DNA from: a virus
Virus record (IMG/VR): IMGVR_UViG_3300025597_000036
Strand: one strand, 5' to 3'
Length of the DNA: 31,588 bases
Shown: positions 1-31,588 of the stretch, piece after piece
How positions within the stretch are numbered: the stretch's first letter is position 1
How the letters are laid out: the number at the start of each line of letters is the position of its first letter
The notes under the pieces: generated by a model
What the model was told of the DNA's origin: nothing
The model's database searches: none
What the model saw: the letters and a program-made list of their open reading frames with translations, nothing else
Translations under genes and position numbers: made by a program

Positions 1-127
1 GCACCTCCAGAAATGAAACAAATTCCGGCCGCTCTTCTAACATTGCTCGCTCAAGTTTGATTTTGTTGAAGGTCAACAGTTCCGGGTGGCGCTCGATAGC
101 CCAGGCTACCGCCTCGTCGTGGCGGTA
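1..127. repeat. Terminal direct repeat copy 1 (circular-closure overlap)
   Basis: Bases 1-127 match 31462-31588 letter for letter. An ORF reads in frame across the junction. Confidence 0.95.
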
Positions 128-451
128 GCGCATCCGAATTTCTACCGAAACAGAAACCTTGCGATGCGGGTTCTCGCCGGAAAGATCAAGCCTGGTGGCA
201 ATCTCGCAGATCTGCTCGGTCAGATCCTGCACCAGGTCAGCCTTCTCTATCATTTCCGCCAGTGCTGCCACGTGCGCTTTGAAGGTGTCACTCTGCTGCA
301 TCTCGGTGCAGGTCTTGCTTTCAAGTGCGCTCGCCCAGCTGTGCTCAGAACGCGCAACAGCCAGTTCACCCAACAACTTTTCCAGGCGTTCGCGCAACTC
401 GTAAACATTCACTTTCATCGGCGCCAACGGTTCAATCGTTAGAATATTCAT
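1..451 (-). CDS. Wrap-around CDS, 5' part (codons 1-150 of a 177-aa protein). Coiled-coil early protein, weakly Gam/Gp157-like.
   Basis: ATG at 451-449 (MNILTIEPLAPMKVNVYELRERLEKLL...) is open down to base 1. Base 1 is the first base of codon 151, and the frame continues at 31461. The listed plus-strand ORF 86..442 is its antisense shadow. The function call rests only on architecture: N-terminal coiled coil, C-terminal beta-rich part, and position next to the replication module. Confidence 0.6.
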   Translation of the reverse strand, partial: MNILTIEPLAPMKVNVYELRERLEKLLGELAVARSEHSWASALESKTCTEMQQSDTFKAHVAALAEMIEKADLVQDLTEQICEIATRLDLSGENPHRKVSVSVEIRMRYRHDEAVAWAIERHPELLTFNKIKLERAMLEERPEFVSFLEV

Positions 452-641
452 CGCAGATCCTTTCTATGGTTTGACCAGGTTGTGCAGGCTGTTGTTCACC
501 CAGCTCTTCCAGCCAGGTAAACAACTCGTTGATTCCAGCTTTTAGTGCCAGCCGGCGCTCCGGCGGGCAAGGCACGAAAACAACCTGCATTTCTGTTTTT
601 GTGATTCCTCTCATACTCACCTCATCGACCGTGTCTTTCAT
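432..641 (-). CDS. Hypothetical early protein (69 aa)
   Basis: ATG at 641-639 (MKDTVDEVSMRGITK...) has GAGG 9 nt upstream. The listed start at 695 is a GTG inside a perfect 9-bp hairpin and is probably not used. The 3' end overlaps the next gene start by 20 nt. Confidence 0.55.
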   Translation of the reverse strand: MKDTVDEVSMRGITKTEMQVVFVPCPPERRLALKAGINELFTWLEELGEQQPAQPGQTIERICDEYSND

Positions 642-675
642 GGTGGACGGCCTCGACTCGACCGAGGAAGATCCC

Positions 676-701
676 GCACACGTGAGGGGGGACACGTGTG
701 C
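676..701. other. Perfect 9-bp hairpin with G6 (plus) / C6 (minus) loop
   Basis: gcacacgtg-agggggga-cacgtgtgc, flanked by direct gatccc repeats. Confidence 0.8.
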
Positions 702-1291
702 CGATCCCGCCCGAGGTGCCGGTTACGTCATCCGGCGGTTTTCGTTAGGTAGGCTCAACCCGTGAATATAGTTTGCATTCCTATGCAGTTGATCGTCGAA
801 GCCGTCGATCTCCTATTTACCAGTCACGAATCAACTAGAATTTGGTTCCACCAGTCTGGAGCACTTTTCTCACTTCTTACCTGGAGCTCATGACTGGTGC
901 ATCAAACTGGCGGCTCGGCTAACTTCCCTCTCCGGAGAGCTGCTCCTTCACGCCGATATTTCCGCATAAATGCTGGAGACACCACCAGGTCTTGCCTATT
1001 CAGTTGTAAAAGTTCTCCCGGTTACACTATCCGGATTACCGTCTCCACACGTCTCCCGCAAAAATCAGGTGATGGTCGGGTTGTTTGAAGAGCTACGCTC
1101 TACACCTCACGGTAATGCCAACCCTTATCCTCAAAATTGGGTATAGTGGACGCTTCAGGTTCGACCCACGACCAGGCCAGCATGAGGGGGGCATGTCAGT
1201 CTGTCGAGCGCCCAGGGATTGCAACTCGCCGGATCACCGGGTGTTGCTTTACCAGTAAATAAGCCGGTTACTTCACCGGCGAATTGCCTTG
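696..1291 (-). other. ORF-free 0.6-kb segment; candidate structured RNA or regulatory region
   Basis: No ORF of 60 aa or more lies on the gene-bearing minus strand. All three stop codon types are scattered through all three minus frames. The segment holds many local hairpins and mutually exclusive long-range complementarities. It is by far the largest gap in a genome where most genes abut or overlap. Confidence 0.5.
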
Positions 1292-1798
1292 TCATTGTGT
1301 TGCCGCCATCGCGTTCTCGTAAATCGCCTCTTCGCGGATCTTCGTCACGCCGGTCGACTGCAGCAGCACAATCGCGTCATTCACCGCCCGCTGCGCCTCG
1401 AGCAAAAAAGCAGTCCGCTTGAACGGATGCTCCAGGTTCAGCGAGAGATCGCTGATCTCCACCAGCACGTCGTCCATCTTTTCGTACGCACGGAACACGA
1501 AACTCGCTTCTCCATCCAACCGGTCGATTTCCTGCGCCGGGATGCGTGTCACACCTAAAAGCAGTTTGACTTCGTTCACCCCGCGCTGGATTTCAAGCAG
1601 TTTGGGAAGAGCTTCGTCAGGGTCCTTCAGGCATGAAGCTGCCTTTGAGATCAGGCCGGTCAAAACCAGCAGTTGTTCTGCAGCCAGTCGCACAAACTCG
1701 GCTGCTTTGCTGTTTCGCGGGATTTCATTGACCGGAACTAAAGGTTTTGTTGCCATTTCTCCCCGTTTCACTCCCGAATCTTCCCGATAATCGCTCAT
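1292..1798 (-). CDS. Hypothetical early protein (168 aa)
   Basis: Long ORF co-oriented with the early operon. An alternative start is ATG 1756, preceded by GGGGAGA. No motif recognised. Confidence 0.7.
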   Translation of the reverse strand: MSDYREDSGVKRGEMATKPLVPVNEIPRNSKAAEFVRLAAEQLLVLTGLISKAASCLKDPDEALPKLLEIQRGVNEVKLLLGVTRIPAQEIDRLDGEASFVFRAYEKMDDVLVEISDLSLNLEHPFKRTAFLLEAQRAVNDAIVLLQSTGVTKIREEAIYENAMAATQ

Positions 1799-1863
1799 TG
1801 TTCACCAGTGCTCGCCTTTTTGAAATTACAGAATAAAAAAAACGGTAAGGTAATGCTATGAAA

Positions 1864-2073
1864 TCATTTGAAATTCGGATCGGCTCTCAAAATACCATCG
1901 GCGCCCTGAACAGCGACCAGTCGCTTGCCTTCCTTAGCCTTTTCTTCAGCAACCCACTGGCGAATGACACTAACCTTGGACCGCATTTCAGCTTTTGCCT
2001 TGGCAATGATGTATCTTTCAGTTTCAGGATCGACTCTGATGACACCACATAATTTTTGGTTTATTTCGCTCAT
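1864..2073 (-). CDS. Cro-like small DNA-binding protein (possible ribbon-helix-helix)
   Basis: 69-aa ORF, first gene downstream of a consensus promoter and divergent from the repressor gene. The beta-helix-helix-like pattern is GVIRVDPETERYIIAKAKAEMRSKVSVIRQWV. Confidence 0.55.
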   Translation of the reverse strand: MSEINQKLCGVIRVDPETERYIIAKAKAEMRSKVSVIRQWVAEEKAKEGKRLVAVQGADGILRADPNFK

Positions 2074-2086
2074 AATATCTGTAACT

Positions 2087-2141
2087 TTGTGTATATATGT
2101 TTACTTAGTTAACATTATATAACATTGTCAACATTTGTCAA
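2087..2141. promoter_or_regulatory. Operator cluster of the immunity switch
   Basis: AACAT boxes lie in 10-bp phase at 2111, 2121 and 2130 (aacattatat / aacattgtca / acatttgtca). An inverted ATGTT at 2097 gives ATGTT-N9-AACAT. The boxes overlap the -10/-35 of the minus promoter and a weak plus promoter (TTGTGT 2087-2092, 17 nt, TAACAT 2110-2115). Confidence 0.55.
2114..2141 (-). promoter_or_regulatory. Consensus sigma70-type early promoter (PR-like)
   Basis: The minus strand reads TTGACA (2141-2136), 16 nt, TATAAT (2119-2114), about 40 nt upstream of ATG 2073. Confidence 0.65.
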
Positions 2142-2153
2142 TAGGGTATTTCA

Positions 2154-2609
2154 ATGATTAAAAAAATTGAGTATATTAACTTTGTGACTTCAAAGGGAAG
2201 ACTTGCAGATTATTTCGAACGTAATTATCTTGAATACCAGAAAAAACATGGCTTAATGTCTCTGGCATCTTTTTCAAGATTATTAAAATTTTCTAGATCA
2301 TATCTCAGTCAAATTTTGGAAGGTACGCGCACATCGATGAGCTACCATACCGCAAGGTACGTGGCTGATATACTCCAAGACTACGAAATTCTCGAGATTT
2401 TGAACTACGATTTGCCAGCCCCAGAAGAAAGGGCCCCATTTTTCGGGTTTCCACCTGAAATCATCGAAGCATTGAAATCCGCTCGTGATAAAATCTCCAC
2501 CTTAGGAATTGCAGACAATTCACCGGAAGGCAAAGCGATATACAACTCAGCAATAGAAAAAGTGCTGAAAAATCTGACAACTAATACTGAAGAATCGGGC
2601 AGGTCATAA
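2154..2609 (+). CDS. XRE-family HTH repressor (cI-like, no S24 peptidase domain)
   Basis: HTH segment SLASFSRLLKFSRSYLSQILEGTRT. The gene is divergent from the cro-like gene and has no SD before the ATG. The coding sequence is visibly AT-rich. Confidence 0.75.
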   Translation: MIKKIEYINFVTSKGRLADYFERNYLEYQKKHGLMSLASFSRLLKFSRSYLSQILEGTRTSMSYHTARYVADILQDYEILEILNYDLPAPEERAPFFGFPPEIIEALKSARDKISTLGIADNSPEGKAIYNSAIEKVLKNLTTNTEESGRS

Positions 2610-2813
2610 CGTAAAAAATTCATAGTGGTACCCCTTTGTTGCACATAATTACATTATAGATATTTTGTTCTAATAAATCAAGCGGTAAGGGAGGTGAATA
2701 TTCATCAGGTAAGTCCAATCAAAATCCCCATCATCATCTTCACCCGTTTGAAATAATTTTATAAAAAAAAAAAAAATAACAACAAATCATTTCAAACATC
2801 CTCAGGAGGGAAA

Positions 2814-3137
2814 ATGGAAGAAACCTTTGTATGTGCAGTTTGTGGCCAGAAAGAACCCAAAGTAAGACTCACCAGGCTTGGAGACAAACTCTACTGCTCT
2901 GACCACCTTGAACAGGGTCAGCAGGATCTCGCCATCGCAGAACTGGCAAAGAAATTTCCAGACCAGAACACTCTAAATCTCTATCTTTTTGATCATGTTG
3001 AACGACTTCTCACCAACAGTAGAGATCAAACTAAATACCTGAAATCGATCAAATCGATTCTCACCTTCTTCGTCGTGATCACCATTCTTGGTATCATCGT
3101 TTCTCTTCTTGAGTCATGCGCAGGATCCTTATATTAA
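2814..3137 (+). CDS. Zn-ribbon-like, C-terminally membrane-anchored protein
   Basis: Strong SD (AGGAGGGAAAATG). N-terminal CAVCGQ...YCSDH motif. C-terminal hydrophobic helix ILTFFVVITILGIIVSLL. Confidence 0.65.
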   Translation: MEETFVCAVCGQKEPKVRLTRLGDKLYCSDHLEQGQQDLAIAELAKKFPDQNTLNLYLFDHVERLLTNSRDQTKYLKSIKSILTFFVVITILGIIVSLLESCAGSLY

Positions 3138-4132
3138 AAATCAAATCAACCTTTGAGCGCATGCTCTCTGCGCTCCACCTCACCGCATTCCACCCCGCGC
3201 TGGTCGCCCTGATCCTCGCCACACTCCTCATGGTCCCGGTTTGCATGATCATCGCAGTCGTCAGCGGAGCGCGGGTTCTTACCTCGAGCACTGGTGTACC
3301 AGCTCCGGTGCTCGAATCAACGGCCGTGTCCATCTCTGTTTCTACCGAAACACCCTTGCCAACACTCACACCATCATCCATTCCGACCAAAATCTACACC
3401 AACACACCCACGCTCACTTTCACTCCAACAAAAACATTTACTCCCACACTAACCTTCACCCCATCCGCGACACCTACTATCACCCTGCCGGCTGCTCAGG
3501 GTGCCAACTGTGTACCAGATGAAAACGAGCGCGTTGTAGCCCGCGTGGTAAGCGTTACTGACGGTGATACCATCGTCGTGGATATCGGCGGTACCCAGTA
3601 CAAACTGCGTTACATAGGCATCGATGCCCCCGAATCAAGCGCTACAGGTGGAAAACAATCCACCGATTACAACCGCCAGCTCGTGGAAGGAAAAACAGTC
3701 ACCCTGGTCAAAGATCACTCCGAAACTGACCGTTACGACCGATTGCTGAGGTACGTTTTCGTAGGTGACACCTTTGTGAATTACGAAATGGTGCGTGCCG
3801 GCTTTGCCACATCAGGATCATGGCCACCAGACACCGCCTGTGACCAGGTGTTTGCAACTGCAGAACAATCAGCCCGACTGAATCAGCTTGGCTTATGGGT
3901 ACCAACGATCACCCCTGTGCTTTACATTCCCCCAGCTGCCATATCTACCAGCTCAGGCATTATCTCAGGAAGCGGATCGAATTGCGATCCATCCTACCCT
4001 GATGTATGCATTCCACGATACCCGCCTGATCTCGATTGCAGTCAGATCCCATACCGCCGTTTCCGCGTCATTCCGCCAGATCCCCATTCATTTGACCGTG
4101 ATGGTGACGGCATCGGTTGTGAAGGTGGATAA
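3116..4132 (+). CDS. Membrane-anchored extracellular thermonuclease (SNase) with C-terminal Excalibur Ca-binding domain
   Basis: N-terminal TM helix ALVALILATLLMVPVCMIIAVV, then a Thr/Pro linker. SNase signature: VTDGDTIVVD...LRYIGIDAPE...DRYDRLLRYVF...NYEMVRAGFA. Excalibur signature: NCDPSYPDVC...FDRDGDGIGCE. The start is uncertain (ATG 3116 or 3161). Confidence 0.88.
   Translation: MRRILILKIKSTFERMLSALHLTAFHPALVALILATLLMVPVCMIIAVVSGARVLTSSTGVPAPVLESTAVSISVSTETPLPTLTPSSIPTKIYTNTPTLTFTPTKTFTPTLTFTPSATPTITLPAAQGANCVPDENERVVARVVSVTDGDTIVVDIGGTQYKLRYIGIDAPESSATGGKQSTDYNRQLVEGKTVTLVKDHSETDRYDRLLRYVFVGDTFVNYEMVRAGFATSGSWPPDTACDQVFATAEQSARLNQLGLWVPTITPVLYIPPAAISTSSGIISGSGSNCDPSYPDVCIPRYPPDLDCSQIPYRRFRVIPPDPHSFDRDGDGIGCEGG
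3404..3475 (+). repeat. In-frame 18-nt tandem repeats encoding TPTLTF/TPTKTF/TPTLTF/TPSATP
   Basis: Read directly from the codons at 3404-3475 of the nuclease linker. Confidence 0.8.
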
Positions 4133-4133
4133 A

Positions 4134-5786
4134 ATGAATAACTCACAAATCACCTTTCCCCCTGGCTCTTCCGTTGTCGCCTACCTTCGCGATTCAGGCG
4201 GTGATGAGCAAGATCTTTCCGTTGCACAGCAACAAAATGTCGTAGAAAAATGGTGCACCGAACACAATATCACACTGTCACGGGTATTTTCAGACGTTGC
4301 TACTCCAGGCTCTTCCACGATTGGACGTTCTGCATTCAAACAAATGATCTCTCACTTTCATAATGTAAATTGTGCTGACAAGGGCGTGATCATCTGGAAG
4401 TTCTCCCGCTTCTCACGCGATATCGACGATGCCCAGTTCTATCGCGCAGATCTGCGCCGGCGCGGTTATATCGTATATTCCATTCAGGATAACATTCCAG
4501 ATACCACAGACGGCCGAATCTACGAGGCCCTCCTGGATTGGATGAACAACAAGTTCCTCGAGGATCTGTCGGTCGACGTGAAGCGTGGCCTGCACCACAT
4601 CGTCCGTGAATATGGAGCTGTACCAGGTACCCCGCCGAGAGGTTTCAAACGTGAAATTACGACAATCGGCATTCGGCGCGATGGATCACCTCATAAAGTC
4701 TCCCGCTGGGTCCCTGATCCTGAATGGTGGAATATTTGCCGGCGTGCCTGGGAGCTACGCTCAACCGGCGTTCCTATCAGACAAATCCACAAGGAACTAC
4801 ACATATTCGGCTCAATGCAGTCCTACACCACATTTTTCACCAACCGTATTTATCTTGGAGAGCTGCATTACGGAGAAATCACCATTCCAGATTATACCGA
4901 TCCAATGATTACAAAAGAGGAGTGGGATGCTGTTCAATTCCTCAACAGGAAAAATTCAGTGGAGTATGATCCCATGAAACGAAATCAAAACCCTCACCAC
5001 CCCAGGAGGATTTCAAGTTCCTTCCTGCTCAGCGGGTTGATTTACTGTGTCCGCTGTGGTAGTCTGCTGAATGGAGAAGTGCTGCGATTCAAAAACGGAC
5101 AATATCTAATGTACTATCACTGTGGAAATGCGCACCGAAACCTGGACTGCAACGCCAGGCGCATTCCAAAAGCCGCGATCGAAAAAGTTGTTATTGACCG
5201 TCTGAGAGAATACATCCTTGATCCAGCTTTGATTGCCGAGCGCGATCGAGAATATGCCATAGCGCATTCTGGAGAACGCGACAAAATCCACGAGGAACAA
5301 AAAAAAGTAAAATACGAGATCTCAGAATTACAGCGCAAAATGGATAACATCTCCCGCCAGATCGCTGATGACCCTTCCCCTTCGCGTACCTTAATGACCC
5401 TAATAAAAGAACTTGAGCAACAAGAACAAAAGAAAATCGATGAACTCGAACGACTGAGATCAATCGAAAACAGAGAAACTGTGTTTATTGGATCGCCAGC
5501 AAATTATGCCAGATTGTCAGAAAAATTTACAACAGAACTTGTCTCAGGCGATCCTGAGCGTATTAAATTAATCCTGCGAGGATTGATCGATCGAATATCA
5601 GCTGAACGTGATGGTGACTACATCAGAGGAATGATTTACTTCTTCAACCCTGAATTAGGCGAAGATAACTCCACGTCCTCAGATGAATTATATATGTCTA
5701 TGAATCAGAGCCACCGAAGGGGCTCTTCATATACACATATTAATGTTTACAATGTCGATTTTTGCACCACCCTCCCCCACAAATAA
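4134..5786 (+). CDS. int: Large serine recombinase (integrase)
   Basis: SD AAGGTGG precedes ATG 4134. Resolvase-type N-domain VVAYLRDSGGDEQDLSVAQQ...FSRFSRD. Recombinase domain plus Zn-ribbon (CVRCGS...YYHCGNAHRNLDC). C-terminal coiled coil. Confidence 0.9.
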   Translation: MNNSQITFPPGSSVVAYLRDSGGDEQDLSVAQQQNVVEKWCTEHNITLSRVFSDVATPGSSTIGRSAFKQMISHFHNVNCADKGVIIWKFSRFSRDIDDAQFYRADLRRRGYIVYSIQDNIPDTTDGRIYEALLDWMNNKFLEDLSVDVKRGLHHIVREYGAVPGTPPRGFKREITTIGIRRDGSPHKVSRWVPDPEWWNICRRAWELRSTGVPIRQIHKELHIFGSMQSYTTFFTNRIYLGELHYGEITIPDYTDPMITKEEWDAVQFLNRKNSVEYDPMKRNQNPHHPRRISSSFLLSGLIYCVRCGSLLNGEVLRFKNGQYLMYYHCGNAHRNLDCNARRIPKAAIEKVVIDRLREYILDPALIAERDREYAIAHSGERDKIHEEQKKVKYEISELQRKMDNISRQIADDPSPSRTLMTLIKELEQQEQKKIDELERLRSIENRETVFIGSPANYARLSEKFTTELVSGDPERIKLILRGLIDRISAERDGDYIRGMIYFFNPELGEDNSTSSDELYMSMNQSHRRGSSYTHINVYNVDFCTTLPHK

Positions 5787-5792
5787 CCTCAC

Positions 5793-5808
5793 TGTTTCCG
5801 CAGAAACA
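5793..5808. terminator. Hairpin between convergent int and late operon (bidirectional terminator and/or attP core candidate)
   Basis: tgtttc-cgca-gaaaca has a 6-bp stem. It lies 7 nt after the int stop and directly abuts the stop of the 5809 gene. Confidence 0.35.
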
Positions 5809-6087
5809 TTACTTACCCCTCCATGCCGTTACCTTGTTACCGCTATGCGTTCTCCTTTCAACGCGTTCCAGGGTCCCTGCTTGCTCCATCTCAATTAATT
5901 TCTTTCGCGCCGTTTGTGGAGAAACCCCCAGCCTTTTTGCCAGAGCAACAGCTGTCAATTCCTTTCTCTCATCCAGGTACGGTGGAAGGTCATCCACCAT
6001 CAGACTCAATAATTCTTCTAATCCAAAATTCAAATCCGGACAATCGCCGGCTTTGGCATTTGATACAACATTCTCTCTGTTCGCCAT
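5809..6087 (-). CDS. Small winged-helix DNA-binding protein (regulator or RDF candidate)
   Basis: Strong SD (GGAGGATAAAACATG) at ATG 6087. HTH segment LTAVALAKRLGVSPQTARKKLIEMEQAG. The gene overlaps the upstream gene by 58 nt. Confidence 0.6.
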   Translation of the reverse strand: MANRENVVSNAKAGDCPDLNFGLEELLSLMVDDLPPYLDERKELTAVALAKRLGVSPQTARKKLIEMEQAGTLERVERRTHSGNKVTAWRGK

Positions 6088-6848
6088 GTTTTATCCTCCA
6101 CAATAAAAATCACTCCCCCGATGTGTGGCAAGCGCATCCGATCAATCCTCTCAACGTGTGGTGTTCGCAGCTGCCAGCCAGGAGTGACCGTCAACTGAAT
6201 ATCTCGATTCCCTTCTCTTGGAAGTGGAACCGTAATATACCTGTGCCGGTGTGAACGCACAAACACATCCGGCAGCCTTTGCTCCCACTGCACGGATTCC
6301 ACCAGCCCCGCGACCATCTCCCTCATTGGCGCGCTCGTCTCGTAAGCTGCACTAGAAGTCGTACCAATATGATGAGCAAATTGAAACACGACTCCATTCA
6401 CATCAAGCCACAGCTGCCACACTGAATTAGCACCACTTTCGTCTAGCTCACAGCCAATCTGCCTTGCAATTGACTCAGTATTCTGGTCGCTCTTTCCTCC
6501 ATGAGCTTCAGTCCCTCTCACCATAAATGTACGATATTTTCTCGTAATGTCACGCAACATTTCAACTGCTGTTCGCTCTTGCGTTTCAAGATTAGCAACC
6601 AGGTCAACCGCCTGGTGATGATTTCCATCGATCGCGTCCCCGTTGATCACCACCGTCACATCTTTGCACCCCTTTGTTGTTCTAACCACAAAGGTTTTCC
6701 AAAAATGATCCCAGCAATCCACCAGGTACTGCTGGTACTTCGATGGCAGCTGCACCGCCCCATTATCCAGCTTAATCCCCTCACGCGGACACAAACCGGC
6801 GAATGAGCCAATATGCAAGTCAGAAACACAAACCACAGCCCTTTTCAA
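6030..6848 (-). CDS. Calcineurin-like metallophosphoesterase
   Basis: TTG start with SD AGGAGGG. Motifs VCVSDLHIG, VINGDAIDGNHH, GTEAHGG, FAHH, RSHRHR. Confidence 0.78.
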   Translation of the reverse strand: MKRAVVCVSDLHIGSFAGLCPREGIKLDNGAVQLPSKYQQYLVDCWDHFWKTFVVRTTKGCKDVTVVINGDAIDGNHHQAVDLVANLETQERTAVEMLRDITRKYRTFMVRGTEAHGGKSDQNTESIARQIGCELDESGANSVWQLWLDVNGVVFQFAHHIGTTSSAAYETSAPMREMVAGLVESVQWEQRLPDVFVRSHRHRYITVPLPREGNRDIQLTVTPGWQLRTPHVERIDRMRLPHIGGVIFIVEDKTWRTERMLYQMPKPAIVRI

Positions 6849-6856
6849 AAACCCTC

Positions 6857-7930
6857 CTACTCCAGGTACGTCACTTCATTCCCGTTCACCACTTCCTTCT
6901 CACAGCACCATTGCCGCCACCCAATTTGCACCCACGTGTAGCGCCCACTTACCACCCGTTGTAACACATGCACTACTTCCCCCTTGCTGAGCTTTTCGCT
7001 GTAAACGACTCCAGATAACACCCCGCTGATCAGATTTGGCGCTCCCTTACTCAACCTTACACGGAGCCCATCAACTTTTACTGTTTTCTTCTCAACTCTC
7101 ACCATATTTTCCTTCTCATGCACTTCATCATCATGAAAATCTTCTGGATTCACGACCACTACCGGCGTTTCCTCAATTGGAGTTGTCGCTTTCTCTCCAA
7201 AAAACGCCAGCAATTCCGCTTCAGTTTTACACCACACATTGATATCCACTTTTGCTTCCTCAAACCCCATCGCGCGTCCGTCAGGCACCTGGTCCCCGTT
7301 GATATCGCCAATGCTGTTCACCTGAATCATCACCAGGTCATTCCACCCGGCTTTTAAAACCACACCGCGCACAAAGTCTTCGCTCACCGGATTATAATTC
7401 GCAGCCCATAACGGCCTCCACCGGCGGTATTCCCCAGGGCGTTCCAGCCACCCTGTTGGCCAATATTCACCAGTTGCCCGACCATTGGCATCGTCAATCA
7501 CCTTCATCATATTATCTGCAATGGTCATCGCTGTTGGCCACACCGATTCAATTTTTGCGCAACCCGGTGCAGTTTCCTCATCTAAAAAAACTGGCATCGG
7601 GTGCACCTTCACGATCTCTGCAACTGCGTTACCCTGCAGGATCCCCCACTGCGAAGACGTGAGCTTCAAATACGAGTGCGACAGGTAATTCATGTACGCA
7701 AACTGCCCGAAAAGCATCCCTGTTTTGTAAGTTTCTTCCATGAAATACCAGAACAACCGATCAATTCGTGGCTTGCCATTCGCCACATACCCGTCCAGGC
7801 TGCGCGCAATCACAAACCTACAGCCAGAGTCTTTGAGTAACTTTAAATCTGGCATTTTGGGCGTATCTGCATAATCCTGCCAATGGCTCACATCAACACC
7901 CCAGATTTTATTATTAAGATTAATGATCAT
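6857..7930 (-). CDS. Endolysin: GH25 muramidase with C-terminal SH3-like cell-wall-binding region
   Basis: N-terminus IWGVDVSHWQ is typical of GH25. The C-terminal roughly 80 aa (KVDGLRVR...YTWVQIGWRQW) looks SH3b-like. No signal peptide is apparent. Confidence 0.82.
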   Translation of the reverse strand: MIINLNNKIWGVDVSHWQDYADTPKMPDLKLLKDSGCRFVIARSLDGYVANGKPRIDRLFWYFMEETYKTGMLFGQFAYMNYLSHSYLKLTSSQWGILQGNAVAEIVKVHPMPVFLDEETAPGCAKIESVWPTAMTIADNMMKVIDDANGRATGEYWPTGWLERPGEYRRWRPLWAANYNPVSEDFVRGVVLKAGWNDLVMIQVNSIGDINGDQVPDGRAMGFEEAKVDINVWCKTEAELLAFFGEKATTPIEETPVVVVNPEDFHDDEVHEKENMVRVEKKTVKVDGLRVRLSKGAPNLISGVLSGVVYSEKLSKGEVVHVLQRVVSGRYTWVQIGWRQWCCEKEVVNGNEVTYLE

Positions 7931-8583
7931 TACATCACTCCGTAATCAGACAAAAACACCACACCAGCACCACTAGTTGGTACCATATCACATATCAACA
8001 ATGAACTTGCTCTGTTATGATCACTCGTCGTCCATGTTAACGCAGAACAATTCTCCCCCGCTGTTACTGCTTTATAGGCGGTATAGATTCGACTATAAGT
8101 CGTTCTAACCTCCTGATTCGATGTAAAAAACGTTGGACAAGTCGCAGGTAGATTGTACGTGCTACACATCGATTCGATGTAGCCATTACTAGGGGCTATT
8201 CCCAGATTGTTCGTGGTACTGCCTAAATACTGGGTATCTGTATCAAACATCACCAATTGACTGGCGCTGGTAACCCCAGAGTACCCGGAAACAGCGATAC
8301 ACACATAATTCGCGTTTACTGAACCGCTCCAGGTTACAACAACATTTGCTGTACCAACGGCGGGATTCAACAGATACCACGAATCAGCATAACCTGTACC
8401 AGACGGTTTAACCCCACCTCCAAGCCTGGTCAAATTTACCCCACCGTACGTAATATTGGATACAGTAAAACCTGTAGTGGAACACGCTACATGCACAACC
8501 AGCAGGGTCGTGCCGGCTGCTATCGTGACCGATAGCGTATTTGAACTTCTACCATTACTACCAGAAACAAATGCAACGGCCAT
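7930..8583 (-). CDS. Tail tip / receptor-binding candidate (hypothetical, beta-rich, Ser/Thr/Gly/Asn-rich)
   Basis: ATG 8583 follows GGAGTGAG (the listed 8589 start is a GTG). The gene is translationally coupled (TAATG) to the endolysin gene and sits last in the tail module. Confidence 0.55.
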   Translation of the reverse strand: MAVAFVSGSNGRSSNTLSVTIAAGTTLLVVHVACSTTGFTVSNITYGGVNLTRLGGGVKPSGTGYADSWYLLNPAVGTANVVVTWSGSVNANYVCIAVSGYSGVTSASQLVMFDTDTQYLGSTTNNLGIAPSNGYIESMCSTYNLPATCPTFFTSNQEVRTTYSRIYTAYKAVTAGENCSALTWTTSDHNRASSLLICDMVPTSGAGVVFLSDYGVM

Positions 8584-8585
8584 AC

Positions 8586-9170
8586 TCACTCCACTGGATA
8601 GAAAATCATTACCCCTATCAAATATGCATCAACCGCAAGGGTGTCATTCGTTGCGTCATCTGCCTTGCGCAAAACCCGCCAGTTGACCAGTTTGCCTGCT
8701 GCTGGGCTTCCAGCGATGGTGATCGCAGAGGTCATATCGCTGATATACAGGTCGTTCGTTGTTCCACCCGTATCATTCGCGTATTGGGCAGTCCCAAACG
8801 CGGCATCAAGAGCGTCATCATCTCCGAACGCGACCCCCTGCAACCCCCAAGACACTTTGAAGTTAGTGCTGGTGGTAGGGTGAGTCCAGTAGAATTTCGC
8901 CAAAACAGTCCCGCCTGTATAATCGGCTGGCATTGGGACATCTACATAGGCATACTCGATTGTTGACGCGTCAAATGGTAGATAATCCAAAACATTCTTA
9001 TTTGTGGCCAGTGCGAGTTGCGCAGATAAACCACAACCACTGGTCAGGGTAGGCTTCCATCCACTGATCCACAGTTGTTTATATTTTGTGCTCCCATCCA
9101 CCAATTGCGCCGGAATATCAAACGCCAGGATCTCATCACCTGTAGTGACTTTTCTGACTGCAATCGTCAT
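8586..9170 (-). CDS. Tail module protein (hypothetical, beta-sandwich-like)
   Basis: 194-aa ORF with a TAATG junction to the upstream gene. No motif recognised. Confidence 0.6.
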   Translation of the reverse strand: MTIAVRKVTTGDEILAFDIPAQLVDGSTKYKQLWISGWKPTLTSGCGLSAQLALATNKNVLDYLPFDASTIEYAYVDVPMPADYTGGTVLAKFYWTHPTTSTNFKVSWGLQGVAFGDDDALDAAFGTAQYANDTGGTTNDLYISDMTSAITIAGSPAAGKLVNWRVLRKADDATNDTLAVDAYLIGVMIFYPVE

Positions 9171-9721
9171 TACTTCACCTCCACATTGTATTCAAACGAC
9201 AGATCATGCAGACCAGCGCTGTTGTCATACGCCTGCAAAAAATGGCTGAACAGCGTCCCGCTGTCTGCAACCGCGCTCGCTGCCCCGCCAAACACCCCGG
9301 CTTCCTGAAGGTAAAAAGAACAGTTGGCAGCCGTAAAGAAAACACTCAAAGTAAGAGTGAGTCCAGTTCTGGTCTTTAGCGTGACCTCTTTCCTGGCAAC
9401 CTCGGTTTGCAGTTTAACATCCGTCAATGCCGGCGCGGTCGTTCCAGTCCCGATCGCGTAATACGTCAATCCTGTGGCCACTGCTCCGATCATCAAATCC
9501 CCCACCAGTTGCTTCCCGATCGTCACCACCAGGTTATTCACTGTGTTTTCATGCACACAGTACCCGTCTCTGATCGCCTGCTTCACCGCCTCATCCAGCG
9601 CCATACCTCGCTTCAGCAGCTCTCCAATCACACCTCTCTGAAACGCCCGCAAGGTAGATCGCCCTGTAAAACCTAACGTTTCATCCATATTTCGCAAATC
9701 CATATCTACACCCATCCCCAT
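9170..9721 (-). CDS. Tail module protein (hypothetical)
   Basis: ATG 9721 lies 8 nt after AGGAGA. An alternative start is ATG 9688 (ATGGATGA overlap with the upstream stop). Confidence 0.55.
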   Translation of the reverse strand: MGMGVDMDLRNMDETLGFTGRSTLRAFQRGVIGELLKRGMALDEAVKQAIRDGYCVHENTVNNLVVTIGKQLVGDLMIGAVATGLTYYAIGTGTTAPALTDVKLQTEVARKEVTLKTRTGLTLTLSVFFTAANCSFYLQEAGVFGGAASAVADSGTLFSHFLQAYDNSAGLHDLSFEYNVEVK

Positions 9722-11681
9722 ACCGGTATTCTCCTGTGTGCGCACTAAACGCATTCAGAACCTCATCCATTGTGACGATCTCTGTAACACTCATGATCTC
9801 ATCCAGCACCTCGTTTGGATTCCACTCGAGTTCTGGATTTAACGCCCGCTGAATCGACAAAAACAACCTCACCAGGTTTGCATCCGCCACACCTGCCTCA
9901 ACAATTGTGTTCACAAATCCACCGGGTCCGATCGTAGTGGTCACCCGTTGAATCATGTAATTACCGCTGATTCCCCTTGCCGAGTGCTCAATTATCTGCA
10001 TCTGACCGGCTCGCAGCCCTGGTTCAATCGTGGAATACGAAATTGCCGGCTTGGCCATGGCATTTTGCGCCAGTTCGTATTGAGCCCGCAACTTCGCAGT
10101 TGTCTGATCTACGATCTCCGTGGCATTGATCACGGTCTTGAACCACTTCCCATAATGCTCATAACTCGCCTGGTTCCTGCAGACCGTCCTGATCGGCACT
10201 TCCTTGCGCCCGTCCACCTCAATCGCGTTATCCAGTCCAGGCCAGAACGTCTCCTGTTGCAGCTGTGCCGTGCTCTCGAAGTAAAGTACCTCGTCCCGCG
10301 CATTGAGCGTTTCCTGATTGCCAGTCTTCACATTCATCGTCGTCCACACCGGCATATTCACCCGCGTGCTGGTGGAATTGTGCGCCGTACCCGTCCATGC
10401 GTACCCCGTTCCCATGCTTCCATCGCAATAGGCACTTGGCCAGGTCAATTTCTCTGCCTGCACCGCATCGTAATAACACGCGGTCGTTGAATCATTCGCA
10501 TTGTTGTACAGTTCCACCCTCACGGTCAATGCCGCGCCGGTATCGTTGTAATACCCCGCTGTTACCAGCTCCCATGTGCTGGTTTTCCGGTTGTAACACT
10601 CCCCCAGATTCACAGCGCCTGCCACATTCCAGATCACCACTGCAGCCGTTCCCACAACTGGCGACCACACCCTGGCCTGCACCGTCAACGTTTCACCCGG
10701 GTTTAATGTCAGGCTTTGCCCCTGAAGAACAGCTACCGCTGTTCCAGCTGTGATCTTCAAACTCGCTGCCCCGGCATAAAATTTCGTTACATCTCTGGCC
10801 CATACCGCCCCCGTACCGGCCTGGTATTGCGTCCATCCATCCGTAATATTGACCTCAAACGAAGGATTCACCACCAGATTGGTGGTCGGTCCTCCGTCAT
10901 TCCGCCTCACAACAATCGCAGTCTGCCCATCTGGAGGCTTCATCCGGTTAAACAGATTTACCAGCACATTCCTGCCATTCGCACTCAGTACCTCTGTTAT
11001 ATCGCCTGATAAATATTTTCCTCCCACGATCTCCACCAGATTGAATACTCCAGCTCCGTTTGTTGAACTCCTCAGATTTTGTACCGTGATTGCTCCGGCT
11101 TCATTAGGATCATCACTGATATTGAATGGCGCAGAATACTCCTCGCTGCCAAAATAATGCAGTTTTTTCTCCGGATCTACATACCAGTTTCCCCCGCTTA
11201 GAGTACACAACTCATCCAGAATAACCCTTATGCTTTTCCGGTTGTATCGCACTCTTGGCAATAACTTCAATTCCGAAACATTGGTTACCGCATCGAACTC
11301 ACTCAAACTTGAATCTGTGAAAATGTCCGCAATGATCTCCTGGTCAGTCCGATCCTCATATTCCCGGGTCACAAACACCTTGTCAAAATAAATTCCATAA
11401 TCCGTGCACCCCAGCACGTAATCGTTACCCATTCCATCCGCGTTTGCACTCTTATCAACCGTTTGCACATACCCGCCAAACAGCTTCGTACTGCCGTTCG
11501 AGAGAACGATCTCCTGCCAGTCCGATGGATTAATCGCATCAGCGTTGAACAGCGTCAATGTCAACGTGTCCAATTCTGCGTTGATCGCGTTGATAATCTG
11601 AGGCTGCGACCGATTCAAATCACAGTAATTGGTCACATCCACCCCGTTCAACGTAATCTTCAGATCAACTTCATCTACCAT
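9681..11681 (-). CDS. Distal tail / baseplate hub protein with internal CBM4/9-like carbohydrate-binding module
   Basis: First gene after the tape measure gene. The N-terminal domain resembles Dit/gpD-type tail proteins (REYEDRTDQEIIADIF...GGNWYVDPEKKLHYF). The central NPSFE..DGW module covers aa ~268-412 (nt ~10446-10880). Confidence 0.7.
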   Translation of the reverse strand: MVDEVDLKITLNGVDVTNYCDLNRSQPQIINAINAELDTLTLTLFNADAINPSDWQEIVLSNGSTKLFGGYVQTVDKSANADGMGNDYVLGCTDYGIYFDKVFVTREYEDRTDQEIIADIFTDSSLSEFDAVTNVSELKLLPRVRYNRKSIRVILDELCTLSGGNWYVDPEKKLHYFGSEEYSAPFNISDDPNEAGAITVQNLRSSTNGAGVFNLVEIVGGKYLSGDITEVLSANGRNVLVNLFNRMKPPDGQTAIVVRRNDGGPTTNLVVNPSFEVNITDGWTQYQAGTGAVWARDVTKFYAGAASLKITAGTAVAVLQGQSLTLNPGETLTVQARVWSPVVGTAAVVIWNVAGAVNLGECYNRKTSTWELVTAGYYNDTGAALTVRVELYNNANDSTTACYYDAVQAEKLTWPSAYCDGSMGTGYAWTGTAHNSTSTRVNMPVWTTMNVKTGNQETLNARDEVLYFESTAQLQQETFWPGLDNAIEVDGRKEVPIRTVCRNQASYEHYGKWFKTVINATEIVDQTTAKLRAQYELAQNAMAKPAISYSTIEPGLRAGQMQIIEHSARGISGNYMIQRVTTTIGPGGFVNTIVEAGVADANLVRLFLSIQRALNPELEWNPNEVLDEIMSVTEIVTMDEVLNAFSAHTGEYRYGDGCRYGFAKYG

Positions 11682-11706
11682 CCCCTACCTCTCCCACTCT
11701 TGGCCA

Positions 11707-11805
11707 CTTTGCGTTGATTTCCGCTCTTCTTTGCGTCCTCTGCGGCTTTGCGAGAATATAAAACAAAGGTTTTCTTTGCGTACTTTGCGTCTTTGCGAGA
11801 TAATA
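11707..11805 (-). promoter_or_regulatory. Two copies of the triple-CGCAAAG element plus one lone heptad
   Basis: Plus-strand ctttgcg starts at 11707. It recurs at 11729 / 11738 (ctctgcg variant) / 11746, and at 11774 / 11783 / 11791. Each triple has 9- then 8-nt spacing and is followed by aga. Confidence 0.6.
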
Positions 11806-11815
11806 AAAAATTCAT

Positions 11816-13399
11816 CTACCTGATTCCCTGCAGGGTCAACCGTTGCATGATCTTATTCGCCACCAGATCAGGATCCCCCGCTCCATTCACCTGAATCGTA
11901 ATCGTATTTCCGCCTGACCCCTGCCCCGCCGGCGTCACCCGCACCCGCTCCCCGCTCTCCACCCATAACGGACCAAACGAATCATTCGGATAGCCCGGCG
12001 GAACCACAAAATCAACTCCATTTGCAAATTCCATCCGCTGCTTATTCTTCGGTAAACTGACCATGCTCCCGCCGGTCGTGGGGGTTCCGTGCGTCACATA
12101 TTTTGTGGTGAACGTCAGGGTATGAGAGGTCGGAATCTTATTAATGGATTCCGTAATAAGTCCATTTGCCTCCATAATTCGCAGCGCCTGATCGTAATAC
12201 GACTGTGCTCGCTTGGCGTTCTCTGCACTGATCAGCCCGGTGTCCACCTGGTACTGCAGCAGAAAATCCATCTCCGCCTGAGAAAGTTCCCCGTCCGCCA
12301 GCAGCATCTTCTGAAATATATCGACCATCCATTGATCGACCATTTTCTGCTGTTCCACCTTCAGGTCTTCTACGGCCTGTGTGCGTTCTTCAATCCCCTT
12401 CGTGTCCAGCGGATTCTCATTGATATATTCCGCAAGTTCTGATTCAGCCTTAAGTAATTTTTCCTCGCTTGATTGCATCTTCGACGCAAGGGAGATCACG
12501 TTCGAATATTGATCTGAAAGCGTGATCAATGCTTCGTTGTATTGACCGGTTGCATCCTTGCTGCTGTAAAACTCCTCGTTGAGTCTGTCTACTTCAGCTT
12601 GAAGTTCCGCAACCTTGTCTTTTGCTTTTTTTGATCCCAATGCAGCCGAAACAGACCAGCTGCTGATCTGATCTTCAAGGTCTTCGATTTTCAAAAGGTG
12701 TTCTTCTACTGCATCCGTACCCGTTGTGAATTGTCTAATCAGCAAATCAAGTTCTGGCACCACTTCCCTGGCTACTGTGTACTTGAACCCCTGCCACGCA
12801 TCCTGCAGGTTATCTACCGACTGCTTATACTGGATCATCTGGCGCATCGACTCTTCAGTAACAATCATCGAATCGTCAATCGCATCCATCGCCGATTGGA
12901 TACCTTCCGCCCCTTTTTCCATGAGCTTACCCATCTCAGCTCCTGATCGGCCAAAGGTATCCATTAAAAACTTTGACCGCTCGTTCCCTTCCTCAAGAGC
13001 CAGATACTGATCAGATAATTTTTTCAATCCTTCGATGGAAACATCGATTCCCTTGCGCGTCGCAGCCTGTAAACTACTCGCCAGAGTCGATTCTGAAATG
13101 AAAAGATCGTCGGTCGCCTGAATAAGCCGTGAGGTTTCCTCAGTGGAGATCCCCAGGAGACGTGAATAATTATCGACCTGTGTCCCGTACTCAACCCATT
13201 CATTGACCGATGATGTGATGAAATTCCCCAGCGCTTTCGCTGCCCCGGTTACCGCCCCGATCGCTGTGACAGACCCCAGGCTAAAACCGGTGAGCTCCTT
13301 GAAACTGGCGCTCATCTTCTTTAGCCCGCTGACCGCTTCCTTATCTCCCCCGCCCTTTTTTATCGTATTGATAATAATATTAAGGATCGAATCACTCAT
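11816..13399 (-). CDS. Tail tape measure protein
   Basis: Sits directly after the G/GT chaperone pair. The sequence is long, helical and coiled-coil rich with an N-terminal Gly/Ala hydrophobic segment. ATG 13399 (MSDSILN) is preferred over the listed TTG 13414. Confidence 0.82.
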   Translation of the reverse strand: MSDSILNIIINTIKKGGGDKEAVSGLKKMSASFKELTGFSLGSVTAIGAVTGAAKALGNFITSSVNEWVEYGTQVDNYSRLLGISTEETSRLIQATDDLFISESTLASSLQAATRKGIDVSIEGLKKLSDQYLALEEGNERSKFLMDTFGRSGAEMGKLMEKGAEGIQSAMDAIDDSMIVTEESMRQMIQYKQSVDNLQDAWQGFKYTVAREVVPELDLLIRQFTTGTDAVEEHLLKIEDLEDQISSWSVSAALGSKKAKDKVAELQAEVDRLNEEFYSSKDATGQYNEALITLSDQYSNVISLASKMQSSEEKLLKAESELAEYINENPLDTKGIEERTQAVEDLKVEQQKMVDQWMVDIFQKMLLADGELSQAEMDFLLQYQVDTGLISAENAKRAQSYYDQALRIMEANGLITESINKIPTSHTLTFTTKYVTHGTPTTGGSMVSLPKNKQRMEFANGVDFVVPPGYPNDSFGPLWVESGERVRVTPAGQGSGGNTITIQVNGAGDPDLVANKIMQRLTLQGIR

Positions 13400-13536
13400 T
13401 TCGCCTGCCTGCAATAATTACCAATAAAAGTGTTTCCAAAACTACATATCCTTGCTGGAACGCTCTACCAATAAAGCTCTTTTCGTGTGCTGTCATCTCT
13501 TTCATTTGTTTCGTGTTAAGCTTTTGTCATTAAAAC

Positions 13537-13580
13537 CTTTGCGTTCTTAGCGCCTCGCGATCTCTGCGCCCCTGAGCGCT
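13537..13580 (-). promoter_or_regulatory. Degenerate copy of the triple-heptad element
   Basis: ctttgcg (13537), cttagcg (13546), cctcgcg (13553), then atct. It lies directly after the GT stop codon. Confidence 0.4.
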
Positions 13581-14257
13581 TTAGTGCGAATGGGGTTGCG
13601 AGAGATAACTTCTATACCCTTGTTTCTTCAGCCACGCACCGGCCATGTTTTCCTGTGCCTTCACCATCTCAACCATCTCCGGCAGTTCATCTGCCACGCC
13701 ATTGATCACGTCCCACCATTCATCCGGGATATCATCCACATCCCACGGCATCAAAGCCGTTCCCAGAAGCCGGTTCACTTTCTGCGCCCTGAACAACTTG
13801 CCCAGTTGGGCATGTTGAGTCCGCCCCGTTCGGGCAATTTCCAGCAGAGCGGACTCTAGACTTTTTTTCTGCCATACCGGTGCAGGTTGATCTGCGCGGC
13901 GATCGCCTCTTTTAGCCATGGCCAGAAGTTAGGATCAGTCTCCCTCACCTGCTCTACCATCACTTTCAGTTCCTCCTGGCTCATCCTCGATTCTTCGCTT
14001 CCCTGGCTCAGCAGCACGGAATACAGCCTCAACTGCTCATTTACCAGGTCAGTAAACTCACTGACCGCTGCCTTTTCTTCATCCGCGTTCAAATCAGTCC
14101 GCCTGATGATCTCCAGCATCCTCTTTGACGTGGCATTGATCTCTTCCAGCAGTGCGTTCGGAGCATTCACCCACACCTCCAGCGTCGCCTCCCCGAACTC
14201 CGGCGCGTACTCATCCAGTCGAATCTTTTTGATGATCTTTGGCACTTCAATTTTCAT
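13581..14257 (-). CDS. Tail assembly chaperone G-T fusion via -1 programmed frameshift
   Basis: A -1 slip on A AAA AAA joins the G frame to the 13581..13919 frame, reading ...GRKK/KSLESALLEIARTG... This matches the listed ORF text QKKSLESALLEIARTG. Confidence 0.72.
13856..14257 (-). CDS. Tail assembly chaperone (G-like, zero-frame product)
   Basis: Sits between the major tail and tape measure genes. The product is acidic and 133 aa long. ATG 14257 is preferred over the listed TTG 14263. The ORF ends ...RYGRKKV-TAG. Confidence 0.8.
   Translation of the reverse strand: MKIEVPKIIKKIRLDEYAPEFGEATLEVWVNAPNALLEEINATSKRMLEIIRRTDLNADEEKAAVSEFTDLVNEQLRLYSVLLSQGSEESRMSQEELKVMVEQVRETDPNFWPWLKEAIAAQINLHRYGRKKV
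13862..13868 (-). promoter_or_regulatory. Slippery heptanucleotide A_AAA_AAA
   Basis: Seven T on the plus strand (13862-13868). In the G frame this reads AGA AAA AAA GTC TAG. Confidence 0.75.
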
Positions 14258-14269
14258 GATCAATCACCA

Positions 14270-15265
14270 TTAAATAGAAGCGACATTCGTAATGACATTC
14301 ACTTCAAGCATCTTATCGCCTGTCGGGTCATAAATACCCTCGAACGCAACCGTGGTCAGAGAAGTCTCCTTCTCCTTGTTTGCCCCTGGCAGTGGCTCCA
14401 TCACCACCCCGCTGAACGCAATGTCCAGCGCGTGGTTCTCACCGCTGCCAATAGCCGGACCTGAACAGTGAATATTTACCACTTTCATCGTCCCGATCGC
14501 GTCATGCAGCGCGATCGCTTCAGATCCATTGACCAGCGTTAATGTCACCAGAATGGCGATCTTTCCTTCGCCAACCTTATTGAAAACTAGAGAATTACCG
14601 TTGAACTCCGGGTAAGCTCCATTGGTGATTTCGATATCCACCCCGCGCAAAATCCCCGTTTTCTCCGTTGTTCCAACAGTCGCCCATGAATCGTTGATAT
14701 ATAACTGAGTCAGCAGTCCGTTGATCTCGTTCACCACCGGCAAAGCGATCGCCGTCGTGAAATTCGTCTTCGTGTTCTGCCTGGCAAAATAGTCATACTC
14801 GATCTTTGCCACCGCATCGCTGCCGTCCTGCGGGATGGTGATGGAAATCTTCATCCGCTCACCGGTCATATATTCCTGCTCAAACGCCTGAACCGAATCT
14901 CCAAATTCAATCGTCGCTGAATCCAACGCGTTAGAGTTCACCAGATCCGGTGTAAATTCCCACAGATAATCATCCTGACCGGTCGTCTGCTCTGCGGGTG
15001 TTACCCCGCCCTTGAGCAGCATCGAGAACAGCAGCGGCAATGCCTGGAAATACGCCCTGTCAAAAACCAGCGTATTGTTCACCAGCTTCCCGCTGGTCAT
15101 CACAGCCCGGTAACCATTGACCTTTTTCCCGATATCATCCTGCGGGATGGTTGGTACACGATCCAACACATACTTCAGCGTCGCCAACAGCCTGGTATCC
15201 GCCGCCACCGCCGTTCCGTGCGCCGCCGGACTTTCAACACCAATTTGAACCTGTTCTAATGCCAT
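14270..15265 (-). CDS. Major tail (tube) protein
   Basis: Strong SD (GGTGAGGTGAAAAATG). The gene sits immediately upstream of the frameshifted chaperone pair. The call is positional. Confidence 0.6.
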   Translation of the reverse strand: MALEQVQIGVESPAAHGTAVAADTRLLATLKYVLDRVPTIPQDDIGKKVNGYRAVMTSGKLVNNTLVFDRAYFQALPLLFSMLLKGGVTPAEQTTGQDDYLWEFTPDLVNSNALDSATIEFGDSVQAFEQEYMTGERMKISITIPQDGSDAVAKIEYDYFARQNTKTNFTTAIALPVVNEINGLLTQLYINDSWATVGTTEKTGILRGVDIEITNGAYPEFNGNSLVFNKVGEGKIAILVTLTLVNGSEAIALHDAIGTMKVVNIHCSGPAIGSGENHALDIAFSGVVMEPLPGANKEKETSLTTVAFEGIYDPTGDKMLEVNVITNVASI

Positions 15266-15338
15266 TTTTCACCTCACCAAACTTTTTTATCAATAAAGTT
15301 CTTTACCAAATAAGGCTAAGCCTTTTTATTAAAAATTT

Positions 15339-15367
15339 CTTTGCGTTCTTTGCGCCTTTGCGAGAGA
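15339..15367 (-). promoter_or_regulatory. Triple-CGCAAAG element
   Basis: Plus-strand ctttgcg at 15339, 15348 and 15356, then agaga. It directly abuts the stop codon at 15368-15370. A small hairpin aaggc-tta-gcctt follows downstream on the transcript. Confidence 0.6.
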
Positions 15368-15814
15368 TCATGCGCTCACCGTGTACTTCCCGCTCTGACT
15401 CTCCTCCACCGTCCAATCCACCTCGATGACGAAATGCTCGTCCTCGTTGCCCCATTTATCCATCCCCATCTGCATGGACGTAATCCTGAAATCCGTCACC
15501 AGCCCCCCAAGCGTCAAATGCCCTGCCGCGGCCTTCACGATCTCGTTGATGAACTTCATCACAAAGCCCATCTGTGATCTCACCAACCCGGATGTAATGT
15601 GAAAATGTGTTCTCCCGTGAAATACCGCAAAGCATACACCTCCCAGACTGTAGGAATGATTGACATCCATCACAAACGAAATCGCCGATGGAAAAACGCT
15701 CACGCTTTCCGGCACCCTGTCGAAGGTGTAACTCAACACCCGCTTGTTTTCAACGCTCACCTCCCCCCACACATCGGTCAGCGCCTTGCCCCAGCTCGCA
15801 ATCCCGTATGCCAT
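15368..15814 (-). CDS. Neck/tail terminator-position protein (hypothetical)
   Basis: ATG 15814 overlaps the upstream TGA (TGATG). The gene sits directly upstream of the major tail gene. Confidence 0.55.
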   Translation of the reverse strand: MAYGIASWGKALTDVWGEVSVENKRVLSYTFDRVPESVSVFPSAISFVMDVNHSYSLGGVCFAVFHGRTHFHITSGLVRSQMGFVMKFINEIVKAAAGHLTLGGLVTDFRITSMQMGMDKWGNEDEHFVIEVDWTVEESQSGKYTVSA

Positions 15815-16377
15815 CACTTCACCCTCATTCCTGCAGTGATCTTATCCAGCGCCGTTTTCAGATAACCCAGAACGACACTTTTTTTCTGTTCCATAACCGT
15901 CCTCACAACAGGCGTGCCCTTGATGCCCTTCTGCTTGATACTTCTCGCCAGCGCATACGCCGCCTGCATCGATTCCTGCTCTGTTTTTGTTCCAAACTTC
16001 GCTTCTACCCAGGGGATCAAATCATGCACCCAGGGCTGCCTGTTTTTACGATTTTCATAATAAGAACCATATTGCATGAACCTGAACACATGCGCCCTTG
16101 CGTTCCTGCCCTTATCCGATGGGCCGGTGATACCGGTTACTGACCCAATCCCATTCACCTTCAACCTTGTCCCGATTGATTGAGCCGTAGCTCCCGTGAA
16201 TTGTTTCACCCTCGGTACCAGTGCCCCCTTCATCTCCTTGTTGCCCTTGCGCACAGCCTGCACCAGGTACTTGTTCATCTCCTCAGGCATCTTCTCGATC
16301 AATGCAAGCTGCCGCGCCAGATCGCTGTCACCACTGATCTGAGCCTCAAAGTCAGCCTGAGTCAATTTCGATGGCAT
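15814..16377 (-). CDS. HK97 gp10-like neck/tail completion protein
   Basis: Position, size, and the pattern ...VKQFTGATAQSIG... that resembles gp10-family proteins. The similarity is weak. Confidence 0.45.
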   Translation of the reverse strand: MPSKLTQADFEAQISGDSDLARQLALIEKMPEEMNKYLVQAVRKGNKEMKGALVPRVKQFTGATAQSIGTRLKVNGIGSVTGITGPSDKGRNARAHVFRFMQYGSYYENRKNRQPWVHDLIPWVEAKFGTKTEQESMQAAYALARSIKQKGIKGTPVVRTVMEQKKSVVLGYLKTALDKITAGMRVK

Positions 16378-16380
16378 TCC

Positions 16381-17397
16381 TTAATCTCCCGTGTTGAATT
16401 GATCAAGAACCGTTGAGATCTGATTTGGCGGAAATTCGCTGTAATATCTGCCAGATCCCATTTCACTGTTACCGGTAACACCAGTGAATCCGCTCTCCGC
16501 CTTCATCCGCATCAGCGCGGCGATCTGCCTGCATAAATAATTCACCGTCTCAGGCACAACCATCTGGTAAACCGCCTTCGCAGTGTGCGCTGACGCCGTT
16601 GTACCGTTCACACCTCGCACCACCGTGAACGTCCTGTAAACTCCAATTGCTGAATCATCCGCGTGCGCTGCTTGGGTTGTCCCGTTCCATCCGCGCTTTA
16701 CCGCCAGCTTGTTCCCGCCGATCTTCTGGATAAACAAATCCTCAGTCCCGATCTGGATCACCTCGCCCGCGTGAAACTCCGCGCCGTTATCCACAGTGAT
16801 TTCATCATCCCCATCCGCAATCGCCACGTTCACCTTCGAAGTCGCCGCCGTTGCCGCCGGGCTTCCCGGTCCTCCCGACCCCGCGCTGACGTACTCCTGC
16901 TCATTTTCGATCCGCACCACCATACCCGGGCTGATCACACTTCCGTCCGCGACCACCAGCGTGGTCTCCGTTGCCGTTGCCTGAGTTACCGTCACCCCCA
17001 GGCTTACCGAATCATCATACTTACCCCACTTGCCCGTGATCTCAATATCATCCTCATCCCCCCACAGACAATCTGTTTCAATGGAGATATATGGACCATT
17101 CGCCCACATCCGGTTCAGCGGCTTCAAACGCAAATCGGCTGCAGAGATCGTCACACCATCGTTTACCAGTGTGGTCAGCTCTAAAAGTGGAGGAACAAAC
17201 AACGGCTCTCCTCGATATTTCCAGTTCACCCCGAATTTGCGCATTTCCGTCACCGGAATGAACTCCCCGCCCTTTTGCCGGATGATTTCACTCGCCGCCT
17301 TGATTCGGTCCATCAGATCTGCCTGATCCTCAAACCCGCGCATCTTGAGATCATCCATCACTTCCTTGGCCGTGCAGTAAACCTGAGCAAGTGGCAT
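16381..17397 (-). CDS. Head-tail connector/adaptor with inserted repeat domain
   Basis: ATG 17397 follows GAGGGA. The listed 17454 start would run through a GC hairpin. The N- and C-terminal ends look adaptor-like. The middle carries tandem RG-x-NGT-x-A-x-H motifs. Confidence 0.55.
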   Translation of the reverse strand: MPLAQVYCTAKEVMDDLKMRGFEDQADLMDRIKAASEIIRQKGGEFIPVTEMRKFGVNWKYRGEPLFVPPLLELTTLVNDGVTISAADLRLKPLNRMWANGPYISIETDCLWGDEDDIEITGKWGKYDDSVSLGVTVTQATATETTLVVADGSVISPGMVVRIENEQEYVSAGSGGPGSPAATAATSKVNVAIADGDDEITVDNGAEFHAGEVIQIGTEDLFIQKIGGNKLAVKRGWNGTTQAAHADDSAIGVYRTFTVVRGVNGTTASAHTAKAVYQMVVPETVNYLCRQIAALMRMKAESGFTGVTGNSEMGSGRYYSEFPPNQISTVLDQFNTGD

Positions 17398-17441
17398 TTC
17401 GATTCCCTCAAAAATAAGAAAAATAATTCCCGATTCCCATG

Positions 17442-17467
17442 TGGGGGCGCTCAATTGAACGCCCCCA
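17442..17467 (-). terminator. GC-rich hairpin after the capsid gene (attenuator/terminator candidate)
   Basis: tgggggcg-N10-cgccccca has an 8-bp stem and lies 22 nt after the capsid gene stop. A U-rich stretch occurs about 15-35 nt further on, not adjacent to the stem. Confidence 0.4.
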
Positions 17468-17488
17468 TCACATCAACGAAATACTCGC

Positions 17489-18652
17489 CTATCCAACCAG
17501 AATTGCCATGGCATCCGGCTTCACGGCCTTCACACCCCAGGCCAGACCAACCTCGTAAGCCACCCGGCGGTGCTGACGATACATCGCAACCTGGAAGGTG
17601 ATACCGGTCTGCGGGTCAGTGATATAAGCTACATCATCCGCAGCGTCGCCGCCTTCCGGCATGGCCGGTGCGCGCATCAGCAAATGGATTGCCGAACGGC
17701 TGAACGCCAGGTTCGCTGTGTAGCTGTTACCAATGGCAATGGGATCATTGTTCACCCATGCGGTCTTGAGGCCGGTTCCAGCCAGCACAATATCTCCGTC
17801 GCCGTCTCCAGCAAAACCGGTTTTCACCAGATATTTATTGGTGTCACGACCGGTCTTGGTGTTGGTGATAATATCGCCCGCTTTGATAGCTCCAGCTCCA
17901 GTATCCACATGAATCGTGGTGCTTCCGGCCGCATAACCTGCAGTCAGATCGACTGCATAGGCACTGCCACCACCCTTGGTGTGGGTTTTCACCTGAGCGC
18001 TTTCGCGCATATCGAATCCAAGCAGCGGCAATAAGACCCCGCGCCGCAGCAGTGAATCATTCCCAGCATCTCCCGCGTTGGTCAGCTGGGTCAATGAACG
18101 CAAATTCACGCCTGCTGTGGTGTCAATCACGCACTGCAGATCGCTCTGCGGTGCCCCGGCGTCCTTCAACAGCTTGCCCAGTTGAGCCAGGCACGCCAGC
18201 TTATTGGTGCTGTCGAACGGGGTGGATCCCGCTGTGCCATAGAACCACGAAGCATAAACATACAACCCGGCCAGATCGGCTTCAACCTCATTAATCAATG
18301 TGCGCATCGATTGCGCAAACTGATCCTCAAGAGTCCTGCCGTAAAGCCCGCCCAGTCCCTTCTGTTCTTCACCGGTCCAGAAAAACGACGTGCTGCGGAA
18401 CTTGGTAATCGTGATCGTTCCCGGAGAAACTGTCTGCTCATTAGGGTCAGGCCCCGTTGCCGACGCTTCAATATCGCCCGCGGTCTGTGCAGCCACGATC
18501 GGGTAACTGAGATTCTGATTCTTCGCCACCTGCTCACCTGAAGCATCAAGGGTGACCGCAGGAATAAACCCGGTCAGCTCCCTCATCACCACATCTATGG
18601 ATTTATAGAGGGTAGGAATAAGACCAGTCAACGTATTTGCTTTTTCAACCAT
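17489..18652 (-). CDS. Major capsid protein (P22 coat-like, HK97 fold)
   Basis: Strong SD (GGAGGTATTCAAATG). The gene follows the protease and scaffold genes. The C-terminus ...VAYEVGLAWGVKAVKPDAMAILVG resembles the P22 gp5 C-terminus ...[20 protein letters not shown]. Confidence 0.8.
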   Translation of the reverse strand: MVEKANTLTGLIPTLYKSIDVVMRELTGFIPAVTLDASGEQVAKNQNLSYPIVAAQTAGDIEASATGPDPNEQTVSPGTITITKFRSTSFFWTGEEQKGLGGLYGRTLEDQFAQSMRTLINEVEADLAGLYVYASWFYGTAGSTPFDSTNKLACLAQLGKLLKDAGAPQSDLQCVIDTTAGVNLRSLTQLTNAGDAGNDSLLRRGVLLPLLGFDMRESAQVKTHTKGGGSAYAVDLTAGYAAGSTTIHVDTGAGAIKAGDIITNTKTGRDTNKYLVKTGFAGDGDGDIVLAGTGLKTAWVNNDPIAIGNSYTANLAFSRSAIHLLMRAPAMPEGGDAADDVAYITDPQTGITFQVAMYRQHRRVAYEVGLAWGVKAVKPDAMAILVG

Positions 18653-18703
18653 TTGAATACCTCCAAAAAAGATTTCTAGAAATTGATCATCCTAAGGACC
18701 GAA

Positions 18704-19072
18704 TCAGTCCTCCAGGGCTCCGCCGGAGCGGATAAACGCCGCCTGTTCGCTCAGGCTTAACTTGTTGAACTCGGCCCGCTTGATGGTCGTTGGCTGTTCG
18801 TCAACTTCATCTTCAGGACTCGTATTGCTGACGGGTACGAAGTTCTTGGCGATGTCATTCGGCCGATTGGCCCTCTGCATCTTTTCATACAGAGCTTCAG
18901 CATCAGCCAGTTTCTTCTGCGCCTCATCCAGCTTCGGCTGCAGATCAATCACCGCTTTCAGCCTGCTCTCTTCGGTTCCGTCGAGCAGCAGCGTATGAAT
19001 TTCATTCGCGATTCGCTGCTCCTCGTCCTTTGCCGCGTTCACTGCGTCAAGACACGGTTTCAAATCAAACAT
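18704..19072 (-). CDS. Scaffolding-like coiled-coil protein
   Basis: ATG 19072 (MFDLKPCLDAV...). The product is acidic and helical, about 122 aa, and sits between the protease and capsid genes. The listed 19234 start lies inside the protease gene. Confidence 0.55.
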   Translation of the reverse strand: MFDLKPCLDAVNAAKDEEQRIANEIHTLLLDGTEESRLKAVIDLQPKLDEAQKKLADAEALYEKMQRANRPNDIAKNFVPVSNTSPEDEVDEQPTTIKRAEFNKLSLSEQAAFIRSGGALED

Positions 19073-19904
19073 GATGTGACTCCTTTCGTAAAATTTGATT
19101 GACTCGCTCATTGAGGGCTCGCGCCTCGCGTACGATCTCATCATCCATTTCCCGGTTGCTGGATCCCGGTTGTGAAGATGAATTGTCAGTAAAGAATGCC
19201 CGCCGCACCTGCTCCGGCACATTCGAATACCCATCCAGACAATTTAAAATGGCTGCATTCTGCAAATTCATCGCACTTGCCTTTTGTGGCCCGCCGACAA
19301 TTTCATCAATGAATCCATAATCCAGGGCCTCGCGCGCGCTCATCCACGTTGTGTCATGCATCATCTTTGAGATTCTCTCAACCCCCAGTTTGGTTTTCTC
19401 CTCATAGGTATCAACCAACCCATTCTTGATCACCTTGAGAAAATCAATCGCCGCCTTAAAATCTTCAGCATTTCCCCATACCATCATCGATGGATCATGA
19501 ATCATGAAGTAGGCCGTATCCTGCATCAGGATCCTGTCACCCGCAATAGCAATGAACGTTGCCGCGCTTGCACATAATCCATCGATCCTTGTGGTCACCT
19601 TACCCGGGTAATCCACCAGCATGGACCGAATGGCACTCGCAGCATACACTTCACCGCCCGGCGAATGAATCCTCACAGTGATCGGCCCGCCTTTTCCCAG
19701 GTTATACAGATCAGCCTTGAATTTTGCAGGGGTAATTTCATCACCCCACCAGCTGTATTCGCTGATATACCCGTAAAACTCGATTTCCGGTTCACCGCTT
19801 TCAGATTCAGCGGCATCCCGCAACGTCCAGAATGGTTCGTATGGTTTCGCGTTACCCTCAAAACACCGTACCGGAACTTTCAATGTTTGAATTGCCTTAC
19901 TCAT
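19065..19904 (-). CDS. ClpP-family (S14) prohead protease
   Basis: SD GGAGGTGGTC precedes ATG 19904. Motifs IHSPGGEVYAASAI and DGLCASAATFIAIAGD. Confidence 0.85.
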   Translation of the reverse strand: MSKAIQTLKVPVRCFEGNAKPYEPFWTLRDAAESESGEPEIEFYGYISEYSWWGDEITPAKFKADLYNLGKGGPITVRIHSPGGEVYAASAIRSMLVDYPGKVTTRIDGLCASAATFIAIAGDRILMQDTAYFMIHDPSMMVWGNAEDFKAAIDFLKVIKNGLVDTYEEKTKLGVERISKMMHDTTWMSAREALDYGFIDEIVGGPQKASAMNLQNAAILNCLDGYSNVPEQVRRAFFTDNSSSQPGSSNREMDDEIVREARALNERVNQILRKESHHV

Positions 19905-21111
19905 GACCACCTCCAATCGGCAAAATATTCCCCGCCATGTAAAATCTGTCACCGTCCGGATATGCGCTCATATCATCCTTTTCGCGTGCCTCGTTCGGTG
20001 TCATCATTCCGTTTTGAATCCTGATCTGCATCGATTCAGCCCTTGCTTTGCTGTCCATCCGAAGCAGCGCTTCCCGTACAAACTTGAAATAGGTATAAGG
20101 TTGCTCTTCCCGCGATAACCACTTGATCCTTGCCGCCTCTTCCCACGGCACCAGGTAGGCATCTAGCGTTCCTTGCAGGTACTCGATGTATTTCTGTTCG
20201 TTAGAGTTGTAGGCTTCCTTGCCCCGGTTCAGCATGTGCTCCGGTAGCCCGAAGAAATTGCAGATCTGCCTGTCATTCGCATCGATACTCTCTAAGAATT
20301 GCTGATCCTTCAACTGAATATCGATTGGTTTGAACTCAGTGATCATGCTGTCAAATACAGCCAGGCGATAAGCATTTTCTGACCCGCTCATTTCTTCCTC
20401 AAACGCCTGCCGAATTCTTTTTCTCGCCTCCGGGTTTTTGATTTCCCCGGCTGTTTTGATGTACCCCGCAGGCATAAAACCCTGCGAGAAAAACTTCGAT
20501 TGCGTTTTATGTGCTGCCAGTTGTCTCCCAAATGTCTCTCTGGCAAAAGTGATCACACCACGCCCCATGAACCCTGTCGCGTCCGGGTTGATCAGCAGGT
20601 GCAGAATCTCAACCGAAGGAATATAAGATGCCTTGCCATTGGTAAACTCATGTCGGTACCACAGATTGCCGTCCATATCGAACACCGGTTGCGTCTTATT
20701 CGCAGGAAGAACCAGTAATTGCCGCGGACCTACAACCGGGCTCCAGATATAGGCATTCCCGTAAAACAACAGCCACTCAATGGTTGCTTTCTTGAACTGA
20801 AACGGTGACCATCCCCAGATATTTGGGCTCACCTGCAGCAGGTACGCCATATTGCGCGTGACCGGATCAGGTTGCACCTGTTCAATATTTCTACCGAAAC
20901 GCCTCACCATTTGAAACGGCAACTTGGCAACATCGTCCGAAATAATATTTTTCGCCCGGTACGCTGTAGCGATGGCCTGTGCCCCGGCCACAGAAACCCG
21001 CTCTCCCGCTTCGGTGTAATACCCCCACGAAGGCGCATACTCCGCGTGTGGTGTTTCCTTCGGATCTTCTTTGACCTCTTTTTTTGTGCTAAGCAGTTCT
21101 CTGAGAATCAT
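19897..21111 (-). CDS. Portal protein (HK97-type)
   Basis: 404 aa, located in the packaging/head gene block between the terminase genes and the protease gene. The sequence pattern is portal-family-like. Confidence 0.85.
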   Translation of the reverse strand: MILRELLSTKKEVKEDPKETPHAEYAPSWGYYTEAGERVSVAGAQAIATAYRAKNIISDDVAKLPFQMVRRFGRNIEQVQPDPVTRNMAYLLQVSPNIWGWSPFQFKKATIEWLLFYGNAYIWSPVVGPRQLLVLPANKTQPVFDMDGNLWYRHEFTNGKASYIPSVEILHLLINPDATGFMGRGVITFARETFGRQLAAHKTQSKFFSQGFMPAGYIKTAGEIKNPEARKRIRQAFEEEMSGSENAYRLAVFDSMITEFKPIDIQLKDQQFLESIDANDRQICNFFGLPEHMLNRGKEAYNSNEQKYIEYLQGTLDAYLVPWEEAARIKWLSREEQPYTYFKFVREALLRMDSKARAESMQIRIQNGMMTPNEAREKDDMSAYPDGDRFYMAGNILPIGGGHE

Positions 21112-21281
21112 TTTTCATTTGCCTTTCCCTGCGAACCTTCAATCTTTCCCAAAATGACAGCCAGGCAGATTAGAAATACACCGCTTACGATCACCGCCGC
21201 TGGTACATTCAACATCGCAACCCCAATCACGACACAGGCGCATCCCAGTAACAAGAGAACATCATCGATATAACCTTTCAT
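21108..21281 (-). CDS. Small two-TM membrane protein (57 aa)
   Basis: ATG 21281 has ATGA overlaps at both ends. Sequence MKGYIDDVLLLLGCACVVIGVAMLNVPAAVIVSGVFLICLAVILGK... Confidence 0.55.
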   Translation of the reverse strand: MKGYIDDVLLLLGCACVVIGVAMLNVPAAVIVSGVFLICLAVILGKIEGSQGKANEK

Positions 21282-21880
21282 TTTTCCTCCTGATATGCGC
21301 CAAAAACATTCACGAGAGGCCCAGACATCGCCCGCAATCGTTCGACATTGGGCAAATATGCCCGGGCATCCTCGATCCACGGCCTCAAATGTTCCATGAG
21401 CGGATAGTGAAAGCACGGCACATCGTGCTGATAGGGGTGAAAGTACACCCTATCACCCTGGTACAGGTCCATTCCGCACAGGATCACCGGCTCGCACCCC
21501 ATCCAGAGCGCGAACCACGCAGCCGTATTCGAGCTGTAGAAACCCTCCCACACCTCCACATCAAATTGGATATCCGATGTGGGATCCGAACTTACGCGCA
21601 CCGCCCTGCTTTTCCTAACTGCCTCCAGCAGTTTTGGATCTGATTCGGGTTGATCGTTGTACACCATAAAATCCGGTTTGCAGATATAAAATGCGTGATA
21701 ATTCACCGCAATCAATACACAGCTCTTTGGCAAACGTTTCATATCCACAGGCAGGCTGGGACCTCCACCCAGTACAGCTGCCGGTCGTCCCTTGTAAAAA
21801 TCCCGCATTTCACTCATCAATTTAGGCATACGCTTGCGCATTGCCATTTTTCCTCTTTCGTTCTTGGCCAGGTTCAGCAT
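21278..21880 (-). CDS. DUF115/MptE-like, GT42 sialyltransferase-like protein
   Basis: ATG 21880 overlaps the TerL stop (TGATG). Motifs GRPAAVLGGGPSLPVDMKRLP...IAVN and NTAAWFALWMGCEPVILCGMDLYQG parallel the GNGPSL...RCN and GxDFYQ motifs of Cst-type and Maf-type enzymes. Confidence 0.6.
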   Translation of the reverse strand: MLNLAKNERGKMAMRKRMPKLMSEMRDFYKGRPAAVLGGGPSLPVDMKRLPKSCVLIAVNYHAFYICKPDFMVYNDQPESDPKLLEAVRKSRAVRVSSDPTSDIQFDVEVWEGFYSSNTAAWFALWMGCEPVILCGMDLYQGDRVYFHPYQHDVPCFHYPLMEHLRPWIEDARAYLPNVERLRAMSGPLVNVFGAYQEEK

Positions 21881-23649
21881 CACATCCCCCAATCTTCACT
21901 GAGAATCTGGTCACTGATATCACGACCAGTTCCATCCTGTAAAACGCGTAACCTGACCATAGCGTTGATCAACGCAGCCAGAGGATCGATTCTTTGTGTA
22001 TCATCCTTGTTCTTCTTAGACAATTTGATGTTTTCGTTATTGTCATGAACCTCTTTTGCGTTACCAACCGCCCACTTCAACAGTGGACTTCCATCGTGGA
22101 TGTACTTCCCCTGAGCCACATATTCCCTGAAGAGTTTGGTCGGCTCACTCAAAGTTTGAACACCCTGGCGAATATCAATACAAACCCGCCCTTTTTTCGC
22201 AAGACGGCTCATTAGATAGGTCGCATTGTATGGATCAGCTGTAAATTCAAGAATTTTCCACTGATTTTCCTCTTCAACTTTCGAAAGATGATCGTCGATT
22301 GCGTCATAATCCGTCACCTCTCCCTCAGTCAACGTCAGCCACCCCTCATTTGCCCAGTCGCGATAAGGGATTTTGTCTAACCGCTCATGCCTGACAATCG
22401 CAGCTTCAGGCAGAAATCCATGTGCGCAAAACGCAATTTTGTCTTCTTCCGGAAGGTAGAAAAGAAAACCATCAGCAGTTAAATCAAGTTTTTTCGCCAG
22501 GTCTGCCCCAGCAATGCAGGGCATCCCCCGCGTCATCGCGGCAAAAGCATCTCTCCGTTCCTGAGGTGTGGATCGATTGACCGGCAAAATCGCATGGGCA
22601 TCCCAGTTTTCCAGATACCCGGCCATGTAACTTGATTCCGAGTCATAAACCCACTTATTGAGACGCTTAATTCGAAATGTCCTGATCTTATCGGGATCTT
22701 TCGAATCAAACGCCATATCGTGTTCTTCTTTCAACTCCTGCCACGCATCCTTGAGAGTTGAAATCAGCGGGTTAGCTTTCTTCCAGTTGTTAGGATCGTG
22801 CTCATCGTCATCAGGATCCAACTCACAGATATAAACAAAATACCTGTCATTTGAGACGGTCCCATTCAATATCGATTTACAGTATTGATACTCCTTGAAG
22901 CATGGTGATTTTTCAGCATCAACCCCCGCCGTTGTAATAATCACCATCATCATATTCGGCCGGTGTGCCCTGGCCGAGAAAATTGCATCATAAATCACAC
23001 TGGTCGGGTGAGCATGATACTCATCGATGATGACAAACGAAGGGTTCAGCGCATCCTTGTTTCGTGTGTCTTTAGACAATGGCATGAACGATCCACCACG
23101 ATCCCGATGTTCGATCTTCCCTTTTTTCAAGATCAAACGCTTCGAAATATCCGTCGACTTTTCACCCATCACCTTGGCATTATCAAATAACAGCCTGGCC
23201 TGTTCCTTGTCGGTTGCAGCGCAATACACCCTCGGTGACTCTTCACGATCTCCCACCATTGCATAATTTGCCAGTACGCTGCACGTGGTAGTTTTTGCAT
23301 TCTTCCGGCCAAACTGAAGATACGCCTGCTTAAACCTGCGATAACCGGTGGTCTTATGAACCCACCCGAACATACACCCAAGCATAAATTTCTGAAACGG
23401 TATCAGCTTGATCGGGGTTCCAACCAATTCAGGATCCCCCTCAACATGCACACAATAGCCGAAGAAGTCATAAACCAAATTCGCTTTTTCTTCATCAAAC
23501 ACCCACGGAAAATTCTTGCTACCCTGACGTTTCAAATCATCAAGGTGCCGTTTACACGCCAATAACTCAGACTGACCGACAACATACTTTCCTTCGGTCA
23601 CATCAATCGCATATTGCGTGCACGGGTGAATGGTTTTACTGTTTTTCAT
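21880..23649 (-). CDS. terL: Terminase large subunit
   Basis: 589 aa. ATPase Walker B-like FVIIDEYHAH. C-terminal nuclease region. TAATG coupling to terS. Confidence 0.9.
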   Translation of the reverse strand: MKNSKTIHPCTQYAIDVTEGKYVVGQSELLACKRHLDDLKRQGSKNFPWVFDEEKANLVYDFFGYCVHVEGDPELVGTPIKLIPFQKFMLGCMFGWVHKTTGYRRFKQAYLQFGRKNAKTTTCSVLANYAMVGDREESPRVYCAATDKEQARLLFDNAKVMGEKSTDISKRLILKKGKIEHRDRGGSFMPLSKDTRNKDALNPSFVIIDEYHAHPTSVIYDAIFSARAHRPNMMMVIITTAGVDAEKSPCFKEYQYCKSILNGTVSNDRYFVYICELDPDDDEHDPNNWKKANPLISTLKDAWQELKEEHDMAFDSKDPDKIRTFRIKRLNKWVYDSESSYMAGYLENWDAHAILPVNRSTPQERRDAFAAMTRGMPCIAGADLAKKLDLTADGFLFYLPEEDKIAFCAHGFLPEAAIVRHERLDKIPYRDWANEGWLTLTEGEVTDYDAIDDHLSKVEEENQWKILEFTADPYNATYLMSRLAKKGRVCIDIRQGVQTLSEPTKLFREYVAQGKYIHDGSPLLKWAVGNAKEVHDNNENIKLSKKNKDDTQRIDPLAALINAMVRLRVLQDGTGRDISDQILSEDWGM

Positions 23650-24140
23650 TAGTCAAACTTCTTCCCAAAACTATCAAGTACCTTATCCGCTTTCTTTTTC
23701 ACAAGTCTTGCTCTTGCTGCGGGTGTAAACCCTAACTTATCTGCTGCTTGTGCCTGAATCCTTGCCCACGCCTGAAGCGCTTTTATTTCATCAAGATCAT
23801 TCACGTCTCTCATTTCCTTAATCTTTGCGCTTGCCAGGCAATATGTCGCCAATAACTCTGTGTCGAGGTTATCGAGGAGTTCCATGTCTTTTGCTGACGA
23901 GGTTACTCTTCTCCAAATAGCCAATGCCTCTGTGCTCAACCATGCTGGTGGATTAAGCGATTTTTTTACCTTTCGCTTTCCACTCTCCTCGGCGTGTTTT
24001 CGCGCCTCGATTTCCTTCTTGGTCCAGTGTTTTCCACCAGACTGCGTCATCACCTCCACTGTTACATGCTTTGTCGGCATCCATTCACATCCCCTTAACA
24101 GTTCTGATCGGGGAATTTTTCTTGCATTCGAGCCACGCAC
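23649..24140 (-). CDS. terS: Terminase small subunit (P27-like)
   Basis: Sits between the HNH and TerL genes. Pattern HWTKKEIEARKHAEE...ALAIWRRV...ELLATYCLA. The start is uncertain (GTG 24140, ATG 24080 or ATG 24050). Confidence 0.7.
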   Translation of the reverse strand: MRGSNARKIPRSELLRGCEWMPTKHVTVEVMTQSGGKHWTKKEIEARKHAEESGKRKVKKSLNPPAWLSTEALAIWRRVTSSAKDMELLDNLDTELLATYCLASAKIKEMRDVNDLDEIKALQAWARIQAQAADKLGFTPAARARLVKKKADKVLDSFGKKFD

Positions 24141-24158
24141 GGTTTATATCGGAAGGTT

Positions 24159-24551
24159 TCAAACATTTTGACCCCCCTCCCCTTGGACCATCCGTACCGC
24201 ATTCCCAAACCCGCCGTCATACATCACCGTTTTCTTTGAGTGACACCGGCTGCACAACCCCTGCAGATTGCTCTCCGCGTCCGTTCCACCTTTTGACCTC
24301 GCCACCACATGATCCACATGCACCGCCCTCACCTGCACTCCAACGTGATCCCCAAACGGATCGCAGCACAGCGGATGTTTCTGCAGATACGCAACCCTAA
24401 CCCTCTGCCATGCATAGTCATACCCGCGCGCACTCGCACTCCCGCGCTCCTGCTCTCGCTTCCTCCTGTGGACCGCACACAGCGAACCAGACTGTACCAA
24501 CTCAGTACAGCCAGGATACACACACGGCTTCAGCGCACGCATCGGACTCAT
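24159..24551 (-). CDS. HNH endonuclease (packaging-associated)
   Basis: VHVDHVVARSKGGTDAESNLQGLCSRCHSKKT plus N-terminal Cys pairs. The gene sits immediately upstream of terS. Confidence 0.85.
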   Translation of the reverse strand: MSPMRALKPCVYPGCTELVQSGSLCAVHRRKREQERGSASARGYDYAWQRVRVAYLQKHPLCCDPFGDHVGVQVRAVHVDHVVARSKGGTDAESNLQGLCSRCHSKKTVMYDGGFGNAVRMVQGEGGQNV

Positions 24552-24880
24552 CAGCTCTTCTTCCTCATCCCCTTGATATCATTCACCGCATTCTGAACAC
24601 GCAGCTCCACCCTCTCATCGTGATCATCAATCTTCCTGCTCAACTTCTCCAGCGCTTCAGTAACCTTCTCCATCGCGTTTGTCGTATCCGTGTTCGTCTC
24701 CTTCATCCAGTCCTGCCACTGCTGGTCACGCTTCTGAATGAATTCTTGCCAGCTTCCCTGCTGCCTCGATTGCCAGTTCAGCAGAATTACGATCACCACG
24801 ATCAACAAAACCACGAACACAGCCTGCTCCCAGGCTGTAAACGGAATTGCCCCAATCTCACCCGCGGCAACGGCGAACAT
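24551..24880 (-). CDS. Single-TM plus coiled-coil membrane protein (lysis accessory candidate)
   Basis: TM helix AVFVVLLIVVIVILL is followed by a charged helical tail. Confidence 0.45.
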   Translation of the reverse strand: MFAVAAGEIGAIPFTAWEQAVFVVLLIVVIVILLNWQSRQQGSWQEFIQKRDQQWQDWMKETNTDTTNAMEKVTEALEKLSRKIDDHDERVELRVQNAVNDIKGMRKKS

Positions 24881-24891
24881 CGCAGCCCGCC

Positions 24892-25230
24892 TTATTCAAC
24901 TGATGGCTTCACGAAATATTTATTGACCAGGTCATGGATATAGTTTGACCCTCGGCCAATCGCAGCTCCCGTGATCACCTTCCCAAATACCGTCATCGGA
25001 ATTTCAACCCCCAGGAACTGACCCAGCAGATACAACAAATCAAACTCATAAACAAAAGCGCCGATGATACCCACCGCCATCGCGATATACATCAGCGCCC
25101 ATTTATGTTTTGAAATCTTGGGGAAATTCTCAAAAATCTTACCGAACGCAAACTCGACCAGGCTCTCGACCAAAAACGCAAGCAAAAAAATCACTGCCAG
25201 TAACGACAATACCGATAAACTCCCAACCAT
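24892..25230 (-). CDS. Multi-TM small membrane protein, holin candidate
   Basis: ATG 25230 follows GGAGGAAATC (the listed 25242 start is a GTG inside the SD). The product has 3 hydrophobic helices and a charged C-terminus, GRGSNYIHDLVNKYF. Confidence 0.45.
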   Translation of the reverse strand: MVGSLSVLSLLAVIFLLAFLVESLVEFAFGKIFENFPKISKHKWALMYIAMAVGIIGAFVYEFDLLYLLGQFLGVEIPMTVFGKVITGAAIGRGSNYIHDLVNKYFVKPSVE

Positions 25231-25324
25231 GATTTCCTCCACTGTAAAAGAACAAAACCAATAAAATACGTACCCTATTTACATCCTACCAAACCAGAAC
25301 CACACAATCAACGTGACACTTTGG

Positions 25325-25543
25325 TCACCCCACCTTCCACGCATCCACCAACCCCAGCTGAACAGCGCGCGCCACTGCAGTCATCATCGTCTCAGCCTCC
25401 AGTTTGCGCTGCACGCTGTACCTCAAATTCCTCACCCGGCGCGCACTCACTCCCAGTCGGTAGGCTATCGCGCGCGTGGTCAAACCCTCGACCACTAGCT
25501 CTAACACCTGCTGCTCACGCGCCGAAAGCGACACCTGATCCAT
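25325..25543 (-). CDS. LuxR/GerE-type HTH protein (72 aa)
   Basis: LSAREQQVLELVVEGLTTRAIAYRLGVSARRVRNLRYSVQRKL. Confidence 0.8.
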   Translation of the reverse strand: MDQVSLSAREQQVLELVVEGLTTRAIAYRLGVSARRVRNLRYSVQRKLEAETMMTAVARAVQLGLVDAWKVG

Positions 25544-25876
25544 TTACGGCCACTCCATCCACCACAAATGCCACAACCAGGCTTTGGCAAATGCAACCCG
25601 CAACTGCGGGCTTTTCCAACTCTCATAATGCACCCTTACCGTCCACTCTCCATGATGCCTGATCTTATTCGAAGGTGAAAACCACACCCCCACTTCACCA
25701 TATCTATCTTGTGCCATTTGAATCATCAACTTGGCCAGGATCTCCTCCTCACTCCCTGAAAACCGCTGAACAACTTTCCCCCAGGCTTCATCCCCTGTGA
25801 GGAATCGAATTTCATTCACAGCCCGGCTTCTCTGCACGGCCTGACTTTCGCCTTTTTCAAAATAACCAATCATCAT
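25544..25876 (-). CDS. Hypothetical protein (110 aa, Trp-rich C-terminus)
   Basis: ORF tightly packed between the SSB and HTH genes. Confidence 0.6.
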   Translation of the reverse strand: MMIGYFEKGESQAVQRSRAVNEIRFLTGDEAWGKVVQRFSGSEEEILAKLMIQMAQDRYGEVGVWFSPSNKIRHHGEWTVRVHYESWKSPQLRVAFAKAWLWHLWWMEWP

Positions 25877-25881
25877 TACCT

Positions 25882-26304
25882 CTAAAAAGGAATATCATCG
25901 CCGGCCGGATCCACGTTCACTTCCTCGCCCGCCATCATCTCCTCTTTCAGGCTCTCGCTGTGTGGGCTCAGGAATTTCACACTGCTGGCCGTAATCTCGT
26001 ACCCGGCATGAGCTAAATCATCCTGCCCCTTCCAGATCCGCGGTCCGCCTGTCTTCGGGTCGCAGTTCAAAATCCCTTCCACCAGCACCAGCTTGCCCTT
26101 TGCTAAATAATTGTTACAGTTCTCCGCCTGCTTTCCCCAGGCGGAAACCTTGAACCAGGTCGTCACCTTCACCAGCTGCCCGTCCTCGCCCGTGTACTGC
26201 CTGTCCGTTGCCAGCGAAAACGTCGTCACCGCCTGCCCTGCCGGCGTGTACCGCATTTCAGGATCACGCCCAAGCCTTCCTACCACAATAATCTTTTGAA
26301 ACAT
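25882..26304 (-). CDS. ssb: Single-stranded DNA-binding protein
   Basis: OB-fold N-terminus IIVVGRLGRDPEMRYTPAGQAVTTFSLA and acidic tail ending DDIPF. ATG 26304 overlaps the upstream TGA. Confidence 0.92.
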   Translation of the reverse strand: MFQKIIVVGRLGRDPEMRYTPAGQAVTTFSLATDRQYTGEDGQLVKVTTWFKVSAWGKQAENCNNYLAKGKLVLVEGILNCDPKTGGPRIWKGQDDLAHAGYEITASSVKFLSPHSESLKEEMMAGEEVNVDPAGDDIPF

Positions 26305-26723
26305 CACAACTCCTCATCATTTAGATTCAAATAACCTGTGATCACATCCCGCGCCGCCTCAAACCCGCGGCAAATCTCCACCTTGAACCCTTGCTCTCGT
26401 AATTTCTCAATCCACCACAGCTGCTCTTCCGTTGCCTTCGCGCCCCTCCTCAATGATTTCAACTCAATAAACAACCCGTGATAGATCCCAGCCGGCACCG
26501 GAAGACACAAATCAGGCACACCTGGTTTCAACCCCTCACGTTTCAGATTCATCGCTTCCTTACTGTACCTTCCGCGCCCGCGCCCCGTGTACGGCAATTT
26601 CGCCCCATTCGGAACCGCAAACAGCAGCTCCACTTCCGGGTACTCCCTCAGCGTCTCCACCTCCCGCGTCCACCTGAGCAGCTCCGCCTGCTCCGCGTGT
26701 TCAGTGAGTACCTGACCTGTCAT
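26304..26723 (-). CDS. VRR-NUC domain nuclease
   Basis: PD-(D/E)xK-type pattern GVPDLCLP...GLFIELKS...EEQLWWIEKLREQGF. Confidence 0.8.
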   Translation of the reverse strand: MTGQVLTEHAEQAELLRWTREVETLREYPEVELLFAVPNGAKLPYTGRGRGRYSKEAMNLKREGLKPGVPDLCLPVPAGIYHGLFIELKSLRRGAKATEEQLWWIEKLREQGFKVEICRGFEAARDVITGYLNLNDEEL

Positions 26724-26983
26724 TACTCTCCCAAACCTGTCAACAGACTGGCCTGAACAGCCTTTCCTTCATCCTGCTTTCGAAAATACATTGCAATGCT
26801 TGACTCAGGCCAATACTTCAAAATGTGTAATTTATAGTGATATTCACACACCCTGATCATCTCAGGAATTCCGTGCTGATTATCCTGATAAATCACCGAC
26901 CCGCCGCTCATTGTCGTTTCAGCGAGTAAATGTTCTTCACCAGGGTACTGACACTGATTACTTGGAATGTTCATCCTCTCCAC
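26723..26983 (-). CDS. Hypothetical protein (86 aa)
   Basis: ORF with a TAATG junction downstream. The start is either GTG 26983 or ATG 26974. Confidence 0.5.
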   Translation of the reverse strand: MERMNIPSNQCQYPGEEHLLAETTMSGGSVIYQDNQHGIPEMIRVCEYHYKLHILKYWPESSIAMYFRKQDEGKAVQASLLTGLGE

Positions 26984-27326
26984 TACTCCACATAAATATC
27001 ATTTTGTCATACATCGCCATCTTCCTATTTAGTCTGGCAATTTCATTCAGCATTGGATGTTTTTGACACCTTTCAACGTGCCATTGGATTTCTTTCGGTT
27101 CCTTGTAATTAACTCTCTCCCCACACCAGGGGCATCTTGCACTATAAAAAAATCTTCTAAGCTCAAAAACAACATCAATCGCTGACCAGAACGGCCACAA
27201 AACCAAACAACTCAAAATATAAAACACCCGCTGTTTCAATCCTCCCTGAAAAGTTCGAGTGAACATACCCCCTATTGTCGATATCAACCCAAGAACAAGA
27301 TAGACAAAAAGGTAATTCCAAATCAT
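26958..27326 (-). CDS. Membrane protein with C-terminal Cys/His motif
   Basis: ATG 27326 follows a perfect SD (AAGGAGGAAAAATG). Two TM helices, then CPWCGERVNY...HVERCQKH. The coding sequence is AT-rich. Confidence 0.6.
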   Translation of the reverse strand: MIWNYLFVYLVLGLISTIGGMFTRTFQGGLKQRVFYILSCLVLWPFWSAIDVVFELRRFFYSARCPWCGERVNYKEPKEIQWHVERCQKHPMLNEIARLNRKMAMYDKMIFMWSSGEDEHSK

Positions 27327-27339
27327 TTTTCCTCCTTTT

Positions 27340-27678
27340 TTAGCCATACATAGAAATCAAGGCCCTAACACCAATAATGTTTCCATCGGTATCCCTTACA
27401 GCAAAAGTGGATGTATCTGGAGAATAAATATCGGCTCTATACGGTAACGCCTGCGCAACCTTGCTCGACACAATATAAATTGTGTCAGGTTTGGGCTGTC
27501 GGGATTGAAACTGTGAAAACAATTTACTCAACCAATCGCGGATTTCTTCTTCATATCGCTCAACATAAATCAACATCACAAATACTAGACCGCAGGTTGC
27601 AAACGCAACCCAAAAACTGTCAATTAACGAAAACGAAAGAAAAACAAATAAGAAATAAATTTTTTTATAATCAATCAT
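27340..27678 (-). CDS. Membrane protein (N-terminal two TM helices)
   Basis: SD GGGGAGGAAAAATG. Sequence IYFLFVFLSFSLIDSFWVAFATCGLVFVMLIYV. The coding sequence is AT-rich. Confidence 0.6.
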   Translation of the reverse strand: MIDYKKIYFLFVFLSFSLIDSFWVAFATCGLVFVMLIYVERYEEEIRDWLSKLFSQFQSRQPKPDTIYIVSSKVAQALPYRADIYSPDTSTFAVRDTDGNIIGVRALISMYG

Positions 27679-28142
27679 TTTTCCTCCCCTGAAAAAACAC
27701 TCGTCGCCGTTTCAAACCTTTCAATCAACTCTTTATGTAATCTTTCCGCAGACTCTCTGCCCTCGCGCAAATCATCCCTGGTGATCCCGGCATAATAATC
27801 CGGGTTCCTTGAAATCTCCTGATCGATCATCTCCTGGGCAAACAACGGATATTTTTTCTCCATTCTGCGAACCAACCGTTTTTTTCTGATAACGGCCAGT
27901 TTTTCTTGACTCATCTCCCTCACCGGTTCGCAGATCGCCTGGAAACAGACACAATAACCATCGCCTGGTTGATGCATTGCTCTGATTTTCTCAGGAATCG
28001 TCTTCTCGCCCCTTGCCATCCGCTCATCCCGTTGATTGGCAGTCTCAAACATTTCCGCCTTAACCAACGGTTGACCGTCTAATGGCGGTTTATACGGATT
28101 CGACCACTCAACAGAGTAGCGATAACCTAATACTTTGCTCAT
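27675..28142 (-). CDS. Hypothetical protein (155 aa)
   Basis: ORF with ATGA overlaps at both ends. Confidence 0.6.
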   Translation of the reverse strand: MSKVLGYRYSVEWSNPYKPPLDGQPLVKAEMFETANQRDERMARGEKTIPEKIRAMHQPGDGYCVCFQAICEPVREMSQEKLAVIRKKRLVRRMEKKYPLFAQEMIDQEISRNPDYYAGITRDDLREGRESAERLHKELIERFETATSVFSGEEK

Positions 28143-29017
28143 TCCATCTCCACCGGAAACTCATTCCACTCCCGCCCGTCCAGCATACGACCGGCGATTG
28201 TTTTTCCAACTCGATAGAACGTTCTGTTATGAGCGTAGGTCTGTTTCCGGTTTGCCAGAGACAGACCCTGAGGATATTCCGCAACCCACTCCCCCCAGTG
28301 CTTGAAAAAAAACGGCACGCCCGCGTCCAGACATTGATCCAGCAGCCCCCGCGCCCAGTCCGGGTGCATCGGCCTCGCATCTGGACCAGTTTCTCCTCCA
28401 CAGATCACCCAGTCCAAACCAATTGCCTCAGACAATCCCCATGTCATCTTGTAATTTTCATGAAATGGTGGATATTGGAAATATGGTTCTAGATTCACTG
28501 GTCCCAGCATGGGCTCAACGCTGACGAACCTAACAACTGCCGGCGTTTTCAATAACCACGGGATCCGCTCATCCGCTGCCTGCTGGTTTTCAGCAGAAAC
28601 TCCCAGCCACACATTTTTCAACGGCCAATCATGCAAAACCGAATTATTGCGTCCAACAGGAAAATGGTTTTCCCACTGGCACAAAAAATCGCTCATTCTC
28701 TGCGGTCGTTTCGTCAAGATCATAAACGTGTGTTTTTCAGCCTGGGCCATCACCGAGAACACGTTCCAGATAAAATCATCCGTCACGTCCGGGTGAAACA
28801 GATCACTCATCGAATTTACGAACACCCTCGACGGTATCATCCAGTGCAGAGGTTCTTCCAATTTTTCTTCGTGACAGAGAACCTCATGAAACTTTCGCGC
28901 GCCCCAGAAACGCAATGCCATTCGTTCAGCGTAGCAGTTTCGGCATCCTTCGCTGACTTTCGTACATCCGGTCACCGGGTTCCACACCCGGTCTGCCCAT
29001 TCAATTTTGGTTCTCAT
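28139..29017 (-). CDS. DUF5131 (phage Gp37/Gp68 family) protein
   Basis: N-terminal signature KIEWADRVWNPVTGCTKVSEGCRNCYAE. Confidence 0.8.
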   Translation of the reverse strand: MRTKIEWADRVWNPVTGCTKVSEGCRNCYAERMALRFWGARKFHEVLCHEEKLEEPLHWMIPSRVFVNSMSDLFHPDVTDDFIWNVFSVMAQAEKHTFMILTKRPQRMSDFLCQWENHFPVGRNNSVLHDWPLKNVWLGVSAENQQAADERIPWLLKTPAVVRFVSVEPMLGPVNLEPYFQYPPFHENYKMTWGLSEAIGLDWVICGGETGPDARPMHPDWARGLLDQCLDAGVPFFFKHWGEWVAEYPQGLSLANRKQTYAHNRTFYRVGKTIAGRMLDGREWNEFPVEME

Positions 29018-29034
29018 GAGGTCCCCCTTTCTCT

Positions 29035-29220
29035 CTACTTCTCTTCAGCTGAATATCTTCCGCCGGTCCAGCACGTCAGCCCGATTGCAGCCACCAGGCA
29101 CGCGATCGCGATGAATTTGAACAGCTGATGCTCGGGCGGAACGGCCAGGTAATACGTCCCGGCTAACGCAACTGAAAGGATTACAACTGCAATCTTCGCA
29201 AATGCCACAACTTTTTTCAT
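29035..29220 (-). CDS. Small two-TM membrane protein (61 aa)
   Basis: ATG 29220 follows ACGGAGGAAAAAA (the listed 29241 start is a TTG). Confidence 0.55.
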   Translation of the reverse strand: MKKVVAFAKIAVVILSVALAGTYYLAVPPEHQLFKFIAIACLVAAIGLTCWTGGRYSAEEK

Positions 29221-29271
29221 TTTTTTCCTCCGTTTGAACAAAAAGACTCAAACCAATAGATCAACTGAAAA

Positions 29272-29508
29272 TCAATTCCTCGACTCTACCAGTCCCTCCT
29301 TTTCCCTCGCCGGCGTGCACCGGCTTTCGATTTCAGCCACTTCCGCCGCGATCTTCCCGCGGTTCGCCTGGAACCATGCGTGCCCCAGCTTCGACACAAT
29401 TCTCATCCGCAAAATACGAATCGCCTCATCGTGCCCGAACGCTTTAAAATCGGCACGGTATTGCTCACGTTGTTCCATCGTTAGAATGGTTGTTTTACCC
29501 TTGATCAT
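29272..29508 (-). CDS. Hypothetical protein (78 aa)
   Basis: ORF in the operon series with SD-like AGGTGATGG. Confidence 0.5.
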   Translation of the reverse strand: MIKGKTTILTMEQREQYRADFKAFGHDEAIRILRMRIVSKLGHAWFQANRGKIAAEVAEIESRCTPAREKEGLVESRN

Positions 29509-29515
29509 CCATCAC

Positions 29516-29743
29516 CTAAACCTTAATCAGGTCAAACTTGCTCCACCACCCATCACGGCCATAGAATCTGCATTTCACCAGCCGTCCATCCGGTTCTAGA
29601 TCAACCACCATTCCTTTCCCCAGGTCTTTCCTCTCGCGGATCTGCACCCGGTCCCCGCGTTTCACCTGCACTGCCGGCCTTTCTGGTATCAGATTCGGCG
29701 GAAAAAGAAACGTATTTTTTTCCTGATATTTCGCGATCATCAT
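29516..29743 (-). CDS. Hypothetical small protein (75 aa, SH3/KOW-like beta pattern)
   Basis: SD GAGGAGGA precedes ATGATG. Confidence 0.5.
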   Translation of the reverse strand: MMIAKYQEKNTFLFPPNLIPERPAVQVKRGDRVQIRERKDLGKGMVVDLEPDGRLVKCRFYGRDGWWSKFDLIKV

Positions 29744-29749
29744 TCCTCC

Positions 29750-30655
29750 TCAGTGATTGATAAACTCCGCAAATTTCCCTTCAGAATCCCGTTTACGTGC
29801 GTTTTTTGGGATCGTCTCTCGCTTACGCTCTGCCAGGATCATCTGGCAAGGCTTCTCAATGCTCCACGGTCCCGCAATTCGGTATTTCTTTGCCGTCAGC
29901 TCTTCACACGCCTGACGCATAATTTCAGGCGTGACACCCATGTCAATCAACCTGGCCAGTGCCTTGAACCACTGATCCATGATCTTGGACTGGTTGATGG
30001 GGGCGGTCAGCTTTGAAATTTGCTCGAACTGGGTGATTACGTCCTGTCTTACCCAGGAATTTCCAGCGTTGTTGTCGTCGCCGGCGCCTGTCGCCGGAAC
30101 ATCAACATCATCATTTTCATTTTCATCATCATTTACATCATCATCATCATCTACATCTTGGCAACTAATGACAGCTTTACTCATCACTGTACTTGTCTCT
30201 GTACAGACCTCTGTACTTATCGCTGTACAGTCATTTACAAACCCGCCCAACGATTTCCAGTTGCGTTCAATGATCTCCCGCCCTGGACCGTGATAATGTT
30301 CCCTGTCAATCCAGCCTTCCGGCGCCGCGTACTTAGACGGCCCCGCCCAGCGCATGGTTTGATATCTCCACCAGTGCCTGATCTGGATGAGATTTTTTCC
30401 GTCCTTTTCGTAACGTACGATCTTGCCGGCCGCCGCGAATTTCTCAAGTGCTATTTGAATCATTTTCAAATCGATATCGTCACCCGGGAACAGGTGTGAT
30501 TTGATCAATCTCACGTTATCCTGAAATCTGCCCTGGTCATCTGGCTCTCCAGTCAGCAGCCCCACCCACACCAGCCGCTCAAAAATGGAAAGTTCCAGGA
30601 AGAAATCATCCTCCCAGATTTCAGGATCGATCATGCGCCCTTTTTTGACGGCCAT
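29750..30655 (-). CDS. Replisome organizer / replication initiator-like protein
   Basis: ATG 30655 overlaps the upstream TAA (TAATG). The N-domain IDPEIWEDDFFLELSIFERLVWVGLLTGEPDDQG resembles phage replisome organizers. A poly-acidic linker and a helical C-domain follow. Confidence 0.65.
   Translation of the reverse strand: MAVKKGRMIDPEIWEDDFFLELSIFERLVWVGLLTGEPDDQGRFQDNVRLIKSHLFPGDDIDLKMIQIALEKFAAAGKIVRYEKDGKNLIQIRHWWRYQTMRWAGPSKYAAPEGWIDREHYHGPGREIIERNWKSLGGFVNDCTAISTEVCTETSTVMSKAVISCQDVDDDDDVNDDENENDDVDVPATGAGDDNNAGNSWVRQDVITQFEQISKLTAPINQSKIMDQWFKALARLIDMGVTPEIMRQACEELTAKKYRIAGPWSIEKPCQMILAERKRETIPKNARKRDSEGKFAEFINH
30187..30234. promoter_or_regulatory. Four tandem 12-bp iterons (origin candidate) inside the replication gene
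   Basis: ctgtacttgtct / ctgtacagacct / ctgtacttatcg / ctgtacagtcat, with CTGTAC at 30187, 30199, 30211 and 30223. An A/T-rich cat/att repeat tract lies adjacent at ~30095-30175. Confidence 0.55.
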
Positions 30656-30885
30656 TATTCCTCCAGCCCGTGTTCGGCGTTCAAAAACCGAATGTCGTAG
30701 GTATTCGTCTCTGGATGTACTCCAATGATGACCCCTGGCAATTCCTCTCTGGTCGCGATATTGACTATGCGTAATTCCTCCCCGACAACAGGAAGAAGCA
30801 ACCGCTTCGACCGGTAAACTCCATAAACTTCGGTGCACAATTGACTGCCGCGTTTGACGACAACCGTCTTTTGAATTTCTGTCAT
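30655..30885 (-). CDS. Hypothetical small protein (76 aa)
   Basis: ATG 30885 follows GAGGAA. The listed 31194 start lies inside the upstream gene. Confidence 0.55.
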   Translation of the reverse strand: MTEIQKTVVVKRGSQLCTEVYGVYRSKRLLLPVVGEELRIVNIATREELPGVIIGVHPETNTYDIRFLNAEHGLEE

Positions 30886-30892
30886 GGATTCC

Positions 30893-31309
30893 TCATTGAA
30901 CAATACTGATTTGCGGTCCCCACATTCGGGCCGCTCCCTTGCGCATTGCTTTTTCCTGCTCAAGCAGATCCATCGCAAAATCGTGAAATTGGACCTGCAG
31001 CATGGGTTGCAGTTCTTCCCAGCCGGAGCACATCCAATACCCGCCCTTAGTTCCTCCAGTGGATCCAATGGGAAACCCTTGCTTGCGCAGGTTGTTGATC
31101 GCTTCACGAAAATAACGGGTTTCGTTGATCTTGAAGCCCTGACACTGTAATTCAAACAGCAGCCGTGCCCCGCTGATCGAATTCTTGCGGCCAACGTGAA
31201 AGCTCAGGATGAGCAAGACCGATTTTTCTAGCCGCTGTGATTCCTCATCCATCATGCTGGCCAACCTGTGGGCTTCGCTTCCAATATTGAGTGGGATTGT
31301 TTCAGTCAT
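30893..31309 (-). CDS. Winged-helix-like hypothetical protein (138 aa)
   Basis: ATG 31309 follows GGAGAGA. The segment RYFREAINNLRKQGFPIGSTGGTKGGYWMC resembles wHTH replication and regulatory proteins. Confidence 0.55.
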   Translation of the reverse strand: MTETIPLNIGSEAHRLASMMDEESQRLEKSVLLILSFHVGRKNSISGARLLFELQCQGFKINETRYFREAINNLRKQGFPIGSTGGTKGGYWMCSGWEELQPMLQVQFHDFAMDLLEQEKAMRKGAARMWGPQISIVQ

Positions 31310-31325
31310 CACTATCTCTCCACCA

Positions 31326-31359
31326 GCCCGCCCTGGAAAGGAGAGGAACCAGGGCGGGC
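31326..31359 (-). promoter_or_regulatory. 11-bp GC hairpin with anti-SD loop
   Basis: gcccgccctgg-N12-ccagggcgggc. On the minus-strand transcript the loop UUCCUCUCCUUU contains CUCUCC, complementary to the GGAGAG SD of the gene starting at 31309. Confidence 0.6.
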
Positions 31360-31378
31360 ACCATAAGGAGGAAAAATG

Positions 31379-31588
31379 CTATTGAATAACCGCGTCTTTC
31401 AACGGGTCTTTGATTTCAGCAGGAAGGTACTCAAACAAATCGTTGTCGATCTGCGCTGAAGGCACCTCCAGAAATGAAACAAATTCCGGCCGCTCTTCTA
31501 ACATTGCTCGCTCAAGTTTGATTTTGTTGAAGGTCAACAGTTCCGGGTGGCGCTCGATAGCCCAGGCTACCGCCTCGTCGTGGCGGTA
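31379..31588 (-). CDS. Wrap-around CDS, 3' part (same 177-aa protein; 31462-31588 duplicates 1-127)
   Basis: The frame from 451 continues ...PEFVSFLEVPSAQIDNDLFEYLPAEIKDPLKDAVIQ and ends at TAG (31381-31379). The distance from 31462 to 31381 is 81 nt, a multiple of 3. Confidence 0.6.
   Translation of the reverse strand, partial: YRHDEAVAWAIERHPELLTFNKIKLERAMLEERPEFVSFLEVPSAQIDNDLFEYLPAEIKDPLKDAVIQ
31462..31588. repeat. Terminal direct repeat copy 2 (circular-closure overlap)
   Basis: Identical to 1-127. The unique genome length is therefore 31,461 bp. Confidence 0.95.

Follow-up and report, generated by a model that had tools for sequence, protein, structure and literature searches.

A candidate cluster of structured RNA modules, including tRNA-like elements with C-rich loops, in the early operon of a temperate phage

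Within the early operon of a temperate phage with a circular, 31.46-kb genome, we found an untranslated stretch on the minus strand, at about 615-1291 of the window (the whole 31,588 nt of the IMG/VR record that was analysed), which carries two tRNA-like elements (TLEs) that each display a run of six C residues in the loop of a long hairpin arm. In the reading that we favor, and in which we place about even confidence, this gap holds structured RNA modules that are transcribed together as one cluster, and its TLEs are processed into trans-acting small RNAs (C-loop sRNAs). A first-pass annotation, made from the sequence alone, had proposed that the region is functional non-coding RNA and not a missed gene. 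This core idea stands; none of the three options it offered (a large structured RNA, an antitermination or attenuation leader, or a protein-binding array) is right as stated.

The gap lies between a cro-like gene and the replication genes, with the replication-initiator gene ~2 kb further downstream. An early promoter (TTGACA-16-TATAAT, a 12/12 match; 2114..2141, minus strand) drives the cro-like gene, a 168-aa gene, the RNA cluster, and the replication genes, and no further promoter-like site was found on the minus strand between this promoter and position 615. The neighboring genes abut or overlap, as first described, and 696-1291 is indeed free of minus-strand ORFs of 60 aa or more, the longest being 43 aa (1093..1224) and 46 aa (1155..1295). 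A six-frame view, in which all three minus frames are interrupted by stops as had been claimed, ruled out a missed gene, a recoded gene, and a pseudogene. The 168-aa gene upstream of the cluster (1292..1798, minus strand) has no family match and is a frameshift variant of a 184-aa protein, which in the closest relative, L007, is translated through the equivalent of 1291..1233, the first ~60 nt. Because the L007 protein reads through it, the weakly terminator-like hairpin at 1263..1280 (minus strand; GCCGGUGAAGUAACCGGC followed by UUAUUU) lies in sequence that is, or once was, coding; the gap has a single terminator-like site, and this is weak. Downstream, a 60-aa gene (432..614, minus strand) is preceded by the Shine-Dalgarno sequence GAGGTGAG at 616-623 and starts 26 nt past the 3' end of the second TLE, TLE-B. 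Its start is most likely ATG 614, rather than 695 or 641, and its homologues in L010 and L013 start MGKGVTHTEFQIV, which aligns with MRGITKTEMQVV in the window. With this start, the untranslated stretch is therefore about 615-1291.

Both TLEs lie on the minus strand and are roughly 72 nt long. Each combines an acceptor stem of 6 bp with a T-arm whose loop is of the GUUCGA type and ends in a discriminator A and an encoded ACC(A) tail. In place of the D and anticodon arms stands a single arm of 12-18 bp, capped by the loop UG-CCCCCCU-CA. TLE-A (1144..1216; covariance model R1, 65.5 bits, E 1e-12) has the acceptor GGGCGC/GCGUCC, the tail ACUA, a long arm at about 1172-1206 with the loop AUG-CCCCCCU-CAU, and a T-arm-like hairpin. 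TLE-B (641..715; R1, 63.9 bits, E 2.6e-12) has the acceptor GGGCGG/CCGUCC with G3.U70, A73, the tail ACCA, an arm at 676-701 with the loop U-CCCCCC-U, and the T-arm CCUCG-GUCGAGU-CGAGG. Folding and covariation support both assignments. The two C6 hairpins are ~500 nt apart, one per unit, and the transcribed strand of the 31.6-kb genome has no C6 outside them. Just 3' of TLE-A, the tract CCCAAUUUUGAGG (1129..1141, minus strand) is kept as CCCUUUUUUGAG after TLE-1 of L010, and a leader hairpin, GCCGG-AUGACGUAA-CCGGC (718..736, minus strand), lies 7-8 nt upstream of TLE-B, and a hairpin is likewise placed ahead of a TLE in L164. The first-pass annotation had overlooked the two C6 hairpins (676-701 and about 1172-1206), which are the most informative in the region. 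A MITE or IS200-type element bounded by the C6 hairpins was rejected because both are arms of tRNA-like folds; an attP tRNA fragment, a retron RNA, a DGR RNA, and a CRISPR-repeat mimic were also considered and rejected.

When nine TLE copies were folded singly, each independently gave the acceptor stem, the long arm, the T-arm, and the 4-nt tail. The nine copies on which R1 was trained scored 64-85 bits and the next best match 28.5 bits (81 sources, about 750 kb), and the TLEs of L199 and L200, which were outside the training set and were found later with an unrelated pattern, scored 74 bits (E about 3e-14). In the alignment of 11 sequences, which like the other TLE alignments behind our pair counts was fitted to the covariance model, 90.4% of cells pair, compared to 72% in shuffles and 32-45% in slid controls, and 14 of 19 pairs carry double (compensatory) changes. 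The covariation score was 0.525, compared to 0.17 when shuffled, and was reached by none of 500 shuffles; G.U pairs were in modest excess over A.C pairs (13 vs 10). Position -1 is U in 9 of the 11 sequences and position 73 is A in all of them, with CC next in 10. The T-stem has 5 bp and closes the loop G(U/G)UCGA(A/G)NC, which gives an acceptor/T-stem stack of 11 bp (6 + 5), compared to the canonical 12 bp.

Between the TLEs lies module M, a three-way junction of ~85 nt (906..989, minus strand; covariance model R2, 104 bits) composed of P1 (CUGGYGG/CCGCCAG), a P2 hairpin, P3 (UCGGC/GCCGA), and P4 (GGAG/CUCC), with the invariant unpaired tracts GUCUCC, GAAAYA, and GGGAAG. Only four homologues were recovered with R2, namely those of the window, of L010, of L013 (flanking-protein identity, 45%), and of L015, whose early operon is unrelated, and a search of 748 kb found no copies past these four; the module has seven G.U pairs and no A.C pairs. 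A riboswitch or ribozyme identity for module M, which has no Rfam match, was dropped. Two GGAGAC repeats (1039..1057, minus strand) are complementary to its conserved GUCUCC, with which they could possibly form an alternative pairing. The hairpin UCCGG-AUAGUGUAA-CCGGG (1017..1035, minus strand) is one of three CCGG...GUAACCGG hairpins and shows a compensatory change in L010 (CCGG to CUGG/CCAG). Directly 3' of it, a boxA-like single-stranded tract, GAGAACUUUUACAACUGAAUAGG (995..1017, minus strand), aligns with GAGUUCUUUGAAAAUCGAACAGG in L010 and with the tails of L019, L164, and L143. We compared this tract with rrn boxA (UGCUCUUUA) and lambda nutR (CGCUCUUACACAUUCCA): L019 and L164 have GUUCUCUUACAAACAAUUUCCA, close to the lambda nutR boxA-spacer, L010 has GUUCUUUGAAAA, and the window's GAACUUUUACAAC is a partial and weak match (ACUUUUA vs CUCUUUA). 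The hairpin and boxA-like pair sits about 1.1 kb from the promoter. A lineage-specific spacer (773..900, minus strand), with hairpins at 848-900, 791-810, and 773-788, is absent from the conservation with L010.

The hairpins that had been picked out by eye were all found (718-736, 773-788, 791-810, 1089-1101, and 1263-1280, with the palindrome at 928-939), as were the GTCTCC repeats at 1041 and 1051, GGAGAC at 975, and the ACCAGTC/GACTGGT set. The description of the segment as hairpin-dense did not hold, since the minimum free energy z-score of the whole gap is not above chance (transcribed strand, -1.44; opposite strand, -2.48); single modules gave fold z-scores of mostly 0 to -2.9, with similar energies for sense and antisense. 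The proposal of one large structured RNA also failed, since the region consists of separate small modules that recur independently, in other orders and copy numbers, in other phages, and a GOLLD- or ROOL-like RNA was considered and rejected.

None of the outcomes that the first-pass annotation had named as refuting its idea was observed: the segment is kept in divergent relatives, its helices covary, and no conserved small protein accounts for it. L010 has a 177-aa homologue at 72% identity and a different upstream gene; the gap is present there, and the same modules are found in two copies and in another order. No match was found by blastn against cultured phages and E. coli. The 168-aa protein had no relatives in IMG/VR, and among 5.8 billion proteins it matched itself and one 88% variant, whose gap is identical and therefore uninformative for covariation; its likeness by eye to an L010/L019-family protein was unsupported (hhalign probability 0.2). 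No partner protein family was common to all loci within +/-5 kb.

In IMG/VR phages, the same C-loop hairpin occurs in stand-alone promoter-hairpin-terminator units and also beside true tRNA genes. A near-consensus promoter ends 5-10 nt ahead of the hairpin in L174, L159, and L148, and an intrinsic terminator follows 40-80 nt past it in L174 and L159; in L174, L148, L155, and L158, the genes alongside are on the opposite strand. True tRNAs adjoin TLEs or C-loop hairpins on the same strand in L017, L143, L185, and L200. In an ungapped, loop-anchored alignment of 21 copies of the hairpin, pairing reached 80.6%, compared to 58% in shuffles, with a covariation score of 0.589, compared to 0.196 when shuffled (0/500), and a modest excess of G.U over A.C pairs (21 vs 14). 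Since the loop was written into the search patterns, its invariance among the IMG/VR copies is in part built in. L164 and L135 keep the TLE scaffold with covaried acceptor stems and have different arm heads. A loop-agnostic scan of IMG/VR yielded about 19 more RNAs with an acceptor/T-arm, which are not tRNAs by the calls of ARAGORN, and a loop-agnostic search for the scaffold returned mostly true tRNA-Ala genes. The scan of metagenomes for the TLE pattern gained only L135, and the 105 matches to this pattern among 185,579 species genomes all lacked the hairpin and are therefore all attributed to chance.

The impression that the segment belongs to no known RNA family was borne out: Rfam 15 matched only neighboring true tRNAs, both when the window and 22 related loci were scanned at the gathering score and when the E-value was relaxed for the gap and four loci. 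Literature searches on C-rich-loop phage RNAs and tRNA-like prophage RNAs turned up no account of the element. ARAGORN found no tRNA genes and no tmRNA in the window, and the Rfam tRNA model (RF00005) gave no match in 550-1450 even at E<=10. The TLE shares with tRNAs the acceptor/T-arm stack, the GTPsiCRA-type loop, the discriminator base, and the 3' CCA but lacks the D-arm and the 7-nt anticodon loop (U33, R37).

Similar in setting are the P1/P7 C4 antisense RNA and the P4 CI RNA, which are reportedly 77-79-nt phage RNAs inside an early or immunity operon transcript, with ends that pair as a tRNA-acceptor-like stem, an encoded CCA, excision by RNase P, functional hairpin loops, and complementary targets nearby in the same transcript. 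The TLEs resemble C4 (RF01695) and CI in being embedded in an operon transcript and in their acceptor-like stem and encoded CCA. However, they show no sequence or covariance-model similarity to them (Rfam C4, no match at E<=10) and differ in having a true T-loop-like arm and a single long arm. A duplex search for C4-style targets within +/-1.5 kb of 20 C-loops showed no enrichment over shuffles (p 0.58-1.0 for the window), and the transcribed strand of the window carries a single G-rich complement, GAGGGGGG, which chance would explain. T4 species 1 and species 2 (rnaD and rnaC) are said to be stable RNAs of unknown function from a lytic T-even phage, co-transcribed with tRNAs, with tRNA-like termini, and matured by tRNA-processing enzymes. 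TLEs similarly adjoin true tRNAs in L017, L185, and L200, but the T4 RNAs differ in size, have no detectable homology to TLEs, and lack an invariant C-rich loop, and the window phage has no tRNA genes.

Y RNAs, which occur in some phages, are defined by a Ro60/Rsr-binding helix and a neighboring rsr gene, and no Ro-like protein was found among the 20 window proteins scanned with Pfam and PHROGs. Bacterial Y RNAs (YrlA) are reported to be non-coding tRNA mimics with a T-arm-bearing tRNA-like domain (PMC4201824). The TLE is likewise non-coding with a tRNA-like domain that includes a T-arm, and it has no Rfam match to this family. The loop resembles those of the actinobacterial 6C sRNA, whose C-rich loops pair with the G-rich ribosome-binding site AGGGGGG without a chaperone (PMC6486639). 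Both have hairpin loops with runs of at least six C residues, and the window loop CCCCCCU is exactly complementary to this 6C target. On the other hand, the 6C sRNA is chromosomal, has two hairpins, and ends in a terminator of its own, whereas the window form is phage-borne, presents a single C-loop on each tRNA-like scaffold, and has no Rfam 6C match.

We propose that RNA polymerase from the promoter at 2141..2114 would transcribe through the untranslated region, where the boxA-like tract may bring in NusB/NusE and shield the untranslated transcript from Rho. The TLEs have features of RNase P substrates, namely U at -1 in 9/11, the acceptor/T stack, and the 3' ACCA, and from this shape only we infer that they are cleaved by RNase P. 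The enzyme would recognize the stacked acceptor/T-arm helix, aided by U at -1 and the 3' ACCA, and would cut at G1 (window 712 and 1213), with the other side trimmed by tRNA 3'-end enzymes. These cuts would free stable small RNAs of roughly 72 nt and split the early mRNA, and the downstream message would then keep a 26-nt leader. The freed TLE RNAs would work in trans through the exposed C-rich loop. The most economical target would be single-stranded and G-rich, for example a ribosome-binding site of the AGGGGGG type, as with the 6C sRNA; a host protein is equally possible. A broader and bolder reading, which taken as a whole we consider improbable, is that C-loop RNAs are widespread, uncatalogued phage effector RNAs and that the acceptor/T-arm is a general cassette for excising arms, which so far would comprise the C6 loop, the CUGGAACAAGGCAAA head, and TLD-like bodies. 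Under this reading, the C6 loop would titrate Rho or a poly-C/KH-type protein or silence host G-rich ribosome-binding sites, and, in its boldest version, the TLEs would be alanylated and would disturb ribosome rescue by tmRNA/SmpB.

The main rival, which we judge unlikely, is a cis-acting processive antitermination site of the nut or rrn type, a role that the hairpin and boxA-like arrangement also fits. In lambda nut, a boxA (CGCUCUUA-like) bound by NusB/NusE is accompanied by a 15-nt boxB hairpin with a GNRA-like pentaloop and by N protein with an arginine-rich motif. Here, the C-loop or the GUAA hairpin (1017-1035) would serve as boxB and the U-rich tract as boxA, and Nus factors, perhaps with an N-like protein, would be loaded on RNA polymerase so that the replication genes are read. 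The site is placed like nutR, just past the cro-like gene and before the replication genes, and a hairpin followed by an adjoining boxA-like tract occurs in several phages (L019, L164, L010, and the window, at 995-1035), which is also the order of rrn leaders (boxB-boxA-boxC; PMC10250234). Furthermore, the promoter-proximal C-loop hairpins of L159 and L142 have a terminator after them and same-strand genes beyond it. There are also candidate N-like proteins: the RNA regions of L017, L019, L135, and L185 encode small peptides rich in Arg/Lys, and a 78-aa protein with an Arg-rich N-terminus lies upstream in L010. However, the window gap lacks a strong intrinsic terminator that would have to be overcome, its boxA match is weak, and its loops are CCCCCCU or AUAGUGUAA rather than a GNRA-like pentaloop. 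The window C-loop hairpins lie away from the boxA-like tract and inside tRNA-shaped scaffolds, which a tethered nut RNA would not need, and four of six promoter-proximal C-loop units face opposite-strand genes and therefore lead no operon. An N-like protein was not found among the neighboring proteins with Pfam and PHROGs, nor as a protein common to the loci. For the antitermination or attenuation leader proposed initially, support is confined to one hairpin and the boxA-like tract; the terminator-like site is weak, and elsewhere C-loop hairpins form stand-alone units between opposite-strand genes. We think it quite unlikely that the TLEs instead imitate tRNA-Ala or the tmRNA tRNA-like domain (TLD) and can be aminoacylated, being charged by AlaRS and engaging EF-Tu, SmpB, or the ribosome, for example to interfere with ribosome rescue. 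Both window TLEs do carry G1-C72, G2-C71, G3.U70, A73, and CC(A), which is the AlaRS identity set, and they share with tRNA-Ala and the TLD the T-loop GUUCGAAYC and the acceptor stacked on the T-stem. Their order of acceptor, linker, long helix, and T-arm is that of the TLD minus the mRNA part, and in L265 and L287 the loop-agnostic scan turned up TLD-like RNAs that bear a GGUUUCGAC motif. Against this, 4 of 11 family members have G-C, A-U, or C-G in place of G3.U70, which is therefore not family-defining, and the tail of TLE-A is ACUA. A tmRNA consists of a tRNA-like domain, a tag reading frame, and pseudoknots; the TLEs have no tag reading frame, the window copies lack the D-loop analogue GGNUUCGAC, and neither ARAGORN nor the Rfam tmRNA model detects them.

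Three further explanations carry far less weight. Phage tRNA clusters undergo decay, and the gap could be decaying tRNA genes or a functionless spacer left by recombination between phage modules, in keeping with the mosaic region, the L007 recombination boundary at its 5' edge, the lack of conservation of 737-900 in L010, and the unremarkable thermodynamic z-scores. We consider this very unlikely, as all three helices and the loop are kept through compensatory changes in 11 TLEs from diverged phages, two copies per genome persist in the window and L010 despite 28% divergence of the flanking proteins, and in other phages this hairpin comes with a promoter and terminator of its own. A DNA-level element, such as an origin, a partition or packaging site, or an array for a DNA-binding protein on CCGG...GUAACCGG or C6/G6 palindromes, is highly improbable: the promoters and U-tract terminators are on the C-loop strand, the T-loop sequence, ACCA tail, and same-strand tRNA neighbors are strand-specific, module M has 7 G.U and 0 A.C pairs, and no AT-rich or iteron structure was found. 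This explanation draws on three direct copies of CCGGTTAC-N-CCGG, the two G6/C6 hairpins, the replication-initiator gene about 2 kb downstream, and G.U and A.C counts that are only mildly asymmetric. Finally, it is hardly credible that the gap consists of unannotated small protein genes, such as ORF46 (1295..1155) or plus-strand ORFs of 43-63 aa. The start of ORF46 overlaps the upstream stop codon as ATGA, and its first roughly 20 codons correspond to the C-terminal extension of the 184-aa homologue, but the L007 frame ends at a TAG, equivalent to about 1233 in the window and before TLE-A. Across the gap, the window and L010 share no conserved ORF, and the conservation takes the form of paired-column covariation and is not codon-like.

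Few phage small RNAs have known functions, and, to our knowledge, tRNA mimicry that excises regulatory RNAs from operons has been documented in only a handful of cases (P1/P7 C4, P4 CI, and the T4 stable RNAs). The kind of phage small RNA in this cluster is outside the current catalogue, Rfam 15, and since ARAGORN and Rfam 15 are both blind to these elements, annotation currently overlooks them. Seed alignments for new RNA families are now available in the form of 11 TLEs, about 20 C-loop hairpins, and 4 M modules. The TLE scaffold, with its covarying helices, recurs in at least seven uncultivated temperate phage lineages and carries a fixed CCCCCCU loop as payload, and elsewhere phages express the same loop from dedicated sRNA genes. 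Altogether, if the proposed processing is real, these elements would represent a modular route by which phages derive small RNAs from mRNA and would suggest that the C-rich loop reaches a conserved target in the host.

The first and last 127 nt of the window (1-127 and 31462-31588) are identical, which indicates a complete circular (or terminally redundant) genome of 31,461 bp, and the window represents a circularly permuted temperate phage. An HTH repressor (2154-2609), a small ORF, an SNase-type nuclease, and a large serine recombinase lie on the plus strand, and all other genes lie on the minus strand. The nuclease (3116-4132) and recombinase (3888-5786) ORFs overlap by 245 nt as listed, with a TTG start; since the recombinase in relatives is called at 528-561 aa, its start in the window is probably further downstream. 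A perfect minus-strand sigma-70 promoter (TTGACA-16-TATAAT, 2141..2114) faces the repressor and drives first a cro-like 69-aa gene and then a 168-aa gene (1798..1292), followed immediately by the gap (~615-1291) and, behind it, a small gene and a 177-aa gene. The replication initiator (phrog_1408) is encoded further downstream, and the operon runs past position 1 and on into 31588 downward. Given this operon order, the gap therefore occupies the place of nutR/tR1 in lambda.

The first-pass annotation described 696-1291 as ORF-free and dense in hairpins. We confirmed that all minus-strand ORFs in the gap are shorter than 60 aa, that stops interrupt all of its frames, and that every listed hairpin and repeat is present. 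Folding of the 650-nt gap, however, gave z-scores of -1.44 (transcribed strand) and -2.48 (opposite strand), a hairpin density not beyond chance. For the downstream gene, the probable start is ATG 614 instead of 695 or 641, because its homologs begin MGKGVTHTEFQIV, which aligns to MRGITKTEMQVV in the window behind the Shine-Dalgarno sequence GAGGTGAG; gene callers place this start at ATG 641, within the ACCA tail of a tRNA-like element (TLE-B). On the upstream side, a frameshift in the window distinguishes the 168-aa gene from a 184-aa version of the protein, whose C-terminus is encoded in the related locus L007 by the ~60 nt that lie 3' of the 168-aa stop. Thus, the hairpin at 1263-1280 lies within coding or formerly coding sequence. 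The corresponding stretch of L007 (1450-1548) reads ...RQFAGEDAGLFTGMATPG*, and the same peptide occurs in the window in another frame, in a 46-aa ORF (1155-1295, minus) that runs from an ATGA overlap into TLE-A. The frameshift version is common to all six contigs, which come from different samples.

The gap encodes, on the transcribed strand, a cluster of structured RNA modules that show both conservation and covariation; two of them are tRNA-shaped, each with an invariant C-rich loop. The 168-aa protein is essentially without relatives, and contigs carrying it or its 88% variant have 100% identical gaps and are thus of no use for covariation. The 177-aa protein led us to two diverged relatives, L010 (72% identity, another upstream gene of 78 aa, and a 750-nt gap) and L013 (45% identity, the contig starting within the gap). 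Alignment and direct reading revealed discrete conserved modules whose order and copy number vary between phages; 737-900 is not conserved in L010, and no partner protein common to the loci was found. Rfam 15 returned nothing across the window at gathering score and only noise (E>=1) for the gap at relaxed thresholds, ARAGORN found no tRNA or tmRNA in the window, and blastn found no match among 50,697 cultured phage records or in the E. coli genomes.

The tRNA-like elements, TLE-A (1144-1216) and TLE-B (641-715), are on the minus strand, the latter ending 26 nt from the next start codon, and L010 likewise has two. In these two phages, each TLE has GGGCG(G/C) at its 5' end, (C/G)CGUCC-ACC(A) at its 3' end, and a T-arm-like hairpin (loop GUUCGAAYC in L010, GGUCGA(A/G) in the window), and a single long, irregular arm with the cap UG-CCCCCCU-CA stands in for the D and anticodon arms. 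These two loops hold the only C6 runs on the transcribed strand of the whole window genome. Separate MFE folds agree on a Y-shape with a 4-nt 3' tail. Pattern scans recovered further TLEs in the IMG/VR loci L017 (two copies), L019, L185, L199, and L200 and in the metagenome contig L135. A covariance model trained on nine copies scored these at 64-85 bits, with the next best match among 81 sources (~750 kb in total) at 28.5 bits, while L199 and L200, outside the training set, scored 74 bits. When the 11 TLEs were aligned, an alignment fitted to the model, 90.4% of cells were paired compared to 72% in shuffles, 14 of 19 pairs changed on both sides, and the covariation score was 0.525 compared to 0.17 (0/500 shuffles), with slid controls pairing at 32-45%. 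Nine of the 11 have U at position -1.

The C-loop also caps hairpins outside TLEs. Of the 43 IMG/VR loci with the exact 15-mer GGTTGCCCCCCTCAA, 13 or more are 12-18-bp hairpins whose lower stems are unrelated yet complementary. Across 21 C-loop hairpins (TLE arms and stand-alone, ungapped and loop-anchored), pairing reached 80.6% compared to 58% when shuffled, and the covariation score was 0.589 compared to 0.196 (0/500 shuffles). Loop invariance is partly by construction, as the search patterns included the loop; the four copies in the window and L010 came from protein homology and are independent of such patterns. On unrelated IMG/VR contigs, the hairpin starts 5-10 nt past an extended -10 promoter close to consensus in L174 (3299-3460), L159 (1428-1570), and L148 (8721-8800), with a strong intrinsic terminator 40-80 nt past the hairpin in L174 and L159; L142, L158, and L155 look alike by eye, and we read all six as units of promoter, C6-loop hairpin, and terminator. 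The genes flanking L174, L148, L155, and L158 are on the opposite strand. As read from sequence, these four units are predicted stand-alone small-RNA genes of ~100-125 nt, not operon leaders, and in other phages the same C-loop appears to have small-RNA genes of its own. Several stand-alone units share a second motif after the hairpin, UUUUA-GGGC-N3-UAGCC, and same-strand true tRNA genes adjoin TLEs or C-loop hairpins in L017, L143, L185, and L200. Six IMG/VR contigs (L191, L192, L197, L198, L201, and L204) share GGTGGGGGGTTATGCAGATTCCATGCCCCCCTCATGG, in which a G6 run 20 nt upstream is able to pair with the C6 run; this makes a different form of the motif, possibly self-sequestered.

Module M, a three-way junction at 906-989 (minus), is shared with L010, L013, and L015, the last having an otherwise unrelated early operon with the module upstream of a RecT-like gene. 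RNAalifold gave P1 (8 bp), P2, P3 (UCGGC/GCCGA, continuous with P1 on the 3' strand), and P4 (GGAG/CUCC), with compensatory changes in four pairs and invariant single-stranded GUCUCC, GAAAYA, and GGGAAG tracts. A covariance model found no additional copy in 748 kb. In L013, U7 follows P1, and then the next gene. A hairpin, GCCGG-GAGAGA-CCGGC preceded by GRCA, occurs in five phages, including L010 (~5569-5584 and ~5791-5806), L017 (~2784-2797), L164 (~7757-7771), and L150, usually just 5' of a TLE or module M; the module's invariant GUCUC is the complement of part of its loop, GAGAGAC.

The tRNA-like scaffold carries other payloads as well. L164 and L135 have TLE-shaped RNAs with other arm heads and covaried acceptors (GGCCGG/CCGGUC, GAGCGG/CCGCUC, and GGACGG/CCGUCC). 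One further conserved head, CUGGAACA(A)GG(C)AAAC, replaces the C6 loop in L164 (7532-7628 and 7781-7868) and L135 (minus, ~150 nt downstream of its TLE), and occurs without a scaffold in the L010 gap (5680-5700). A loop-agnostic acceptor/T-arm scan of IMG/VR gave 57 matches with canonical geometry: 32 true tRNAs, mostly tRNA-Ala, one known L017 TLE, and ~19 distinct tRNA-like RNAs without an ARAGORN call, some of which may be atypical tRNAs. L265 and L287 resemble tmRNA tRNA-like domains; these and L250 (L265:866-944; L287, minus) are ~80-nt RNAs with a tRNA-Ala-type acceptor, a T-arm, and the tmRNA-like motif GGUUUCGAC(G), with no tag region and no ARAGORN call, and are candidate phage tmRNA mimics of a 'tRNA-like-domain only' kind. 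RNA-rich regions also encode a family of very small basic peptides (34-40 aa, core ..VARKTLxRSxxNxEFxNxxRIxRM..) in four related phages, L017 (2076-2234), L135 (minus, ~70-270 nt upstream of its TLE), L019, and L185, but not in the window; an RNA-binding or N-like role is possible.

The main rival explanation is a cis-acting, Nus-dependent antitermination site, which fits the position of the gap and a minus-strand hairpin, UCCGG-AUAGUGUAA-CCGGG (1017-1035), followed by the boxA-like tract GAGAACUUUUACAACUGAAUAGG. The stem is compensated in L010 (CCUGG/CCAGG), where the equivalent tract is GAGUUCUUUGAAAAUCGAACAGG, and L019, L164, L143, and L017 have a similar tract 3' of a C-loop hairpin (e.g., GUUCUCUUACAAACAAUUUCCA). 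The rrn leader has the same order of hairpin, then boxA (PMC10250234), and the boxA-spacer is UGCUCUUUAACAAUUUA in rrn and CGCUCUUACACAUUCCA in lambda nutR (PMC2724277); by this comparison, the tracts of L019 and L164 show a good likeness to boxA and the window tract a weak one. Antitermination, on the other hand, leaves unexplained both the tRNA scaffold and the stand-alone units facing opposite-strand genes. That TLEs are aminoacylated or act as tmRNA mimics has a low probability, although both window TLEs carry the alanine-identity set: G3.U70 occurs in seven of the 11 TLEs, these two among them (G-C, A-U, or C-G in the rest), and the discriminator is A in all 11, followed by CC in 10. Decayed tRNA genes and small proteins are poorly supported, as is a DNA-level site; module M helices contain seven G.U pairs and no A.C pairs.

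We favor a reading in which RNase P and tRNA 3'-end enzymes would cut the TLEs into ~72-nt RNAs, an excision that would also punctuate the early mRNA, and the released RNAs would work in trans via the C-loop. In the actinobacterial 6C sRNA, C6 loops silence AGGGGGG-type ribosome-binding sites with no chaperone needed (PMC6486639). Complementary sites were not enriched around any of 20 C-loops, and GAGGGGGG, the exact C-loop complement, occurs once on the window's transcribed strand, at chance level, so an RNA target, if any, would be in the host; the target may equally be a protein. That single copy (24172-24179, minus), the only candidate self-target in the phage, is at the end of a 130-aa gene, ~30 nt before a putative small-terminase start. 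Our literature search on C-rich-loop phage RNAs and tRNA-like prophage RNAs found no description of TLEs, module M, or stand-alone C-loop genes. Phage small RNAs that are cut from operons through tRNA mimicry are known in kind, as are sRNAs with C-rich loops. Neither Rfam 15 nor the cultured phages gave a match to the scaffold-plus-loop family, to module M, or to the stand-alone C-loop genes.

What the first reader, a model, noticed from the sequence alone, without database searches (positions are those of the whole stretch)
2814..4132. Tail-anchored Zn-ribbon protein plus membrane-anchored SNase-Excalibur nuclease in the repressor-integrase slot
Two overlapping plus-strand genes lie between the repressor and the integrase. 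In well-studied temperate phages of Gram-positive hosts, this is the locus where membrane-associated superinfection-exclusion genes sit (lactococcal Sie proteins, Ltp of TP-J34). Here the cargo is a Ca-dependent thermonuclease fold. It is held outside the membrane by an N-terminal TM helix and a TP-repeat stalk, ends in an Excalibur Ca-binding domain, and is preceded by a CxxC...CxxH protein with a C-terminal anchor.

My inference is that this could be an exclusion or defence module that degrades DNA at the cell surface, either incoming phage DNA or transforming DNA. Alternatively it could be a lysogenic-conversion DNase like those of streptococcal prophages. The pairing with the Zn-ribbon protein is not something I recognise.
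Basis: partly seen in the sequence, partly recalled or inferred. Interest (0 to 1): 0.72.

Follow-up and report, generated by a model that had tools for sequence, protein, structure and literature searches.

The report
Prophage surface nuclease plus zinc-finger protein
A temperate phage of Anaerolineae-type (Chloroflexota) bacteria carries, between its repressor-like gene and its integrase, a membrane-tethered DNA-cutting enzyme of the kind known from Bacillus prophage SPbeta (YokF), preceded by a very rare small membrane protein with a zinc finger whose function is unknown and which is not an obligatory partner of the enzyme.

Summary
Both genes are real, overlap by 22 nt and are under purifying selection (dN/dS 0.11-0.17).

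ORF B (3116-4132) has an N-in signal-anchor helix, a Thr/Pro stalk, a staphylococcal-nuclease domain with its catalytic residues intact, and a four-cysteine Excalibur-like end. This is the three-part plan of SPbeta YokF. Related nucleases are common in Chloroflexota genomes (at least 589 loci). They also recur just upstream of the integrase in two related prophage lineages.

ORF A (2814-3137) has a cytoplasmic CxxC...CxxH/C zinc finger, closer to LIM/ClpX treble clefs than to a classic zinc ribbon, followed by long helices and a C-terminal membrane helix. Its family is tiny: 14 clusters among 5.8 billion.

The pairing is conserved with start/stop overlap in three variants of this phage and recurs in a distant prophage. 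It is not general. None of 80 genomic nuclease loci has an ORF A relative. Sister prophages put other genes upstream of the nuclease. ORF A relatives also occur without a nuclease, once next to an IetAS defence pair.

Most likely this is lysogeny-slot cargo: a YokF/Nuc2-like surface DNase plus a separately mobile membrane protein. A cooperative two-gene exclusion module remains possible (about 0.2).

The parts
2154..2609 (+). Repressor-like first gene of the lysogeny operon (151 aa, weak HTH)
   Evidence: HTH_19/HTH_31 matches are below threshold. It is divergent from a cro-like gene that has a perfect TTGACA-16-TATAAT promoter on the minus strand at 2141->2114. It is 74% identical in L104 and 26% identical to the first lysogeny gene of the tyrosine-integrase prophage L011.
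2610..2813 (+). AT-rich 204-nt spacer with an A14 run (2763-2776), a weak promoter-like site (2748-2777) and the ORF A Shine-Dalgarno AGGAGG (2804-2809)
   Evidence: Whether ORF A has its own promoter was not established.
2814..3137 (+). ORF A: 107-aa tail-anchored zinc-finger protein, founding member of a very rare family
   Evidence: Homologs: 8 representatives among 1.84 billion and 14 clusters among 5.8 billion. dN/dS is 0.11-0.13. No Pfam, PHROG, NCBIfam or PADLOC family matches.
2826..2909 (+). ORF A zinc finger (residues 5-32; C7, C10, C28, H31)
   Evidence: The three Cys are invariant and position 31 is H or C in 12 relatives. AF2 gives a hairpin followed by a helix start, pLDDT 74-88. 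Best Foldseek hits are LIM half-domains and the ClpX zinc-binding domain, none significant (E >= 0.08). Sub-threshold LIM hits occur in 4 of 12 members.
3054..3116 (+). ORF A C-terminal transmembrane helix (residues 81-101) with a conserved juxtamembrane motif Q72..LKSI..TFF..G93
   Evidence: Kyte-Doolittle 19-residue maximum is 2.76 at 81-99, with +4/-1 charge just before it. The AF2 helix runs 51-104. This is the most conserved part of the family, and it also occurs without the finger (P0123, P0128, P0136, L012).
3116..4132 (+). ORF B: 338-aa membrane-tethered thermonuclease (YokF/Nuc2-like)
   Evidence: SNase PF00565 at 1.3e-16. phrog_20876 'nuclease' at 2.4e-21. 2115 homologs, the nearest named Anaerolinea, Anaerolineaceae and Bellilinea. 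AF2 mean pLDDT 83.
3116..3137 (+). 22-nt overlap of the ORF A stop with the ORF B start (probable translational coupling)
   Evidence: No Shine-Dalgarno precedes 3116. The overlap is conserved at 19 nt in L001 and 4 nt in L104. The alternative start at 3161 is not conserved.
3194..3271 (+). ORF B signal-anchor transmembrane helix (residues 27-52), preceded by a conserved cytoplasmic amphipathic helix (residues 2-19)
   Evidence: Kyte-Doolittle maximum is 2.89 at 31-49, and the N-tail is +5/-1. AF2 helices 2-19 and 27-57 have pLDDT 82-94. The motif L-H/G-L-T/A-x-F-H-P-A is shared with relatives. Cleavage by signal peptidase is not excluded.
3281..3493 (+). Thr/Pro-rich stalk (residues 56-126; 22 T, 12 P; three TFTP(T/S) units)
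   Evidence: AF2 models it as disordered, pLDDT 41-58. TRF finds no DNA-level tandem repeat.
3503..3910 (+). Staphylococcal-nuclease (OB-fold) catalytic domain, residues about 130-265
   Evidence: phmmer to PDB thermonuclease gives 2.7e-10. Foldseek gives TM-score 0.90 and rmsd 1.6 A to 3t13. D151, R165, D170, E173, Y207 and R209 align with SNase D21, R35, D40, E43, Y85 and R87; T41 is Ala. C132 and C242 are invariant.
3983..4129 (+). C-terminal four-cysteine Excalibur-like domain (residues 290-338; ends DRDGDGIGCE)
   Evidence: PF05901 scores 19.6 bits against a cut-off of 22. 43 of 55 relatives hit PF05901, best 4.3e-8. C290, C298, C308 and C335 are invariant or nearly so. AF2 pLDDT is 91-94.
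4134..5786 (+). Large serine recombinase (integrase), starting 1 nt after the ORF B stop
   Evidence: Resolvase, Recombinase and Zn_ribbon_recom domains. phrog_95 'integrase' at 4.8e-62.
1864..2073 (-). Cro-like small gene divergent from the repressor-like gene
   Evidence: It is conserved next to the 151-aa gene in L006 and L007.

Best explanation
The region is the cargo part of the lysogeny operon (repressor-like gene, ORF A, ORF B, serine integrase) of a temperate siphovirus-type phage that infects Anaerolineae-like Chloroflexota.

ORF B is a YokF/Nuc2-type surface nuclease. A positively charged N-tail and one long hydrophobic helix insert it N-in/C-out. A disordered Thr/Pro stalk carries a Ca2+-dependent staphylococcal-nuclease domain outside the membrane. 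A disulfide-bonded Excalibur-like Ca-binding domain follows; in YokF that domain restrains the nuclease until it is removed. The gene was drawn from the large pool of such nucleases in Chloroflexota, and it is a recurrent cargo immediately upstream of the integrase in two related prophage lineages. In a lysogen it most likely degrades DNA at the cell surface. That DNA would be foreign or exchanged DNA (plasmids, transforming DNA) and matrix eDNA, rather than injected phage DNA.

ORF A is a separate, rare, mobile gene. It encodes a cytoplasmic treble-clef-like zinc finger on a long helix that ends in a tail anchor. In this phage lineage it is translationally coupled to the nuclease, but the nuclease does not need it. 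My best guess is that it is a prophage-expressed membrane protein of the exclusion or abortive-infection type, acting through its conserved juxtamembrane/TM segment.

Shown: gene reality, domain anatomy, intact catalytic residues, context statistics. Inferred: topology, expression in the lysogen, substrates, any defence role, and the ORF A function.
For: Anatomy of both proteins:
- Domain hits, sequence features and alignments.
- Structure models and fold matches.
- Purifying selection on both genes.

YokF precedent:
- YokF scores SNase 9.5e-33 and Excalibur 9.4e-14, and is annotated as a putative lipoprotein on SPbeta.
- ORF B is 31% identical to it across the SNase domain.
- The YokF preprint reports membrane localisation, nuclease-dependent blocking of plasmid exchange, and autoinhibition by the C-terminal domain, which is released.
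- Nuc2 is a signal-anchored type II surface SNase (PMC3994088).

Host pool:
- 2115 homologs.
- At least 589 loci in species genomes, mostly Chloroflexota.

Recurrent slot cargo (nuclease just upstream of the integrase):
- Serine-integrase prophages: window, L001, L104/105, L009/010, L044, L049.
- Tyrosine-integrase prophages: L011, L106/107, L024, L025.
-.

ORF A is not required by the nuclease:
- 0 of 80 genomic nuclease loci carry an ORF A relative.
- L009, L106, L024/25, L044/49 and L111 have other genes or nothing upstream.

ORF A is mobile on its own:
- Next to IetA/IetS.
- Next to a serine recombinase without a nuclease.
- After a P-type ATPase.

Operon layout:
- 22-nt overlap between ORF A and ORF B.
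- 1-nt gap between ORF B and the integrase.
- No predicted terminator from the repressor-like gene's stop at 2609 to the integrase start at 4134.
Against: - The pairing is tighter than independent cargo requires. Start/stop overlap is kept in three variants that are saturated at synonymous sites.
- A 30%-identical ORF A relative sits 10 nt upstream of the nuclease in the distant prophage L011, and a third relative lies 1.3 kb upstream in L017.
- No expression data exist. The operon could be transcribed at establishment or induction rather than in the lysogen.
- YokF is reported to act mainly inside the donor cell at nanotubes, through FlhA. That mechanism may not transfer to Chloroflexota.
- Cellular homologs suggest an ordinary nutritional or eDNA role that has nothing to do with defence.
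- The ORF A function is a guess. No homolog has a known function.
Confidence: 0.55

Rival explanations
1. ORF A and ORF B form an obligate two-component membrane module for exclusion or defence. In this reading the tail-anchored zinc-finger protein positions, gates or activates the outward-facing nuclease. It could do so through TM-TM contact, or by binding the nuclease's conserved cytoplasmic N-terminal helix. DNA entering the cell (phage, plasmid or transforming DNA) would then be cut at the entry site.
For: - Conserved start/stop overlap of 22, 19 and 4 nt in three diverged variants.
- Adjacency again in L011, where ORF A is only 30% identical, and proximity in L017.
- Repressor, ORF A and nuclease diverge as one block between the window and L104: 74% for the repressor-like protein, 74% for ORF A, and dN 0.19 versus 0.24 for ORF A and ORF B.
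- The most conserved part of ORF A is its TM and juxtamembrane segment, which suggests a specific partner within the membrane.
- An ORF A relative lies beside an IetAS defence pair.
- The SNase part of ORF B matches a PADLOC candidate-defence model, SNc+LTD, at 7e-23.
- Two-gene Sie systems exist (SieF7/2AB, PMC7693887).
Against: - 0 of 80 genomic nuclease loci have an ORF A relative within 8 kb.
- Closely related prophages keep the nuclease but swap the upstream gene for a 196-aa lipoprotein (L009) or a 256-aa protein (L106).
- ORF A relatives occur without a nuclease.
- The cytoplasmic N-terminal motif of the nuclease is equally conserved in homologs that lack ORF A.
- L003 keeps ORF A while its nuclease carries a 154-nt frameshifting deletion.
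- Phage DNA is normally injected through a sealed channel, out of reach of an external nuclease (general knowledge).
Confidence: 0.2
2. The nuclease is a plain lysogenic-conversion or auxiliary gene that benefits the host's nutrition or biofilm life. It would scavenge nucleotides and phosphate from eDNA, or remodel the eDNA matrix of granules and filaments, as the cellular copies presumably do. It would have no role in defence. ORF A would be unrelated.
For: - The same architecture is widespread as a chromosomal gene across Chloroflexota, CPR bacteria and Actinomycetota. Of 80 fetched loci, 73 have no detectable integrase, repressor or ParB nearby.
- S. aureus Nuc and Nuc2 modulate biofilm (PMC3994088).
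- YokF homologs outside B. subtilis are mostly chromosomal.
Against: - A prophage gains little by duplicating a function the host usually already has. Repeated capture into the repressor-integrase slot, where exclusion genes cluster, suggests a conflict-related role (PMC7693887).
- The only prophage-borne member tested so far, YokF, restricts plasmid transfer.
Confidence: 0.15
3. ORF A belongs to the lysis-lysogeny control circuit rather than to the cargo. It would be a membrane-tethered zinc finger that sequesters or protects a regulator, in the way lambda CIII interferes with FtsH or a ClpX-ZBD-like decoy might. The nuclease would simply be inserted downstream of it.
For: - ORF A diverges in step with the repressor-like protein: 74%/74% against L104 and 30%/26% against L011. 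The nuclease is more conserved.
- The finger resembles protein-binding fingers (LIM, ClpX ZBD) more than DNA-binding ones, although not significantly.
- ORF A sits directly after the repressor-like gene in the window.
Against: - Sister prophages with homologous repressors lack ORF A (L009, L024/25, L106).
- ORF A relatives occur outside lysogeny modules: next to IetAS, and after a P-type ATPase.
- Finger-less versions and a copy in a tail-gene cluster exist.
Confidence: 0.07

Closest known systems
YokF of Bacillus subtilis prophage SPbeta (SNase + Excalibur lipoprotein; 'TNase + TNM' in bioRxiv 10.1101/2025.10.26.684598)
   Same: - It is prophage-encoded.
- It has the same three-part plan: membrane-targeting N-terminus, unstructured linker(s), SNase domain, and a small C-terminal Excalibur-type domain (Pfam on YokF; ORF B).
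- The SNase domains are 31% identical.
- The reported function is restriction of DNA traffic at the membrane.
   Different: - YokF is a lipoprotein with a short signal peptide. ORF B has no lipobox and has a 26-residue signal-anchor helix behind a conserved cytoplasmic helix.
- ORF B has a long Thr/Pro stalk before the nuclease domain.
- Its C-terminal domain has four conserved cysteines and matches Excalibur only below threshold.
- The host phylum differs (Chloroflexota versus Bacillota).
- yokF is not in the repressor-integrase slot and has no ORF A-like neighbour; its flanking genes are yokG and yokE.
- The nanotube/FlhA mechanism and the autoinhibition are untested here.
Staphylococcus aureus Nuc2 (PMC3994088)
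   Same: [quoted passage not shown] It is Ca2+-dependent and surface-attached.
   Different: - Nuc2 is chromosomal.
- It has no Excalibur domain and no Thr/Pro stalk.
- It has no upstream zinc-finger partner.
Superinfection-exclusion genes of the repressor-integrase slot (lactococcal Sie2009 family, S. thermophilus Ltp; PMC7693887, PMC3952083)
   Same: - They occupy the same genomic slot and are expressed from the prophage.
- They are small membrane-associated or surface proteins.
- A two-gene variant exists (SieF7/2AB).
   Different: - There is no sequence or profile similarity.
- Sie2009 is anchored by its N-terminus and Ltp is a lipoprotein. ORF A is tail-anchored, with its bulk in the cytoplasm and a zinc finger.
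- None of these systems includes a nuclease.
Treble-clef zinc fingers (LIM half-domain, ClpX zinc-binding domain)
   Same: ORF A has a CxxC knuckle, a beta-hairpin and a C-x2-H/C pair at the start of a helix. These fingers are the top structural neighbours of its model. Weak LIM profile hits occur in 4 of 12 family members.
   Different: - No match is significant (best E 0.08; Pfam E 0.0019, below threshold).
- ORF A has a single finger fused to a tail anchor, an architecture I did not find described.

Membership tests
Staphylococcal nuclease / thermonuclease (Pfam PF00565) | Profile match above the curated threshold | tested here: met
   61.4 bits against a cut-off of 21, residues 163-261. 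All 55 aligned relatives match.
Staphylococcal nuclease / thermonuclease (Pfam PF00565) | OB-fold SNase structure | tested here: met
   The AF2 domain has pLDDT 96-98. Foldseek to 3t13 gives E 3.5e-12, TM-score 0.90 and rmsd 1.6 A.
Staphylococcal nuclease / thermonuclease (Pfam PF00565) | Ca2+ ligands and catalytic residues (D21, D40, T41, R35, E43, R87, Y85 in SNase numbering) | tested here: met
   D151, D170, R165, E173, R209 and Y207 are present and are invariant or nearly so in relatives. T41 is Ala; SNase uses the main-chain carbonyl of this residue (my own knowledge).
Staphylococcal nuclease / thermonuclease (Pfam PF00565) | Ca2+-dependent DNase/RNase activity | not testable with these tools
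   This needs an enzyme assay.
YokF-type prophage nucleases (SP + TNase + TNM/Excalibur) | Three-domain plan: membrane-targeting N-terminus, SNase, C-terminal Excalibur-type domain | tested here: met
   ORF B: TM 27-52, SNase 130-265, Cys-rich Excalibur-like 290-338. YokF: SNase 91-199, Excalibur 260-295.
YokF-type prophage nucleases (SP + TNase + TNM/Excalibur) | C-terminal domain is an Excalibur domain (PF05901) by the curated threshold | tested here: inconclusive
   19.6 bits against 22, and only the DxDxDGxxCE end aligns. 43 of 55 relatives hit at E <= 0.01, best 4.3e-8. BLASTP against the YokF C-terminus finds nothing.
YokF-type prophage nucleases (SP + TNase + TNM/Excalibur) | Lipoprotein signal peptide | tested here: not met
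   There is no lipobox. A 26-residue hydrophobic helix follows a 26-residue charged N-tail, and the only Cys in this region (C43) lies in the middle of the helix. YokF is annotated as a putative lipoprotein.
YokF-type prophage nucleases (SP + TNase + TNM/Excalibur) | Autoinhibition by the C-terminal domain, its release, and blocking of plasmid exchange | not testable with these tools
   These features were defined experimentally.
Signal-anchored surface SNase (Nuc2 type) | Uncleaved N-terminal anchor with the enzyme domain outside | tested here: inconclusive
   - Hydropathy, the positive-inside rule, the AF2 helix and six conserved exported cysteines all support N-in/C-out.
- An S-G-A site after the helix could be cleaved. 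It is not conserved in relatives.
- No SignalP or DeepTMHMM was available.
Sie2009 / Ltp superinfection-exclusion proteins | Gene lies in the lysogeny module between repressor and integrase | tested here: met
   The slot is described in PMC7693887.
Sie2009 / Ltp superinfection-exclusion proteins | Sequence or profile similarity; N-terminal hydrophobic anchor (Sie2009) or lipoprotein (Ltp) | tested here: not met
   ORF A has no PHROG or Pfam hit and no tblastn hit in 50,697 phage records. It is anchored by its C-terminus.
Sie2009 / Ltp superinfection-exclusion proteins | Blocks DNA injection by a superinfecting phage | not testable with these tools
   This needs plating and adsorption/injection assays.
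Zinc ribbon / treble-clef zinc finger (ORF A N-terminus) | Four conserved metal ligands with CxxC ... CxxH/C spacing | tested here: met
   C7, C10 and C28 are invariant, and position 31 is H or C in 12 sequences that are 23-93% identical.
Zinc ribbon / treble-clef zinc finger (ORF A N-terminus) | Significant structural or profile match to a named finger family | tested here: inconclusive
   - Foldseek best E is 0.08 (LIM, ClpX ZBD) in the PDB and 0.066 in BFVD.
- Pfam LIM best E is 0.0019, below threshold.
- The last two ligands sit at a strand end and a helix start, which is treble-clef-like rather than a two-knuckle ribbon.
Known anti-phage defence systems (PADLOC-DB 2.0) | Match to a defence-system protein model | tested here: inconclusive
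   - ORF A: no match.
- ORF B: a match at 7e-23 to the candidate model PDLC01096 'SNc+LTD', confined to the SNase part.
- No LTD was found in ORF B; Pfam lists only SNase and Excalibur.

The most novel reading that the evidence does not exclude
ORF A and the nuclease are a previously undescribed two-part membrane device of Chloroflexota prophages. In this reading, a cytoplasmic zinc-finger sensor or adaptor on a tail anchor pairs, within the membrane, with an outward-facing YokF-like nuclease. It would recruit or unleash the nuclease where foreign DNA crosses the envelope. The association would be ancient, kept across prophages whose repressors are only 26% identical, and repeatedly lost elsewhere.
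Probability: 0.15. Interest if true: 0.65.

Novelty: new variant of a known kind. Interest (0 to 1): 0.36.

Why it matters
- **Reach of YokF-type nucleases.** If the nuclease acts as YokF does, prophage-borne membrane SNase-Excalibur nucleases that police DNA traffic extend from Bacillota to Chloroflexota. That phylum dominates anaerobic digesters and sediments, and almost nothing is known about its phage-host conflict.
- **Recurrent capture.** The nuclease has been captured repeatedly just upstream of two different integrase types. This argues that it pays its way for the prophage.
- **ORF A as an orphan family.** It has about 14 clusters in 5.8 billion proteins and a clean, testable architecture: a zinc finger, a long helix and a tail anchor with a conserved TM motif. 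Its neighbours (a nuclease, an IetAS pair, recombinases) point to mobile-element conflict.
- **Limits.** The hosts are uncultured, the family is tiny, and the pairing is not general. The practical impact is therefore modest unless a physical or functional link between the two proteins is shown.

Tried and rejected
- **Apparent loss of the nuclease in L005.** This was a gene-calling artefact. The DNA is identical to the window.
- **Downstream start at 3161 for ORF B (no overlap).** Rejected. That codon is CTG in L001, and the upstream N-terminus is conserved.
- **Database searches for ORF A.** Pfam, PHROGs, NCBIfam and PADLOC gave no family. tblastn against 50,697 phage records gave no match. 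Foldseek against PDB and BFVD gave nothing significant.
- **Collection scans with the ORF A family.**
  - Metagenome scan with a narrower alignment: found only L001 again, plus a 33-residue match in L110 with no ORF of at least 50 aa around it, which I treated as spurious.
  - Viral scan: one finger-less relative.
- **DNA-level tandem repeat in the stalk.** None found. The repeat exists only at the protein level.
- **Comparison with streptococcal prophage DNases.** Rejected as the closest analogue, because they are a different fold family (my own knowledge). YokF and Nuc2 are closer.
- **Chance ORFs.** Rejected by dN/dS and by the homologs.
- **tRNA genes.** None in the window, so no tRNA gene is available there to mark an attachment site.
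- **Literature.** A search for tail-anchored zinc-finger exclusion proteins found none.
- **Not possible here.** Multimer prediction, SignalP/DeepTMHMM, and inspecting model coordinates for docking of the C-terminal domain onto the active site.


Full report
**What is in the sequence**

The window is a temperate, siphovirus-like phage genome. On the minus strand it carries:
- a replication initiator;
- small and large terminase, portal and major head protein;
- tape measure and tail proteins;
- a GH25-like endolysin.

A plus-strand island at 2154-5786 holds four genes:
- a 151-aa repressor-like gene (2154-2609; its HTH matches are below threshold);
- ORF A (2814-3137);
- ORF B (3116-4132);
- a large serine recombinase (4134-5786; Resolvase + Recombinase + Zn_ribbon_recom; phrog_95 at 4.8e-62).

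The repressor-like gene faces a 69-aa cro-like gene across a perfect TTGACA-16-TATAAT promoter on the minus strand. ORF A has a strong AGGAGG Shine-Dalgarno. ORF B has none and starts 22 nt before the ORF A stop. The integrase starts 1 nt after the ORF B stop.

The same DNA is present in at least four other metagenome assemblies. In one of them (L005) the gene caller missed the nuclease, although the sequence is identical.

**Are the genes real, and is the overlap real?**

Both genes are real.
- Against the 93%-identical relative L001, ORF A has dN/dS 0.11-0.13 and ORF B 0.17.
- Against L104, synonymous sites are saturated (pS 0.67-0.90) while pN is 0.16-0.21.

The overlap is also real. The alternative in-frame ATG at 3161 is CTG in L001. 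The upstream start and the N-terminal peptide it encodes are conserved. The overlap is 19 nt in L001 and a 4-nt ATGA in L104.

**ORF B**

From N- to C-terminus:
- A basic N-tail (+5/-1) that AF2 models as an amphipathic helix (residues 2-19). It carries a motif (LHLTAFHPA) shared with many relatives.
- One long hydrophobic helix (about 27-52; Kyte-Doolittle 2.89; AF2 helix 27-57).
- A disordered stalk (56-126), 61% Thr/Pro/Ser, with three TFTP(T/S) units. It is not a DNA-level tandem repeat.
- An SNase domain (about 130-265).
- A short linker.
- A 49-residue end with four conserved cysteines that finishes in DRDGDGIGCE.

The SNase assignment is solid:
- Pfam gives 61.4 bits against a cut-off of 21.
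- phmmer to PDB thermonucleases gives 2.7e-10.
- Foldseek gives TM-score 0.90 at 1.6 A.
- D151, R165, D170, E173, Y207 and R209 align with SNase D21, R35, D40, E43, Y85 and R87. Only T41 is changed, to Ala.

The C-terminal domain reaches only 19.6 bits on Excalibur (cut-off 22) in this copy. However, 43 of 55 relatives hit PF05901, down to 4.3e-8. I therefore call it Excalibur-like.

Six conserved cysteines beyond the membrane helix, together with the positive-inside rule, argue that everything after residue 52 is extracytoplasmic. Cleavage after S-G-A (residue 52) cannot be excluded, but that site is not conserved.

**Where ORF B comes from**

- It has 2115 scored homologs. The nearest named ones are from Anaerolinea, Anaerolineaceae and Bellilinea.
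- A scan of one genome per species found at least 589 loci. Most are in Chloroflexota, with some in CPR bacteria and Actinomycetota.
- Of the 80 loci fetched, 73 have no integrase, repressor or ParB relative within 8 kb.

The architecture is therefore a common cellular one in this phylum.

**The nuclease is a recurrent prophage cargo**

It also sits immediately upstream of the integrase in two prophage lineages whose first lysogeny genes are homologous (26% identity):
- Serine-integrase lineage: window, L001, L104/L105, L003, L009/L010, L044, L049.
- Tyrosine-integrase lineage: L011, L106/L107, L024, L025.

**ORF A**

- It has one hydrophobic helix at 81-99 (Kyte-Doolittle 2.76). The helix is preceded by +4/-1 charge and followed by 5-8 residues, so the protein is tail-anchored with its bulk in the cytoplasm.
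- C7, C10 and C28 are invariant. Position 31 is His or Cys in 12 relatives that are 23-93% identical, the classic signature of a metal site.
- AF2 (pLDDT 80) gives a knuckle and hairpin (5-28), a helix (29-47) and a long helix (51-104) that runs into the membrane.
- The last two ligands sit at a strand end and a helix start, which is treble-clef geometry. The nearest structures are LIM half-domains and the ClpX zinc-binding domain, but none is significant: best E is 0.08 in the PDB and 0.066 in BFVD. LIM profile hits in 4 of 12 members are below threshold.
- No Pfam, PHROG, NCBIfam or PADLOC family matches, and no deposited phage genome encodes a relative.
- The family is extremely rare: 8 representatives among 1.84 billion proteins and 14 clusters among 5.8 billion.
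- Its most conserved part is the juxtamembrane/TM segment (Q72, LKSI, TFF, G93). That segment also occurs without the finger (P0123, P0128, P0136). In L012 it follows a tape-measure gene in a low-GC phage.

**Is the pair co-conserved?**

Starting from ORF A, I found seven contexts:
1. Window/L001: overlap with the nuclease.
2. L104/L105/L003: 4-nt overlap with the nuclease.
3. L011: the nuclease starts 10 nt downstream.
4. L017-L019: the nuclease is 1.3 kb downstream, with three genes between.
5. L013-L016: no nuclease within 8 kb. ORF A lies 471 nt upstream of an IetA/IetS defence pair (IetA 7.6e-94, IetS 3.9e-64).
6. L020-L022: ORF A follows a P-type ATPase. No nuclease.
7. L023: ORF A lies between a YbjQ gene and a serine recombinase. 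No nuclease.

Contexts 1 and 2 are one phage lineage. Contexts 3 and 4 share near-identical nucleases.

Starting from the nuclease:
- None of 80 genomic loci has an ORF A relative within 8 kb (best HMM E-value 0.52).
- L111 has none.
- Sister prophages keep the nuclease but have other genes upstream: a 196-aa lipoprotein (L009; similar in L024/L025), a 256-aa protein (L106), or a 278-284-aa protein (L044/L049).
- In L003 the nuclease carries a 154-nt frameshifting deletion in its anchor/stalk region while ORF A is intact. This could instead be an assembly collapse in the repeat.

So the pairing is conserved within this phage lineage, and it recurs in a distant relative. Divergence there is compatible with ancient linkage:

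| Comparison | Repressor-like | ORF A | Nuclease |
|---|---|---|---|
| Window vs L104 | 74% | 74% (close variant P0002) | not computed as % identity; dN 0.24 vs 0.19 for ORF A |
| Window vs L011 | 26% | 30% | about 60% |

The nuclease does not need ORF A, and ORF A travels without the nuclease.

**How it most likely works**

The closest characterised protein is YokF of prophage SPbeta.
- I confirmed that YokF is SNase (9.5e-33) plus Excalibur (9.4e-14) behind a lipoprotein signal.
- ORF B is 31% identical to it across the nuclease domain.
- A 2025 preprint reports that YokF is a membrane-localised nuclease and that its catalytic activity and signal peptide are needed to block nanotube-mediated plasmid exchange.
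- The same preprint reports that the C-terminal domain (residues 256-296, which is the Excalibur domain) binds and restrains the nuclease and is released into the medium, and that homologs from other Gram-positives do the same.
- S. aureus Nuc2 shows that a signal-anchored SNase is an active, Ca2+-dependent surface enzyme (PMC3994088).

By analogy, ORF B is inserted N-in/C-out and held away from the membrane by its stalk, and it cuts DNA outside the cell. Its Excalibur-like end is possibly a Ca-binding lid.

Because it sits in an operon with the repressor-like gene and the integrase, I infer that it is made in lysogens. Its useful targets are more likely plasmid, transforming or matrix DNA than injected phage DNA, which does not normally pass through the medium.

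For ORF A I can only offer a reasoned guess: a prophage membrane protein of the exclusion or abortive-infection kind, or an adaptor. This rests on four points:
- its slot, where such genes cluster (PMC7693887, PMC3952083);
- its conserved TM segment;
- a protein-binding type of finger;
- its neighbours elsewhere.

**Rivals**

- An obligate two-gene module is kept alive by the conserved translational coupling and the recurrence in L011. I give it about 0.2.
- A purely nutritional or biofilm role for the nuclease (about 0.15) fits the many cellular copies.
- A regulatory role for ORF A in the lysogeny switch (about 0.07) fits its co-divergence with the repressor. It does not fit its absence from sister prophages or its presence outside lysogeny modules.

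**Novelty and verdict**

The nuclease is a new variant of a known kind, a YokF/Nuc2-like surface nuclease. It differs in four ways:
- it is in a new phylum;
- it has a signal anchor and a Thr/Pro stalk;
- it has a cysteine-rich Excalibur-like end;
- it sits in a recurrent position next to the integrase.

ORF A is a genuinely unannotated, very rare family, but nothing yet shows that it does something new together with the nuclease. Interest is moderate to low (0.36). It would rise substantially if a physical or functional ORF A-nuclease link were demonstrated.

Noticed in passing
L013 8001-12422 (also L014-L016; ENA contigs up to 545 kb): An ORF A-family gene (P0132, 102 aa) lies 471 nt upstream of an IetA/IetS defence pair (AAA ATPase + S8 protease; PADLOC 7.6e-94 and 3.9e-64). 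A 115-aa membrane protein lies directly upstream of it.
   Followed up: partly
L012 5839-6162 (IMGVR_UViG_3300001525_000109): A 107-aa protein shares only ORF A's juxtamembrane + TM module (…HLKTIKGILIFFMVLTIIGII…) and has no zinc finger. It is encoded right after a 1684-aa tape-measure gene in a low-GC phage, so the module is used in a tail-gene context too.
   Followed up: no
L003 about 3140 (versus L104 5927-6080): A 154-nt frameshifting deletion removes part of the anchor and stalk of the nuclease gene in one MAG contig, while the ORF A homolog stays intact. It is either a real pseudogene or an assembly collapse in the Thr/Pro-coding repeat.
   Followed up: partly
L104 5020-5229 / L003 2236-2445: The L104-type phage carries a second, finger-less ORF A paralog (P0136, 69 aa). 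It is closest to the C-terminal half of the L011-type protein and lies two genes upstream of the full-length ORF A homolog.
   Followed up: partly
L108 2177-2659 (SPbeta yokE) and L106 8664-9041: A bacterial PH-domain protein sits next to yokF in SPbeta. A bPH protein also sits two genes upstream of the nuclease in the Anaerolineae prophage L106/L107. This may be coincidence.
   Followed up: no
L003 4331-4612, L009 3377-3697, L011 8994-9281, L106 11597-11893, L023 886-1155: A small protein (89-106 aa) lies between the nuclease or ORF A and the integrase in these related prophages, immediately upstream of it in L003, L009 and L023. Pfam assigns DUF3892 to the L011 and L106 copies; the others have no hit and are grouped by eye. 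The window phage lacks it.
   Followed up: no
BK065154.1 4589-5164 (Archaeoglobus profundus pleomorphic provirus 1): An archaeal provirus encodes a protein 36.6% identical to ORF B over residues 149-336, which covers the SNase domain and the C-terminal Excalibur-like domain.
   Followed up: no
window 2610-2813: A 204-nt AT-rich spacer with an A14 run (2763-2776) separates the repressor-like gene from ORF A. Related phages (L104, L009) have two or three extra genes here (HTH_3, small proteins), so the spacer may be a deletion scar or may hold a promoter.
   Followed up: no
window 5809-6848 (minus strand): Between the integrase and the endolysin lie a 92-aa DeoR-type winged-helix protein (5809-6087; possible excision or regulatory factor) and a 272-aa protein with a weak exonuclease PHROG hit and, by eye, a metallophosphoesterase-like N-terminal motif (6030-6848).
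   Followed up: no
L005 1383-2399: The public gene calls for this contig omit the nuclease gene, although the DNA is identical to the window. They call a minus-strand ORF and an N-terminally extended integrase instead. Precomputed annotations under-report this gene.
   Followed up: yes
L024 10231-10755: A 174-aa protein in a tyrosine-integrase prophage has several CxxC pairs, including a 'CSKCKG…GKEYCYEC' stretch that resembles the ORF A finger. It has no tail anchor and no significant HMM score (E 0.52).
   Followed up: no

Follow-up and report, generated by a model that had tools for sequence, protein, structure and literature searches.

Three-heptad CGCAAAG arms in the tail-module gaps of a phage as probable orphan repeats of a cellular nuclease-repeat system

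A cluster A mycobacteriophage has 20-35 stoperators distributed over its genome, each a single 13-bp site; they are cluster-specific and bound by the immunity repressor of the phage. TRAP and HutP are RNA regulators that bind short repeated motifs, with an oligomeric RNA-binding protein and terminator or antiterminator structures. Homing endonuclease genes are not known to have conserved inverted-repeat bounds or to leave large populations of gene-less repeats. REP and REPIN sequences together with RAYT (Y1 HUH) transposases have been described as 'REPtrons', and a GTAG or CGTC tag at one end is part of how a REP is defined (Di Nocera et al. 2013, PMC3733652).

We analyzed a 31,588-nt stretch of viral DNA (IMG/VR record IMGVR_UViG_3300025597_000036), referred to here as the window. 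A preliminary description had reported a recurrent triple-heptad element in the intergenic gaps of its tail module. This non-random, sequence-constrained element is real: the pattern CGCAAAG-N-CGCAAAG-NN-CGCAAAG, with up to three mismatches, has three matches in the window (15339-15362, 11774-11797 and 11729-11752, the middle heptad of the last being CGCAGAG) versus 0 in 100 shuffles. The heptad CTTTGCG was counted 12 times versus 4.9 expected, a number reached in 0/100 shuffles, and 10 of the 12 sit in three tail-module gaps, all on the plus strand, which is sense (CGCAAAG) for the minus-strand genes. All three matches are preceded by TCT or TCTCT and followed by AAA or AAG, and we use the name arm for the form TCT(C)N-CGCAAAG-N-CGCAAAG-NN-CGCAAAG-RAA. 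The clean copies (n=3, in two gaps, all sense) are near-perfect and without decay, with CGCAAAG in 8 of 9 heptads. The features of these gaps are:

15336-15367, minus strand: arm A, TCTCT + CGCAAAG-G-CGCAAAG-AA-CGCAAAG + AAA
15312-15324, minus strand: small hairpin AAGGC-TTA-GCCTT, 14 nt downstream of arm A
13553-13606, minus strand: repeat of about 50 nt, distinct from the arm, ATCTCT-CGCAAC..TCGCA..AAGCGCTCAGGGGCGCAGAGATCGCGAGG, able to fold as a hairpin
13537-13552, minus strand: two-heptad remnant CGCTAAG-AA-CGCAAAG in gap B
11770-11802, minus strand: arm C1, TATCT + CGCAAAG-A-CGCAAAG-TA-CGCAAAG + AAAA
11726-11757, minus strand: arm C2, ATTCT + CGCAAAG-C-CGCAGAG-GA-CGCAAAG + AAG
11707-11713, minus strand: lone CGCAAAG heptad, with arm C2 on one side and the ribosome-binding region of the 666-aa tail gene on the other
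11670-11820, minus strand: gap-C insertion, 141 nt (start-to-start), with a 10-nt direct repeat GGTAGATGAA at 11811-11820 and 11670-11679

Arm A directly abuts the TGA stop codon (15368-15370) of a 149-aa gene, and the ATG of the major tail gene (15265) is found 70 nt downstream of it; the hairpin at 15312-15324 is weak and lies outside the conserved arm. Arm C1 starts 13 nt past the tape-measure stop codon (11816-11818). Arms and remnants all fall within 11707-15367. The minus-strand gene block has 8 gaps that are 20 nt or longer, and arms are restricted to the three of these in the tail module, all in sense, as had been claimed; no antisense arms were found in the window. The lone heptad at 11707 was also correctly placed. 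Four copies had been listed, of which three are clean, while the one at 13537-13580 in gap B is mostly the different repeat of about 50 nt and only its part at 13537-13552 is heptad-like. This repeat, also written TCTCT-CGCAAC..TCGCA..GCGCTCAGGGGCGC..ATCGCGAGG, was found again in three relatives (L298, L300 and L301), and the tail-chaperone frameshift ORF (stop codon at 13581-13583) extends 7 codons into it. Isolated intragenic heptads had been mentioned as well; no exact one was detected near 22053, and a single antisense heptad (n=1) was found within a gene at 15626-15632. The statement that the element is not a CRISPR array stands, as units of 7 nt with 1-2-nt spacers are unlike 23-50-nt repeats with unique spacers of similar length. 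The arm has no match to an Rfam family.

The same arm is found far outside this phage. The exact 21-base pattern was detected at 48 viral loci. At least 120 genome contigs have it as well, representing at least 120 cellular species of over a dozen bacterial phyla: Acidobacteriota, Chloroflexota, Nitrospirota, Planctomycetota, Desulfobacterota, Bacteroidota, Proteobacteria, Verrucomicrobiota, Cyanobacteria and others. An 8/8-spaced arm with the same flanks was detected at 81 additional viral loci. Spacing in viral contigs was 8/8 at 81 loci, 8/9 at 48, 9/9 at 45 (a count mixed with coding repeats) and, as the one rare form, 9/8 at 2, so the constant 8/9 spacing originally proposed is not strict across the family. 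The unit is about 30 nt long and consists of an outer flank T-Y-Y-C/A-N, three CGCAAAG with one and then one or two free bases between them, and R-A-A; conservation is confined to positions -5 to +27, and the spacer bases are free. Exactly three heptads are present in 83 of 94 arms, and about 60% of arms are intergenic versus about 12% of the sequence. Besides solo arms there are arrays and convergent inverted pairs that enclose a variable spacer. In the L239 and L245 arrays a gradient of heptad variants runs from CACAAAG through CGCAAAG to TACAAAG.

One simple possibility is that such units are local simple repeats, generated by replication slippage in purine-rich spacers and unrelated to elements elsewhere. 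Arrays with heptad-variant gradients do exist, and the number of heptads ranges from 1 to 4 among relatives. However, flank, heptad sequence, heptad number and polar spacing are alike in hundreds of unrelated loci, the shuffles show that the pattern is not a chance product, and the arms go together with a single protein family (GxxExxY, see below). A local slippage origin, contradicted by the cross-phylum distribution, the sharp unit boundaries and the GxxExxY link, is hardly credible and was rejected.

A stoperator-like regulation specific to the phage had also been suggested. Like stoperators, the arms in the window are short, asymmetric intergenic sites that lie close to stop and start codons and follow the direction of transcription. 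They differ in being three tripartite sites, with remnants, in one module instead of tens of copies genome-wide, in being common to genomes of many phyla, and in having no apparent partner protein in the phage; the occurrence of the same arm in at least 120 cellular species and over 100 unrelated viral contigs argues against this suggestion. More generally, a phage DNA-binding protein could read the heptads on DNA and control tail-module transcription. Several HTH proteins are encoded by the phage, and a candidate would be the 72-aa GerE/LuxR-type HTH protein at 25325-25543, which adjoins the late genes; this family often recognizes 7-bp half-sites. The asymmetry of the sites, their locked orientation and their closeness to stop and start codons are consistent with such a regulator, yet there are just 3-4 sites in two or three gaps, and an identical arm recurs across phyla and in unrelated phages that have no common phage regulator. 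In addition, with heptads spaced 8-9 bp apart neighbors do not share a face of B-DNA, the insertion at gap C is recent, most relatives have no arms, and the consistent genetic partner of the arm is a cellular nuclease-like gene. We therefore regard a phage regulator as very unlikely.

A convergent partner arm was found for 51 of 94 intergenic arms. Paired arms form terminal inverted repeats that include a complementary flank of 4-6 nt. Flank positions -3 to -1 covary between paired arms (0.88-0.93 vs 0.44 shuffled) whereas the spacers do not (0.37-0.55 vs 0.29-0.41 shuffled), which suggests sequence-specific recognition and not selection for a duplex. Interiors of arm pairs are related within one genome and not between phyla. 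Nested copies were seen in L013 and L069. No target-site duplication above shuffled controls was detected at 131 arm pairs or 27 cassettes, leaving classical transposition unsupported.

The best candidate for a genetic partner of the arms is the cellular PD-(D/E)XK gene known as GxxExxY (TIGR04256 / PF13366), and no PDDEXK_3 gene was found in the phage. Arms bracket this gene of about 125 aa as an inverted repeat, and it is the sole gene of the resulting cassette, which is 412-494 bp (about 450 bp) long. In arm-anchored loci (about 2 Mb), all five GxxExxY genes lie 5-47 nt from an arm. For a reciprocal test, 80 loci were picked solely for encoding a GxxExxY protein and arms were scored within 150 nt: an arm of at least three heptads was near the gene in 50 of them (62%) and an arm of at least two heptads in 70 (88%), compared with just 12 arms in the remaining 253 kb of these loci. 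The arm→gene←arm layout was found in 34/80 loci. The opposite polarity (←gene→), seen in 11/80, is left unexplained by a simple terminal-repeat model. Heptad variants match on both flanks in 36 of 50 cases (shuffled mean 22.7, maximum 30). A divergent protein clade (L382, P0169, P0184, P0235 and P0239; three independent contexts including the isolate Emticicia aquatilis) has arms of the type TTCC-CGC(A/T)GA(T/A), with the heptad CGCAGAT and an unchanged layout; across the loci compared, arm sequence varies with protein clade. The D..ExK catalytic residues are invariant, and the predicted fold is PD-(D/E)XK. At 90% identity the family has at least 7,998 clusters, and its published phylogeny reports multiple transfers between divisions (PMC3424549). 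Gene-less arms far outnumber gene-carrying cassettes, and in viral contigs a complete cassette is a great rarity (1 match). In Emticicia the cassette sits inside an operon (MoxR-VWA).

These properties can be compared with those of known mobile repeats. Like REPs and REPINs, the arms are short, high-copy, mostly intergenic, often inverted doublets and spread over many phyla. As in REP/RAYT systems, one small enzyme gene is flanked by inverted arms, gene-less arms are vastly commoner than gene-linked ones, and target-site duplication is absent. Unlike a REP, an arm is made of three direct heptads with no palindrome and no single-arm hairpin, and it has the flank T-Y-Y-C/A-N in place of a GTAG or CGTC tag. 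The linked gene belongs to the PD-(D/E)XK superfamily and not to the Y1 HUH (IS200-like) transposases; it is itself multi-copy and very diverse, and the same arm sequence recurs across phyla. MITEs and small insertion sequences are similar in their inverted terminal arms, variable interior, and gene-carrying and gene-less versions, and the likeness extends to interiors related within a genome only, nested copies, and an insertion at a gene junction of the window. They differ in that the cassettes have no target-site duplications and no gene so far recognized as a transposase, the arm spacers are free but the heptads fixed, and solo arms are common. With homing endonuclease genes the cassette shares a small putative nuclease gene in a compact, selfish unit between conserved genes, also in operons.

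We consider it probable, at roughly 0.6, that the phage copies are orphan solo arms of such a REP/RAYT-like nuclease-repeat system, carried as passengers. Recognition of flank and heptads, and copying or maintenance of the arms, would be the work of a GxxExxY protein of the host, for which the phage itself has no gene. In the phage, the arms may persist solely where the few gaps leave non-coding DNA, and there in sense alone, an orientation in which the strand is T-free, purine-rich and free of stop codons and RNA structure; any influence on tail-gene expression would be secondary. A further possibility, to which we give somewhat less than even odds, is that arms and GxxExxY genes constitute a previously undescribed cross-phylum nuclease-and-repeat system, the PD-(D/E)XK equivalent of REP-RAYT, with the arms in the phage as sites of host nuclease action. 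The nuclease of that system would be small and sequence-specific, would recognize the tripartite arm, and would keep up or multiply gene-less arms by the thousands in bacterial chromosomes and infecting phages. Alternatively, the gene-arm association and the co-variation could come from co-inheritance, as parts of a cassette in which the arms act in expression or RNA processing.

Related phages show how unevenly the arms are distributed. At the gap-C junction the tape-measure stop codon overlaps the start of the next gene, leaving no gap, in 7 of 8 relatives. By this comparison gap C, which encloses arms C1 and C2 and the lone heptad, is a lineage-specific insertion between two genes that overlap in relatives, a presence/absence polymorphism at an orthologous site. 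A flanking 10-nt direct repeat like that of gap C was found in 110 of 200,000 random segments; for a family with no target-site duplication this repeat is atypical. Arms are present in 4/10 related phages at varying positions. At homologous gaps they occur upstream of the major tail gene in L175 and before the tape measure gene in L174 and L175. These arms are retained though the major tail proteins of the carriers are only about 63% identical. One homologue is labeled Pelolinea.

All phage-family arms are in sense (7 vs 0 antisense) and begin 0-18 nt past a stop codon. The orientation lock noted earlier therefore holds in the window and its relatives, but no general orientation preference versus flanking genes was found in cellular genomes or viral contigs. 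Three unrelated repeat families in these phages are equally sense-biased (23 sense, 0 antisense), so the lock is no special property of the heptad arm. The same gaps also house GTAG-tagged palindromes (REP type), CTCGCAATGAC elements and others.

Intact, sense-only, post-stop arms kept at homologous gaps would also fit selection for a phage function. The sense arm, U-free, purine-rich and unstructured, could be a co-opted RNA element acting in the late transcript just past the upstream stop codon, as a ribosome standby or re-initiation pad, a translation-insulating spacer or a platform for a host RNA-binding factor, and could tune the major tail, tape measure and distal tail genes. Besides the uniform orientation and post-stop position, this explanation draws on the heptads staying intact despite about 37% protein divergence between carriers, and on solo arms showing no significant RNA structure (fold z-scores +0.5, +0.8). 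In cassettes the distance from the end of the forward arm to the GxxExxY start codon is usually 0-30 nt, and a further Shine-Dalgarno sequence is often absent; genes downstream have the outer flank of the reverse arm (GGAGAA / GAGAGG) at Shine-Dalgarno distance, and many phage contigs have an arm 5-40 nt ahead of a start codon. A multimeric RNA-binding protein had been proposed, and the TRAP/HutP-like short motif at regular close spacing on the sense strand, with conserved flank and heptads and free spacer bases, is consistent with it. However, neither a candidate RNA-binding protein of this type in the phage nor a competing terminator or antiterminator structure was found, no cognate RNA-binding protein is known, and arms elsewhere are also antisense and in non-leader positions. 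The missing orientation preference in other genomes, the 6/10 related phages with no arms, the 7/8 with no gap at site C and a sense bias which, being common to three unrelated repeat families, need not reflect function also count against an RNA element. We consider it unlikely, though clearly more plausible than a phage regulator.

PF13366 / TIGR04256 is uncharacterized, and its link to the arms provides a first concrete testable hypothesis on what these proteins act on. If arms and genes do form one nuclease-and-repeat system, a second enzyme class would join the REP-RAYT paradigm for repeat systems that are domesticated or selfish. The phage arms would then give a host nuclease a place to act on the DNA or RNA of the phage, and would be a point of host-phage conflict or exploitation instead of inert passengers. 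The few gaps of a compact late operon have been colonized by several host-type repeat families in a single orientation, so apparent "regulatory motifs" there can be immigrants. For annotation, arms account for many short contigs, and stop-free arms could yield spurious basic mini-ORFs, such as one across gap C.

The heptad CTTTGCG occurs 12 times in the window against 4.9 expected, a count reached by no shuffle. Ten of the 12 lie inside three gaps of the tail module, upstream of the major tail gene (gap A), before the tape measure gene (gap B) and after the tape measure stop (gap C), and all ten are sense-strand CGCAAAG relative to the genes. Searching for CGCAAAG-N-CGCAAAG-NN-CGCAAAG with up to three mismatches gave three matches in the window and none in shuffles, which confirms that the triple-heptad element of the preliminary description is real. 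We refer to the full ~30-nt unit (outer flank, three heptads and R-A-A) as an arm.

Arm matches in the window
11729-11752, minus strand, arm in gap C
11774-11797, minus strand, arm in gap C
15339-15362, minus strand, arm in gap A

On its 5' side each match has TCT or TCTCT, and on its 3' side AAA or AAG. No antisense-oriented arm was found in the window, and among the 8 gaps in the gene block that span 20 nt or more arms are confined to the three of the tail module, in agreement with the sense orientation and restriction to tail-module gaps described before. The fourth, degenerate copy placed at 13537-13580 survives only in part: heptad-like sequence (CGCTAAG-AA-CGCAAAG) covers 13537-13552, but 13553-13606 belongs to another repeat of ~50 nt.

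The window ends are 100% identical over 127 nt (1-127 = 31462-31588), so that the window is a complete genome of ~31,461 bp, circularly permuted or terminally redundant. A blastn search against 50,697 phage records returned no close DNA relative. Genes on the minus strand form a block from ~6.0 to 31.3 kb.

Annotated genes
2154-2609, Xre-like HTH
3116-4132, SNase-type nuclease
3888-5786, large serine recombinase
5809-6087, DeoR-like wHTH
9681-11681, minus strand, minor tail protein (PHROGs)
11816-13414, minus strand, tape measure protein, probable ATG at 13399 (PHROGs)
13856-14263 and 13581-13919, minus strand, overlapping ORFs, presumed tail-chaperone frameshift pair (from gene order)
14270-15265, minus strand, major tail protein, 331 aa (synteny with relatives)
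15814-16377, minus strand, tail completion protein (PHROGs)
16381-17454, minus strand, head-tail adaptor (PHROGs)
17489-18652, minus strand, major head protein (PHROGs)
25325-25543, GerE/LuxR-type HTH, 72 aa, similar to σ70 region 4

With its gene directly 5' of those for packaging and structural proteins, the GerE/LuxR-type protein is a candidate for regulating the late genes.

Neither the window, searched with permissive filters, nor 15 loci with paired arms gave an Rfam match. Folding of solo arms (z = +0.5 and +0.8) and of whole gaps (z = -0.5 to +0.6) was no different from that of shuffles, ruling out a structured RNA motif or intrinsic terminator for solo arms. A promoter scan returned a single weak σ70-like match, overlapping the start of the major tail gene, and the arm itself, being free of T on the sense strand, cannot contain a σ70 promoter in that direction. 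BoxA / nut, Rho utilisation and Hfq / CsrA motifs, Chi-like sites, integron attC, σ54 promoters and rRNA complementarity were considered and dropped, as none suits the sequence, the range of heptad variants or the spread across phyla.

These arms are part of a repeat family that crosses phyla. The exact 21-base pattern was detected in 48 IMG/VR loci and on at least 120 contigs of species-representative genomes, from taxa that include Acidobacteriota, Chloroflexota, Nitrospirota, Planctomycetota, Desulfobacterota, Bacteroidota, Beta- and Gammaproteobacteria, Verrucomicrobiota, Omnitrophota, Spirochaetia, Cyanobacteria (including the isolate Calothrix HK-06), one Gracilibacteria MAG and one Methanoperedens MAG. 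A position table of 205 distinct copies shows conservation only at -5 to +27, corresponding to T-Y-Y-C/A-N, three heptads and R-A-A, with free spacer bases and mildly A-rich sequence upstream. Sister arms of the same layout carry CGCAGAG, CACAGAG, CGCCAAG, CGCGAAG or CACAAAG, and heptad spacing also varies.

Heptad spacing among viral loci
8/8, 81 loci, same TCTCA, TCTCT or TTTCA flanks, exactly three heptads in 83 of 94 arms
8/9, 48 loci, the form found in the window
9/9, 45 loci, mixed with in-frame coding repeats of giant viruses
9/8, 2 loci, nearly absent

In six giant-virus and jumbo contigs (L178, L182, L185, L187, L190 and L201) the 9/9 pattern consists of in-frame coding repeats, for example CGCAAAGTC repeated as a run of R-K-x tripeptides; these share the heptad with the arms by coincidence and are a different phenomenon. 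Two other viral contigs (L239 and L245) hold long arrays of 8-nt units that grade from CACAAAG through CGCAAAG and TACAAAG to TACAAAA, as is typical of slippage and unequal exchange.

By crude gene calls, ~60% of arms are intergenic compared with ~12% of sequence. In cellular genomes, about half of the arms between genes face a convergent inverted partner no more than 220 nt away, across a spacer of 13-100 nt. The same crude calls at arm-anchored loci gave no general orientation preference relative to flanking genes. Spacers between paired arms are related within a genome and not between phyla, and no target-site duplication was found around 131 arm pairs. In 86 pairs the three flank positions beside the first heptad agree in 88-93% of cases, against ~44% when shuffled, while agreement at the spacer bases within arms does not exceed chance. 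The constraint therefore acts on flank and heptad sequences and not on a perfect duplex, which points to recognition of the arms by a factor that would act in trans and be specific for their sequence.

When the 675 proteins encoded within 1.5 kb of arms were clustered, they fell into abundant housekeeping families and one family of 125-144 aa, with no linked transposase or regulator among them. This family is TIGR04256 "GxxExxY" / PF13366 PDDEXK_3, and all five of its genes in ~2 Mb of fetched DNA lie at a distance of 5-47 nt from an arm. Reciprocally, among 80 metagenome loci picked solely for encoding a GxxExxY relative, arms of three or more heptads lie no more than 150 nt from the gene at 50, and arms of two or more at 70; the other 253 kb of sequence in these loci contains 12 arms. 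In the commonest layout (34/80) the gene lies between a forward arm and a reverse arm, 0-30 nt separating the first from the start codon and the second from the stop. The resulting arm-gene-arm cassette measures 412-494 bp, its outer flanks are complementary and it lacks a surrounding target-site duplication. The arm family is the terminal inverted repeat of these cassettes. Other layouts were ←gene→ (11/80) and ←gene← (8/80). At six ←gene→ loci (L337, L346, L347, L350, L352 and L362) the GxxExxY frame appears to continue through the stop-side arm, which would give the protein a basic C-terminal tail such as ..GLEEEESRAKSQGRQE.

The heptad variant is identical on both sides of the gene in 36 of 50 cases (shuffled mean 22.7, maximum 30), and arm sequence follows protein clade. 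It does so clearly in a divergent clade, which in three independent genomic contexts, including the isolate Emticicia aquatilis, has the same cassette layout with arms of TTCC-CGCAGAT-AA-CGCAGAT-CAA-CGCAGAA, or with CGCAAAA, CGCTGAA or CGCAGAC, and never with CGCAAAG. Within the close clade, tracking of heptad variant by protein identity is weak (0.605 vs 0.583, 24/2000 permutations). In Emticicia aquatilis and related contigs (L390-L399) the cassette sits between genes for a MoxR-type AAA ATPase and VWA_CoxE; its arms directly adjoin the stop codon upstream, and the flank of the distal arm, GGGAGAA, lies ~8 nt before the next ATG, at Shine-Dalgarno distance.

GxxExxY proteins share an invariant D...E-x-K nuclease motif and are predicted with high confidence to adopt a PD-(D/E)XK fold (pLDDT 92.8). 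Sequence search found no close solved structure, and a fold search with the model gave only generic PD-(D/E)XK matches with E above 1e-3. At 90% identity the family falls into at least 7,998 clusters. Many members sit on contigs of only 0.5-1.5 kb, consistent with cassette and arms being a multi-copy repeat that breaks short-read assemblies. No description of the repeats, or of their association with GxxExxY, appeared in the literature searched, and the link of this very large uncharacterised nuclease family to a conserved repeat is apparently undescribed.

Gene-less arm copies dominate the family. The phage encodes no PDDEXK_3 gene, and a pattern-based search of 2.9 million viral contigs found only one complete cassette, so the phage arms are orphans, and it is this orphan instance that led to the larger repeat-nuclease link. 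We propose that the GxxExxY protein would recognize the flank and heptads and copy or maintain arms, and that the phage copies may be passengers. From sequence comparisons we give this reading a probability of about 0.6. It is not higher since no target-site duplications flank the pairs or cassettes, the ←gene→ layout falls outside the model and the state of the phage arms also fits a co-opted role. The closest working parallel is REP / REPIN-RAYT, in which dispersed intergenic repeats, often inverted doublets, flank a small enzyme gene and target-site duplications are likewise absent. Three defining traits of that family are missing from the arm system, namely a palindromic unit, a GTAG / CGTC tag and a Y1 HUH transposase as the enzyme. 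MITEs and small insertion sequences share terminal inverted repeats and gene-less derivatives with the arm system, which differs in having neither target-site duplications nor a recognized transposase.

Nine relatives have the same gene order and major tail proteins 58-66% identical to that of the window; a Pelolinea label on one of them is the sole hint of a Chloroflexota host. Prophage copies lie on large contigs, L298 on one of 682 kb and P0003 on one of 430 kb. Four of the ten genomes, counting the window, carry arms, seven in total and all sense.

Arms in the window and its relatives
Window, one in gap A and two in gap C
L175, gap A
L174, gap B
L301, after the major tail gene and after a 669-aa tail gene

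The motif thus recurs in homologous gaps (gap A of L175, gap B of L174), but only 4/10 genomes carry it and its distribution among related phages is patchy. The preliminary description had compared the arms with stoperators, operators bound by a phage regulator. This reading is very improbable. The arms do not belong to the stoperator class, failing on copy number, on lineage specificity and on the phage-encoded partner.

The gaps of eight relatives (L170, L172, L174, L175 and L298-L301) hold at least five other small repeat families. These are purine-rich CACGAAA / ACGAAAA heptads at ~9-nt spacing, GTAG-tagged palindromes GGGGC..GCCCCTAC that match classic REPs as defined in PMC3733652, GATTGCTTCG..CTCGCAATGAC elements, GGAAGTCC elements and GTGAATCGTGATT heptads. 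The three families whose orientation was counted gave sense/antisense totals of 13/0, 6/0 and 4/0 (23 sense, 0 antisense). The orientation lock is therefore a property of all repeats in these operons and not particular to the arm. Another possibility is that the arms have been co-opted for a role at the RNA level in the late transcript; phage arms that are intact, sense-oriented and stop-proximal fit such a role, which we consider unlikely. An origin of the arms by local slippage is scarcely credible, and a small share of the probability goes to explanations beyond these.

Gap C is informative for the passenger reading, as it shows insertion to be the origin of at least one phage site. Seven of eight relatives have overlapping genes here, the tape-measure stop running into the start of the next gene (ATGA, GTGA or TAATG), and the protein termini at the junction align to their very ends (window ...LQGIR* and MVDEVDLKITLNGVD; L299 ...LQGVGR* and METIDLQILLNGVD). 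The window has 141 extra nt here, almost only the two arms and a lone heptad, flanked at both gene boundaries by the 10-mer GGTAGATGAA; a 10-nt repeat so positioned occurred in 110 of 200,000 random genome segments. This is direct evidence that gap C arose by insertion. At this junction L300 also has an insert, a different hairpin repeat.

A 46-codon ORF, MNFLLSRKDAKYAKKTFVLYSRKAAEDAKKSGNQRKVAKSGRGRGW* (11677-11815, minus strand), runs in frame through the gap-C insert. Its ATG directly follows the tape-measure stop and its TAG overlaps the start of the next gene, a layout resembling translational coupling. The ORF is probably spurious, since no stop codon can arise from arms free of T on the minus strand.

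The second repeat of gap B, TCTC-CGCAAC..(A/C)TCGCA..AAGCGCTCRGGKGCGCARARATCGCGAGG, can fold as a hairpin and has a head, TCTC-CGCAA, identical to that of the heptad arm. It recurs in the homologous gap of L298 and in other gaps of L300 and L301.

Copies of the ~50-nt repeat
Window 13553-13606
L298 ~11840-11890
L300 ~12250-12300 and ~7000-7050
L301 ~7110-7190

Seven codons of the chaperone frameshift ORF run into this element in the window (..GYRSYL|SQPHSH*), the relatives ending in ..GYR(S/K)YL(K/R)(R/K)A* or ..GYRKGK*. Read by eye, gap B also holds a putative 37-codon ORF, MKEMTAHEKSFIGRAFQQGYVVLETLLLVIIAGRRNE* (13392-13505, minus strand), with a hydrophobic C-terminal half and a stop overlapping the probable tape-measure start (ATGAGTGA). 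A further motif, (C)TTTATTGG, recurs 10-40 nt before start codons in this phage group (window 13430-13421, 13467-13460 and 15298-15290), usually directly 5' of a GGTGA or GGAGG Shine-Dalgarno-like sequence, and may be part of the translation initiation region.
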